Counted from the first letter of the stretch, positions 1 to 64,000 are shown. The stretch: DNA of 64,000 nucleotides from Pecten maximus (GCF_902652985.1 NC_047021.1:16864001-16928000); one strand, 5' to 3'. Notes: a model not told the origin generated them from the letters alone. A program made the numbers and translations.

Positions 1-330
1 GAGGGGGTTTCCCAACTAAATTGAGTGGTCAATCTGGACATGTGGATTGGTCGTCAGCTGAAAGGCCGCCAGGCCGTAATAGCGGATGTAAAACCCGTTG
101 AATAAATAAATAAATATGACATGGGGATCGACTGTGAATATTGGGATAGCACAGAGGTACAAAACACGTACATTTAATGAAAATAACAATGTTTTTACCG
201 TGATGTCCCTTTAAGTATCCTCTGTATAGCATTGATATCTAAAGTTCTAGTGGGGAGAATACCAAACTAAATCAAATTTTCAATATGATATGTTCCATGC
301 GAATCAACCTTTATACTAAAGGGATATTAC

Positions 331-455
331 CGGAAACTGCAACATCAGCAACCGCCATCTGTTGTTGTTTCGCCATGAAGCCGATGACAGAAAATATGAC
401 GAAGCCAGCAAACATACTGGTGCAGCTGTTGAGGATGGAGATGAGTACGGCGTCT
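331..455 (-). CDS. slc6a1: GAT1-like exon 7 (TM7: [41 protein letters not shown])
   Basis: aacag|A acceptor, G|gtaata donor, 125 nt. Confidence 0.92.
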
Positions 456-3400
456 CTGTTTGATAAAAGAACCGAGTTTTATGTTATTTATTACTTCATA
501 GATCGACCATAAAAAATGGAGGCAGATATAGTAGTTCTGGCTGATAATGAGACTAAATATTTATGTGTGATTCATGCTCGATGAACTAACATGCATTATA
601 TTTTTACATCGAAACAGTCCCCTCTGTGTAACTAGTCCGAGACCGAATGGTTCTCCCTGGTAGAGTGGGGAAGTCACTAGCATCCTACAAAAGTTATATA
701 TACTGCAGGACGTTCAGGTTCCGAATATATTTGGGAAGAGGTATGCCAAGTCATTGGAACCTATTCAGTAAAAACCCTCAACATTTTATATTTTTGAATC
801 AGAAACTAAACAGTCATCAATGGATATATAATCAAGTTTATGATTACCGACATCCATTATAATAAGGTAATATATGTTACACAGCTACCAACCACAACCG
901 GAGTATGAATTGGTGGATACAGGCTTAAATCTGTAATCAATTAATAAATATGTATTCCAGAAAAGACAACACCTAAATAAATACGACGTATCTGTAGGGG
1001 ATTTGATGATACAACTTGTAGGAGTAGGATTTCTCGTATAGAGCTTTTGGAGAATGTTGATTCACTGGTTGTTTTGTCGGTATTGTCAGTGAATCAATGG
1101 TTCTGTATCAACGTTAAAGGGAATGGCTAGTGTCATATTTACATATGTCATATTGACATTCAACCAACTAGTATCTAATTCCCTTTTCATTCAATTGATT
1201 TATCAACATACGTTTTGTACATGTGTACAATTGAATAATATCAGAAACACTTTAGGACAATGATGTCGCCTCAGTTGCTATCTTTAGTTACAAAAGTTCA
1301 GATAGATTTTACCGAGAAATACAGTGTCGAAAAAATGAAAAGTAGACACCTGTAATGTTTGTTCTTTCATATTTTGAAAGCAATAACAAAAAAAACATTT
1401 AAATCATATCATCAACGTTCCATTTGGAAAATTGTAGAAGAAGCTCACATGTTTATGCGTGTACTGGACGTTAAATGAACAAATACATTACACAGAGGTA
1501 GTGAATGAAATCTGTATTAGGAATTCATTGTAAATAAGAGACATTGTATCATTGAGCACTGACTTACTTGTAGACGTTGTTGTTATACTTGTTATAACTG
1601 CCCAATGCGATGAGGGAGCCCAAACCCAGGCCATAGGAGAAGAAAATCTGTGTCACGGCGTCCAACCATACCTAAAGTATCGACATTACAAATACAGGCT
1701 TCTTACGGGAAAATACTTTACATGAATAGCCGAAATCCCTTAAGTCTGAAACGTTATAGTCATAAACCGTTTCTTTTGATTGGTATTAAGAAACTGTTAA
1801 AGTCATTCGTAGTGTAGAGTCAAAAGAAATAGAAATATTCAATTTAACTCTTTTCGTATTGTAGTTCCTGTCCGGCTCATCACCGCACTTGCAAGTAAAA
1901 TGGCGGAATCTTTCTATGATTTTCAAAGACGTGTAAATTCTGCTGAAATAATGCATGTAACTGTAGTCCAATGCTTTTATCGTTTGTATCTTAGCTCAGG
2001 CATTTCCATACAAAATAAGATATGACTAAAGTCTTTACTTTATGTTCCAGACCCTTTTTTCATCTGATACTCGCCGCCATATTGTTTACGTTAGTGACGA
2101 AAGAGCGACACATATCGCCGGAGATATATACTGCGTAGTTGATCAAAACCTTATCTATCAACTAACTAAGTCACATTTGTGTGAGAATCACCTTAATATA
2201 TTTAACGTTGTTTACTAGAATATGATGATTAGAAGTTAATTAGCACTACAGTTAATTGTGATGGGACATAACATTATTTTGTCGTCTGTATACGACAACG
2301 GCGATGGGACATAACATTTTTTGTCATCTGTATACGACAACGGGGAGGAGACGTCACGTTTTGTTATCGTCTGTTTACGACAACGGTACGGAAAGAGTTC
2401 AAACGTGTTGATCACTTTATTGATTAACTGAAGACTATGTTAATCCACTAATCAAGCTAATCTATGAATAATTAATGAAATCCACTAGTAGATAAATGCT
2501 TATTCACTTACATATAAGTTATTCAATAATAACTACGTAACGTCACTGATTACTAAGTTAATACACTAATAGTAACATGAACCAACAAATATATGTACAT
2601 ATAACATCCACTAATAACTACATTATCCGATGATATTTAAGTTAATTTACCTAATGACTAAGATAATTAACTAGTAGCAACGTTAATCCACTGATACCTC
2701 AGTTAATCTACCAAAATAACGTGCATCATTTAATACATGTATATATTATCCACCAATTTCGCATATAACTAAGCTATCGACTTATAAATGCAAAGTTATC
2801 TCTTATGCTCATTACTGAAGTAAACAACGTATTGACCCAATATGATGACTTTAATTCATCCCTTACAAAATGCCAATACAACAATGCATACATAATCAAT
2901 TAAATGTTAATCAACTAATTGATCTTAGATCGACTAGGCTGACCGTCCACTAACGTCTACAATTATAATTCCCTGACAGCGTTATTCCACTATATAAATT
3001 ATGTTATATACATAAATAATCATATTATCTTCCGAATAAACAACCAAAATGTCTTCAACCACTGCGTGATTGAATAATGAACTGTTTACCCCTGATTCCG
3101 CCAGTTTCGATACATCCGGGTATATGTAATACCGGATGCCGTCCCATGCCCCCGGAAGTGTGACGCCTCTGATGAGGAGTATGGTCAACAGGATGTAAGG
3201 AAAGATTGCGGTGAAGTAAACAACCTGCAATGGATAGAATGATATGGCATTGGTCCTGTTGTATAGCTAAACAAACAAGTCCGTTAATATATTCCCAACA
3301 TTCCTTATTGCAAAATTTGAATAATTGGTTAACGTTAATTAATAGGATATTGAAAGTAAACATACACTTTACTGTTTGACTTCCAAACGCGTGTCTGTAT

Positions 3401-6400
3401 AGTCACGGACGAGCCAGTAACAGCCTTTCCCGTTCAGTTAATACCTCTCCAGATACTGCAGTACCTACCTTTTCTGTCCATCTAATACCCTTCCAGATAC
3501 TGCAATGCCTACCTTTCCTGTCCAGGTTATACCCTTCCAGATACAGAAATAACACAGCACCCAGGCAAGGAGTAGACACAGTGCCAGCTGCCAACGGACT
3601 CGTCCTGGTTCGTCAATTCCAGGGCTCACTTCCAAAACATGTCGTCTAAAAGATTCAATTGTAGTCTTCAAAATATTGCATTACATTTTCTATTATATCC
3701 TAAGGTATACTTCTTTCTGGAACTTAACACAAAAACAAAGCTGACATATGACGGTATTGTGTCGTTTCTAGAATTTTATATATGTTCTTTCAGGTTGAGT
3801 ATATTTAAATGTATATACGTAACATGTGTTATAGAGTAGTATCTACATGGTTGCCCGTATGGTTGTATGTGTATATCAAACAGATTTGATGAAACACTGC
3901 TATTATATTCTATAGAACTCATACGGGTCGGCTTTATCTTCAACCAGGATAATGTTACAGCGAAACATGTGCTTATCAAACAAAATATAACTTATTTTTA
4001 AGTCACAACGTCTGTTTTTTTGTCCTGAAGCTCCATTATACTACAAGTTATAAAAGTTACTAAATTGGACTCACTCCCAATACTCCCGAACTGGAGATGT
4101 AAATGGCATGGCGCTACAGTTGAACCCCGGATACGACATCTCCATGGCAGTAACATTCCCGCCAACCGTCGTGTTGGCTTCCGTCCAGAAAGTCCCATTC
4201 GTACAATTGTAAGAAGACCACTGGCGATCGTATTCGGATTTGCATAAGTCACTGTTCCACCAGTTGTCACAAGTGGACCAGGGAAGGATGTTCGTAAAGG
4301 AGTTAAACAGATAGTACAGTGTCCAGGCCAGAATCACAACATAGTAGATATTCAGCCAAGCGGCCATAACCGCGGCGGCATAGCCGACACCTGGAGAGGA
4401 GATATGACATTTATAAATTCGGGTATTTCGTATTTACATATTGGGTAGTAGAAAGATGACGATTAACAATGTTTAACTTGTTTCCATTTCTCAACGTGAC
4501 TTTTACTACCCCAAACTATTACCATTTATTTTACCCGTATTAGTGAGGTATTGTATCAACACTACCATTTTCGTAGCTTGGTAATTACGAGACTGATTAT
4601 ATCTCTAGCAAAAGGTAGCAAAATTTTCTTCAGGACTTTACATAATGAGCCAAAACTATTAATTCTTTTGGAAATTACAATTCATATCACGGGTGTTTTT
4701 AAGACATGCCTACCGACAATGGTATTCGCCCCTTATGAACTTGAATATAAATAACAGTTGATGTGCAAATGAATTAAACATATCTCTTAACATTTAACCA
4801 TTTCAATATACCGAAACAGCTTATTGAGAAGATGAAAACGTGGTGTGAAATGGATTTGCCATGACATTTCCTTCCCAATTACGACCATCTTGCGATATAA
4901 GTTTAAAGAAAAACTAATAAATTATAAATCTCATAAAAAAGGTAGAGTATTACCTTTGAAGATAGGAGATATCTTCCAGACACCAAGACCTCCAGTACTC
5001 TGCCATTGTCCTAGAGAGAGCTCCAAAAAGTACATAGGTATTCCGGCAAACACAGAGGTCAGGAGGTACGGGATCAGGAAGGCCCCTGGGTGTAAACGAG
5101 GGACATTTCATTGTAATATAGATCAGGAAAACACTTATCAAACTGACAAAACAACAACAATNNNNNNNNNNNNNNNNNNNNNNNNNNNNNNNNNNNNNNN
5201 NNNNNNNNNNNNNNNNNNNNNNNNNNNNNNNNNNNNNNNNNNNNNNNNNNNNNNNNNNNNNNNNNNNNNNNNNNNNNNNNNNNNNNNNNNNNNNNNNNNN
5301 CCCAAAAACTGATTGTCTGTATACTGTCTACTATAGATTGCTTTATCAGAAGTTAGATTCTCTGAAAGGTTCAGTAATCTGTCAATTTCTTAAAGATATG
5401 AAGTGTATTTTACCTCACCGAGGATATACAAGTGTACCATTACAGGAATATCAAACTACAGGTTATTAAGTCATGTTGTTTTTCAACATTCTTTGCTTGA
5501 GATACCTGCATTATAATTGATAACAACATACAAAGTAATTGTAATACATAAGTTTCATCGTCTAGTTTTGAGACTTATCATATAGAATGAACGAAATCCC
5601 TGTGTTTTATAACATTTTCTTAAATCATTGCTGGAGTGCTATATTAGATATGCGTTATATACTGAATATTTATCAGTGTTCCTTATATGTAATGAGTTAT
5701 AAAGTAAACGTAACTTCTTACATACAAATATCAATATTATATTAAAATTACTTTACTTCACCTCACTGTTAGGACGCCGCATTAACATTGCTTTTCACTT
5801 CTCAAGAAAAACGTATTTGTAACCAACCTCGCATCAGGTTTCGGGATACATTGTCATTGGCGTCGCTGCTATTGTCATTGGTGTCGCTGCTATTGTCATT
5901 GGTGTCGCTGTTATTGTCATTGGCGTCGCTACTATTGTCATTGGCGTCGCTACTATTGTCATTGGCGTCGCTGCTATTGTCATTGGTGTCGCTGTTATTG
6001 TCATTGGCGTCGCTACTATTGTCATTGGCGTCGCTACTATTGTCATTGGTGTCGCTGCTATTGTCATTGGTGTCGCTGTTATTGTCAATGGCGTCGCTGT
6101 TATTGTCATTGGTGTCGCTGCTATTGTCATTGGTGTCGCTACTATTGTCATTGGCGTCGCTACTATTGTCATTGGCGTCGCTGCTATTGTCATTGGTGTC
6201 GCTGTTATTGTCATTGGCGTCGCTACTATTGTCATTGGTGTCGCTACTATTGTCATTGGCGTCGCTACTATTGTCATTGGCGTCGCTGTTATTGTCATTG
6301 GTGTCGCTACTATTGTCATTGGTGTCGCTGTTATTGTCATTGGTGTCGCTGTTATTGTCATTGGTGTCGCTACTATTGTCATTGGTGTCGCTACTATTGT

Positions 6401-9400
6401 CATTGGCGTCGCTGCTATTGTCATTGGCGTCGCTACTATTGTCATTGGCGTCGCTACTATTGTCATTGGCGTCGCTGCTATTGTCATTGGCGTCGCTACT
6501 ATTGTCATTGGTGTCGCTACTATTGTCATTGGTGTCGCTGCTATTGTCATTGGTGTCGCTGTTATTGTCATTGGTGTCGCTGTTATTGTCATTGGTGTCG
6601 CTGCTATTGTCATTGGTGTCGCTGTTATTGTCATTGGTGTCGCTGCTATTGTCATTGGTGTCGCTGTTATTGTCATTGGTGTCGCTACTATTGTCATTGG
6701 TGTCGCTACTATTGTCATTGGTGTCGCTGCTATTGTCATTGGTGTCGCTGTTATTGTCATTGGTGTCGCTACTATTGTCATTGGTGTCGCTACTATTGTC
6801 ATTGGTGTCGCTGCTATTGTCATTGGTGTCGCTACTATTGTCATTGGTGTCGCTACTATTGTCATTGGTGTCGCTGCTTTTGTCATTGGCGTCGCTACTA
6901 TTGTCATTGGTGTCGCTGTTATTGTCATTGGTATCGCTGTTATTGTCATTATTACAGCTCCATTGTAAGAAATCAGTTCACGTGAAATTTTTCACGTGAA
7001 TTTCACATGAAAAAATTCACATAAATTTCACATGCTGTTCACATTAGTTTTACTTGAAAAAAACTAATAATCATTGTATTGATAAAAAAAGATGCTAATA
7101 TGTTATAATTTATAAAGAAGCCTTTCAAAAATATAGCAAACAAAGCAAAAAAACATCAAATAGATTCATAATGTTTTATTCAATCAATATTTAACAATAT
7201 AACAACATTTACACACCTTACTTACTTAACATCTTCTACCCTCCCTTCCATTCTCATTTTCGTTTCTCTCACAACACTGTTTTTATTTCTCTGTTTTCCT
7301 TCTTACTCTTTAACACTAGCATTTAACATGTTTCTCTATTCACCTTTCCTCTCATATTCTTATCTTCTCCCACTTCTCTTTCTCTTTCTTTTTCAACACA
7401 CCATCCATTAAATAAATCCCCCTAAAAAGTCTTGAATCCTTTTGCAATTGGCAATTTTTTTAAACAGTCCTCACTCATGGCATGTAGCATCTACTGTCAA
7501 CTGTTAATTAAATGCTAACATAAAACAATACCTGTGTTACAGGAGAAAGCACAACAGTTATAGATTTTGCAGAGTTGATGGTTTTCTTCATAGTACACAA
7601 TTCTTATGGTTCGTGTGGTTGAACTGATGTTCAGTTCCACAGACTTTAGAGATTCCAGGGCCCGAGAAGCAACACTGTACATGTAAGTCTGGGTAGAAAT
7701 CCGGATCTGCCTCCTGGGAATTTGTCAAGACATGCTGATTGCTATTCCATGATAATACCAGTTGATCTGATCAAGCCATTCTCACTCGACAAGCTGACCA
7801 CAACTCTTTCAGTCGATGATGGTCGATGAAGTTTCTTTTTAGTTTTTTTCCTTTAGGACTACAGGCTGAGGGATCAGATCTACACCTCAACACAACAAAA
7901 GTGTTTTGGCATATTGTTTTTCAGTCTGGAAAAGAATTGAAACTTTACATTATATAATTTTGGCACAAAGTGTTAAACCAATAAATCAGTATTTATTACA
8001 TACTGATTTTGTTAAAAAAGGTTTCATAAATCTTAGTAAGCAAACATTGAGACTTCAAAGAAATTGTAGAATTGAAATTACAAATTACTATTGGGATACT
8101 TGATTGACCAATAATATTGATCAAATAACAAATGGCCCAGAGGGCCTGCATTACTTACACCTGGATATTTCAGTAATCATGGCAAAATACTATCATGCAA
8201 ATTGTACTACAAATAGTTTCCTACTTTTTGAGCTGCCTCTCCTAACAATGGTTCTAACTCAAAGGTGGACTAAATCCTGTTATTCTTTAACAAGAAGGAT
8301 TTTTAATTGTTTTTATTTTTTTTAAGTTTTTTTTTTTCTTCTATTTTTACCCTATTGAGCCCCTTTTTCTGGCCCTATATAGGAGCCATACCATGTGTTT
8401 ATCATCAGATCCATTCTGGAATTCAGAAACAGTAGAGATTTAAAGGAAATATTGATGGAAGAGAATGGATAACAGACATTGCGCAAGGCGGCCCTTCAGG
8501 CAGTGCTGGTATTTAAAACACATGAGCATATTTTTCATGAGGCTTTGTCTCATCGATACCCATATATACCATTAATTAGAAAAATATTTTTGTTAAAATC
8601 AGTTAATTACACATTGTGCTTAATATGATGGTGTCAAATACAGTTTGTCTTATAATAATACAATGTGTTAATTTAGGAAAGCTATACAAACCAACAAACT
8701 GAATCATTAAAAACCATGAGACTTATCTTGTCTGGAGATATTAACCTCCTTATAATTATCATTGTGTGAATTTTGTTTTAAATATGATCTCAAGGTACAT
8801 GTATGAAGATGATAGGTCGCTGGAAAACATATAGGGTGCATACACACAACACCCGACTACTGCATGTTTATGTTTCACTGTAACATGTGACCTTTATCTT
8901 TTTGTAATTGACACAAAGACATGTACATTTGTACATGAAAAAAATACTAGAGAACGAGTCGTTTTCAATCTTAATAAATTAATATAACACGTCTTGAAGG
9001 TACCTATCATGTTAAGTGAAATCCTCTCTATTTAACATGTTTATCCTTACGCAGGGCCTTAATAAAGAATTGATAAAAAACAATCCTATCAAGTTTAAAT
9101 CACCGAGTACTTATTGAACATTCCGGTCAATTCTCTTCAGCCATCTCGCCTTTAGTAAGCCCACCAAGGCGATTTGCCTGCGAAAGGATATTCCAATTCA
9201 TCACATTTGAGGAAAACTATCAACGCGAAGACGATTAAGTTGGAATGAAGACGTGTTTTGTAGTATTTTTGAAGTATTTGTCACATTTGGTTGCGAAAGG
9301 GCTAACATTGGGAATTTAAACTATCAACGCGAAGACGATTGCATTAAAAGCCAAAACGGATCCTAAAGCAGTTTGGAATTATATTAAATCTAAATCAACA

Positions 9401-12400
9401 ACAAAGTCGGAAATCGGAGATTTGTATACAAAGACCAACGACAAAACCTCAACAAAAGTATCATCAGATATAGGGAAAGCGAATATACTCTGTAAATTCT
9501 TCAGTAGTGTATTTGTAAAGGAAGAAGATGAAGTAACTCCACAACTAAACCAACGGGAAGTTATTGAGGAAATGATAACTCTGAATATTACAAGGGAGAA
9601 AGTATTTAAACTACTGATCAACCAAAAACCGGAAAAGTCACCTGGACTGGACGAACTCCATCCAATGTTTCTCAAAAATACAGCCTCGTCATTATCAGGG
9701 CCTTTAACAACAATATTCAATCAATCACTATCAACAGGAACTCTACCAGACGATTGGAAAAAAGCCCGTGTGAGTGCTATCCATAAGAAAGGCGATAGAA
9801 GTGAAGCAGGCAACTATAGACCAGTCAGTTTAACATCAGTGGTATACAAAATTCTGGAGACATTAATAAGGGAACATTTAACCAAATTCATGAGATCTAA
9901 CAAATATTTTTCGGATAAACAATATGGGTTTATATCTGGAAGATCAACAAGTCTTCAGCTTTTGGAGGTTTTGGATATATGGACAGAAGCTCTGGATAAA
10001 GGACAGGTTGTAGATTGTATTTACATGGATTACCAGAAGGCATTCGATACAGTTCCACACAATAGACTCCTCAATAAACTAAATTCATACAACTTCTCCA
10101 ACCAAATAATCTCTTGGATAGCAAAATTCTTAAAAGGTAGACAATAAAAAGTAACTGTGAATGGTGCAGACTCTGACTGGACTGAAGTCACATCAGGAAT
10201 TCCTCAAGGCTCAGTTCTAGGACCATTAATGTTTGTCATCTTTGTAAATGACCTCCCTGAAACAGTTCAATCGGATATGTACCTTTTTGCAGACGACACC
10301 AAAGTATTCAAAATAATAAAAAGCGAGCACGACAGTGCAGAGCTTCAAAAGGATCTGGACACAATGTGTAAGTGGAGTGGTACATGGCTACTTAAGATGC
10401 ACCCAGACAAATGCAAACAGATGAGAATAGGCAAGGGAAAAGGAAGAGGACATGATGAACCCGAACCGGACTACCATCTCAACGGGAAATACCTGCAGAA
10501 AACCAAACAAGAGAAGGACATAGGAGTAATCATCGACTCCGAGCTTTCGTTTGACGAACATATATCTGAAAAAGTTAAGAAAGCGAACTCTATGTTTGCA
10601 CTCATCAGAAGGACTTTCCAGTTTATGAACACCAGGTCTTTTATCCCATTATATAAATGTCTGGTAAGATCCCAACTGGACTACGCTAGTCCTGTGTGGG
10701 CACCTCACTTACCAAAACACATCGACAAGATAGAAGGGGTTCAAAGAAGAGCAACCAAGTGTCTCCCGGGAATGAAGGAATTTATGGGGCGCCGTTTTAC
10801 TTTTTATTCCCATTTGGTGATATCACCTATTCAATCAGTGATATCACCTATTCGAATAGGTGATATCACCAATTCATTTTTCAAATAAGTGATATCACCT
10901 ATTCGAATAGGTGATATCACTTAATGAAACGAATAGGTGATATCACTTATTCGAATAGGTGATATCACTCATTCGAATAGGTGATATCACCAATTGGAAT
11001 AGGTGATATCACTTAAAAATATTCTAAAGTGATATCACCTATTTGAATAGGTGATATCACTTATAAAATTCTTAAGTGATATCATCTATTCGAATGAGTG
11101 ATATCACCTATATGAATAGGTGATATCACTTATGAAATTTTTTAAGTGATATCACCTATTCGAATGAGTGATATCACCTATTCAATCAGTGATATCACCT
11201 ATTCGAATAGGTGATATCACCAATTCATTTTTCAAATAAGTGATATCACCTATTCGTTTCATTAAGTGATATCACCTATTCGAATGAGTGATATCACCTA
11301 TTCGAATTGGTGATATCACCTATTCGTTTCAATAAGTGATATCACCTATTCGAATGGGTGATATCACTCATTTGAATAGGTGATATCACCAAATGGGAAT
11401 AAATAGTAAAACGGCGCCCCATAGGAATTGACCTACAGCGAGAGGCTGGAAAAACTCAAGCTACCAACTTTGGCATTCAGAAGAATTAGAGGAGATATGA
11501 TAGAACTGTACAAAATAATAAGCGAAATCTATGATAAAGAATGTTTTAATGGTATCATTTTATGGAAGGATGCTGCTGAACGCAACAGTACCAGAGGACA
11601 TACCAAAAAAATATTCCCTAGACTATCCACAAATACGCTAAGAAAAAACTACTTTTCAAACAGAACAGTGTCAATCTGGAATGAATTGCCCGAACAGGTT
11701 ATATCAGCATTAAATGTAAACTCCTTCAAAAACAAGCTAGACGATCACTGGAAAAACCAAAAACTTTTCTTTAATTACAAAGCATCAAGTAAATCATAAA
11801 CAATGTACAGTAGACCGGACAGAAGTACTATATCAATCTCATGTATTATTTTGAGTCTGGTATAGAGGACTTTAAAAGTCCTGAACCAGAAATAAACTTA
11901 TCTTATCTTATCTTATCTTAAACGTGTCAGGTAGGACTGTCGTCTGGTTTTGTAGATCTCGGGCCGGGCCGGCCAGTTGTCAAACTCGCCTAACATCGAT
12001 ATTAAAAGACCGTATTCTAGATTTTGGATGAACAAACATGTGTATTTACATAAAAACCTACCAATTATAAAATAGTCCGGCTGCAACTGACGAAAAATCC
12101 TCTTCTGTGCATTAAAATACCCGCAACGCAGCAGCGCGTTGTTTACACTTTTTCCGAGGTCGTAGTCCAGTAGTTTAATCGACGTAACGTTAGTCCGGAA
12201 ATTATTATAAAAATCAAACCTTTTATTTTATTTTCGGCTGTTGTTATCATAACACTTTTTTCGTCGCTAAAATAAGAACTGTAAATTAAATTTAAAAAAA
12301 TGATAATATATAATTTACTATATTTCTATGCTGGTTTAAATAAAATAAAAGCTGAAATATGTTTGTGGAACAAATCTTCACTCCTTTTTAATTTTTATGT

Positions 12401-15400
12401 TAAACACCCGAATTTCTGCTGTATTCAAAACATTTCAACAATTTAATTCAAACCAATATTAATTTCAGAATATTAATGCATCTTGATTGTAATTTCTAAC
12501 CATAAAAATACAAAACTTAGATTTCAAGAATGTGAGAATAGTGGGGCAGATGACGGGATATAGCTAGGCTTAGCCTACCACATTTAATATTTATAAGATT
12601 GTGAGAAGTCCCAAGAGCCAATCATGTATGCGACGAGAAGTATATAAAAATAAATAGATCTAGATAGATCTATAAATAAATAAGAATCAGATCTTACATT
12701 TTTTCTTTTAAACTTTGTTGTGTATAAACCGACATTAAGTACAAAGAGACTTAGGCTCAGGATGGTTTATTAATAAAAAACAAAACAAAAACAAAAAAAA
12801 CCCATTAGCTATTAGCCATTAGGTATATGGAAAAAAAGGGCCAATCATCTAATTTTCAACTGCAATTTATCCTCTTCATAACGCATAACAAGTAATATTG
12901 AATTCATATAATGCCTAATGCATTCAGATAAATAGGACAAATACAACGTTAATCAAGTTTTTAACTTTTTCCCCGCGAACCTGAAAAGGATATACATGTA
13001 TAGGCCTACATCGAAAATAGGCATAAGCCGTAATATCTTGTGTTAGCTTGCTCACAACATTCGGTAAATGTATTCTACGCTTTTTGTCGTGGTGGAGGAG
13101 CTGTTAAATACATTTTGCTAGAATTATTTTTGTATGTGAAAAAATCTCGAAAAAAAAATTCACATGAAATTCACATGAAATTTTTCACGTGAAATTCACA
13201 TGAAAAAATTCCCGTGAATTTCACGTGAATTTTTTTCACGTTAATTTCACGTGAAAAATTTCACGTGGAAAAAATATTCACGTGAATTTCACGTGAAATT
13301 TTTCACGTGTGAATTTCACGTGAAAAAATCTCACGTGAAATTCGCGTGAAGAAATATTGCCTGTGTAACACAAAGCAGACTACGTAATACCAGGTATCTG
13401 TAAGATATCGACATAATACAGTTCTTTGGAGAAGCCTTAGTCGCCGCCATAGCTGTATCCGAAACGTTTCGGGCACGGATAATACTGTATTGAAGTATAT
13501 CACAACGATTTTTATATCACTGTAAGCCATTATTTTATGAGGTTTTACTTATGCGAATCAAAAATAGCAGAAAATATGAAAGAAAAATACCACGAAGAGC
13601 AATTTTATAGCCCGATTACCGTCCTGTTTTACATAACCACCGTGTACATGATACACCGTACATATAACCAGTGTACGTACGCTTTGTATACCTGACCAGC
13701 TGGATGTGGTTAATAAGATTCCATTTCAAGTTGATCTCGCTTAAGATTACATGGGTAAGTTATACATTGTACGGTGGTACGTATATAGTTGTTGCTACCA
13801 TCCACGATAATTGCTATCGTCAAGGATGGTATCATTCAAAATGGTCGCTGTACCAGCCATATTGCACATGGATACAAATGTATATAATCTGTCTACTTTG
13901 ATTGGATCGCTAGCATACTTTATACGCAGTGGTTGGTTACCTGTTGTCTGTACTGTCATCATTCGTGGAGGTATACTTGGGGAAATTAATTACAAACAAA
14001 ATGTTATTGATAAAATCACGGCGACCCGAATATAGACAGAGATCTCTGATACGGCATTGTAGTTTGTTGTCCTTCTATTCCACGCACGGCGGCACTGTTG
14101 TTTGGTTATGGTCGGATAGAAATTCTACCGTACCAACTGACCAATAGGGTGATATCCAGGTCGTGAGACGCACTCAACACCAAATTATATCCATTTCTCA
14201 TAAATAAATTTTCAGCAAACTACGTGAACTTCCTCATCAATCTCAAACTTTACTATAGCTGCTGACTAATAAATATACGCTTTGCCATACAATCTGGATG
14301 GTCTATGTAGCCGGGAGAGACAGCCTAGTGGATGGAGGAAGTATACCATTAATTAGACTCGATTGTCTGCCTTAGTACCATTTCTCCCCGCACGGAAGCG
14401 CTCTAAATATACTGCTGCAAGTATGTTAATGCAGGGTACGACACGTAAATGGTGAACCGATTGTCATGAAAATAGACTTTGTATCACCATTTGCTGTTGA
14501 GGGCAAAAATACCTTATTACTCTGACAAGCTGTACTCAAAACGTAGGTCTGACCTCCGATTTGAAATAGTTTTTCTCTGGAGATAGCATTTTAATATTTT
14601 AATATTTTAATATTGTTTTAATATAATATTATATTATTCATATTAATACAGTAATACGACAATATCTATTGGTATTCACCTTACAAATACCGGAACCGTC
14701 CGAAACATATATCCGATATTTTCTGTCTATTTGAATTATTGGCATCCAAGAGCATCCATATTTTATCTAGGTAATAGATAAATGCCTCTTATAAAACCAT
14801 GTTCATGTTAATTTCTGAGCTTTCTGGTCTAACATACCACTTTAACAGCCATCCAGGTCCGGTACTTGGTACGTACCTACCAGCACGTATAGGTCATGAC
14901 CATAGTAATAGAAATAACATATTTATTAACAGAGACACATCAGGACATTTGCCCGTTGAATGAATGCCAATATCATATTGCATCTTATAAAATGTTTCAC
15001 CTGTTTTATGTTACACGATATATCGTAAATAAATGTAAAGGGGGGGGGGGGGGGGGGGGGCTTGTTTAAGATCATTTGTATCATGACATTGCGGATTACT
15101 TGTAAAACCTTTAATATCACAAAAGTAAAAAATAATTAAATGAAAACATTTGTCGTGCGTACACGTAGTCCGTCGTTAACAATTTACGTTTTCGACTTCT
15201 TCTCCAAAACAGCTGAAGCTTCAATGACCAAAGATCAACAAAAAATTTGAATTATATGATGCCCGACTCCAGGGGCCTGAGGGGCGGGACCAAAAAAAGT
15301 CAAAGTGACTATAATTTCAAAAATCTTCTTCTAAACTGCCAGATATGATAGAATAAAATACTCTTCATAGATAGAACGGTGGTAAGGTTCCTTACCAAAA

Positions 15401-18400
15401 GAGTGAATTTCATGCCCCTTGGGTCTCACGTTTGCCTATGGGGAGGTAGTAAACTTTACTATAGTTTATATGAGGAAATCACATTTTTGGCTATCATTAG
15501 TTTCATTTTTTATTGGAATTCATTCTAACTGGGTTAATATTATCAAAATCGGATTACAGCTTGATGGTATGCACACGTTCGCTTTGACCGACTCCCAGGG
15601 GCCTTTGAGCAGGAACAACTGAAATATTTCAAAACTCTGGTGACCGATAAGACCAATGGCTCTCTTGTTTATCTTTGGAGTAATGCTGATCTAGTACCGA
15701 ATTATATAGTATATCTTATGGAGTGAATATAATATGAATTATCATAAAGTATTACGATATCTGATATGTTTATAAGATATCCTTCGTAATTTGGTTAATT
15801 ACTTGATCAGCATTGCTTTAGGATTAAATGATAATTTGGCTTGCCATAAAAAAACATTTCTGCCGAGTGTCCCGGCAGAAATCGAACCCTGGTCTCTGGC
15901 GTGATAAGATACCAGAGCCAAAGAAGCATGCTCCGTCAGTTGAGTTACAGAGGGCCGTTACAGAGACCGTATTTAACATTATGTACAAGCTACACTAACC
16001 TACTCCTTTTAAATGTACGACCTCCACGTTATACATTTCGTCAGATTTTTTCACGGTTACACTCATGCAGGAGTTCTATCATATTATACTATGTATGACA
16101 TTTTCAGAAATCATGACATTTAAGTATGTATTTCCGTCTATGTATAAAGTTGCACCGTGATTTAAACCTATCCTAATATTATATATATTTTCTTTAAATG
16201 TTTTTAAAATTTTGCAAAGCTTTCAATCATTCAGCAAATACAGTATTATAACATTAAGAATTGTATTCCTAAGTCATTACAGTATTATTTTTGTCGATTT
16301 TGCGTGGCATTTGAGGCAGACAACTTTCTACTGAAATACAAGTTAATATCAATCCGCTGGATATACCTACCGCCTCCGTTACGGTAACACAGGTACGGGA
16401 ACCTCCATACATTTCCGAGTCCCACACAGTAGCCCACACAGGCCAATACAAACTCTAATTTCCCAGCCCAAGACTCCCTCTTGTCCTGTTCCCCAGTGTT
16501 AGCTTCCTGTCCCTGTGATTCATCGTCGTTCCCGATAGTCAGCTTCTCTACTTCGTGAACTTGGCTCATTTTACATGTGTGTTAACTTTAGCCGTAACAG
16601 ACTGTACGTTGTCGTAGGGCCCAGGTCTGTTTTATTTTATTTTAAAACTAGAACGTGAGAGTGACTTTAGTAAGTATATATAATGAAAACAAGTCATGAC
16701 CTTTAGATTTCACACCATTGGAAAGTAATTTGGCATATAATTCACTTTTTCAGTAATTCATTTCAGAAGATAAATTAATAAATCTGATGATCTATGTTCC
16801 CATACTTTTGCATACTTGGAATAGTATAACTCCAGTGCCTTGTTACATATAGTGCAATGACAGCAATTTGGCTAAATTGTGACAAATCACGCTTGGCGCT
16901 GGGTTTACATGAATATATTACACATCTAACTGTTTGTCCCTCGTCACATTGTCTGCATTACAATAAGCCTTCAACACTAGACATGCTACATTCAACGTAA
17001 AATTCAATTAGTGAATGACTCGTCCTTCGTTCGCAGATATGATTTCTTCGCATTGGTTTTTATTTTCTACTCAAAAGTTGTGTGATCGGGTGGCACGACG
17101 GTAACACACTTGTCTTTCATGTAGTCGGCTGGGGTTCGATTCCCTGACCGGAAGGTATGGAGTCGCCTGCCCGGCCACGTGGGTTTTACCCTGGTACTCC
17201 TGTTTCCTACCACGTGAGACCCCTCGCGCGCTTCCATCCGGGCCAACAAACGTCATTAACATAAGTTGATAAACCTTGTTTCGCAATTTTTGTAAAATAA
17301 AGTTAACATTTGTAATGTTGTTTTACAGACATCAATATTATATGTACCATCACGCTGCGTTTATCACCATTGTCCCTGTATCTGAATATCAAAACTATCA
17401 CTTAACTAGTTTTAGTGATGTTCAGGGATTCCTAGTCTCCTGTGAAGTAACAAAATACTAAGGTTATCTTCAATCATGTCATTTTTGGAGTAACTAGACT
17501 GGAAACGGCTGGACTTTGGTATGTTGCATATATATTTGTGTTAATTTTATCTTATTTAGATTTATGGGTAGATAATTGGCAGACTAGAATAAGATGTCGG
17601 TTATTTTTAATTAAAACTGAAGCAATGACACGTGTCACAGGGTCGTGACACACCTTTGGACTCAGTGGTCCGTATATAAATAAACGAGATGTTGAAAATT
17701 CCAGCCAAACCAAATTATGTGTATTGTGAACCAAAGTTGATCTTTTATTTATTTGTTTATTTTCATTAAACATTAAAATATTAAAAAGTATTTTTCAAGT
17801 ATTCTTCTGCATTGAATGTGTGAAAATATTTGCTTAATAACCGGTTGATAAGTTAAATATTTCACATCAGGCATGACAAAATGTTCCTGTGTATCACAGC
17901 ACAACCTCAATATTCCACGAACATGTTCTGAAGTGTATATCACGTTACATATGTATTTACACTTATGATTCCAGATTTCACAATTATAAAGGAATATTTG
18001 ATATACCATGTACACATGATTCATAATGGATGCATTTATCATTAAACGGCATGTATTACAACACATTACATTGCTATAAATCACACCATGGTTTTTATAT
18101 ATACTGATTTTAAGGCGAATAACGATAAAAGTGGATGTCACATTGTGTCAAATGTTTGTGTATTAGTTTAATGAATGTGTTCTAGATAATATAAGTATAA
18201 ATAAATATATGTATATGGATGATCCGTCCCTGGACTATAAACAAGAATCAATTAGTATATAATATTTGATATAATATTTACATTAATAATCATATAAACA
18301 CTAAAGAAAACCTGTATATATGATCCGAACGCAATCAATAGTTAATAGTTTATATATTAAATATGGGTAAAATAAAAAATAAAAAAAACAACAACAGAAT

Positions 18401-19954
18401 TTGACATTGACATTGTCACAATGAAAGCCTACTTCGTTTGTAAAACCATTGTTCAGGTTAATAACATTGTTAGTTTAAGGCTTACCCATTCTTTTATTCG
18501 AAATATCGTATAATCTTGGCTAATATGTACTTATAATAGCCAAAGTAATTGACAAAATTGGTTGGGGTTGAAACATCAACGAAAAATGACTATAAACTAT
18601 GTAGTTAGTAAAATGGAGATAACCATGACCTTTGATAAGTTGATATTTTATAAATTCATAGTCACGCCACTCATCCATCCACTTTTTCAGGGACACGTGT
18701 CGAACGATATGAATTTAGGTAATGGTTCTAAATACTAAAGCAATGTATGGTATTGTTTATATATGCTAATGAAATCATTGAACAACCAAAACAAGCATCT
18801 GTGGAATATCTTAATTGAAACTATGGAACAAACAGTCACAATGATATCTATAGGAAATCTGAAACGGCACAAAGTGTAAGATAATTCACAATAGATGTGG
18901 ATATAATAACAAAAGTTATATTAAACAATACTGTACGTTAAAACGTGGCCAGTACTATGACTGTGTTAATGCTATCAATAGTAAAACACAATATGGAAAA
19001 AGAAAATTATAATAGACCCTATTAGTCTTATATATCACAACAGTGAGTACGCCATCTAACGTGGATTTGGATTGTGGAATACATGTCTATGACTTCGTTT
19101 AAATTGATTTTCAATGTTGCTTTCAACGTTTTAGTATATGTTGTATGTTCGGCGTACGTGTAGTATTATCTTTTTGATGAAATAAATAAATTGTTGAAAC
19201 ATACATTGAAATAGCTCATAACACTGCTCAAAACCGCATGGTTTCCTTTTAGGTAAAGTTGATATTGAACACTAAATTACATTTCAGTTTTATATTGAAT
19301 ATTTCAGGGGGAATATATCTAAATAATCATTTATTATTTTAAAAAAACTTCACTCAAACTAACGCTACCTAAGGATGCAACAATTTAGATATAATTTGAT
19401 GTGAAATAATATATATATCGATCTTACACCGGTAGCATTACATCTTACAATAAGGTAATTAAGATATGCTAGGAACTTTATTTGTATGATAAATAGTAAC
19501 AATTACGAATAACCAGTTAGTATGTATTAACATTAAATTCTTTGTTTCATTTTCGGATTCTTTTCTCGAAATGTTATTATTTCGATCAAAACATTTCAGC
19601 GATGTTCTTAAAATCGTTTTCCGTGAGTTTTGACTCATCCTTAAATGAAAATAGAGACAAATGATTTTGTTATTGTGTATACATACCTCCTCCATTTTTG
19701 TAACAGAGATAAGGAAATCTCCAAACGTTCCCTAGGCCGACACACTGACCAATACAAGAAAGGATAAACTCTATCTTGTCGTTCCATGTTTCCCGTTCCT
19801 CGCTTGAATCAAGTTTCAGCTCCACCGGACGAGAATTTGGAGTCTGTGGTGATTGGCCGCTGGAGTTTGCCGTAAGGCTTGTCCTTTCATTGTTCGGAGC
19901 TTGTTGCTGCAATTCTTTGTCTTGCTGTTGTGGAATATTTTTCTCGTTTTCCAT
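331..19954 (-). CDS. slc6a1: Sodium- and chloride-dependent GABA transporter 1-like (SLC6/NSS family); multi-exon gene whose 3' part lies beyond the left edge
   Basis: Hand-spliced exons 19687-19954 or 16371-16569, then 4954-5085, 4075-4390, 3513-3645, 3090-3224, 1568-1671 and 331-455. All are GT-AG and phase-compatible. Motifs [45 protein letters not shown] (matches GAT1 TM6 as I recall it) and [14 protein letters not shown]. Confidence 0.9.
1568..1671 (-). CDS. slc6a1: GAT1-like exon 6 (TM6: [34 protein letters not shown])
   Basis: tttag|GTA acceptor, AA|gtaagt donor, 104 nt. Confidence 0.95.
2262..2385. repeat. About 3 diverged copies of a ~42-bp unit (gatgggacataacatt...gtctgtatacgacaacgg)
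   Basis: Direct repeats visible in the sequence. Confidence 0.6.
3090..3224 (-). CDS. slc6a1: GAT1-like exon 5 (TM5: [45 protein letters not shown])
   Basis: ttgcag|GTT acceptor, GGG|gtaaac donor, 135 nt. Confidence 0.95.
3413..3543 (-). repeat. Three tandem 44-bp copies of the exon 4 3' end plus splice donor
   Basis: ATCTGGAAGGGTAT...AAAG|GTAGG repeated with period 44; exon-end positions 3513, 3469 and 3425. Confidence 0.85.
3513..3645 (-). CDS. slc6a1: GAT1-like exon 4 (TM4: [44 protein letters not shown])
   Basis: ttttag|A acceptor, AAG|gtaggc donor, 133 nt. Confidence 0.95.
4075..4390 (-). CDS. slc6a1: GAT1-like exon 3 (TM3 + extracellular loop 2)
   Basis: tccag|GT acceptor, GA|gtgagt donor, 316 nt; [23 protein letters not shown]...[15 protein letters not shown]...SPVREYW. 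Confidence 0.95.
4954..5085 (-). CDS. slc6a1: GAT1-like exon 2 (TM2: [43 protein letters not shown])
   Basis: cccag|GG acceptor (phase 1), G|gtaat donor, 132 nt. Confidence 0.95.
5162..5300. other. Assembly gap
   Basis: Run of N. Confidence 1.
5850..6950. repeat. 21-bp minisatellite (attgtcattggYgtcgctRYt), ~52 copies, intronic
   Basis: Regular 21-nt periodicity; produces spurious ORFs on both strands. Confidence 0.97.
8125..8510 (+). mobile_element. Degenerate Helentron/HINE-like non-autonomous element fragment
   Basis: aacaaatggcccagagggcc...cacctg 5' hairpin motif resembles mollusc HINE-type repeats (recognition from memory). Confidence 0.4.
9338..11920 (+). mobile_element. 5'-truncated CR1-clade LINE (reverse transcriptase ORF2), inactivated
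   Basis: RT motifs [41 protein letters not shown]. One in-frame TAA at 10145-10147; MITE insertion at 10783-11423; natural stop at 11799; (TCTTA)n tail ending 11920. Confidence 0.93.
10783..11423. mobile_element. 641-bp foldback MITE with TATGG..CCATA termini and 6-bp TSD GGAATT (IS3EU-like non-autonomous element)
   Basis: TIR tatggggcgccgttttact(t/a)tttattcccatttggtgatatcacctattcaa; TSD at 10777-10782 and 11424-11429. Removing the element restores LINE frame [14 protein letters not shown]. Confidence 0.9.
15130..15670 (-). mobile_element. Helentron/HINE-like element with diverged internal repeats
   Basis: gtccgtcgttaacaattt...gacttcttctccaaaac motif; repeated ccaggggcc; ends ggtgaccgataagaccaatggctctcttgttt. 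Confidence 0.5.
16371..16569 (-). CDS. slc6a1: GAT1-like proximal first coding exon 1b (MSQVHEV...[36 protein letters not shown])
   Basis: aaaATG start; intact 199-nt frame; phase-1 donor G|gtaggt. Confidence 0.9.
17083..17305 (+). mobile_element. tRNA-derived SINE with V-domain-like core
   Basis: A box ggtggcacgacggtaa; B box ggttcgattccc; core gtgggttttaccctggtactcctgtttcctaccac; 3' part recurs at ~57295-57385. Confidence 0.75.
19687..19954 (-). CDS. slc6a1: GAT1-like distal first coding exon 1a (MENEKNIP...[36 protein letters not shown])
   Basis: caaaATG start; intact 268-nt frame; phase-1 donor G|gtatgt. Confidence 0.9.
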
Positions 19955-22900
19955 TTTGTAGATTGAAACTTAATCAAACGTTCTTATCATTACTCAAAAC
20001 CAAAATGTGAAAAATAAAAACGGAAGTCGTCACCAGATCCGGATCTTTTAGAAATATAAGAAATTTGTAGATATCAATTGCGTAAAACTTTCTCCTGTTG
20101 TAACAAAACGCATCACTGATCGGTAGCTCTATACAGATGCTGTCTCCTTCATCAGAAATAATATCCCTCCAAAGTAGCACGATCTTTCAGCAAATAAGCA
20201 ATACAGATTATTGTAATTCTCCAAAATAGTTCGCACTGGATGAAACATCGAAAAAAATTGTCAGAATTTATCCTTGAGCTTTCCTGTTTCTGTTCCCAGT
20301 TAGGTAATATTTACATAAATAAGTGCTTGTCTAAAACAGGTTTGTGGCAGAGTGCACAAAACCCTATTCTGATGCCAATGCGACAAATGTCCGTCAGATA
20401 TTTGTACAGAAAGATTTGGGTTATTAGATCAGAGAGGAAAGGTCCCAACAGTTTAATTCGCGACGTTATGAAACAGAATTGTATTGATAAACAGTTGTGA
20501 TTATATTTTATAAAATTGCTGTCAGTAACAGCCATCAGTTGTTATTGCCAAACTCTTAATAAAGTCGCAACAAATCGGCGGAAATACCAATAAATCGTTC
20601 AGAGGAAGCCAAATTAATTCCGGATTTACACGCCGCTCATTTCGGTGTATCGAAATGTCATTTTGAGAAGTGGACTGTGGAGGGAAAATCGCTAGCTGTT
20701 ACGGCAAAGGGTTATTGACAGCTGTGTATCTAATTTGCAAGGTCTCAGCAGGCCGCTCTAGAACATACGTTTTACTGATTGAATCGTATTGAATTAAATA
20801 CGTGCAAAATCCGAAATACCGTTATCCGACAAATACGACTTCTAGGTTGCATAAATTGTCACCAATTTTCTGCAAGCTAGCAAAAACATTTAATCAAAAC
20901 TTCTGGAATCTGTATAATTCATATCAGTATGTGTACACGTCATGTTCTTCAATTGTTTTACACCGTACTATAAAATGGTACTAGTACTCGAATCCATTAC
21001 AATCAATCTGTAAAGGATTCTTCATCAATTCCTCTTTCAGGATATCGTAATTGTGCCTAATCGAAATTGATACAAAGCTTTTTATTTTGTATGCAAGTCT
21101 CTGCATGTTTTAATATTGTTGTAAAGAAATCCATTTAATTAAACTATTCAGCTGTATCTTTAAAGTGTGAATGTATTCAGCAAAATAAGGCAAAGTTTGA
21201 TTATAACTTCCATGTGACTAGCGTGCGTGTGTGCAGGTTTGTTTCTAGTACAGAAGTTAATTTGATGCTTTAATTGAACTGTAAACGCGGATGTGTCACT
21301 GCCAAACAAAAGTCTTTGTGCGCCTACTGCTGAAGAAATGAATCGGCACCGCTAGCAAAATTACAACATGGAGAGAATGGTCTTTATGAATTATACTATT
21401 AAAATCACATGTTGAACCATCTGCGATAGCAGCAACTTCGCATAGACGGAATTAAAAATTGTTTGATGTGGGAGTAGCAGGTCGTCAATACACCATTATT
21501 TGGACATCGTGATCTCATTCGATAGAACAGTATCTCCTGATACAATGTAACGTTAGATGTGTTCGATGGCGATTGATAAAAAATGGTTACGTTGTCATCA
21601 TTTATCTTGAGAGCATGACGTTACCAGAATTTGACCTAGTTTTACATGGTCGTCAATGATGCACAGACACTTTCGTAACATCCGATCTTATTATCTGTGG
21701 ATATTTCCAAGGCTTCCCATGTAAATCTATTTTGTTTTTACCTCTGTCTGCATCAAAGACGATCGACTGTTCTACATTAAAGATAAATAACAGTCCCAGT
21801 TGGATTGTACAAACAAAAAGCAAAAACAACAATAAGACATTTAAAGGCGAATATATGCGCAGATTGATAGATAAACCGTCATTATACAGCTGGTTCATCC
21901 TATCGTGACTCCTCAGTTTGTCTTCGTAGTGTCAACGTTTTAACGTATGATGCATAAAAAACAAAAAGTATTCATGACATTCATAATCGTAATTACGATC
22001 ACCAACAACATACAAGACGAGATTTGTCCTCATTTTCAAATCCTAGTAACTCTTCACGTGTAAGATACGGCGAATTAGAACAAGCAAAACGGTCAAAACA
22101 TGTTAAAAATGTTAATGTAAACATTTTTCAAAACATTTTAAGGAACATTTAGGAAGAGAAAGCAGATTGGAACCGATTTCTTATCTTTAGCTTTATTTTT
22201 ACTATTCTTGGGAGAAACTATGTAATTGATTGAATTTTGTTACAGATGATTATAGATGATTACCAGTTACTGAAAAATACCTTTTAACACTTTTAAAGAC
22301 CTATGTCCCACTTAGTCAATATAGCGTGCAACTTCCTCGGTTTAAGAATAAGCTTGGCTCTTATTTGTGCAACATACATGTAGTTTCCTTCAAGATTTTT
22401 CATTAAAAATGTAGGATTCCGATGCATGTGTTACTTTAACAAGCGGCTGTTGCAAAACCTTTTCACTAAGATCAAGAGTTTAAGAGTAAAACAAGTACCA
22501 GTCCATTCGTATAGATTAAGCCGAAAATAATGCGTTTTCTTCATTATATAAAAACGCACATAACAGCCAAAATGGGAATCGTCATTTTAGATCACCAAAG
22601 ACATGCACGTGAATGTATGTAGTAAAATATTTATTTAACAATCACTGTAAAAATGGAAAACAAACTCAAGCAGGCAGGAAGACGGGCATAAAGATATATA
22701 TGTAAACATATTCACAGAATAATCGTTAACATATATACATCGGCAGCAGCAGCATCATCTATAGAATGTGCGAGTGGCTTCCTTTAAGTGAGTTACAACT
22801 GGCTGTCATACGTAAATAAATGGCCATTTCAAAAATTATTGTTTCTTCTCTTTCAGTCAATCACTTATGAGACAGCACGCTAGAAAATCACATTGCTGTC

Positions 22901-23221
22901 CTTAACACTGAATATTTGCTCAGCTTATCAAATCAAACAATGCCCTTATCACCAAATATTGAAAAGGTGAATTATCTGTCAGCGAATATATGGTGTTTTT
23001 TCTCCTTTCATCACGGACTCAATGGTCACCTTGAAATATCTGCCATTGTCCTATCATTGAAAGTATAGGGGTTTTAGTCTTATAGCACATCTGACACCTA
23101 TATCACAGCAATATCCCCTCCCTTTTTATGTGAGGGAACAAATAGATAACATATCCACATTAAAATTCCTATTGAATAGTCTAATATCTTACATATAATA
23201 TGTCCTGATGTGCTTGTCAGT

Positions 23222-23773
23222 GAATATTGGTCATCCTCTGATAGGTGGTTTATGATACATGTACAATGTTGGTCATCCTCTGATAGGTGGTTTATGATAC
23301 ATGTACAATGTTGGTCATCCTCTGATAGGTGGTTTATGATACATGTACAATGTTGGTCATCCTCTGATAGGTGGTTTAGGATACATGTACAATATTGGTC
23401 ATCCTCTGATAGGTGGTTTATGATACATGTACAATATTGGTCATCCTCTGATAGGTGGTTTAGGATACATGTACAATATTGGTCATCCTCTGATAGGTGG
23501 TTTAGGATACATGTACAATATTGGTCATCCTCTGATAGGTGGTTTATGATACATGTACAATATTGGTCATCCTCTGATAGGTGGTTTAGGATACATGTAC
23601 AATATTGGTCATCCTCTGATAGGTGGTTTATGATACATGTACAATATTGGTCATCCTCTGATAGGTGGTTTATGATACATGTACAATATTGGTCATCCTC
23701 TGATAGGTGGTTTAGGATACATGTACAATATTGGTCATCCTCTGATAGGTGGTTTAGGATACATGTACAATGT
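23222..23773. repeat. 42-bp minisatellite (tattggtcatcctctgataggtggtttaKgatacatgtacaa), ~13 copies
   Basis: 42-nt periodicity. Confidence 0.97.
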
Positions 23774-23864
23774 TAATACAATGATGAACCTTAATTTGCA
23801 TTTCAAATTTATCAATGTCAGGATATCGTTGTAATTAATCAAACGTTTATTACACTTTTCCTGA

Positions 23865-24035
23865 TCATTTGATTTCTGCGGGGATTTTTAAGATTGCTCT
23901 TGCATCCCCTGGCGTGGCCTTCTTCAGTTGGATTTCTCTGAGGGTATTATTCACCTCCGCCTTTCGATGATAGTCCCAAGACAACTGAAGTTCCAGGTTC
24001 TTTTTCAGGTCGTAATCGGAAGGGTAAGGATATGT
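23865..24035 (-). CDS. cnbd2: CNBD2-like exon 18 (TYPYPSDYDLKKNLELQLSWDYHRK...EIK*)
   Basis: tgtag|ACA acceptor; TGA at 23865-23867; AATAAA at 23846-23851 on the minus strand. Confidence 0.8.
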   Translation of the reverse strand, partial: TYPYPSDYDLKKNLELQLSWDYHRKAEVNNTLREIQLKKATPGDARAILKIPAEIK

Positions 24036-27000
24036 CTACAATATAGATTGGTATATAAACATGATGGATTTGTATTTTTCTCTTCGTTCACAGTTTTGTC
24101 TCCCGTTTTACTTATTCAAGATTTCATTGTCACCCCATACGGTCTGATTTCTCTGTCACCCCATACGGTCTGATCTCTCTGTCACCCCATACAGTCTGAT
24201 TTCTCTGTCACTCCATACGGTCTGATTTCTCTGTCACTCCATACGGTCTGATTTCTCTGTCACCCCATACAGTCTGATTTCTCTCACCCCATACGGTCTG
24301 ATTTCTCTGTCACCCCATACAGTCTGATTTCTCTCACCCCATACGGTCTGATCTCTCTGTCACCCCATACAGTCTGATTTCTCTCACCCCATACAGTCTG
24401 ATCTCTCTGTCACCCCATACGGTCTGATTTCTCTGTCACCCCATACGGTCTGATTTCTCTGTCACCCCATACGGTCTGATTTCTCTGTCACCCCATACGG
24501 TCTGATTGCTCTGTCACCCCATACGGTCTGATTTCTCTGTCACTCGATACGGTCTGATCGCTCTGTCACCCCATACGGTCTGATTTCTCTGTCACCCCAT
24601 ACGGTCTGATTTCTCTGTCACCCCATACGGTCTGATTTCTCTGTCACCCCATACGGTCTGATTTCTCTGTCACCCCATACGGTCTGATTTCTCTGTCACC
24701 CATACGGTCTGATTTCTCTGTCACCCCCATACGGTCTGATTTCTCTGTCATCCCCATACGGTCTGATTCTCTGTCATCCCATACGGTCTGATTTCTCTGT
24801 CACCCCATACGGTCTGATTTCTCGTCACCCCATACGGTCTGATTTCTCTGTCACCCATACGGTCTGATTTCTCTGTCACCCCATACGGTCTGATTTCTCT
24901 GTCACCCCATACGGTCTGATTTCTCTGTCACCCCATACGGTCTGATTTCTCTGTCACCCCATACGGTCTGATTTCTCTGTCACCCCATACGGTCTGATTT
25001 CTCTGTCACTCCATACGGTCTGATTTCTCTGTCACCCCATACGGTCTGATTTCTCTGTCACCCCATACGGTCTGATTTCTCTGTCACCCCATACGGTCTG
25101 ATTTCTCTGTCACCCCATACGGTCTGATTTCTCTGTCACCCATACGGTCCTGATCGCTCTGTCACCCCATACGGTCTGATTTCTCTGTCACCCCATACAG
25201 TCTGATTTCTCTGTCACCCCATACGGTCTGATTTCTCTGTCACCCCATACGGTCTGATTTCTCTGTCACCCCATACGGTCTGATTTCTCTGTCACCCCAT
25301 ACGGTATGATTTCTCTGTCACCCCATACGGTCTGATTTCTCTCACCCCATACGGTCTGATTTCTCTGTCACCCCATACAGTATGATTTCTCTGTCACCCA
25401 ATACGGTCTGATCGCTCTGTCACCCCAAACGGTCTGATTTCTCTGTCACCCCATACAGTCTGATTTCTCTGTCACCCATACAGTCTGATTTCTCTGTCAC
25501 CCAATACGGTCTGATTTCTCTGTCACCCCAAACGGTCTGATTTCTCTGTCACCCCATACGGTCTGATTTCTCTGTCACCCCATACGGTCTGATTTCTCTG
25601 TCACCTCATACGGTCTGATTGCTCTGTCACCCCATACGGTCTGATTTCTCTGTCACCCCATACGGTCTGATTTCTCTGTCACCCCATACGGTCTGATTTC
25701 TCTGTCACCCCATACGGTCTGATTTCTCTGTCACCCCATACGGTCTGATTTCTCTGTCACCCCATACGGTCTGATTTCTCTGTCACCCCATACGGTCTGA
25801 TTTCTCTGTCACCCCATACGGTATGATTTCTCTGTCACCCCATACGGTCTGATTTCTCTGTCACCCCATACGGTCTGATTTCTCTGTCACCCCATACGGT
25901 CTGATTTCTCTGTCACCCCATACGGTCTGATTTCTCTGTCACTCCATACGGTCCGATTCGCCTCTGTCCACCACATACGGTCTGATGTCTCTGTCACCCA
26001 TACAGGTCTGATTTCTCTGTCACCCCCATACAGGTCTAGATTTCTCGTCACCCCATTACGGTCTGATTTCTCTGTCACCCCCAAACGGCTGATTTCTCTG
26101 TCCACCCCATACTGTTATGATTTCTGTCACCTCTACGGGTTGATTTCTCTCACCCAATACGGTTGATTTCTTCTTCTCACCCCATACGGTCATGATTTTC
26201 TCTGTCACCCAATACGGCCTGATCGATCTTCACCCAAACGGTATGATTTCTCTGTCCAACCCCTACGTATGATTTCTTGTCACCCCAAACGGTTGATTGC
26301 TCTGTAACCCCATACGTCAGATTTTCTGTCACTCGATACGGGTCTGATCGATCTGTCAACCCATTACGGTCTGATTTCTCGTCACCCCATACGGTCTGAT
26401 TTCTCTGTCACTCTCATTACGGTCTATTCTTCTGTCACTCCATACGGTCTGATTTCTCTGTCACCCCATACGGTCTGATTTCTCTCACCCCATACGGTCT
26501 GATTTCTCTGTCACCCCATACGGTCTGATTTCTCTGTCACCCCATACGGTCTGATTTCTCTGTCACCCCATACGGTCTGATTTCTCTGTCACCCCATACG
26601 GTCTGATTTCTCTGTCACCCCATACGGTCTGATTTCTCTGTCACTCCATACGGTCTGATTTCTCTGTCACCCCATACGGCCTAATTTCTCTGTCACCCCA
26701 TACGGTCTGATTTCTCTGTCACTCGATACGATCTGATTGCTCTGTCACCCCATACGATCTGATTGCTCTGTCACCCCATACGGTCTGATTTCTCTCACCC
26801 CATACGGTCTGATTTCTCTGTCACCCCATACGGTCTGATTTCTCTGTCACCCCATACGGTCTGATTTCTCTGTCACCCCATACGGTCAGATTTCTCTGTC
26901 ACCCCATACGGTCTGATTTCTCTGTCACCCCAAACGGTCAGATTTCTCTGTCACCCCATACGGTCTGATTTCTCTGTCACTCGATACGGTCTGATTTCTC

Positions 27001-30000
27001 TGTCACCCCATACGGTCTGATTTCTCTGTCCCCCCATACGGTCAGATTTCTCTGTCCCCCCATACGGTCTGATTTCTCTGTCACCCCATACAGTCTGATT
27101 TCTCTGTCACCCCATACGGTCTGATTTCTCTGTCACCCCATACGGTCTGATTTCTCTGTCACCCCATACGGTCTGATTGCTCTGTCACCCCATACGGTCT
27201 GATTTCTCTGTCACCCCATATGGTCTGATGTCTCTGTCACCCCATACAGTCTGATTTCTCTGTCACCCCATACGGTCTGATTTCTCTGTCACCCATACGG
27301 TATGATTTCTCTGTCACCCCATACGGTCTGATTGCTCTGTCATCACCTAATATGTGACACATAGTACATTTTGGTAACCATACAATAACTTATCGGAAAC
27401 AATTTAATCACGTCAGGTAAACATTGTGCTGCATTACAATATATGAACAACTGAACCCTGGTTAGATTGATAGTATAAGTACCCTCTACATCGAGAAGGT
27501 GACAGAAAGATCTCAAAATCTCATAGGAGAGAAATATCAGGTCTGGCAACTAAGAGCATCCTCGAGTTGGAGATTTCTGTCACACCCTCAAGATAGGAGT
27601 AGATTCTAAACACTGGTTGTCGGCTAGAAATTTCACCTCTAGATAGGCATTGCCTTTGATAAACTTCATATTTCATATTGACTATTAAAAGTTATTAAAA
27701 TACATTTTATCGAATCAGGACCCCATCAAGTAAGTATTTACTAGTTTAAGGTTATAAAGGGTTATACAATATTGACAAACCTTTCCCATTAATCTGACGA
27801 GCATATCATTATTGAGGTATTCCTGGTAGAATTTCTTATTAATCATCATAACCTCCACGCCATTGCTGACGAGGCTGAATCCAGGCTGGTTGTCAAAAAC
27901 TAGTTCTTCTATTCCCTGTAAACAGTAACGGTTCATTGACAGACACGGTGACAATTTATGTATTTCGAGAAATATAGAAAAATCAGATACTATTCAATTA
28001 TTACATGAATTCATGAATAGCATACCTCAGCCAGAGTAGTTAGTTCATTTGCTGTATAAAATTATTTTTATTTACTTATTCTTGTTGATAAAAATAAAAA
28101 TGAACACAAATTGGCATCGCTGTAAGGACACTTACAAATGACATTCCTTTCTGAAGGACTCGAACTTCAATAAACGTCGGCGGGTCTTCTTGTGGCGCCG
28201 GGGGCATACTCTAAAAAAACAATCCGATAGCAGATGTATGGTATGTTACTTCACATCATTATAATTATGGATAAAGACAATGAGGAGAGTTTATTGACAC
28301 ATGATAGTGTCATAGGACTGAAATGTAAAAGCACAATGAAGAGGAACTTTGTCAGGAAAGTCGGATGCCTAGGAAGACGTCGAAAGGAGCTAACATAAAA
28401 AAGTAAACATTGAAAAACAACATATCCGGGATACAATAGATAGACGTTATTTGTTAAACACATCCGAGGAGTTCCGATTGACATACCTCCGGTGTATCCG
28501 AACGGATGGTCACTTGTTTCCTCCTCCACTCCAGCTCGGTCTCAAAATCGTCTGCATATGTGGTTGTAGACGAAGGGCGGTTACCTTAGATTTTTGTACA
28601 AGAATATCATATTATTCCCAGTTGTATAACCGACAATTTATTAACTACTACTTCAATATCGATTGAATTATTCCTTATTTGTGGAGAAATGAATAAGAAA
28701 GGCTATACATTGATGCCAATAGAAAGATATGAATGGTGGTAAACAGCTTCGACAGCCGAGCTAATATGACGCAAGGAACACTTCAGTCATATACACTCAT
28801 GTTATTTTGACTAAAATATCTTTAACTTTAGGTAAATCAGATCTAGTGTTGTACAAGTGTAATTACCGTCCTCGGAAATTAGTTGTTTAGGCTTTAGGTA
28901 AGGGCCCTGTAATAAATAAGAAAAAGCATTTTCAATTGCTTCATAACTGTATTACTTTTTTGTGATTCGATTTCAATAAAAGTCCCTCGTGAAAAACATT
29001 TTAACGCAATAAATTAATAATTAAGTGCATGAAAATAATTTCATTTTTTGTATGGGTTTAGAGAATATATTCATTGTTATCAAGAACACAAAAATTACTT
29101 TTGGAAATATTTCGGTTATAGTTTACATGATGTTTACCTTTGCGACTAAATTGTGCAGGTTAGCGATGGATTTTTTCCGGAAATTTTTGACCTCCTCCTG
29201 AGCATGTTCTCTATACTTAGATTCAGCCTCAGTCACAACGGACTCGGTGTCCCCACCGTGCATAGACATTGCTCCTAAGTTCCCTATCGCTCGCGTGATG
29301 CTGTTCTGGTTTATATGCTGGAAATGTAAAGAAGAAAATGTCTAGTGACAGTGCACCCTATCGCAAGCTCATTTGGAAACTTCAGTTTTAAGGAATACGC
29401 ATTCGATATAGGCACTTATAGTTCAATTATGCTATGATTATTTATTCGGCAATATATATATCTATATATTTATCAAAAATATGAAATAATTATCATAATT
29501 TCCAACAATTGTTGAATATATGATAAAAAATAAATGATTTATTAGTGTAATAGTAATTACCAATTATTTACCTCAAAGTGTAATTTCCTCAGTTCTTGAT
29601 AGGCAGCATTGGTAGCAATGTTTATTTCCGGAAGTGCATAAAAGCGGAAGTAGAGATTTTTCTGCTCGAGTCGTTTGATTTCGTCTTCCCGTAGCAGAGT
29701 TATCTGATCTTCATGTGATATGACTTTATCATTCTTTGCCGCCTCCACCACTGAAGGCCAAGCAAACATTGTATACTTTTATGACTAATTCACCTATAAA
29801 CCACCGTTAGGGATTACATTCACGCTGTCCTCAATTCAACCAATGAATACACAACCAATGAGTACACAACCAATGAGTACACAACCAATGAGTACACAAC
29901 CAATGAGTACACAACCAATGAGTACATAGCATAAAAAGATATACAATCCAATGTAGCTTTACAAAGAAATTGTACATTTGTAACATATATACTAACACTA

Positions 30001-33000
30001 TTTAAGGTACCATGAAACAATCTCCTACAAAACGTCGTCATTAACGAACATGTAAATATGAAAATGACTTACATTTATCTCTATACTCCAACGGTCGAGT
30101 AGGCCTTTTGAACTTTTTTGCATCCACGTGTTCCAACTTCTTGAATATGCTGCAGCTTCCCTAAAATTCGAGGTGTGGTGTCATCAATGGAGACTGTATC
30201 ACTTTGTTATATATAGACATTGGATGAAGTGTTTATGGTAGTGTATAACTAGAAGGTTTTGATAATGACCAAAGTGGGAATCGAAATAATAATGGTTGAT
30301 AAATTTGCATAGTTATCTACAGACGATAAATGTTTCATTACTGGGACACGTTGATGAACTGTTAACTTCGTGGCGTATCCAGAATATCTCAAAACACCAG
30401 TATTCATGTCGCCGTTGATAATGGAATCATACGCAATAAAACTGACGTCACAAAATGTTATTGACTGCATGTCAGGTCAAAATAAGTTAATATTGGCCCC
30501 ACAGATAATACCTCGAACAGTAACACTTACCTATGTATTGTGTTTGTTATATATAAACCAAACTTACCGACTTGACCACAAACAACCACTCGCTATGTTT
30601 ACTGTCAGGTACAAGGATGGTCCCTCTCCTGGAATGTAAGCCATAATGGTCATCATAAATTCTTCGTTACAAACACTTGTTTTAATATATGGGATATCAT
30701 GTTGTTCTGATATGTGTATAGGAACATTGTGTTGCCCATTTATAGTTAGAACACACTATGTACAAAATTAAGTTATGTCCAATTAGTGAACCAAACTCAA
30801 TTCAATATGTACATAAACGTTTCTTACTGTTGGCTTAATAAATAACACTACAAGTAGAATATTCCCAGATAAGAATATGATGGTAACCCTAAAAAACGTT
30901 CCATAGTCCCTATTCTAAAATCACGTAAATCATCCCCGCTCCCTGTTATTTGCGATATACAGTTTTTACATATTTTGAATTGATTTCCAATGCATATGTA
31001 TATGTTAATTCCAACTTGTTGAAATATAAGTGACTAATTACCATAGCAACAAATTTTTTGAGGAAAAAAGTTGCAGGGACAATGATCTATTTGTGTGAAG
31101 TTTTAATGGAATCGGATCACCAGTGAAGGACGAGTTGTCCAGAAAATATTTCTACGGACGGACAAACAGACAGACAAGCTAATTTCAATATACAATATTA
31201 TAATTAGCTGGTTCTTGTTTATAATGTGGTAAGCAATAGTTCAAGGTCAGCAAAGTTTCGTACTTAAAATAACTAAGTATTGCTTTCTTCGGGTGTTCTG
31301 CTAGTTTTTCCATCGGCCAATCTTCCAGAAATGGGATAGATCTGAAAAAATACAAAAAGAAAGAAAATGATGTATATGGGCATATGGCTTGAAATTGATG
31401 TAGTAATTCGATGTGGACACATGTCTATAGTAGCGAAAATCAAACGTCTATTTGGTTCATACCAATACCTAAGGAAGGGATCGTTAGGATCTCTTAGGCC
31501 GCCAGACATGAAGATATCCACAAAATCCTAAAAGAAAAATATAAAAACAATATATAAAGCAATATCAATCCTGATGTGAAACTGTGATGCATTGTACAGT
31601 AACCTAATGTTTTGAGAGAAATATATCTGAGCCATTGGATCCTTACTCGCACATTTAAAAAAACGTTATATCTCTTAGTAATGTGGTACGTCAGCAGTGT
31701 AACAGACTCTGTTTTTTGTTTATCGTTTGAATTTTTCGATGTTCTTGTTGTTGCTATTGTTATTATTATTATTTTTTTTAATTATTTTTTGGTGAGGGGA
31801 TGTGTGTGTGTGTTTTCGTTTGTTTGGGGTTTTTTCAGGCAGCGACAAGTCCAAACAACAGGCGCCTATATTTACCGTGTCACCCATGACAAGCAGTTCT
31901 ATCTGTTCACGTGATATGACCGTAGTTTGACGTAAGGACTGTGTCATTATCGCCTGCTCCCCGAAGCTGTCTCCTCGGTTCAGAAAAAGTACGGTCTTTG
32001 CCTGTTTGGTTTTAGTGTCCATCATTGAGACGACAGCTGTAAACACAAACCAAAACACTCATTCTCGGTAAACACAAACCAAAAAACTCATTCTCGGTAA
32101 GATACTTCATGTTGGAAAATATACTTTATAATCCCGTTTATCCTATTATTCGATGTTAAAACAGCATATATCTATTCGAAAAATACATCAAAATTTTATG
32201 CAGGAATAATTATCATGCTGCATCATAATTTCATAAATAATGAAGGAAAAAATAGTTCTCAAACGTGACGTTATTGATTTACCGAGCCACGTTATCATCA
32301 TTACCTTGTGAGATAAGAAGAATGTTAAAGTAATAAGAATCTCGAAACATGCTTAGTCTCTACAGAATACAGGCTATCATCGAAATATGCTTAGTTTGTA
32401 CAGAATACAGGCTATCATCGAAATATGCTTAGTTTGTACAGAATACAGGCTATCATCGAAATATGCTTAGTTTGTACAGAATACAGGCTATCATCGAAAT
32501 ATGCTTAGTTTGTACAGAATACAGGCTATCATCGAAATATGCTTAGTTTGTACAGAATACAGGCTATCATCGAAACATGCTTAGTCTCTACAGAATACAG
32601 GCTATCATCGAAACATGCTTAGTTTGTACAGAATACAGGCTATCATCGAAATATGCTTAGTTTGTACAGAATACAGGCTATCATCGAAACATGCTTAGTC
32701 TCTACAGAATACAGGCTATCATCGAAATATGCTTAGTTTGTACAGAATAAGGACTATTAGCGAAATTGCTATTGAATGTGAGAAAAAAAGAAATGAATGA
32801 CGTGTGCAAGCCCTCCTGTGAGAGGATATATTTGTAATATAATACAGATGTAACATGTTTTGCCTGAATAAAGACATTAATAAAAAAAAATTGCTATTGA
32901 ATTAAAGTCGGGGGGGGGTCAGTAATTTCAGGTAAGTGTCATTACTTTTTTTTTAAGTGGATATGTTGCCATATTGCCAAGAATATCTTGCAATATTTTT

Positions 33001-36000
33001 ATTATAACGATTTTTGTGACTATCAGTACAATATAACACTGATTTGTAATCTGTATGAAATCTTGGCCGAGTTGTTCTCCGGGGAATGACTGTCATAGGT
33101 CTTCAACACTTCTATCCATGTAATTACAACTCAAGAGGGGCAAATCGATGGTGCTTAACGCAGAACGATCAAAACGAAGCATTCTCTAGTATATTGGTTA
33201 AATCGCATTAAAGGAACATCAGCCGACATCCAAGAAGATAGTCTGTAATGCGCATGCAAGATGAATGGAATACAGGGTATTTTCTATATGGGAGTCGTAT
33301 TGCCGTAGAAACGTGTGTCCAATGTTTGTGTATGTAGAACGAAAACACGTTATGTAAAGGTACCCAGACATATTTAGGTACATGTCAATTGACACGAGAG
33401 AGCGTTTTCTACACAGACACAATACATAGAACAATTCTTTAATTGTCTAGCTTTGTATCATTGAATGGTTTCCTTCCATAGTGTTACACTTCTTATTAAA
33501 ACATTATGGGTACGGAGGTAGCACACTACAGTAGGACACACCCTGGCCATGGGCGATTTATTTGTTAAGCAAATAACTCCTGTATTATGATATGCATAAA
33601 AAAATGAAAAAATAAACGTACACTATAACTGGTATATTCAGTATGAAGTAGTACATACAGGCTTCACATTTGTCAAAAAAAAAAGTTAATAAATTGGTTC
33701 CGGATTTTCCGAAAGTGTGTTTACACAGGAAATTTAGTTTTGCCTACAGCGAAAAATGGAGGCTCATAATCAAGGTTGGAGAGCGGGAACACTTAATTTA
33801 CAACATATGACAAAACAAGATAAATTCTGTCTTTGGGATAGAGATATTTAATTTCAAATTCGTTTCAGAAAAAATATTGTGTAGAGAATTGTCATTTTGG
33901 ATCAAATATCATAATATTTTGCAATTTTTGAGCAATTTTTAAGCTGTTACCATGGTATTCACAGCTGTAAAAATCACAGAAAAAAAGTAATTAACAAAGT
34001 GAAACGGACATATGTTGACCATCCATGGTCACTCTTCTTTTAATGACGTCATTTGATAAGCATGTGCGCCAGCCACTGTATTTGACGTCAATGATAGTCG
34101 CATGCCGTTTAATTAAAGAGGCTTGCCCGCAGAGAGATCAGAAAAATTGGCTAATAGAAAAAGATTTTTTACACATGACAGATTGTTGGAATTGTTGAGT
34201 TTTTCATTTTATTTTCCTTATAAAACGCTGAAAAGTGATATTAAAACTTCATTTTTAAATATTATTTATTTAATCGCAACCCGCAATAAGTCTAATTTGA
34301 TTGACACATCAAAGAAACAAGCACGTGCACAGTGCCGCACAGTGATAACTTCAAAGGCAGCGGCGATTTACAAAGAAGATTTGCCGTTATATTCCATACA
34401 TTTCCCTCTCAGGTTGAGTTTTAAAACGTCTTTTAAATACATATTCTGTAATTGTTTTCAAGAAATAAAGTCGGAAAGCCTCTAATTTTGTCACATAGAC
34501 TGAAGTTTATTTAGTGATCGGAGATGTGCCGTTTACCGGTCCGTCTGCGGGTAAGCCTCTTTAATCAATTATTAGCTAATTAACTTATAGTCATTCAACA
34601 ATCCATTGTTTTGCTCTGTCCCAAATGATACGCTGAAGCCCTTTTCTACCACTTATGAAACAAAACATTCGGTCATCAGTGCTCGGCCATAAGTGCTGAC
34701 GATATTATTTGTGGTAAAGTCGCCGTTTCTACAATTACCTGCTCCTGTCAGAATGAAGTAAAAGCCACGAGCTATGTGTCCCTCTCTTACTATCACTCGT
34801 TTAGCGCTGTATCTGTTTAAAAATGAGGTACATCATAATAGGTGTATTTTTCCTTGCAAAATATTTGCCTTATATATTACATACATAGTAATTTCTATTT
34901 CACAATACATGTAGGTCTGTTTTCCAGTGAATTCGTCTCTGTTTTTCATTGTCATCAGAAATCTATTGTGACGTCATAAATTGGAATGGCGCAACAAAAC
35001 GACTCTCTCCGCTTCATTTTGTCCTCCACTTAAAGCCTGTCACAATGTAAGTTGTCTGTCTTATGTAATTAAAGGTATTTTAAATTTGTTTATGTTTCAT
35101 ATCATTTGATGAAAGTCGTCTCGAAGTTTTAATTTTTTGCTCGCCAAGGCTCACAAAAATAAAAACTTCAAAGACTCGTATCATAAAACCAAATATGAAA
35201 TAAAAAGATTTTAGATAATATATATATAATGACTATGGCATAACATAAAAACAATTTAATAATTTCAAAGAATTCAAAATTTCGACTTGATGAATCGAGG
35301 CCAATTCGGGAATTGTACTGGCAATTTATAGCCTTCTAATCACACACATTAGAGACAGGTGATCACATGTAATGATCTTAGATTGTGATAATCTTATCAA
35401 CATTTAATTGTATGATCCAATGTAGTATATATTTGTTATTTACAAATAAAACTCACGATTCCAGCCAGGCTCTCTGAGCGATGAGTTTTTGCATCCTGAC
35501 AGGGTACTCTGCTATAGATTTGTAGTTCCTCAGCGCCGTCTGTAACTGTAGAAATAGACAAACCATTGTACCACAATATCAAAATTAAATATCACGTCCT
35601 TTTAGCAATTATACAAACCTTTCTAACACAGACATAACGAAAACCGAGTCTTCAAAATAGATGACCATTATAGGCTAAATGGAACCGAAAAACACATCAC
35701 TGAGCCAGAATGTTTAATCGCAGAACAACTGTTGACTATTCATAATTTTAAATCTATTTTAAATCTACACATCTAGTAAGACGTACAATGCGTAACGGGT
35801 AGAATTACAGATACTAGTATTAACAGCTATTTCATCATAATGTCTGTTGAATACGAGGTTTAAGTCAGTTACAGCACCCGGACAAGACAATCCCATTGGG
35901 CGACTAAACAATTTATTTAAGAAATAATTAACGATGATTCGTGTATTATTGCAGGATATACAACGAGGACGAGGATATTTTGCAATTAAATTAATAACGA

Positions 36001-39000
36001 AGGCCGCAGGCCTGAGTTATTAATTAGAATTGCAAAATATCCGAGTCCGAGTTGTATATCCTGCAACAATACACGAGTCAAAGTTGATTATTTATATTCT
36101 ACCATGTACTGTTTAGTTCTGAGATCGACCTCTTTCTAATAGAAAAACAGCAAAGAAACCCCGGGAAAACTTTGTAATTTATTTCTTGAGTATTGTATTA
36201 TTGGTTGATGAAATATACATGCAATACAGTACTACGATCAAGAGCATCTATCATATGGCATTGATTTTGAAAATTAAAAAAAAAGGGATAAAAAAAAAGG
36301 GGGGGGGGGGGGGGGGGGGGGGGGGGGGCTTCCGTAGGATTTGAACTCGCGTCGTGATAAAGATATATCGAAAGACTAACCCATTAGCCCTATCGGCTAT
36401 AGTAACCTTTTATGAAACGGGTGAATATTAGATATTTAAAATTGTAACAGCCGTGACTCACGACCGTGTATTATTGGCACGAGCGTGGGTTATTGGAAAA
36501 TAATACATGGTTTTAAACCAATCAAAACTGGCGTTACATAGCAAACATGGTAGAATAGTGCTTAAAGTATCAATTAGGGCAAGCATCTGATCTCTTTTCA
36601 GCGCGACGACTTGCTTAAATTATCCAAAAACAATTTTTTTTAATCATTCGATTGTAACTTACGTAGTGAATCTCCTCTTCTGTCCTTTCTTTGGGTCGTT
36701 TTTCAAGTATCCTTCTTGTTTCATTAGACACGCTAGCCTGGTAAGTAAAATCATCGAAAGTCAAGCTAAAATGGTAACATAATTTATTACGTAATTATAT
36801 TTTAGATATATTCGTATTTACCTAAATTATGTCACGTGATTCCGCCTAAAAATTAATATATTGATTCGCCATACAAAAATAATGGTAAAAAGCTGATCAT
36901 CTGTTAATTCTGACCATTATACGAATTGTCTGCCATTGACCTTTTTCAAAATGTGTCCAAATGTTTTAGAGAAAGTATGTTATTTACGAAAGAGTTAGGA
37001 ATGAATTTAAGATGAATAATTCCATTGTTATATCTTATCTAATGGCATGTCAAGATACAATTTCAGACATAAATACCTTTTCATATCACAGTCTGATGAA
37101 AAAATAATCAGGTGCTGTGTTTATGATGGTCTATTCTATTGATCCATATAATTTGGACTTATTATATTATTGTTACCTGTTTTGAAGCTTTGTAGTCGGT
37201 AATGTCAAAAAGTAGATTGGAAGCCCCCGCTGAATTTGTCATGGCATCCAAAGTGTCAAAATGTCCCAGGATTTCACCCACGCTGAAATCGTAAAAAAAA
37301 GACTTTTACCCACTCAGTATCACGGATAAAAAACTTTACATCCGTGCATTCACAGGCATTTGTCGTTTTATACTGAATAAATATAAACAATTAGAAATAT
37401 TACAAACGCCTGTGATGCGTCGTACGTTATAGGAACCAAAAGGATTGGGAAAATACAAGATACTATAGCTTCATATCAATCTCATCAACTTCGAAACAAG
37501 TGAATGTAAGGTAATGTCACTATTTTTGTGAACAAAGGAAATTATAGAAGAAATACATACAGTATGTTTTATGTCGCATTGAAACCAAGCATTGATGCTG
37601 AGAATAAACCTAGTGCGAGAAAAAAAAAGAAACAAACAAACAAACAAACAAAAAAAAAAAAAAAGAACAAAAAAACGAAAAAATTAAAAATTAAAAACTT
37701 CGAAACAAGTAAAATAGAACAAAAATAGCATCATGAAGAACAGATACCTAAACACCGATACAATTATATTTTGTATATTACCCGTAATAGGAAGGAACTC
37801 GTCACACACGATATGTAGCACGTAGGTAGGTCACGGATAAACGAACCAGGGACTAATCGGTACAGGATTCATCTCATCGAAATCAATGATATTATTGTAT
37901 TTCCAATTCGTTATCTGAAATTATTGTGATTAAATATCACATATATTATTGTGATTAAATATCACATTATCCAAAGTACGACCAGTGAAATACTTTCTCA
38001 TGTCACATATACAGTTACTTACGACTGGGAGTGAATTCTCCAGGCTCTCAGTAACACGACCAAAAATTTGGCTAGACGTCGAAACCTCTGGAATGGCCTT
38101 CCCTGGAAGTTTAACGAACTGATCAATTAAAAACAGTATTCGATATATGTATCTAAAAGAAGAATGGGCAAGACACATTATCAGAGTATTTAATCTTATC
38201 TCAGCTTTCATCACTGCCGATTAGATTGAAGTGTGCCTATATCCTGTGTGGCGTTTGTACAATCCGTTCACTAATCAGACATTATGTGGCTGTTAACCCG
38301 TGTAGCTAAAAGAGCCAAAGACTAACCACTGAAACGAGCCGTAAATCCTCAGTTAGGACAAAACCAACACAAAAACAAAACCAAACAAAAAAACAAAACA
38401 AAAAAACAACAAACAAACAAAAAAGCAAACAAAAAAACAGCGCGACTGGAGAAATTCAACCAAGCAAATCGACGTGCATGTAAAGGTAGCATTAATAAAT
38501 AAAAGTCAAAAATGCAATTTGTGCCGCCTATGGAACCCTTGAGAAGGTTTCCTGTCACCACATGTGGAACCTGTCAGAACGTTTCCTATCAATACATGCT
38601 CAACCCGTCCAAACGTTTTCTCTCACAACATGGAGAGCATGTCTGAACGTTCCCTGTCACCACATGTGGAACCCGTCATACACTCCATGTCACCACATGA
38701 GCAACCTGTCAAGACGCTTCCTGTCAGCACATGTGGAACCAGTCATAACGTTCCCTATCACTACATGTGCAACCTGTCAAACGCTTCCTATCAACACATG
38801 TAAAACCAGTCATAACGTTCCCTGTCACCACATGTCAGCCATTTCCTGTAACCATATGTGGCACCCGCTGCTGTCAAACAATACTGCACTAACATAAATA
38901 TATCGCCTTAGCATGATTACTTAAGGAGTTCTCTTAGCATCAGTGTTTGATGAAAGATTTTTTTCTTAATTTCAACATTGGATAAAATTAAGGTGTGAAA

Positions 39001-42000
39001 ATTAGGCATGTTGAAGTACAAATGAACTTTGACCACGACCGATAATTTGATTAACTATAGACGTTAATGTTCTCGCTGTTTGATATGTTGTGGTGTCTTG
39101 ACCATATGCAGTGTTATACCTTGTTATACAGAACATAGCTTAATCTTATAATCCTAATAGGGAACATGTTTAAAGGTTTTAAGATGGATTAATACATGAT
39201 TAAAGCTCTGGGTCGAAAACCTTTTAATTACCAGTTATTCCGCCAAGTGACAGGTAATCACAACTCTATATAGCAGGTGTTATTGTCCAGTAGTAGGACT
39301 GGCCCTGTGATACACGGATGCTCATCAAACCAAATAATTTAAACATTTTTTTTCAAATTACTAAAGTTCATTTGTTTAGATTAGATAGAAAAGCCACAGC
39401 CGACGACTACAGCAATAAACGCATTCTTCTATATTATATTATGTTACGTTACGTTAGGATACACTACGCTACGTTAGATTACGTTATGTTATGTTGAATT
39501 ATGTTATGTTATGTTGTGTTGTGTTGTGTTGTATGTTATGTTATGATATGTTATGTTATGCTATGGTAGGCTATGTTATGTTATATATTATGTCATANNN
39601 NNNNNNNNNNNNNNNNNNNNNNNNNNNNNNNNNNNNNNNNNNNNNNNNNNNNNNNNNNNNNNNNNNNNNNNNNNNNNNNNNNNNNNNNNNNNNNNNNNNN
39701 NNNNNNNNNNNNNNNNNNNNNNNNNNNNNNNNNNNNNNNNNNNNNNNNNNNNNNNNNNNNNNNNNNNNNNNNNNNNNNNNNNNNNNNNNNNNNNNNNNNN
39801 NNNNNNNNNNNNNNNNATGTTATGTTATATGCCATCAACTGTCTGATGTAAACAACTTATAGTTATAGATGTCTGATGTAAACAACTTATAGTTATAGAT
39901 GTCTGATGTAAACAACTTATAGTTATAGATGTATTAAGTTTCATCAGTATACTACACATCGTGCCTCGCGCCTGATGTACCGGGGCTATATTTTTTCTAC
40001 TATGTACAAAATGAACAAAATGGATACAGTGTAATTCATACGTCTGATGTACAATATTAACAGTAGCTGACGTACTGTAAAAACAATTATACATTTATGA
40101 TATTGTAAAATAAATGAGATATGGAGGTATGATATATGCCGTACTTTCAAAGTCCGGTGTTGAAATAATGGTACAACAGCAAATACCATTTATTTGTGGT
40201 ATACCGTACATACCAATCATTTCAGTTGTATGTCTGGCCCAGTTTTATGTGTCTTTTGTTTTTTGTTTGTAAAGTAAGGTGTACCAAGTCCGTTTTCTGC
40301 CTTTCGAGGACATCATAAGGTGATCAACAGAACGATTAAAGTGATCAACGTAACAAGAAAACGGTTGAATTGTTCCTATTGACACGCAGTTGTGTACCTA
40401 TTTAACGGTGAAAGCACGTGGAAACTAAGACATAGGTAAATACAACAAATGCTACACAAACAAGGAAATCTGATAAGGAAAAATATAAGTACCGCGTCGG
40501 CCACTTGTAAAGAAGATTACTTTTCCTCTGTGATCAATACATTGATATCAACTTCATTTGCCTGTTACATGTTACACCGACATTTCAACACCTGTTACAA
40601 GTTTTAATATGACTTAGATGTCTGTTTTACCAAATCTTATATTCAACTACTCTACAACATGAATTGAGCTGAATGCACATGTTATCATTTTCTGTAACAT
40701 TACAGATCGTTGGTCATGCCCACTATTGATATTGTCCATAGAGACACTTATCTAATACATTATAAGGAGTCATAACAATACACAACTGGTTAACTGTGTA
40801 TGGCTACTGAAGATTCCACCACGAGCTCTATTGGACATTTGATATGTTTAAGAAAGAGTTATTAGATATTTTAACGACACGTACATGTATATAATTATCA
40901 AACTTTATTTCTTAAAAGAGATCAGTGAAATACAATGAAATCGGCAGAAAAAAATGAATAAATAGCGAGAACAGTTCTTTTAACGCGGACTGAGAGAACC
41001 TGCAAAGCAGGTTACTTATTTCGCGTTCCGAAAGTGTAAGCTAAATTCGAACTGGATTTTAGTATGTAAATTGGTTATACTACATGTATGTACATGAATG
41101 TAATTTTCATGTTATATGTACATGTAGTTATTATGTTATTAAAGCGAATTCATTGAAAAAAGATATTCCTTAAAAATCCGCTCCAGCAATTCACGAAAAT
41201 GCATCTATATGTGACCATAGCAGTAGCTGTATTGTGATAGCATTGTTTTTTGTTGTTGTTTATTGTGGTGAAAGTATACCTACCATTAAAATAAAAGTTA
41301 TCAACTTGAGTTTTATCCCATACAATCCGAAGGGATAGACTATCTTAAAACATATTGATCCACAATGTCTCCGTCGGTCTTTGAAATGGTATTATTAAAA
41401 ATATACATGGAATACTGCTTATGTATGTGAAGAATTTATAAGTGCCATTATAAAAAAAATAACAAAAGGGTCTTTACCTTCCTTTTCCGAATCAGTTTTC
41501 GACGGAAATTATTAAAAATCTCGCTTCCAGGATCCGACCCTGTTAAAGATGGACGTTTTGTCGGACCGGAAGCCGTGACTGGTGAGGAGTTAGACTTTTT
41601 TCTCATTACGTCGACAATTTGTTTCATTTTTTCCTTGTTTTCCTGTGTCGGTTCTGGTGTCTTCACAGGTGTAGATTGCGAAGTCCGTTCGTTCGAATGA
41701 CTTCGGCGTCGCGGTCTTGTACTTCTATTTGTTGAAAACCCTAGCATCCTGTTCGTTAGACTTGTCTTCTTCTTTAAGGCAAGTTCCTCGTACATCGCCA
41801 CTTCATTAGTGGTGGACATCTGGCGGTTCCGGTTCCGGTTTGGAAGTTTCGTGCCCATTGAATTCAGGGACTGGAGCATTGCTATCTTCTTCATTTCATA
41901 CTCTGTCACTTGAATATCAGTCCCCGAACTGTCCGATAAGGTAGATGAACGACGGCGAGCAGCTTTATCGAGGAAAGAGCTTCGTCTACGATGGACACGA

Positions 42001-42269
42001 CTTGTACTTAATGTCGAGAAGACTTCTGATTGCGCATCGTCCATTGCACTGTCTAATGAATATCGATACTTCCGAACAGCCGGTAGGGAGTCTATCTCTT
42101 TTAAATCCTGTCGGAGTATGTTAATCATGGAAGATCTTCTCGACTTCTTTCTTTGATGTATCTTTTTCAACGACGGAACATCCGAGAGTTTCGATTGCTC
42201 CCGAAGTGCAGGAAGAGGTTGTAAGAACCTTCCGCGTCCAATTGGCGACTCCGCTAGAATTTGTGCCAT
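23865..42269 (-). CDS. cnbd2: Cyclic nucleotide-binding domain-containing protein 2-like; 18 coding exons, 2541 nt, 846 aa predicted
   Basis: All exons listed separately join with GT-AG and compatible phases into one open frame. CNB motifs VIVREGH..FYFILTG, RGDSFGEQAI..LRQTTV, and a second degenerate domain WLFVVKSGSC...LQKGMSFG...LVSNG. Family assignment is from recalled motifs. Confidence 0.8.
24119..27343. repeat. 26-bp minisatellite (tctctgtcaccccatacggtctgatt), ~120 copies, in the last CNBD2-like intron
   Basis: 26-nt periodicity. Confidence 0.98.
27781..27915 (-). CDS. cnbd2: CNBD2-like exon 17 (GIEELVFDNQPGFSLVSNGVEVMMINKKFY...GK)
   Basis: tacag| ... |gtttgt, 135 nt. Confidence 0.85.
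28136..28210 (-). CDS. cnbd2: CNBD2-like exon 16 (SMPPAPQEDPPTFIEVRVLQKGMSF)
   Basis: tttag| ... |gtaagt, 75 nt. Confidence 0.85.
28487..28584 (-). CDS. cnbd2: CNBD2-like exon 15 (NRPSSTTTYADDFETELEWRRKQVTIRSDTPE)
   Basis: ctaag| ... |gtatgt, 98 nt, phase-compatible. Confidence 0.7.
28867..28906 (-). CDS. cnbd2: CNBD2-like exon 14 (GPYLKPKQLISED)
   Basis: tacag| ... |gtaatt, 40 nt, phase-compatible. Confidence 0.65.
29138..29317 (-). CDS. cnbd2: CNBD2-like exon 13 (HINQNSITRAIG...FRKKSIANLHNLVAK)
   Basis: tccag| ... |gtaaac, 180 nt open. Confidence 0.8.
29572..29750 (-). CDS. cnbd2: CNBD2-like exon 12 (VEAAKNDKVISHEDQ...LRKLHFE)
   Basis: ttcag| ... |gtaaat, 179 nt. Confidence 0.75.
29837..29925. 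repeat. 15-bp tandem repeat (caaccaatgagtaca), ~6 copies
   Basis: Direct periodicity. Confidence 0.9.
30073..30160 (-). CDS. cnbd2: CNBD2-like exon 11 (GSCSIFKKLEHVDAKKFKRPTRPLEYRDK)
   Basis: tttag| ... |gtaagt, 88 nt. Confidence 0.85.
30568..30628 (-). CDS. cnbd2: CNBD2-like exon 10 (RGTILVPDSKHSEWLFVVKS)
   Basis: tccag| ... |gtaagt, 61 nt. Confidence 0.85.
30870..31195 (+). mobile_element. Degenerate Pearl/CvA-type (HINE-like) element fragment
   Basis: ccatagcaac...gtgtgaagtttt...gacggacaaacagacagac microsatellite end resembles bivalve elements (from memory). Confidence 0.4.
31264..31341 (-). CDS. cnbd2: CNBD2-like exon 9 (SIPFLEDWPMEKLAEHPKKAILSYF)
   Basis: ttcag| ... |gtacga, 78 nt. 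Confidence 0.85.
31469..31527 (-). CDS. cnbd2: CNBD2-like exon 8 (DFVDIFMSGGLRDPNDPFL)
   Basis: tttag| ... |gtattg, 59 nt. Confidence 0.85.
31876..32036 (-). CDS. cnbd2: CNBD2-like exon 7 (phosphate-binding cassette RGDSFGEQAIMTQSLRQTTVIS)
   Basis: tacag| ... |gtaaat, 161 nt. Confidence 0.9.
32342..32750. repeat. 38-bp minisatellite (gaatacaggctatcatcgaaatatgcttagtttgtaca), ~11 copies
   Basis: 38-nt periodicity. Confidence 0.96.
34117..34560. mobile_element. 444-bp MITE with TTAA TSD and 17-bp TIR (Kolobok-like)
   Basis: ttaa|AGAGGCTTGCCCGCAGA ... TCTGCGGGTAAGCCTCT|ttaa, one mismatch. TTAA with purine-purine termini fits Kolobok rather than piggyBac. Confidence 0.85.
34739..34812 (-). CDS. 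cnbd2: CNBD2-like exon 6 (YSAKRVIVREGHIARGFYFILTGA)
   Basis: aacag| ... |gtaatt, 74 nt. Confidence 0.9.
35090..35205. mobile_element. Degenerate hairpin (Crypton-like) element centred on gctcgccaaggctc
   Basis: tttcatat...gaagtttt...aaaacttc...atatgaaa imperfect inverted arms. Confidence 0.4.
35457..35545 (-). CDS. cnbd2: CNBD2-like exon 5 (LQTALRNYKSIAEYPVRMQKLIAQRAWLE)
   Basis: tacag| ... |gtgagt, 89 nt. Confidence 0.88.
35917..36560. mobile_element. Crypton-like non-autonomous element: ~170-bp terminal hairpin plus a second inverted-repeat pair
   Basis: Hairpin 35923-36093 centred on gaaggccgcaggcctgag; tattctaccatgt (36095-36107) is inverted to acatggtagaata (36545-36557). Confidence 0.6.
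36663..36737 (-). CDS. cnbd2: CNBD2-like exon 4 (ASVSNETRRILEKRPKERTEEEIHY)
   Basis: accag| ... |gtaagt, 75 nt. Confidence 0.88.
37177..37282 (-). CDS. cnbd2: CNBD2-like exon 3 (VGEILGHFDTLDAMTNSAGASNLLFDITDYKASKQ)
   Basis: ttcag| ... |gtaac, 106 nt. Confidence 0.82.
38023..38102 (-). CDS. cnbd2: CNBD2-like exon 2 (GRPFQRFRRLAKFLVVLLRAWRIHSQ)
   Basis: tccag| ... |gtaagt, 80 nt. Confidence 0.82.
38528..38865. repeat. Old, diverged ~34-37-bp tandem repeat (cctgtcaccacatgtggaacc...acgtt)
   Basis: Recurrent cacatgtggaacc and acgttcc motifs. Confidence 0.7.
39435..39830. repeat. (TATGT)n-like pentanucleotide microsatellite spanning assembly gap 39598-39816
   Basis: ttatg/ttacg units on both sides of the N run. 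Confidence 0.85.
39839..39932. repeat. 30-bp unit x3 (gtctgatgtaaacaacttatagttatagat)
   Basis: Exact direct repeats. Confidence 0.95.
41478..42269 (-). CDS. cnbd2: CNBD2-like first coding exon (264 aa; basic, Ser/Arg-rich, probably disordered)
   Basis: acaATG start; 792-nt non-repetitive ORF; AAG|gtaaag phase-0 donor; candidate upstream acceptor ttctag| at 42608. Confidence 0.82.
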
Positions 42270-44656
42270 TGTGAAAAAGTATTAAAAAAGTCCTTTATGA
42301 TGATATTATTCTGATTTATAAAAGCACATGATTATTTTTTTTATGTACAAACTCAATACATCCAGGTGGAATATGTTCCTTTATCCATAAAGAAATTCCA
42401 GGAATTACTTTAAAATCCCATATCATCGGTTAGAATCGGAATTTTGAAACACGTCATTTTACTGTTGGCTAAGTGACAATTCAAATGTCACATGCCTGGT
42501 TCCATCCCAGATATCCCTCTGTATGATATAGGACGATAAAATTCTGTCTGAATGTTTTTCCCTTACATTTTTGCGATTTCTCTCCAATGTATGCTTCAGC
42601 AGGTTCACCTAGAATAAAACAAAATAGTTTCGTGGTCTGAGAACACGGCCAACTAATTCAGGATACCGTCAATTACTTAAATATAAATTTGCTTATCGAT
42701 AAGCCACCTGGGATTACTAAGATCAATCACTGAGCAGGGAGATTAACCCAGGTCTGATCGCTTGGTACGTTTTTAGAATTTATGCTTTATTTGAATAAAC
42801 CTAAATCAATGGAAAACACTTCCACTTTTTTACGTGCGCATTGATGAGAGAAAAAATGATAACTACATTGTATGAGTAAAATTTCAAATGATTTTGTTTT
42901 GTACATTATATAAGAGTTAAGTATGGTATAGGATTAGTATATACAGTATATATAGTAGTACATAGCCGTGTTATATAGCGCTAAGTCGTGTAAGTCAATT
43001 AGCGATCAGGCGTGATATCAGTTAATCAGGTCACGTGCATTTACTTGTTACGAATATTAAACACTAATACATACAGCAGGACTGATGTTACGAAACCTGG
43101 ACATTGTATTTACAATTGTTTTCTCTGTCACAACGTAAATCGTTTAAACTCCAGCTATTGACCTCAGCCAGGCTTTTCTAAGGTCAAAATATTTATGTTT
43201 ATAAAAATATAACGATTTGCACTAAGTCTATATTAAATCTTTTGGTTGGCATTGCTATATGAAAACTTTTTATATTGAGTCATGGCTTAAGAACAAACAT
43301 ATTTATGATACAATTTTTACTTTCAATCACAAGTCTATCAAATATCATATTAATGGAAAGTCATGTCGAGAATGAATTCTATGTGAATGATTTGAAGGCA
43401 AACATGAGTGATGCCATGATATACGTAATATGATTACGATATCATGTTCATCGAAAGGTGCCCGAAAAACAAAATGTCCTGCTAGAGGATACCCGAGTTA
43501 CAACGGGGTGACAGAAAGACAAACGTCTTAATGTCGGTATGATTTATATAACAAGTATTTGTACGATAACATTTCACAACCATTTATTGTTGCCTAGATT
43601 TACAGACTGACATTCTAAATCTCAAGTACTTTAGTTGGGTTTACCTTAGCGAGTATTAAAACACATTATTCATTGTTTCTATGTCCGTTATAATGGACGC
43701 TGACATATCGCCATATCTACATATCTACTTGAGAGTGAAAACACGTGAAAGTTTTAGGATATGTCATACTGAGCACACCTGGGCAGGTACATATACTGTA
43801 TAATGTGGATATAATATCCATAATTCCGAAAAGTCAAAAGATTCCAAAATGGAAAACACACTGTAGTACATAAATGTGTGTGATATCCAAGCAGATAACT
43901 GTTACCCTCGTGCCGTAATAACAAACTTTCATTTACATCTGAGTAGAGGAATACATAGATAGACCTACAAAAGCCAGGTCCAGCTTTTCTCTCACTTTTA
44001 TAAACATGTTTCAAGTGTACATTTGTTTAGGCTCATATGGATTCCCGGAGCTGGAGCGTCGTGATTCCCACTGTTTCGTCCTGTAGTATCACCAAAGTCC
44101 CCTACCTGACCGGTAGCTGATGTGATGTCAATGTAATGTTTCTATCCTCATAATTAACGTGTGCCTTGTTTACATGTTTACAATAACTATACGAGTAATC
44201 TTAATACGAAGTTCTTAGAGTTATATAGTACTATGAACATATACAACGAATACCTCAGACATGCCTTAAGTTGTCTTCTATGATAGGTTTCTGTATAAGA
44301 TAGCCTTAGTCGTCCTCCTTTACTATTTTTAAATGATTATTCATGACATAAATGATTATTCATGACATGTGTAAGATAAATCAAATGTCGATGAAAGTGA
44401 CTGTCACTACAGATCGCTAAAAGTAATGTTCATTTTCTATAGAAAACAACAATCTGAATTTATACATGCTTGTCATTCTTTTAGTGGTAATCAACATTCC
44501 TGCAAGGCACAATAATGGGGAATTATTAGAAAGTTTTGGACCAAGATATAGCCACAACATTTCAGTCGCCTTTGTCCTGCGGAACTACTGGGACAGTTTA
44601 GTTTAACAGCGTACGATCTGTCTACATACATATGATGGTATTGGTGTAATCAAAAT

Positions 44657-45693
44657 CATGTGATGATAGGATGTGTCCCCATTGATGTGACGGTAGGATG
44701 TGTCCTCATTGATGTGATGGTAGGATGTGTCCCCATAGATGTGACGGTAGGATGTGTCCCCAATGATGTGACGGTAGGATGTGTCCCCATTGATGTGACG
44801 GTAGGATGTGTCCCCATTGATGTGATGGTAGGATGTGTCCCCATAGATGTGACGGTAGGATGTGTCCCCATAGATGTGACGGTAGGATGTGTCCCCATTG
44901 ATGTGACGGTAGGATGTGTCCTCATTGATGTGATGGTAGGATGTGTCCCCATAGATGTGACGGTAGGATGTGTCCCCGTTGATGTGACGGTAGGATGTGT
45001 CCCCATTGATGTGACGGTAGGATGTGTCCCCATTGATGTGATGGTAGGATGTGTCCCCATAGATGTGACGGTAGGATGTGTCCCCATTGATGTGATGGTA
45101 GGATGTGTCCCCATAGATGTGACGGTAGGATGTATCCCCATTGATGTGACGGTAGGATGTGTCCCCGTTGATGTGACGGTAGGATGTGTCCCCATTGATG
45201 TGACGGTAGGATGTGTCCTCACTGATGTGATGATAGGATGTGTCCCCATAGATGTGACGGTAGGAAATGTCCCCATTGATGTGACGGTTGGATGTGTCCT
45301 CATTGATGTGACGGTAGGATGTGTCCCCATTGATGTGATGGTAGGATGTTTCCTCATTGATGTGACGGTAGGATGTGTCCCCATTGATGTGACGATAGGA
45401 TGTGTCCCTATAGATGTGATGGTATGATGTGTCCCTATAGATGTGACGGTAGGATGTGTCCCCATTGATGTGACGGTAGGATGTGTCCCCATTGATGTGA
45501 CGGTAGGATGTGTCCCTATAGATGTGACGGTAGGTTGTGTCCCCATTGATGTGACGGTAGGATGTGTCCCATTGATGTGACGGTAGGATGTGTCCCCATT
45601 GATGTGACGGTAGGATGTGTCCCCATAGATGTGACGGTAGGATGTGTCCCCATTGATGTGACGGTAGGATGTGTCCCTTTAGATGTGACGGTA
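44657..45693. repeat. 27-bp minisatellite (gatgtgtccccattgatgtgacggtag), ~38 copies
   Basis: 27-nt periodicity. Confidence 0.97.
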
Positions 45694-46071
45694 AAAGGTA
45701 TATATGTTGATGTGATGTGCATCCGATTATGAAAATGACTCTTGAAAAAACAGTCAAGTGAATATGACTTCAAAAATTGATTTAGTAATGGATACAACAG
45801 TACGGAACAATTTTATATAAATACAAGGGACTAAATCTCTGAGAGGATAATCTCGAATAAAAGTAAAATAAAGATACAGGCATAAAATAGTTGTTTTTCA
45901 TATCGAAATCAGAAACAAAAGTCTTACCCCATAACTGCTGTCAATCCGAAGTCATCCCTATGTTGGAATGCCATTCTGGGCGTCTTAAATACCGAAATCC
46001 AACTCAATACCACTGTACTATACTGTAATACTGATGGTCGTATTGAGTTACATACCTGTAGTCTGGACGGC

Positions 46072-46189
46072 TGTTATAACGGTATAAATGACACAACTAA
46101 TCCCTAGATATTAGCCACCAGTCATTACAGTTATAACGGTATAAATGACACAACTTACCCCTAGATATTAGCCACCAGTCATTACAGTT
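46072..46189. repeat. 57-bp tandem duplication
   Basis: gttataacggtataaatgacacaact...gccaccagtcattaca x2. Confidence 0.9.
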
Positions 46190-47241
46190 TTGGTGAATAC
46201 CATACCCAAAACATTTCCTCGTTCACAAATCGACGACGGTAACAATCTTATCTATTTATTTATAAGGTTTTTAATCACACAATGCCACCTTTATGCAGTA
46301 CTTTTAACTATTTTATAAAACTTTAACCTATTTTGATTTAAAACCCCATTAACAGAAAATCAGCTTCATTTTTTACGGCATTTTTAATAACGTAAGTCAA
46401 TCTGATTCGTATCCTGGATATTTAGCAGAATTACAGATATTTATCTTTAGAAAGTGAATATTCTATTAGGTATTTTATGAGCGACATTTTGTAAGGAGTT
46501 CATTCGTGTCATAGTCAGAATGCTTTTTAAAAGAGCCTCCGTCTCAATAAATCAGATAATTGACTGGAAACTTTGATTGATAATGTTGTCGCCCGGACAC
46601 CATATACTTTTATGTACCGTCATCGTAATCGCTTTAGTTTGTCCTCCGCGTGCACCTGCTAGCTTAAGCTATTATGTCAGAGGAATTCAATATAAATAAA
46701 CGTTTTAACATTATATCTATGAATAAGGAATGAGCAATATAAATATTTTAAACTGCACTGTTCTTTCTCCGTATCGATAAATATGTTGATGTGATTGTTA
46801 AAAAGATAGCTGAAATATTTACATTAAATTGTTTTCAATCTAACCAGGTGTATTACTACATACAAGCCGGTAAGATCACAGGGATTTGACGGGAATACCC
46901 AATCCAAAGTCGATACGTAATGCAGGTATTAGTATTGGTTTGGGAATCCGTGCCAAGTTCCTGTGGGTATGAACGTGATATACAGCCAGAGGAATCAGGA
47001 TAGGTTGGTGTGAATCAAAACATTACATATATCGCACAAATAGGATTCAAAAAATATATTACATATTTTGGCACGAATTCCATGAGTTGATAAAATATTA
47101 ATTGCAGCCTGATTTACGACTTTATCTTTTCTGTACACGAGCGTTACGTGCGTCGAGCGAGATCACATTCAGGACTATACTTTTTTCTTTGATTAGTGAT
47201 TTTTAAAAAGTATATTTAACATTGTTTGATAACAGAACACA

Positions 47242-50200
47242 GATGAACTTTATGTGTACACCTTCCCATCGTGTTTAACACGGATGAACTTTATGTGTAC
47301 ACCTTCCCATCGTGTTTAACACGGCGTACTCTGTGTATACACCTTCCCATCATATATAACACGGCGTACTTCATGTGTACACCTTCACATCGTGTTTAAC
47401 ACAGTGTACTTCGTGTGTACACCTTCCCATCGTGTTTAACACGGCGCACTTCATGTGTACACCCTCCCATCGTGTTTAACACGGCGTACTTCATGTGTAC
47501 ACCTTCCCATCGTGTTTAACACGGCGTACTTTATGTGTACACCTTCACATCGTGTTTAACACGGCGTACTTCATGTGTACACCTTCCCATCGTGTTTAAC
47601 ACGGCGCACTTTATGTGTACACCTTCCCATCGTGTTTAACACATCGTACTTTATGTGTACACCTTCCCATCGTGTTTAACACGGCGTACTTTATGTGTAT
47701 ACATTCCCATCGTGTTTAACACGGCGTACTTCATGTATACACCTACCCATCGTGTTTAACACGGCGTACTTCATGTGTACACCTTCCCATCGTGTTTAAC
47801 ACGGCGCACTTTATGTGTACACCTTCCCATCGTGTTTAACACGGCGTACTTCATGTATACACCTTCCCATCGTGTTTAACACGGCGTACTTCATGTATAC
47901 ACCTACCCATCGTGTTTAACACGGCGTACTTCATGTGTACACCTTCCCATCGTGTTTAACACGGCGTACTTCATGTATACACCTTCCCATCGTGTTTAAC
48001 ACGGCGTACTTCATGTATACACCTACCCATCGTGTTTAACACGGCGTACTTCATGTGTACATATTCCCATCGTGTTTAACACGGCGTACTTCATGTGTAC
48101 ACCTTCCCATCGTGTTTAACACGGCGTACTTCATGTGTACATATTCCCATCGTGTTTAACACGGCGTACTTCATGTGTACATATTCCCATCGTGTTTAAC
48201 ACGGCGTACTTTATGTGTACACCTTCCCATCGTGTTTAACACATCGTACTTTGTGTGTACACCTTCCCATCGTGTTGAACACGGCGTACTTTATGTGTAC
48301 ACCTTCCCATCGTGTTTAACACGGCGTACTTTATGTGTACACTTCCCATCGTGTTTACCACATCGTCCTTTATGTATACACCTTCCCATCGTGTTTAACA
48401 CGGCGTACTTCATGTGTACACCTTCACATCGTGTTTAACACGGCGTACTTTATGTGTACACCTTCCCATCGTGTTTAACACGGCGTACTTCATGTGTACA
48501 CCTTCCCATCGTGTTTAACACGGCGTACTTTATGTGTACACCTTCCCATCGTGTTTAACACGGCGTACTTCATGTGTACACCTTCCCATCGTGTTTAACA
48601 CATCGTACTTTATGTGTACACCTTCCCATCGTGTTTAACACGGCGTACTTCATGTGTACACCTTCCCATCGTGTTTACCACGTCGTACTGTATGTGTAAA
48701 CCTTCCCATCCTGTATAGTACAGCGTACGTTATGTGTACACCTTCACATCGTGTTTAACACATCGTACTTCATGTATACACCTTCCCATCGTGTATAACA
48801 CGGCGTACTTCATGTGTACACCTTCCCATCGTGTTTAACACGGCGTACTTCATGTGTACACCTTCACATCGTGTTTAACACATCGTACTTCATGTATACA
48901 CCTTCCCATCGTGTATAACACGGCGTACTTTATGTATACACCTTTCCATCGTGTATAACACGGCGTACTTCATGTGTACACCTTCCCATCGTGTTTAATA
49001 CATCGTACTTTATGTATACACCTTCCCATCGTGTTTAACACGGCGTACTTTATGTGTACACCTTCCCATCGTCTTTAACACAGCGTACCTTATGTATACA
49101 CCTTCCCATCGTGTTTAACACGGCGTACTTTATGTATACACCTTCACATCGTGTATAATACGGCGTACTTCATGTGTACACCTTCACATCGTGTATAATA
49201 CAGCGTACTTTATGTGTACACCTTCCCATCGTGTATAATACAGCGTACTTTATGTGTCGTGTTTAACACGGCGTACTTCATGTATACACCTTCACATCGT
49301 GTATAACACGGCGTACTTTATGTGTACACCTTCCCATCGTGTTTAACACGGCGTACTTCATGTATACACCTTCCCATCGTGTTTAACACATCGTACTTCA
49401 TGTGTACATCTTCCGATCGTGTTTAACACGGCGTACTTTATGTGTACACCTTCCCATTGTGTTTAACACGGCTTACTTCATGTATACACCTTCCCATCGT
49501 GTATAACACGGCGTACTTTATGTGTACACCTTCCCATCGTGTTTAACACATCGTACTTCATGTGTACACCTTCCCATCGTGTTTAACACGGCGTACTTCA
49601 TGTGTACACCTTCCCATCGTGTTTAACACGGCGTACTTCATGTGTACACCTTCCCACCGTGTTTAACACGGCGTACTTCATGTGTACACCTTCCCATCGT
49701 GTATAACACGGCGTACTTCATGTGTACACCTTCCCATCGTGTATAACACGGCGTACTTTATGTGTACACCTTCCCATCGTGTATAACACGGCGTACTTCA
49801 TGTGTACACCTTCCCATCGTGTATAACACGGCGTACTTTATGTGTACACCTTCCCATCGTGTATAACACGGCGTACTTCATGTGTACACCTTCCCATCGT
49901 GTTTAACACGGCGTACTTTATGTGTACACCTTCCCATCGTGTTTAATACAGCGTACTTTATGTGTCGTGTTTAACACGGCGTACTTCATGTGTACACCTT
50001 CCCATCGTGTTTAATACAGCGTACTTTATGTGTCGTGTTTAACACGGCGTACTTTATGTGTACACCTTCCCATCGTGTTTAACACATCGTACTTTATGTG
50101 TCGTGTTTAACACGGCGTACTTCATGTGTACACCTTCCCATCGTGTTTAACACATCGTACTTTATGTGTCATGTATAACACGGCGTACTTCATGTGTACA

Positions 50201-53200
50201 CCTTCCCATCGTGTTTAACACGGCGTACTTTATGTGTACACCTTCCCATCGTGTTTAATACAGCGTACTTTATGTGTCGTGTTTAACACGGCGTACTTCA
50301 TGTGTACACCTTCCCATCGTGTTTAACACGGCGTACGTTATGTGTACACCCTCCCATCGTGTTTAACACGGCGTACGTTATGTGTACACCCTCCCATCGT
50401 GTTTAACACATCGTACTTTATGTGTACACCTTCCCATCGTGTTTAACACGGCGTACTTTATGTGTACACCTTCCCATCGTGTTTAACACGGCGTACTTTA
50501 TGTGTACACCTTCCCATCGTGTTTAACACGGCGTACTTCATGTGTACACCTTCCCATCGTGTTTAACACGGCGTACTTTATGTGTTCACCTTCCCATCGT
50601 GTATAACACGGCGTACTTCATGTGTACACCTTCACATCGTGTTTAACACATCGTACTTTATGTGTACACCTTCCCATCGTGTATAACACGGCGTACTTCA
50701 TGTCTACACCTTCACATCGTGTTTAACACATCGTACTTTATGTGTACACCTTCCCATCGTGTATAACACGGCGTACTTCATGTGTACACCTTCACATCGT
50801 GTTTAACACATCGTACTTTATGTGTACACCTTCCGATCGTGTTTAACACGGCGTACTTTATGTGTACACCTTCCCATCGTGTTTAACACGGCGTACTTCA
50901 TGTGTACACCTTCCCATCGTGTTTAACACATCGTACTTCATGTGTACACCTTCCCATCGTGTTTAACACGGCGTACTTCATGTGTACACCTTCCCATCGT
51001 GTTTAACACGGCGTACTTTATGTGTACACCTTCCCATCGTGTATAATACAGCGTACTTTATGTGTCGTGTTTAACACGGCGTACTTCATGTATACACCTT
51101 CCCATCGTGTTTACCACGTCGTACTTTATGTGTACACCTTCCCATCGTGTTTAACACGGCGTACTTCATGTATACACCTTCCCATCGTGTTTAACACATC
51201 GTACTTCATGTGTACATCTTCCGATCGTGTTTAACACGGCGTACTTTATGTGTACACCTTCCCATCGTGTTTAACACGGCGTACTTTATGTATACACCTA
51301 CCCATCGTGTTTAACACGGCGTACTTCATGTGTACATATTCCCATCGTGTTTAACACGGCGTACTTTATGTATACACCTTCACATCGTGTATAATACGGC
51401 GTACTTCATGTGTACACCTTCACATCGTGTATAATACAGCGTACTTTATGTGTACACCTTCCCATCGTGTATAATACAGCGTACTTTATGTGTCGTGTTT
51501 AACACGGCGTACTTCATGTATACACCTTCACATCGTGTATAACACGGCGTACTTTATGTGTACACCTTCCCATCGTGTTTAACACGGCGTACTTCATGTG
51601 TACACCTTCCCATCGTGTTTAACACGGCGTACTTCATGTGTACACCTTCCCATCGTGTTTAATACAGCGTACTTTATGTGTCGTGTTTAACACGGCGTAC
51701 TTTATGTGTACACCTTCCCATCGTGTTTAACACATCGTACTTTATGTGTCGTGTTTAACACGGCGTACTTTATGTGAACACCTTCCCATCGTGTTTAATA
51801 CAGCGTACTTTATGTGTCGTGTTTAACACGGCGTACTTCATGTGTACACCTTCCCATCGTGTTTAACACGGCGTACGTTATGTGTACACCCTCCCATCGT
51901 GTTTAACACAGCGTACGTTATGTGTACACCCTCCCATCGTGTTTAACACATCGTACTTTATGTGTACACCTTCCCATCGTGTTTAACACGGCGTACTTTA
52001 TGTGTACACCTTCCCATCGTGTTTAACACGGCGTACTTTATGTGTACACCTTCCCATCGTGTTTAACACGGCGTACTTCATGTGTACACCTTCCCATCGT
52101 GTTTAACACGGCGTACTTTATGTGTACACCTTCCCATCGTGTATAACACGGCGTACTTCATGTGTACACCTTCACATCGTGTTTAACACATCGTACTTTA
52201 TGTGTACACCTTCCCATCGTGTATAACACGGCGTACTTCATGTGTACACCTTCACATCGTGTTTAACACATCGTACTTTATGTGTACACCTTCCCATCGT
52301 GTATAACACGGCGTACTTCATGTGTACACCTTCACATCGTGTTTAACACATCGTACTTTATGTGTACACCTTCCCATCGTGTATAACACGGCGTACTTCA
52401 TGTGTACACCTTCACATCGTGTTTAACACATCGTACTTTATGTGTACACCTTCCGATCGTGTTTAACACGGCGTACTTTATGTGTACACCTTCCCATCGT
52501 GTTTAACACGGCGTACTTCATGTGTACACCTTCCCATCGTGTTTAACACATCGTACTTCATGTGTACACCTTCCCATCGTGTTTAACACGGCGTACTTCA
52601 TGTGTACACCTTCCCATCGTGTATAACACGGCGTACTTTATGTGTACACTTTCCCATCGTGTTTAACACATCGTACTTCATGTGTACACCTTCCCATCGT
52701 GTATAACACGGCGTACTTCATGTGTACACCTTCCCATCGTGTATAACACGGCGTACTTCATGTGTACACCTTCACATCGTGTTTAACACATCGTACTTTA
52801 TGTGTCGTGTTTAACACGGCGTACTTCATGTGTACATATTCCCATCGTGTATAACACGGCGTACTTCATGTGTACATATTCCCATCGTGTATAACACGGC
52901 GTACTTCATGTGTACACCTTCCGATCGTGTTTAACACATCGTACTTTATGTGTACACATTCCCATCGTGTTTAACACGGCGTACTTTATGTGTACACCCT
53001 CCCATCGTGTTTAACACATCGTACTTTATGTGTACACATTCCCATCGTGTATAATACAGCGTACTTTATGTGTCGTGTTTAACACGGCGTACTTCATGTG
53101 TACACCTTCCCATCGTGTTTAACACGGCGTACTTCATGTGTACACCTTCCCATCGTGTTTACCACGGCGTACGTTATGTGTACACCTTCCCATCGTGTAT

Positions 53201-54716
53201 AATACAGCGTACTTTATGTGTACACCTTCCCATCGTGTATAATACATCGTACTTTATGTGTACACCTTCCCATCGTGTTTAACACGGCGTACTTTATGTG
53301 TACACCTTCCCATCGTGTATAATACATCGTACTTTATGTGTACACCTTCCCATCGTGTTTAACACGGCGTACTTTATGTGTACACCTTCACATCGTGTAT
53401 AATACAGCGTACTTTATGTGTACACCTTCCCATCGTGTATAATACATCGTACTTTATGTGTACACCTTCCCATCGTGTTTAACACGGCGTACTTTATGTG
53501 TACACCTTCACATCGTGTATAATACAGCGTACTTCATGTGTACACCTTCCCATCGTGTTTAACACGGCGTACTTTATGTGTACACCTTCCCATCGTGTTT
53601 AACACGGCGTACTTCATGTGTACACCTTCCCATCGTGTTTAACACGGCGTACTTTATGTGTACATCTTCACATCGTGTATAATACAGCGTACTTTATGTG
53701 TACACCTTCACATCGTGTATAATACAGCGTACTTCATGTGTACACCTTCCCATCGTGTTTAACACGGCGTACTTCATGTATACACCTTCACATCGTGTTT
53801 AACACATCGTACTTCATGTGTACATCTTCCCATCGTGTTTAACACGGCGTACTTTATGTGTACACCTTCCCATCGTGTTTAACACGGCGTACTTCATGTG
53901 TACACCTTCCCATCGTGTATAATACATCGTACTTTATGTGTACACCTTCCCATCGTGTTTACCACGGCGTACTTTATGTGTAAACCTTCCCATCGTGTTT
54001 AACACATCGTACTTTATGTGTACACCTTCCCATCGTGTTTAACACGGCGTACTTTATGTGTACACCTTCACATCGTGTATAATACAGCGTACTTTATGTG
54101 TACACCTTCCCATCGTGTATAATACATCGTACTTTATGTGTACACCTTCCCATCGTGTTTAACACGGCGTACTTTATGTGTACACCTTCACATCGTGTAT
54201 AATACAGCGTACTTCATGTGTACACCTTCCCATCGTGTTTAACACGGCGTACTTTATGTGTACACCTTCCCATCGTGTTTAACACGGCGTACTTCATGTG
54301 TACACCTTCCCATCGTGTTTAACACGGCGTACTTTATGTGTACACCTTCACATCGTGTATAATACAGCGTACTTTATGTGTACACCTTCACATCGTGTAT
54401 AATACAGCGTACTTCATGTGTACACCTTCCCATCGTGTTTAACACGGCGTACTTCATGTATACACCTTCACATCGTGTTTAACACATCGTACTTCATGTG
54501 TACATCTTCCCATCGTGTTTAACACGGCGTACTTTATGTGTACACCTTCCCATCGTGTTTAACACGGCGTACTTCATGTGCACACCTTCCCATCGTGTTT
54601 AACACGGCGTACTTCATGTGTACACGTTCCCATCGTGTTTAACACATCGTACGTTATGTATACACCTTCCCATCGTGTTTAACACGGCGTACTTTATGTG
54701 TACACCTTCCCATCGT
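47242..54716. repeat. 40-bp satellite (acggcgtacttYatgtgtacaccttcccatcgtgtttaac), ~190 copies, with 28-bp deletion variants and higher-order duplications
   Basis: 40-nt periodicity over 7.5 kb. Confidence 0.99.
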
Positions 54717-55499
54717 GTGTTCTGTTAAAGAAAAGAAAGTATACTGATGTGGAAAGAATAGACTAACTCTAGCTCACTCAAAGGTAGAGTGGAATACATG
54801 GACACACTACGTAACGTTAACGTCTTATATTACATCTACGACATAAGTGACGTTCTCAAAATGAGAACAGTGTTAGTGTTTACGAAACCAGCGGGCATAA
54901 CAACGAGCATCGCACACGTAAAGAAAATGTATATTTCTTCTGTTGAAAATAGGAAGGTAATTATTATCGGTGCGACAAAATATCGAATGAAACTCCACCC
55001 ACATTTATGTGCGCCCAAACTGAATCGAAAGCTGCACGTGCGCACATGTAACGTAAGCATGAGACAAGATGTCACCAAAGCCGACGATGACGTGGTCGTA
55101 GCAGGCGATAGAGGACCAAACTCTGACAATTTCGCTGTCGAAAAATTAAAGCGCCCTCTCTGCCAAATGTTACAAACAGCATGCAGGCATGCTCCCTAGC
55201 GGACAACTTTTAATTAACTAAATGAAACTACATGTAGGTAAGACAACATACATGTGTTTATACATTTATTCGTCCCTTTACAACCAGGAAATTAGGTTGG
55301 AAATGATAATACTGTTTTGTAAAATTATTTTTCGATATATGCTGCAACTAATATCAAAGTAAGTGATATGTCCTTTCAAACACAACTTAACCAATCATAT
55401 TCATAAACATAATGAAAATCTCATAAAATCAACGTTATCAATCAGTCCCGCCATTAATACAAAATTGAATCTTGTTCACCCGATTTTAAACAATACCCT

Positions 55500-56100
55500 G
55501 ACATTCATATAGATTAAGATAAATTTTAAAGCATTTACTAAATTTCCCTATGGAACCCGCCCCTCAGATCCCAGGTGGGTCAGATCAACAGCTTATACAA
55601 AATTAATTTCCCTTCACCCAAGGAGACTTCAAACCAATATCCTGTTCCTCCTTAAGAAGAAGACGGATTTTAAAGAATTTACTACACTTCTCCTATTAGG
55701 TCTTAGTCCTCTGGCCCCGGGTCAGTCTTATCGTTTATACAAAAGTAAATTCTCTTCACGCAATGATGCTTCAGACTAAAATTTCGACAATATCGTGTAA
55801 TTCATACAGAAAAAGAAGTATTTTTTAAAGAATTTACTATATTTATCCTTTTGAGCCCCGCTACTCCAACCCCTGGGAGACCTGACGACTCACTGTTTAT
55901 ACAAATTGGTTTCCCTTCATCCAACGATGGTTATGACCAAATATGGAACAAATCACTTCATTCCCACAGGAGAAGTAAGATTTGAAAGAAATCGATATAT
56001 TTCTGCTTTTGGGTCCGTTCCGCAGGCCCCTAAGGGGCCAGACCTATCATTTATACAAAATTGGTTTCCCTCCATCCAGGGATGTTTCAGACCAAATATA
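55500..56100 (+). mobile_element. HINE/Helentron-type internal repeat block, ~4 diverged ~150-bp monomers
   Basis: Recurrent ttaaagaatttacta...ggcccc...ttatacaaa...ttcccttcaYcc...gatg..tcagaccaaa. Confidence 0.55.
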
Positions 56101-57294
56101 TGTTGCCTCCCCACCTGGCAGACGGGAGGACGGGCAGCCCGCTACCAGGACCAACTGAGCGGCCGGGTACTGTAGCCACCAGTAATTTGTAATATGTAAA
56201 TAAATTTGAAAATAAAACCACACCACACGGGCAAAGTGTGTGAATTCCTCGTAGATGTGATATACAGTGTATATAATTAAATGGTAAATAAAGCTACACC
56301 ACACAGGTTTTACATCATTCTAGCTCCACGCAAGGCACCAAAGTGTGTTAATTCAGAACTAAGGCAATGAATAAATAGTCAACAAAATAATTCATACTTA
56401 AAAAAAAAAAATATTTGGTAGAGTTAGGCTATTTGATAATTTAGAATATTAAACATAACAGTTTATAATGTCTTGTCCTCTATCAGACATGGGAGTTTCC
56501 ATATCAACCTTCGTATAAATGCATTTCAAAACAACATATACCGATGTCTCCACCCATCCTCATATAACCCAGTGATGGATCTCACCGTGGAGAAGGTCCC
56601 CTTGCATTAGGGGGCGCAGCGACGGACTTGGAGGGAGCGCGAAGCGTGAATATGAACTTTTTCGATCCGATCTCGGAGAGAGATATCGATATAGCTAATC
56701 TAATTTTAATTAATTTTTCCATGTTCAGCAATAACTAATCTATCGTTGTGGGGTGTTGGTTTCAGCGAAGAGGTCGCGATTTTCTCAAGCTAAGGCACAT
56801 TAATGACGTGAGTGGAGACGAAAGATCGTTGTTTACGATTTCGAGCCTGTGACGGTCTCGCATATACTATAACATCATAAGTAATCAGATTTAGATGCTA
56901 TTGTAATCAGTAATATTCTAACATGTTTTTGGAAGTTTACACGTTTTGGTTGCTGTGAAACATGTCTTTGTTTTCATCGGTCTAGAAGGGACGGCAGTAT
57001 GAGGGAGAGTCCTTGTAACTGGCGACGGCGAATATGGAGCACATTCCTTAGACGACTATTGTAGGTATCATACTGTGTCTGTGTTATAACTATATGAACA
57101 CAGATATATTAAATACGTTATTGTAAAAAAAAACACTGTCGTCTATCTTCGTCATATAGTTATAACACAAATCAAAACTACGCCATGATAAAATGATATA
57201 TGATTTAAAGCAAAGTTCACAGAACCATTAAATCCTGGTAATTTACAATTCGTTAATTACTTCCAGGTGTTTTAAAATATTGTGCACAATAAAA

Positions 57295-57385
57295 CTCCTC
57301 GCGCACTTCAATCCGGGCCAACAAGCGTGATTAATATAAGTTGATATAAATTGTTTCGCCATTGTTGCAAGATGAATAAAATTAC
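57295..57385 (+). mobile_element. 3' fragment of the same SINE family as 17083-17305
   Basis: cctcgcgc.cttc.atccgggccaacaa.cgt.attaa.ataagttgata...ttgtttcgc shared with ~17221-17285. Confidence 0.75.
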
Positions 57386-58782
57386 ATATTTTAAATTGTT
57401 GTGCTGAACTGTCTATAAATCTTTCCGGACCCGATAAAACCGAAATGAAGATTTTGAGGAGCCCGGCAGTAAAACTGTTTTGATTACAAGTAATCCAACA
57501 ATCTTTTATCCTGGTCTCCTAATATATCGCACCTGTTTGTTTACAACAGGTGCGATCAAACTACCGACAATATATTGCATATATATAACCGTATTGTATA
57601 CACACACCAAACACGGTAATACACCAGTCAACGCCACAGGGTCAGGTAAAGCACATTCCGTACCGAGAATATCCAGTTATGGCTTAGTCTCCTTATAATG
57701 ACCAAACAACTATCCAAATCTCATATATACTTTCCACTGTTGCATAAGAATACGGTAAAGTGTTACTATTTCTGATGGCAAAATGTTATCCTAACCTAGC
57801 CAATATCCAACAGTTAGTGTAACTATACTTTGCTCTGATCGTATAGCATTGTCATGTGCTTCCTTCTGGGTTGTCAGAGTTTTGTCCCCTGGTAACACTG
57901 CCCCGTCGACACCACGTGCACAGCCCCGTCGATAACTCAATCTAGATGTACATTACTCCCATTAAGTCACGAGATACGCTCTAATATACAATATATGTAA
58001 TACGTGTAACGGTTCCGCTGTTTATTTTGCAATGGAGTCTGTTGCTGAGGTTATGTCCAGTCAAGCTCTGTCCCTTACCCCGATCTATTCATCCTTTTTA
58101 TGTCCACATTCTATCAGACCTAGTCGTGTCAATGACGATTGGTCGAGCTTCATATCAGGGTGGATTTCAGTCTAACTCTCGAGATGTTTACCAAGAGAAT
58201 TACATGTTTCGGACGTTCGTCTGGTTTGAGTTGCAACCGAAGCCATGTTTTGCAAAATAAAAAAATGTACATGTACATCGATTGACAATACTGCATAGAC
58301 GTTTCGTCTTTCTTCGAAAAGAAAGCTACAATGTCCGAAGACATTCGGAAAAGCGCAAACTATGACATGGATTCCACTTCCCTCTCCCTCCGCAACCGTT
58401 TTCAATTTCAATTTTAACAAATTGTATTGTCACTGAATACGACAAACGACATCAGAGACAACGCGCTATTCTACTCAAATTGTTTTCCCATCTAAAATAT
58501 GTGAATGAACACGTTGGGCCTTTGAGGTTTTAACTAAACTTTGCGGTAGTGTAAGAGGGGCGAAGCTACAATGTATATATGTGTCAGCATTGCTATCTTG
58601 ATTAAATCCCGTTAACACCATCATATCATTGAAATATTTAAAACAGAACAAAATATGTTTTAATCAGATGTTTATTTCTACAAGATGATCCGTACATTGG
58701 GAATGTTGTATTCTCTACGACGTCTGACTCAAAACATTGACACAATTACGTAATATATCACGTGCTGTATCAACATACATTT

Positions 58783-59060
58783 AGACAAACGACATTCACA
58801 CAATTCTCATGTCTCAACTGACACACAACATTCACACAAATCTCACTGATATCTCAACACAGACAAACGACATTCACACAATTCTCACTGTAATCCCAAC
58901 ACAGACAAACGACATTCACACAATTCTCATGTCTCAACTGACACACAACATTCACACAAATCTCACTGATATCTCAACACAGACAAACAACATTCACATA
59001 CTTCTCATTTTTCAGCAGACACACAACATTCAAATTATTATCAGATCTCAATAGACACAG
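58783..59060. repeat. Diverged ~40-bp monomers in a 120-bp duplication, flanking the 41-bp array
   Basis: 58801-58860 is identical to 58921-58980; shares cacacaaatctcactgatatctc with the main array. Confidence 0.8.
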
Positions 59061-59079
59061 CATTCTCACTAACTTTCAA

Positions 59080-61925
59080 GCACAAATATCACTGATATCT
59101 CTCTCAGACACATAGCGTCCACACAAATATCACTATCTCTCTCAGACACACAGCGTCCACACAAATATCACTGATATCTCTCTCAGACACACAGCATCCA
59201 CACAAATATCACTGATATCTCACAGACACACAGGGTCGACACAAATATCACTGATATCTCTCACAGACACACAGCGTCCACACAAATATCACTGATATCT
59301 CACAGACACACAGCGTCCACACAAATATCACTGATATCTCTCACAGACACACAGCGTCCACACAAATATCACTGATATCTCTCACAGACACACAGCGTCC
59401 ACACAAATATCACCGGTATCTCTCACAGACACACAGCGTCCACACAAATATCACTGATATCTCACAGACACACAGCGTCCACACAAATATCACTGATATC
59501 TCTCACAGACACACAGTGTCTACACAAATATCACTGATATCTCTTAACAAAGACAGACAGCGTCCACACAAATATCACCGATATCTCTCACAGACACACA
59601 GCGTCCACACAAATATCACTGATATCTCACAGACACACAGCCTCCACACAAATATCACTGATATCTCTCACAGAAACACAGCGTTCACACAAATATCACT
59701 GATATCTCTCACAGACACACAGCGTTCACACAAATATCACTGATATCTCTCACAGACACACAGCGTCCACACAAATATCACTGATATCTCTCACAGACAC
59801 ACAGCGTTCACACAAATATCATTGATATCTCTCAGACACACAGCGTCCACACAAATATCACTGATATCTCTCACAGACACACAGTGTCTACACAAATATC
59901 ACTGATATCTCTTAACAAAGACAGACAGCGTCCACACAAATATCACCGATATCTCTCACAGACACACAGCGTCCACACAAATATCACTGATATCTCTCAC
60001 AGACACACAGTGTCTACACAAATATCACTGATATCTCTTAACAAAGACAGACAGCGTCCACACAAATATCACCGATATCTCTCACAGACACACAGCGTCC
60101 ACACAAATATCACTGATATCTCTCACAGACACAGCGTCCACACAAATATCACTGATATCTCTCTCAGACAAAAACATTTACACAAATATTACTGATATCT
60201 CTCACAGACACACAGTGTCCACACAAATATCACTGATATCTCTCACAGACACACAGCGTCCACACAAATATCACTGATATCTCTCACAGACACACAGCGT
60301 CCACACAAATATCACTGATATCTCTCACAAACACACAGCGTCCACACAAATATCACTGATATCTCTCACAGACACACAGCGTCCACACAAATATCACTGA
60401 TATCTCACAGACACACACAGTGTCCACACAAATATCACTGATATCTCTCAGACAGACAGCGTCCACACAAATATCACTGATATCTCTCACAGACAGACAG
60501 CGCCCACACAAATATCACTGATATCTCACAGACACAGGGTCGACACAAATATCACTGGTATCTCTCACAGACAAAAACATTTACACAAATATCACTGATA
60601 TCTCTCACAGACACACAGTGTCCACACAAATATCACTGATATCTCTCACAGACACACAGCGTTCACACAAATATCATTGATATCTCTCAGACACACAGCG
60701 TCCACACAAATATCACTGATATCTCTCACAGACACACAGTGTCTACACAAATATCACTGATATCTCTTAACAAAGACAGACAGCGTCCACACAAATATCA
60801 CCGATATCTCTCACAGACACACAGCGTCCACACAAATATCACTGATATCTCACAGACACACAGCCTCCACACAAATATCACTGATATCTCTCACAGAAAC
60901 ACAGCGTTCACACAAATATCACTGATATCTCTCACAGACACACAGCGTTCACACAAATATCACTGATATCTCTCACAGACACACAGCGTCCACACAAATA
61001 TCACTGATATCTCTCACAGACACACAGCGTTCACACAAATATCATTGATATCTCTCAGACACACAGCGTCCACACAAATATCACTGATATCTCTCACAGA
61101 CACACAGTGTCTACACAAATATCACTGATATCTCTTAACAAAGACAGACAGCGTCCACACAAATATCACCGATATCTCTCACAGACACACAGCGTCCACA
61201 CAAATATCACTGATATCTCTCACAGACACACAGTGTCTACACAAATATCACTGATATCTCTTAACAAAGACAGACAGCGTCCACACAAATATCACCGATA
61301 TCTCTCACAGACACACAGCGTCCACACAAATATCACTGATATCTCTCACAGACACAGCGTCCACACAAATATCACTGATATCTCTCTCAGACAAAAACAT
61401 TTACACAAATATTACTGATATCTCTCACAGACACACAGTGTCCACACAAATATCACTGATATCTCTCACAGACACACAGCGTCCACACAAATATCACTGA
61501 TATCTCTCACAGACACACAGCGTCCACACAAATATCACTGATATCTCTCACAAACACACAGCGTCCACACAAATATCACTGATATCTCTCACAGACACAC
61601 AGCGTCCACACAAATATCACTGATATCTCACAGACACACAGCGTCCACACAAATATCACTGATATCTCTCACAGACACACAGTGTCCACACAAATATCAC
61701 TGATATCTCACAGACACACAGCGTCCACACAAATATCACTAATATCCCTCACAGACACACAGTGGCCACACAAATATCACTGATATCTCACAGACACACA
61801 GCATCCACACAAATATCACTGATATCCCTCAAAGACACACAGCGTCCACACAAATATCACTGATATCTCTCACAGACACACAGTGTCCACACAAATATCA
61901 CTGATATCTCTTAACAAAGACACAC
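59080..61925. repeat. 41-bp minisatellite (cacacaaatatcactgatatctctcacagacacacagcgtc), ~70 copies
   Basis: 39-41-nt periodicity; ~950-bp block duplicated at 1223-bp offset. Confidence 0.98.
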
Positions 61926-63496
61926 ACCATTTACATAAAACTCACTTAATCCAACAGACTCAAAACACACCAAGAATTAGCTTCAACAACATTGATTTCC
62001 TATTACATTAACATATCTCAAACATTTTTGGGATAAACTCCAAACAATATATCCTCCGAAATCAAATAAAATCTTTAAGCAATTAAGATTATCACACTTA
62101 TAATTGAAATCAATTTCATTCTTGTACAAAAATTCAATCATCAATCTTTTCCATTTTTATCTTTCTTTCTTAATAAGTTATTATCAATTAAGTCAATTGA
62201 ACAATATCCTTATCCATAAAACAGTGCTGTGTAAATCTTGACGAAGGGAGGTAACTCTAGTTGAAGAGCTCCCACAAACACACAACTATAGAAGTACAGT
62301 GATTTAACTTTGGGGTATACATACATATAGCACCTTGTATATAATGATTTTCTGATTAACTTGTTTAATCCTGGTAAACAAAAATACTTAACACAAGCAT
62401 AAATCAACTATAGCAAGTTAGCCTCAAAATCGGTTTGTTTGCAGAGCAAACAAAAAGTACAGCTGAATGGAAATTTCAAGCAAAATGAAATACAAATATT
62501 GTAACTGAATGTCCATTGAATATTTTTCACTTGCATCTTTTTTTAAAGATTGTTACATACACAGGTATTACATAATATAACTAAATCATATCATTTTCTG
62601 ATAAATGTATCTGCATGTTTATATTTCACAAATACAAAAAGATAAGTAGACTTTGAACACCTTGGACTATATACCAGTCAAACCCACTGGATATTTTTTA
62701 TATCATTAATCACAATAAATATATTCCTGTAATCTCACGAAACAAACACAACCATCTACCAGGTACATTGAACCTCACAAGTCTGACTATACATCAATTT
62801 TCTGTCACATTTAATTTCCTGAGGTTATTGTTTTGCACATGGTGATTGAAAAAAATGATGCTTTATGTTTTTGAATGAATTAGATAAATAAGAACGTCCA
62901 TATGTAATATAAAATGACAGTGTGTAATTCCTGTCAGTAAATAGGTATTGATATTGTCAATTTCTAACAAAACCTAATTTGATTCAGCAATAATTTGATG
63001 AGAAAAAAAAAAAATTTCAGCTAAATATAAGTTTTCTAAAACAGTCGTGCCATAATTGTAAGTATACATACCAATGAAGTGGAGAACTAAACATTGATGT
63101 AATTTGATAAAACCTTTGTCTGAGTCAGATTGATGAGGTTACAATGCCTCTAATAAAACAAGTCAAAACAAATAAATCAACTACATACAGTAATTAAAGT
63201 CATACTAATAAATATGATTAAGCACACTCACAATTCAAAATGGAATGTAAACTAAATTAAACGACAACAATGTGCAGAGATAAAAATAAGAGTCCAAATG
63301 TGTGAAGACAAAACTAACACTAGACAAATCAAACTTTAACTTTATAGATACGTTTATTTAACAAAGGTTTGAGGTAAATTAACTACCAGTACATCAAATC
63401 CAGGTAATTAATTTTAAACAACTCTTGAACTGTGGATGAAAAACTTACTTAACTAAAGAGGTAGAGACTTTTTCCTCAGAACACAATTAATATAAA

Positions 63497-63896
63497 TATT
63501 CCTATCTTTTAATGTAAAGTATATTCCTGTTTGTAAATGTAAATTCAATTCCTGTCTGTTAATGTAAACTATATTCCTGTGTGTTAATGTAAACTATATT
63601 CCTGTGTGTTAATGTAAACTATATTCCTGTCTGTTAATGTAAACTATATTCCTGTCTGTTAATGTAAACTATATTCCTGTCTGTTAATGTAAACTATATT
63701 CCTGTCTGTTAATGTAAATTCAATTCCTGTCTGTTAATGTAAACTATATTCCTGTCTGTTAATGTAAACTATATTCCTGTCTGTTAATGTAAACTATATT
63801 CCTGTGTGTTAATGTAAACTCAATTCGTATCTGTTAATGTAAACTATATTCCTGTCTGTTAATGTAAATTATATTCCTACCTGTTAAGTAAACTAT
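63497..63896. repeat. 25-bp minisatellite (cctgtctgttaatgtaaactatatt), ~16 copies
   Basis: 25-nt periodicity. Confidence 0.96.
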
Positions 63897-64000
63897 TAAG
63901 TGTGATATTAAGTGTATGTAGCAGTTAATCACAGCCACTCCTTATAAGGGTTTATGTTGACACTATCCTAACAATGAATGATAATCAACTTTGGTAATGC

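What the first reader, a model, noticed from the sequence alone, without database searches (positions are those of the whole stretch)
16371..19954. GAT1-like transporter with two interchangeable N-terminus+TM1 exons that swap a substrate-pocket residue (Tyr vs Gln)
Seen: two exons 3.1 kb apart, each with its own ATG, an unrelated cytoplasmic N-tail, a full TM1 and the same phase-1 donor after NGG-G. Both join the single exon 2 (5085) in frame, and no other SLC6 exons lie between them. Both are stop-free with many synonymous differences but a conserved [12 protein letters not shown], which suggests both are under selection. Proximal reads [11 protein letters not shown]; distal reads [11 protein letters not shown]. 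Established: this position is GAT1 Tyr60 in the S1 site, and it varies with specificity across the GABA subfamily (Glu in GAT2/GAT3/BGT1, Gly in TauT, Phe in CreaT). The shared body has the GAT1-type TM3 Leu (WLNIYY) and TM6 (FSYGLGL). Inference: alternative promoters build two transporters with different substrate selectivity or kinetics from one gene body, for example a neuronal GABA carrier and an osmolyte carrier (betaine, beta-alanine or taurine). This variable-first-exon design changes the binding site itself, not just the tail.
Basis: partly seen in the sequence, partly recalled or inferred. Interest (0 to 1): 0.78.

Follow-up and report, generated by a model that had tools for sequence, protein, structure and literature searches.

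The report
Scallop GAT-1 gene, two TM1 first exons
The king scallop's GABA-transporter-1 gene has two interchangeable first exons, each encoding its own N-terminal tail and first membrane helix and differing at a substrate-pocket residue (Gln or Tyr); the design is conserved in scallops and grows to three exons in mussels, so it is a natural experiment in transporter specificity that has not been tested.

Summary
On the minus strand, two intact TM1-encoding first exons (distal 19954-19687, Gln; proximal 16569-16371, Tyr) lie upstream of one SLC6 gene body. Exon 2 starts at 5085. No other SLC6 exon lies within 84 kb.

The gene is the Pecten maximus GAT-1 orthologue. RefSeq XP_033745580.1 begins with the distal exon joined to exon 2. 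The proximal Tyr exon appears in no P. maximus protein I retrieved.

Four scallop genera (five loci) keep both exons in the same order. ATGs and phase-1 G|GT donors are intact, except that one Argopecten copy has a frameshifted Tyr-exon tail. Omega is 0.03-0.21 at dS 0.8 or more. Conserved non-coding sequence is found only directly upstream of each exon, which suggests two promoters.

Public models use the Gln exon in Pecten and Argopecten, and the Tyr exon in Mizuhopecten and Ylistrum. Mytilus has three such exons (Leu, Tyr, Phe); the Tyr and Phe forms are RefSeq isoforms X1 and X2. A Phe-type cDNA was cloned from mussel gill.

Gln aligns with GAT1 Tyr60. It is the usual form in gastropods, clams and oysters, so the Tyr exon is the addition.

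I found no RNA junction evidence in Pecten itself. Different substrate selectivity remains untested.

The parts
19687..19954 (-). Distal first exon (Gln type). ATG, a 53-residue tail with the motif RPVELKL, TM1 reading ...[11 protein letters not shown]..., and a phase-1 donor G|GTATGT.
   Evidence: It is identical to the N-terminus of RefSeq XP_033745580.1. It is conserved in 4 scallop genera with omega 0.03-0.11.
19955..21339 (-). Conserved non-coding block directly upstream of the Gln exon. Candidate promoter and 5' UTR.
   Evidence: blastn gives 72-76% identity over 1.4-1.7 kb to Ylistrum, Mizuhopecten and Argopecten. The rest of the intergenic and intronic sequence does not align.
16371..16569 (-). 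Proximal first exon (Tyr type). ATG, a 30-residue tail, TM1 reading ...[11 protein letters not shown]..., and a phase-1 donor G|GTAGGT. It is not part of any P. maximus protein I retrieved.
   Evidence: Its orthologues form the N-terminus of the Mizuhopecten XP_021344054.1 and Ylistrum XP_060076867.1 models. Omega is 0.12-0.21.
16570..16960 (-). Conserved non-coding block directly upstream of the Tyr exon. Candidate second promoter. Conservation fades in the last ~80 bases before the ATG, and there is no conserved acceptor.
   Evidence: alignment A2; several invariant 10-20 base blocks in four species.
4954..5085 (-). Shared exon 2 (end of TM1b and TM2), with a phase-1 acceptor.
   Evidence: It is 100% identical to the RefSeq protein.
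4075..4390 (-). Exon 3 (TM3 with WLNIYY, and extracellular loop 2).
3513..3645 (-). Exon 4 (TM4).
3090..3224 (-). Exon 5 (TM5).
1568..1671 (-). Exon 6 (TM6, [13 protein letters not shown]1 type).
   Evidence: best solved matches are GAT1 chains; 33 of 35 residues identical to 8gnk_A.
331..455 (-). Exon 7 (TM7). Six more exons lie below the window: L033:886-998 and L033:431-562, then four in L031, about 10.4 to 12.5 kb below the window start.
5086..16370 (-). Intron 1 as seen from the Tyr exon. It holds the N run 5162-5300, a 21-base tandem array at 5850-6950, reverse-transcriptase ORFs on the + strand at 9422-10888, and no SLC6 exon.

Best explanation
This is the king scallop (Pecten maximus) orthologue of the invertebrate GABA transporter GAT-1 (SLC6A1-like). 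It carries a small array of two mutually exclusive first coding exons.

Each exon has its own ATG, its own cytoplasmic tail and a complete TM1. Each ends in the same phase-1 donor, and each is most likely driven by its own promoter. Either exon is spliced to the single exon 2.

The result is two proteins that share TM2-TM12. They differ in the N-terminal tail and, within TM1, essentially only at the residue equivalent to GAT1 Tyr60, which is Gln in the distal exon and Tyr in the proximal one.

Shown here:
- the exon anatomy;
- the single gene body;
- conservation and purifying selection of both exons in four scallop genera;
- a conserved upstream non-coding block for each exon;
- public gene models that use each exon in different scallops;
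- a homologous three-exon array (Leu, Tyr, Phe) in Mytilus with two annotated isoforms;
- the alignment of the swapped residue to Tyr60.

Inferred:
- both forms are made in Pecten;
- they are made from separate promoters, probably in different tissues;
- the swap changes affinity, kinetics, pharmacology or substrate range.
For: - **Anatomy and single body:**
- **Identity:** P0412 (XP_033745580.1, P. maximus, on a contig of 46,316,487 bases, the length of C7) starts with the distal exon exactly. It matches the body exons at about 94-100% in tblastn; apparent mismatches sit at HSP ends that run past exon boundaries into intron.
- **Closest solved structure:** GAT1 at 760 bits, against 676 for GAT3 and 664 for TauT. 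Gln70 aligns with Tyr60. TM3 Leu/Tyr, TM6 FSYG and TM8 Ser/Thr are conserved.
- **Same order in other scallops:** Gln exon, Tyr exon, exon 2 in Mizuhopecten, Argopecten (two loci) and Ylistrum. ATGs and G|GT donors are intact in all but one Argopecten copy, where the Tyr-exon tail is frameshifted.
- **Selection (NG86):** Gln exon dN 0.055-0.096, dS 0.89 to saturated. Tyr exon dN 0.11-0.28, dS 0.77-2.2.
- **Candidate promoters:** only the 1.4 kb upstream of the Gln exon and the 0.4 kb upstream of the Tyr exon still align between genera.
- **Use of each exon in public models:** Gln in Pecten and Argopecten, Tyr in Mizuhopecten and Ylistrum. Their bodies are 93-94% identical to the Pecten body.
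- **Mytilus galloprovincialis:** three intact exons (Leu, Tyr, Phe) lie before one exon 2. Isoforms X1 (Tyr) and X2 (Phe) read identically from exon 2 over the stretch compared, about 60 residues.
- **RNA-level support in relatives:** an intron-free 2197-base Logan contig encodes a Tyr-type full-length protein. The Phe-type Bathymodiolus GAT-1 cDNA came from gill (PMC3849432).
- **The residue matters in the family:** hGAT1 Tyr60 hydrogen-bonds GABA. Tyr60Glu in GAT1 and Glu66Tyr in GAT3 abolish transport (PMC12916826). CreaT Phe68Tyr with two other changes gives GABA transport (PMC7148354).
Against: - I obtained no RNA reads or junctions for either exon in Pecten. The four runs laid showed only short matches from a paralogue's TM1 motif and a repeat.
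- No P. maximus protein with the Tyr exon is in the searched collection.
- RefSeq and other gene models can be built partly from homology, so they are not proof of transcription.
- One of the two Argopecten copies has a frameshifted Tyr-exon tail.
- Position 60 is Leu in insect GAT-1 orthologues. From my own knowledge these transport GABA, so the swap need not change the substrate.
Confidence: 0.8

Rival explanations
1. Both first exons are used, but the Gln/Tyr difference has no effect on transport. The isoforms would differ only in regulation, through their promoters and N-terminal tails (trafficking, partner binding).
For: The tails are unrelated in sequence and length. The orthologues in other phyla carry Leu (insects) or Tyr (Lingula, nemerteans) at this site. 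All other TM1 pocket residues are identical in the two exons.
Against: Gln is invariant in the distal exon and Tyr in the proximal exon in all four scallop genera. Gln is fixed across the gastropod, clam and oyster orthologues examined. Changes at this position abolish or redirect transport in GAT1, GAT3 and CreaT. Mussels add a third residue, Phe, in a third exon.
Confidence: 0.3
2. Only the distal Gln exon is used in Pecten maximus, as in its RefSeq model. The proximal Tyr exon would be an unused or decaying relic of an exon duplication.
For: The only P. maximus protein retrieved uses the Gln exon. One Argopecten copy has a broken Tyr-exon tail. No RNA support was found.
Against: Omega is 0.12-0.21 at dS 0.8-2.2, with ATG and donor intact in four genera. 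A conserved 0.4 kb block lies just upstream of the exon, while the neighbouring intron no longer aligns. The exon is the N-terminus of the Mizuhopecten and Ylistrum models, and of Tyr-type mussel isoforms and an mRNA contig.
Confidence: 0.1
3. The distal exon is a separate small gene or pseudogene, as annotated in Mizuhopecten (a 91-residue 'GABA transporter 2'), or it is the product of a mis-assembled or collapsed paralogue.
For: Mizuhopecten's annotation calls it a gene of its own.
Against: The same arrangement is present in five loci of four independent assemblies. The Gln exon is the regular first exon of the orthologue in clams, oysters and gastropods. It is joined to exon 2 in the Pecten and Argopecten RefSeq models. 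It is under strong purifying selection. A lone TM1 has no known function.
Confidence: 0.03

Closest known systems
Vertebrate GAT1 (SLC6A1) and invertebrate GAT-1, e.g. Bathymodiolus septemdierum GAT-1 (Kinjo et al. 2013, PMC3849432)
   Same: It is the best match among solved structures. The TM3, TM6 and TM8 pocket residues are the same. It falls in the clade of molluscan GAT-1-like proteins. The Tyr isoform also has Tyr60.
   Different: No alternative TM1 exons have been described for GAT1. The standard scallop form has Gln in place of Tyr60. The published mussel cDNA is the Phe-type exon, and the paper does not mention isoforms.
Mytilus GAT-1-like isoforms X1 and X2 (RefSeq XP_076070542.1 and XP_076070549.1)
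   Same: It is the orthologous locus, with the same upstream cNMP-binding neighbour. Alternative first exons each carry TM1, share a phase-1 donor and join one exon 2. The pocket residue differs between exons.
   Different: Mussels have three exons (Leu, Tyr, Phe) and scallops two (Gln, Tyr). The Leu exon is unannotated in that Mytilus model, and so is the Tyr exon in Pecten.
Variable-first-exon gene clusters (UGT1A, clustered protocadherins). Compared from my own knowledge, not tested here.
   Same: Several first exons, each presumably with its own promoter, encode the specificity-determining part and splice to common downstream exons.
   Different: The array is tiny (2-3 exons). The variable part is one helix plus a tail. 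Use of separate promoters has not been shown.
N-terminal isoforms of SLC6 transporters (GlyT1a/b/c, GlyT2a/b). Compared from my own knowledge.
   Same: Alternative promoters or first exons give different cytoplasmic N-termini on one transporter body.
   Different: In those cases TM1 and the binding site are shared. Here TM1 itself, with a pocket residue, is exchanged.

Membership tests
SLC6 / NSS (Pfam SNF, PF00209) | Significant match to the SNF profile, including the TM1 motif G-x-G-N-x-W-R-F-P-Y | tested here: met
   Both first exons match SNF positions 1-39/40 at 71.2 and 67.3 bits. The RefSeq protein aligns with solved SLC6 chains over most of its length apart from a gap in extracellular loop 2.
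GAT-1 (SLC6A1) orthologue group | Closer to GAT1 than to GAT2/3, BGT1, TauT, CreaT or the monoamine and glycine transporters | tested here: met
   GAT1 chains score 756-760 bits, GAT3 670-676, TauT 649-664, BGT1 643 and CreaT 625. The protein groups with molluscan GAT-1-like proteins. No vertebrate sequence was in that tree.
GAT-1 (SLC6A1) orthologue group | GAT1-type substrate-site residues: Leu136/Tyr140 in TM3, Phe294-Ser-Tyr-Gly in TM6, Ser396/Thr400 in TM8 | tested here: met
   In the alignment to 7y7v_[17 protein letters not shown] and DSQFCT are conserved.
GAT-1 (SLC6A1) orthologue group | Tyr at the Tyr60 position of TM1 | tested here: inconclusive
   Met by the proximal exon (Tyr). 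Not met by the distal exon (Gln70 aligns with Tyr60). Insect orthologues have Leu, so the residue does not define the orthologue group outside vertebrates.
GAT-1 (SLC6A1) orthologue group | Na+/Cl--coupled GABA transport | not testable with these tools
   I found no transport data for any molluscan GAT-1. Kinjo et al. 2013 did not assay function.
Alternative first-exon (variable-exon) array | Two or more first exons with their own start codons, the same splice phase and one common acceptor | tested here: met
   Also true of the three exons in Mytilus.
Alternative first-exon (variable-exon) array | Each exon has its own promoter or transcription start site | tested here: inconclusive
   A conserved non-coding block lies directly upstream of each exon, with no conserved acceptor before the Tyr exon's ATG. 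No TSS data were available.
Alternative first-exon (variable-exon) array | Transcripts that join each first exon to the common exon 2 in the same species | tested here: inconclusive
   Pecten: no reads on either exon in four runs, and only the Gln form is in RefSeq. Mytilus: two annotated isoforms. Different scallops are annotated with different exons.

The most novel reading that the evidence does not exclude
Pteriomorph bivalves keep a conserved array of interchangeable TM1 exons in GAT-1: Gln and Tyr in scallops; Leu, Tyr and Phe in mussels. In this reading the array re-tunes the S1 substrate pocket of one transporter body. It would yield tissue-specific carriers with different substrate range or affinity, for example synaptic GABA clearance versus uptake of other beta/gamma-amino acids or osmolytes in gill. 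That would be specificity switching by promoter choice within a single SLC6 gene.
Probability: 0.3. Interest if true: 0.8.

Novelty: new variant of a known kind. Interest (0 to 1): 0.62.

Why it matters
The TM1 residue at the GAT1 Tyr60 position is a known determinant of substrate and inhibitor selectivity in the GABA-transporter subfamily. Here nature exchanges that residue, and almost nothing else in the membrane domain, on a constant body, and has kept the arrangement across scallops and mussels.

That gives a ready-made, evolution-vetted set of two or three 'point-swap' transporters for testing how this position sets specificity. It also points to a way for animals to diversify transporter function without gene duplication.

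For annotation, it shows three errors in current public gene models:
- the Tyr exon in Pecten is missed;
- the Leu exon in Mytilus is missed;
- the Gln exon in Mizuhopecten is mis-called as a separate 91-residue gene.

Tried and rejected
- **RNA evidence.** The look-up of sequencing runs listed no holder of the stretch. Read laying on 16200-20100 with four same-species runs gave no contig on either exon. The apparent joint 16422->19747 is one paralogue contig matching the conserved TM1 motif in both exons, with 25-32 base sides, 8 foreign letters between them and 90-95% likeness, so I rejected it as a junction.
- **Composite alignment.** I tried aligning a chiton full-length protein with the separate Pecten exon peptides to fish for full-length relatives. 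MAFFT scattered the fragments, so I abandoned it.
- **Joined model.** I built no spliced model and sent none to any tool. Exons were searched one by one by reference. The full-length comparison used the public RefSeq protein that the listing of cluster members returned.
- **Representative search.** The search with the distal exon found only short genomic ORFs of the Gln type, because isoforms collapse in 50% clusters.
- **Failed look-ups.** The Mytilus X2 and Saccostrea X2 loci are not on record.
- **Origin of the Tyr exon.** I considered capture from a lost tandem paralogue, since Solemya has two complete tandem genes. The gene order there is Tyr gene then Leu gene, opposite to the exon order in scallops and mussels. 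In-gene exon duplication therefore looks simpler, but this is unresolved.
- **Other blanks.** The earlier-findings look-up returned nothing. Three paper searches found no description of alternative TM1 exons in an SLC6 gene.


Full report
**1. What is in the sequence**

The gene lies on the minus strand.

- Distal exon: it opens with ATG at 19954 and runs 89 codons to a donor G|GTATGT after 19687.
- Proximal exon: it opens with ATG at 16569 and runs 66 codons to G|GTAGGT after 16371.
- Both leave one G as the first base of a codon.
- Exon 2 begins at 5085 behind a pyrimidine-rich cccag acceptor and supplies the missing two bases. Either exon then continues ...[12 protein letters not shown].
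- Both exons match the first 39-40 positions of Pfam SNF, at 71.2 and 67.3 bits.

The tails before TM1 are unrelated: 53 residues in the distal exon and 30 in the proximal one. In the 36-residue TM1 part the exons differ at nine positions. Eight of those are conservative. The ninth is Gln (distal) versus Tyr (proximal), in ...G-[Q/Y][14 protein letters not shown].

I ran tblastn with several full-length SLC6 proteins against the window plus 20 kb below it and 10 kb above. It finds each body exon once and no further TM1 exon:

- exons 2-7 lie in the window between 5085 and 331;
- six more exons lie below the window in L033 and L031.

Intron 1 holds a 139-base N run (5162-5300), a 21-base tandem array and reverse-transcriptase ORFs on the other strand. 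I did not fill the N run. It is too short to hide a third exon of this kind, and gap-free loci of other scallops have only two.

**2. Identity**

The word search with the distal exon found a 91-residue Mizuhopecten yessoensis model, 85% identical over its whole length, and four short genomic ORFs of the same Gln type.

Through a chiton GAT-1-like protein I reached the full-length scallop proteins. A cluster look-up then returned XP_033745580.1, named 'sodium- and chloride-dependent GABA transporter 1-like [Pecten maximus]'. It has 646 residues and lies on a contig of 46,316,487 bases, the length of the window's contig C7.

That protein begins with the distal exon exactly. It matches the body exons at about 94-100% in tblastn, and the apparent mismatches sit at HSP ends that run past exon boundaries into intron. 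So the window is from P. maximus, and RefSeq already joins the distal Gln exon to exon 2. No P. maximus protein with the proximal exon is in the 90% clusters that would hold it.

Against all solved structures the protein is closest to GAT1: 760 bits, against 676 for GAT3, 664 for TauT, 643 for BGT1 and 625 for CreaT. In that alignment:

- Gln70 sits on Tyr60 of chain 7y7v_A;
- TM3 WLNIYY, TM6 [10 protein letters not shown] and TM8 DSQFCT are conserved.

The distal exon searched alone scores best with GAT3, and its Gln then sits on GAT3 Glu66.

**3. Are both exons real?**

Loci from three other scallop genera were fetched:

- Mizuhopecten, L034;
- Argopecten irradians, two copies of the locus, L068 and L069;
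- Ylistrum balloti, L070.

All five scallop loci have the order Gln exon, Tyr exon (3-8 kb further on), exon 2. Every exon has its ATG and its G|GT donor in phase 1. The one exception is the Tyr exon of Argopecten copy L068, whose tail is frameshifted.

Pairwise Nei-Gojobori estimates:

| Exon | dN | dS | omega |
|---|---|---|---|
| Gln | 0.055-0.096 | 0.89 to saturated | 0.03-0.11 |
| Tyr | 0.11-0.28 | 0.77-2.2 | 0.12-0.21 |

At this divergence neutral sequence no longer aligns. Between Pecten and the other three genera only four things still align in the 19 kb from the upstream neighbour to exon 2:

- the two first exons;
- exon 2;
- a 1.4 kb block directly upstream of the Gln exon (window 21339-19955);
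- a 0.4 kb block directly upstream of the Tyr exon (16960-16570).

The block before the Tyr exon contains several invariant stretches of 10-20 bases. It loses conservation about 80 bases before the ATG and has no conserved acceptor. This is the pattern expected of a promoter with its 5' UTR, not of an internal exon.

Public models use the Gln exon in Pecten and Argopecten, and the Tyr exon in Mizuhopecten (XP_021344054.1) and Ylistrum (XP_060076867.1). The bodies of those proteins are 93-94% identical to the Pecten body. In Mizuhopecten the unused Gln exon was annotated as a separate 91-residue gene.

**4. Beyond scallops**

| Taxon | First exons found |
|---|---|
| Mytilus galloprovincialis (L071) | Leu type with a Gln-lineage tail motif (unannotated), Tyr (isoform X1), Phe (isoform X2), then one exon 2 |
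| Ruditapes (L072) | Gln only |
| Saccostrea (L073) | Gln only |
| Gastropod orthologues retrieved | Gln, with the same R-x-V-E-x-K-L tail motif |
| Solemya (L074) | Two complete tandem genes, Tyr then Leu, bodies 66% identical |

The Mytilus locus is syntenic: the same cNMP-binding gene lies upstream. All three Mytilus exons are intact with phase-1 G|GT donors, and X1 and X2 read identically from exon 2 over the stretch I compared (about 60 residues).

The published Bathymodiolus GAT-1 cDNA, cloned from gill RNA with a 5'-end cloning step, is of the Phe type. A 2197-base intron-free Logan contig (run SRR34486204), which groups with mussels, encodes a full-length Tyr-type protein. Junctions of Tyr-type and Phe-type exons to the common body therefore exist as RNA in mussels.

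In a quick ML tree of the bodies, the scallop body sits with the other autobranch bivalves. The Solemya Tyr gene pairs with a cephalopod Tyr-type gene.

Gln is therefore the standard molluscan state of this gene. The Tyr exon is an addition shared by scallops and mussels and absent from the one oyster examined. Whether it arose by exon duplication inside the gene or from an old paralogue is open. The exon order argues for duplication.

**5. What the swap may do**

- In hGAT1, Tyr60 hydrogen-bonds the amino group of GABA.
- The position is Glu in GAT2, GAT3 and BGT1.
- Tyr60Glu in GAT1 and Glu66Tyr in GAT3 nearly abolish transport (PMC12916826).
- CreaT Phe68Tyr, together with two other changes, gives GABA transport (PMC7148354).
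- Within this genome the position is one of the most variable in TM1. Among 26 paralogous first exons read it is Y, V, F, L, Q, G, M, T or C, and the distal exon is the only one with Gln.

These facts make a functional effect plausible. They do not say what the effect is.

Insect orthologues carry Leu and, from my own knowledge, transport GABA. Species with only the Gln form presumably clear GABA with it. I therefore commit to two promoter-driven isoforms that share a body and differ in tail and pocket residue, most likely with different affinity, kinetics or inhibitor profile and different tissue use. I rate a true change of substrate at about 0.3.

**6. Limits**

- No run listed held the stretch. 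The four runs laid gave no contig on either exon, only a paralogue's motif and a repeat at 17117-17378.
- Use of both exons in Pecten itself is therefore inferred from selection, conserved upstream blocks, and models and RNA in relatives.
- Gene models may lean on homology.
- The exons are short, so the dN/dS values are rough, and dS is near saturation.
- I met no human-like contig, built no joined spliced model and filled no N.

**7. Verdict**

The structural interpretation is supported and extended: the design is conserved in Pectinidae and has three exons in Mytilus. The functional interpretation is untested, and its polarity is probably reversed.

The two isoform types are visible in public annotation of different species. 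I found no paper that describes alternative TM1 exons in an SLC6 gene. I file it as a new variant of a known kind, namely alternative first exons or variable-exon arrays.

Noticed in passing
L071:6882-7136 (Mytilus galloprovincialis, GCA_965363235.1): A third intact TM1 first exon lies 3 kb upstream of the annotated start of the Mytilus GAT-1-like gene. It has Leu at the pocket position, a Gln-lineage tail motif, an ATG and a G|GTGAGT donor. It is not part of isoforms X1 or X2.
   Followed up: partly
L068 and L069 (Argopecten irradians CM084275.1, about 75 kb apart): The whole locus, including the upstream cNMP-binding gene fragment, is present twice and encodes identical proteins. In copy L068 the tail of the Tyr exon is frameshifted. 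This could be a recent segmental duplication or an uncollapsed haplotype.
   Followed up: partly
L034:10001-10530 (Mizuhopecten yessoensis): The Gln exon is annotated as a separate 91-residue gene named 'GABA transporter 2', 7.5 kb upstream of the 624-residue model that starts with the Tyr exon. This is probably an annotation split of one gene.
   Followed up: yes
L074 (Solemya velum JBHNWI010000513.1): Two complete GAT-1-like genes lie in tandem on one strand. A Tyr-type gene (614 aa) is followed by a Leu-type gene (646 aa) with a 45 kb first intron. Their bodies are 66% identical. The Tyr gene pairs with a cephalopod gene in the tree.
   Followed up: partly
window 17117-17378: A short interspersed repeat between the two first exons has high contig depth in all four runs laid. 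Many contigs break off at 17217 and 17249. It is likely a SINE-like element transcribed from many copies.
   Followed up: no
window 9422-10888 (+) and 10816-11390: Reverse-transcriptase-like ORFs (241 and 243 aa) of a retroelement lie on the opposite strand inside intron 1. They are followed by a degenerate tandem array built on a GTGATATCAC palindrome.
   Followed up: no
window 5850-6950 and 23223-23771: Two clean minisatellites: 21 bases x 52 copies (93% matches) in intron 1, and 42 bases x 13 copies (98% matches) between the transporter gene and its upstream neighbour.
   Followed up: no
window 23857-24000: This stretch aligns at 78% with the last part of the cNMP-binding-domain gene that lies upstream of the orthologue in Ylistrum. 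The same neighbour precedes the gene in Mizuhopecten, Argopecten, Mytilus and Ruditapes, but not in Saccostrea.
   Followed up: partly
G000, whole genome: About 98 TM1-type SLC6 exons are present in the genome, so the family is greatly expanded. The residue at the GAT1 Tyr60 position varies widely among the 26 paralogous first exons read (Y, V, F, L, Q, G, M, T, C).
   Followed up: partly
P0122, P0123, P0127, P0134: Gene models from other, unnamed organisms contain two TM1 motifs in series. In one of them the two copies differ at the pocket residue (Cys versus Asn). These may be further cases of tandem TM1 exons read through by gene predictors.
   Followed up: no
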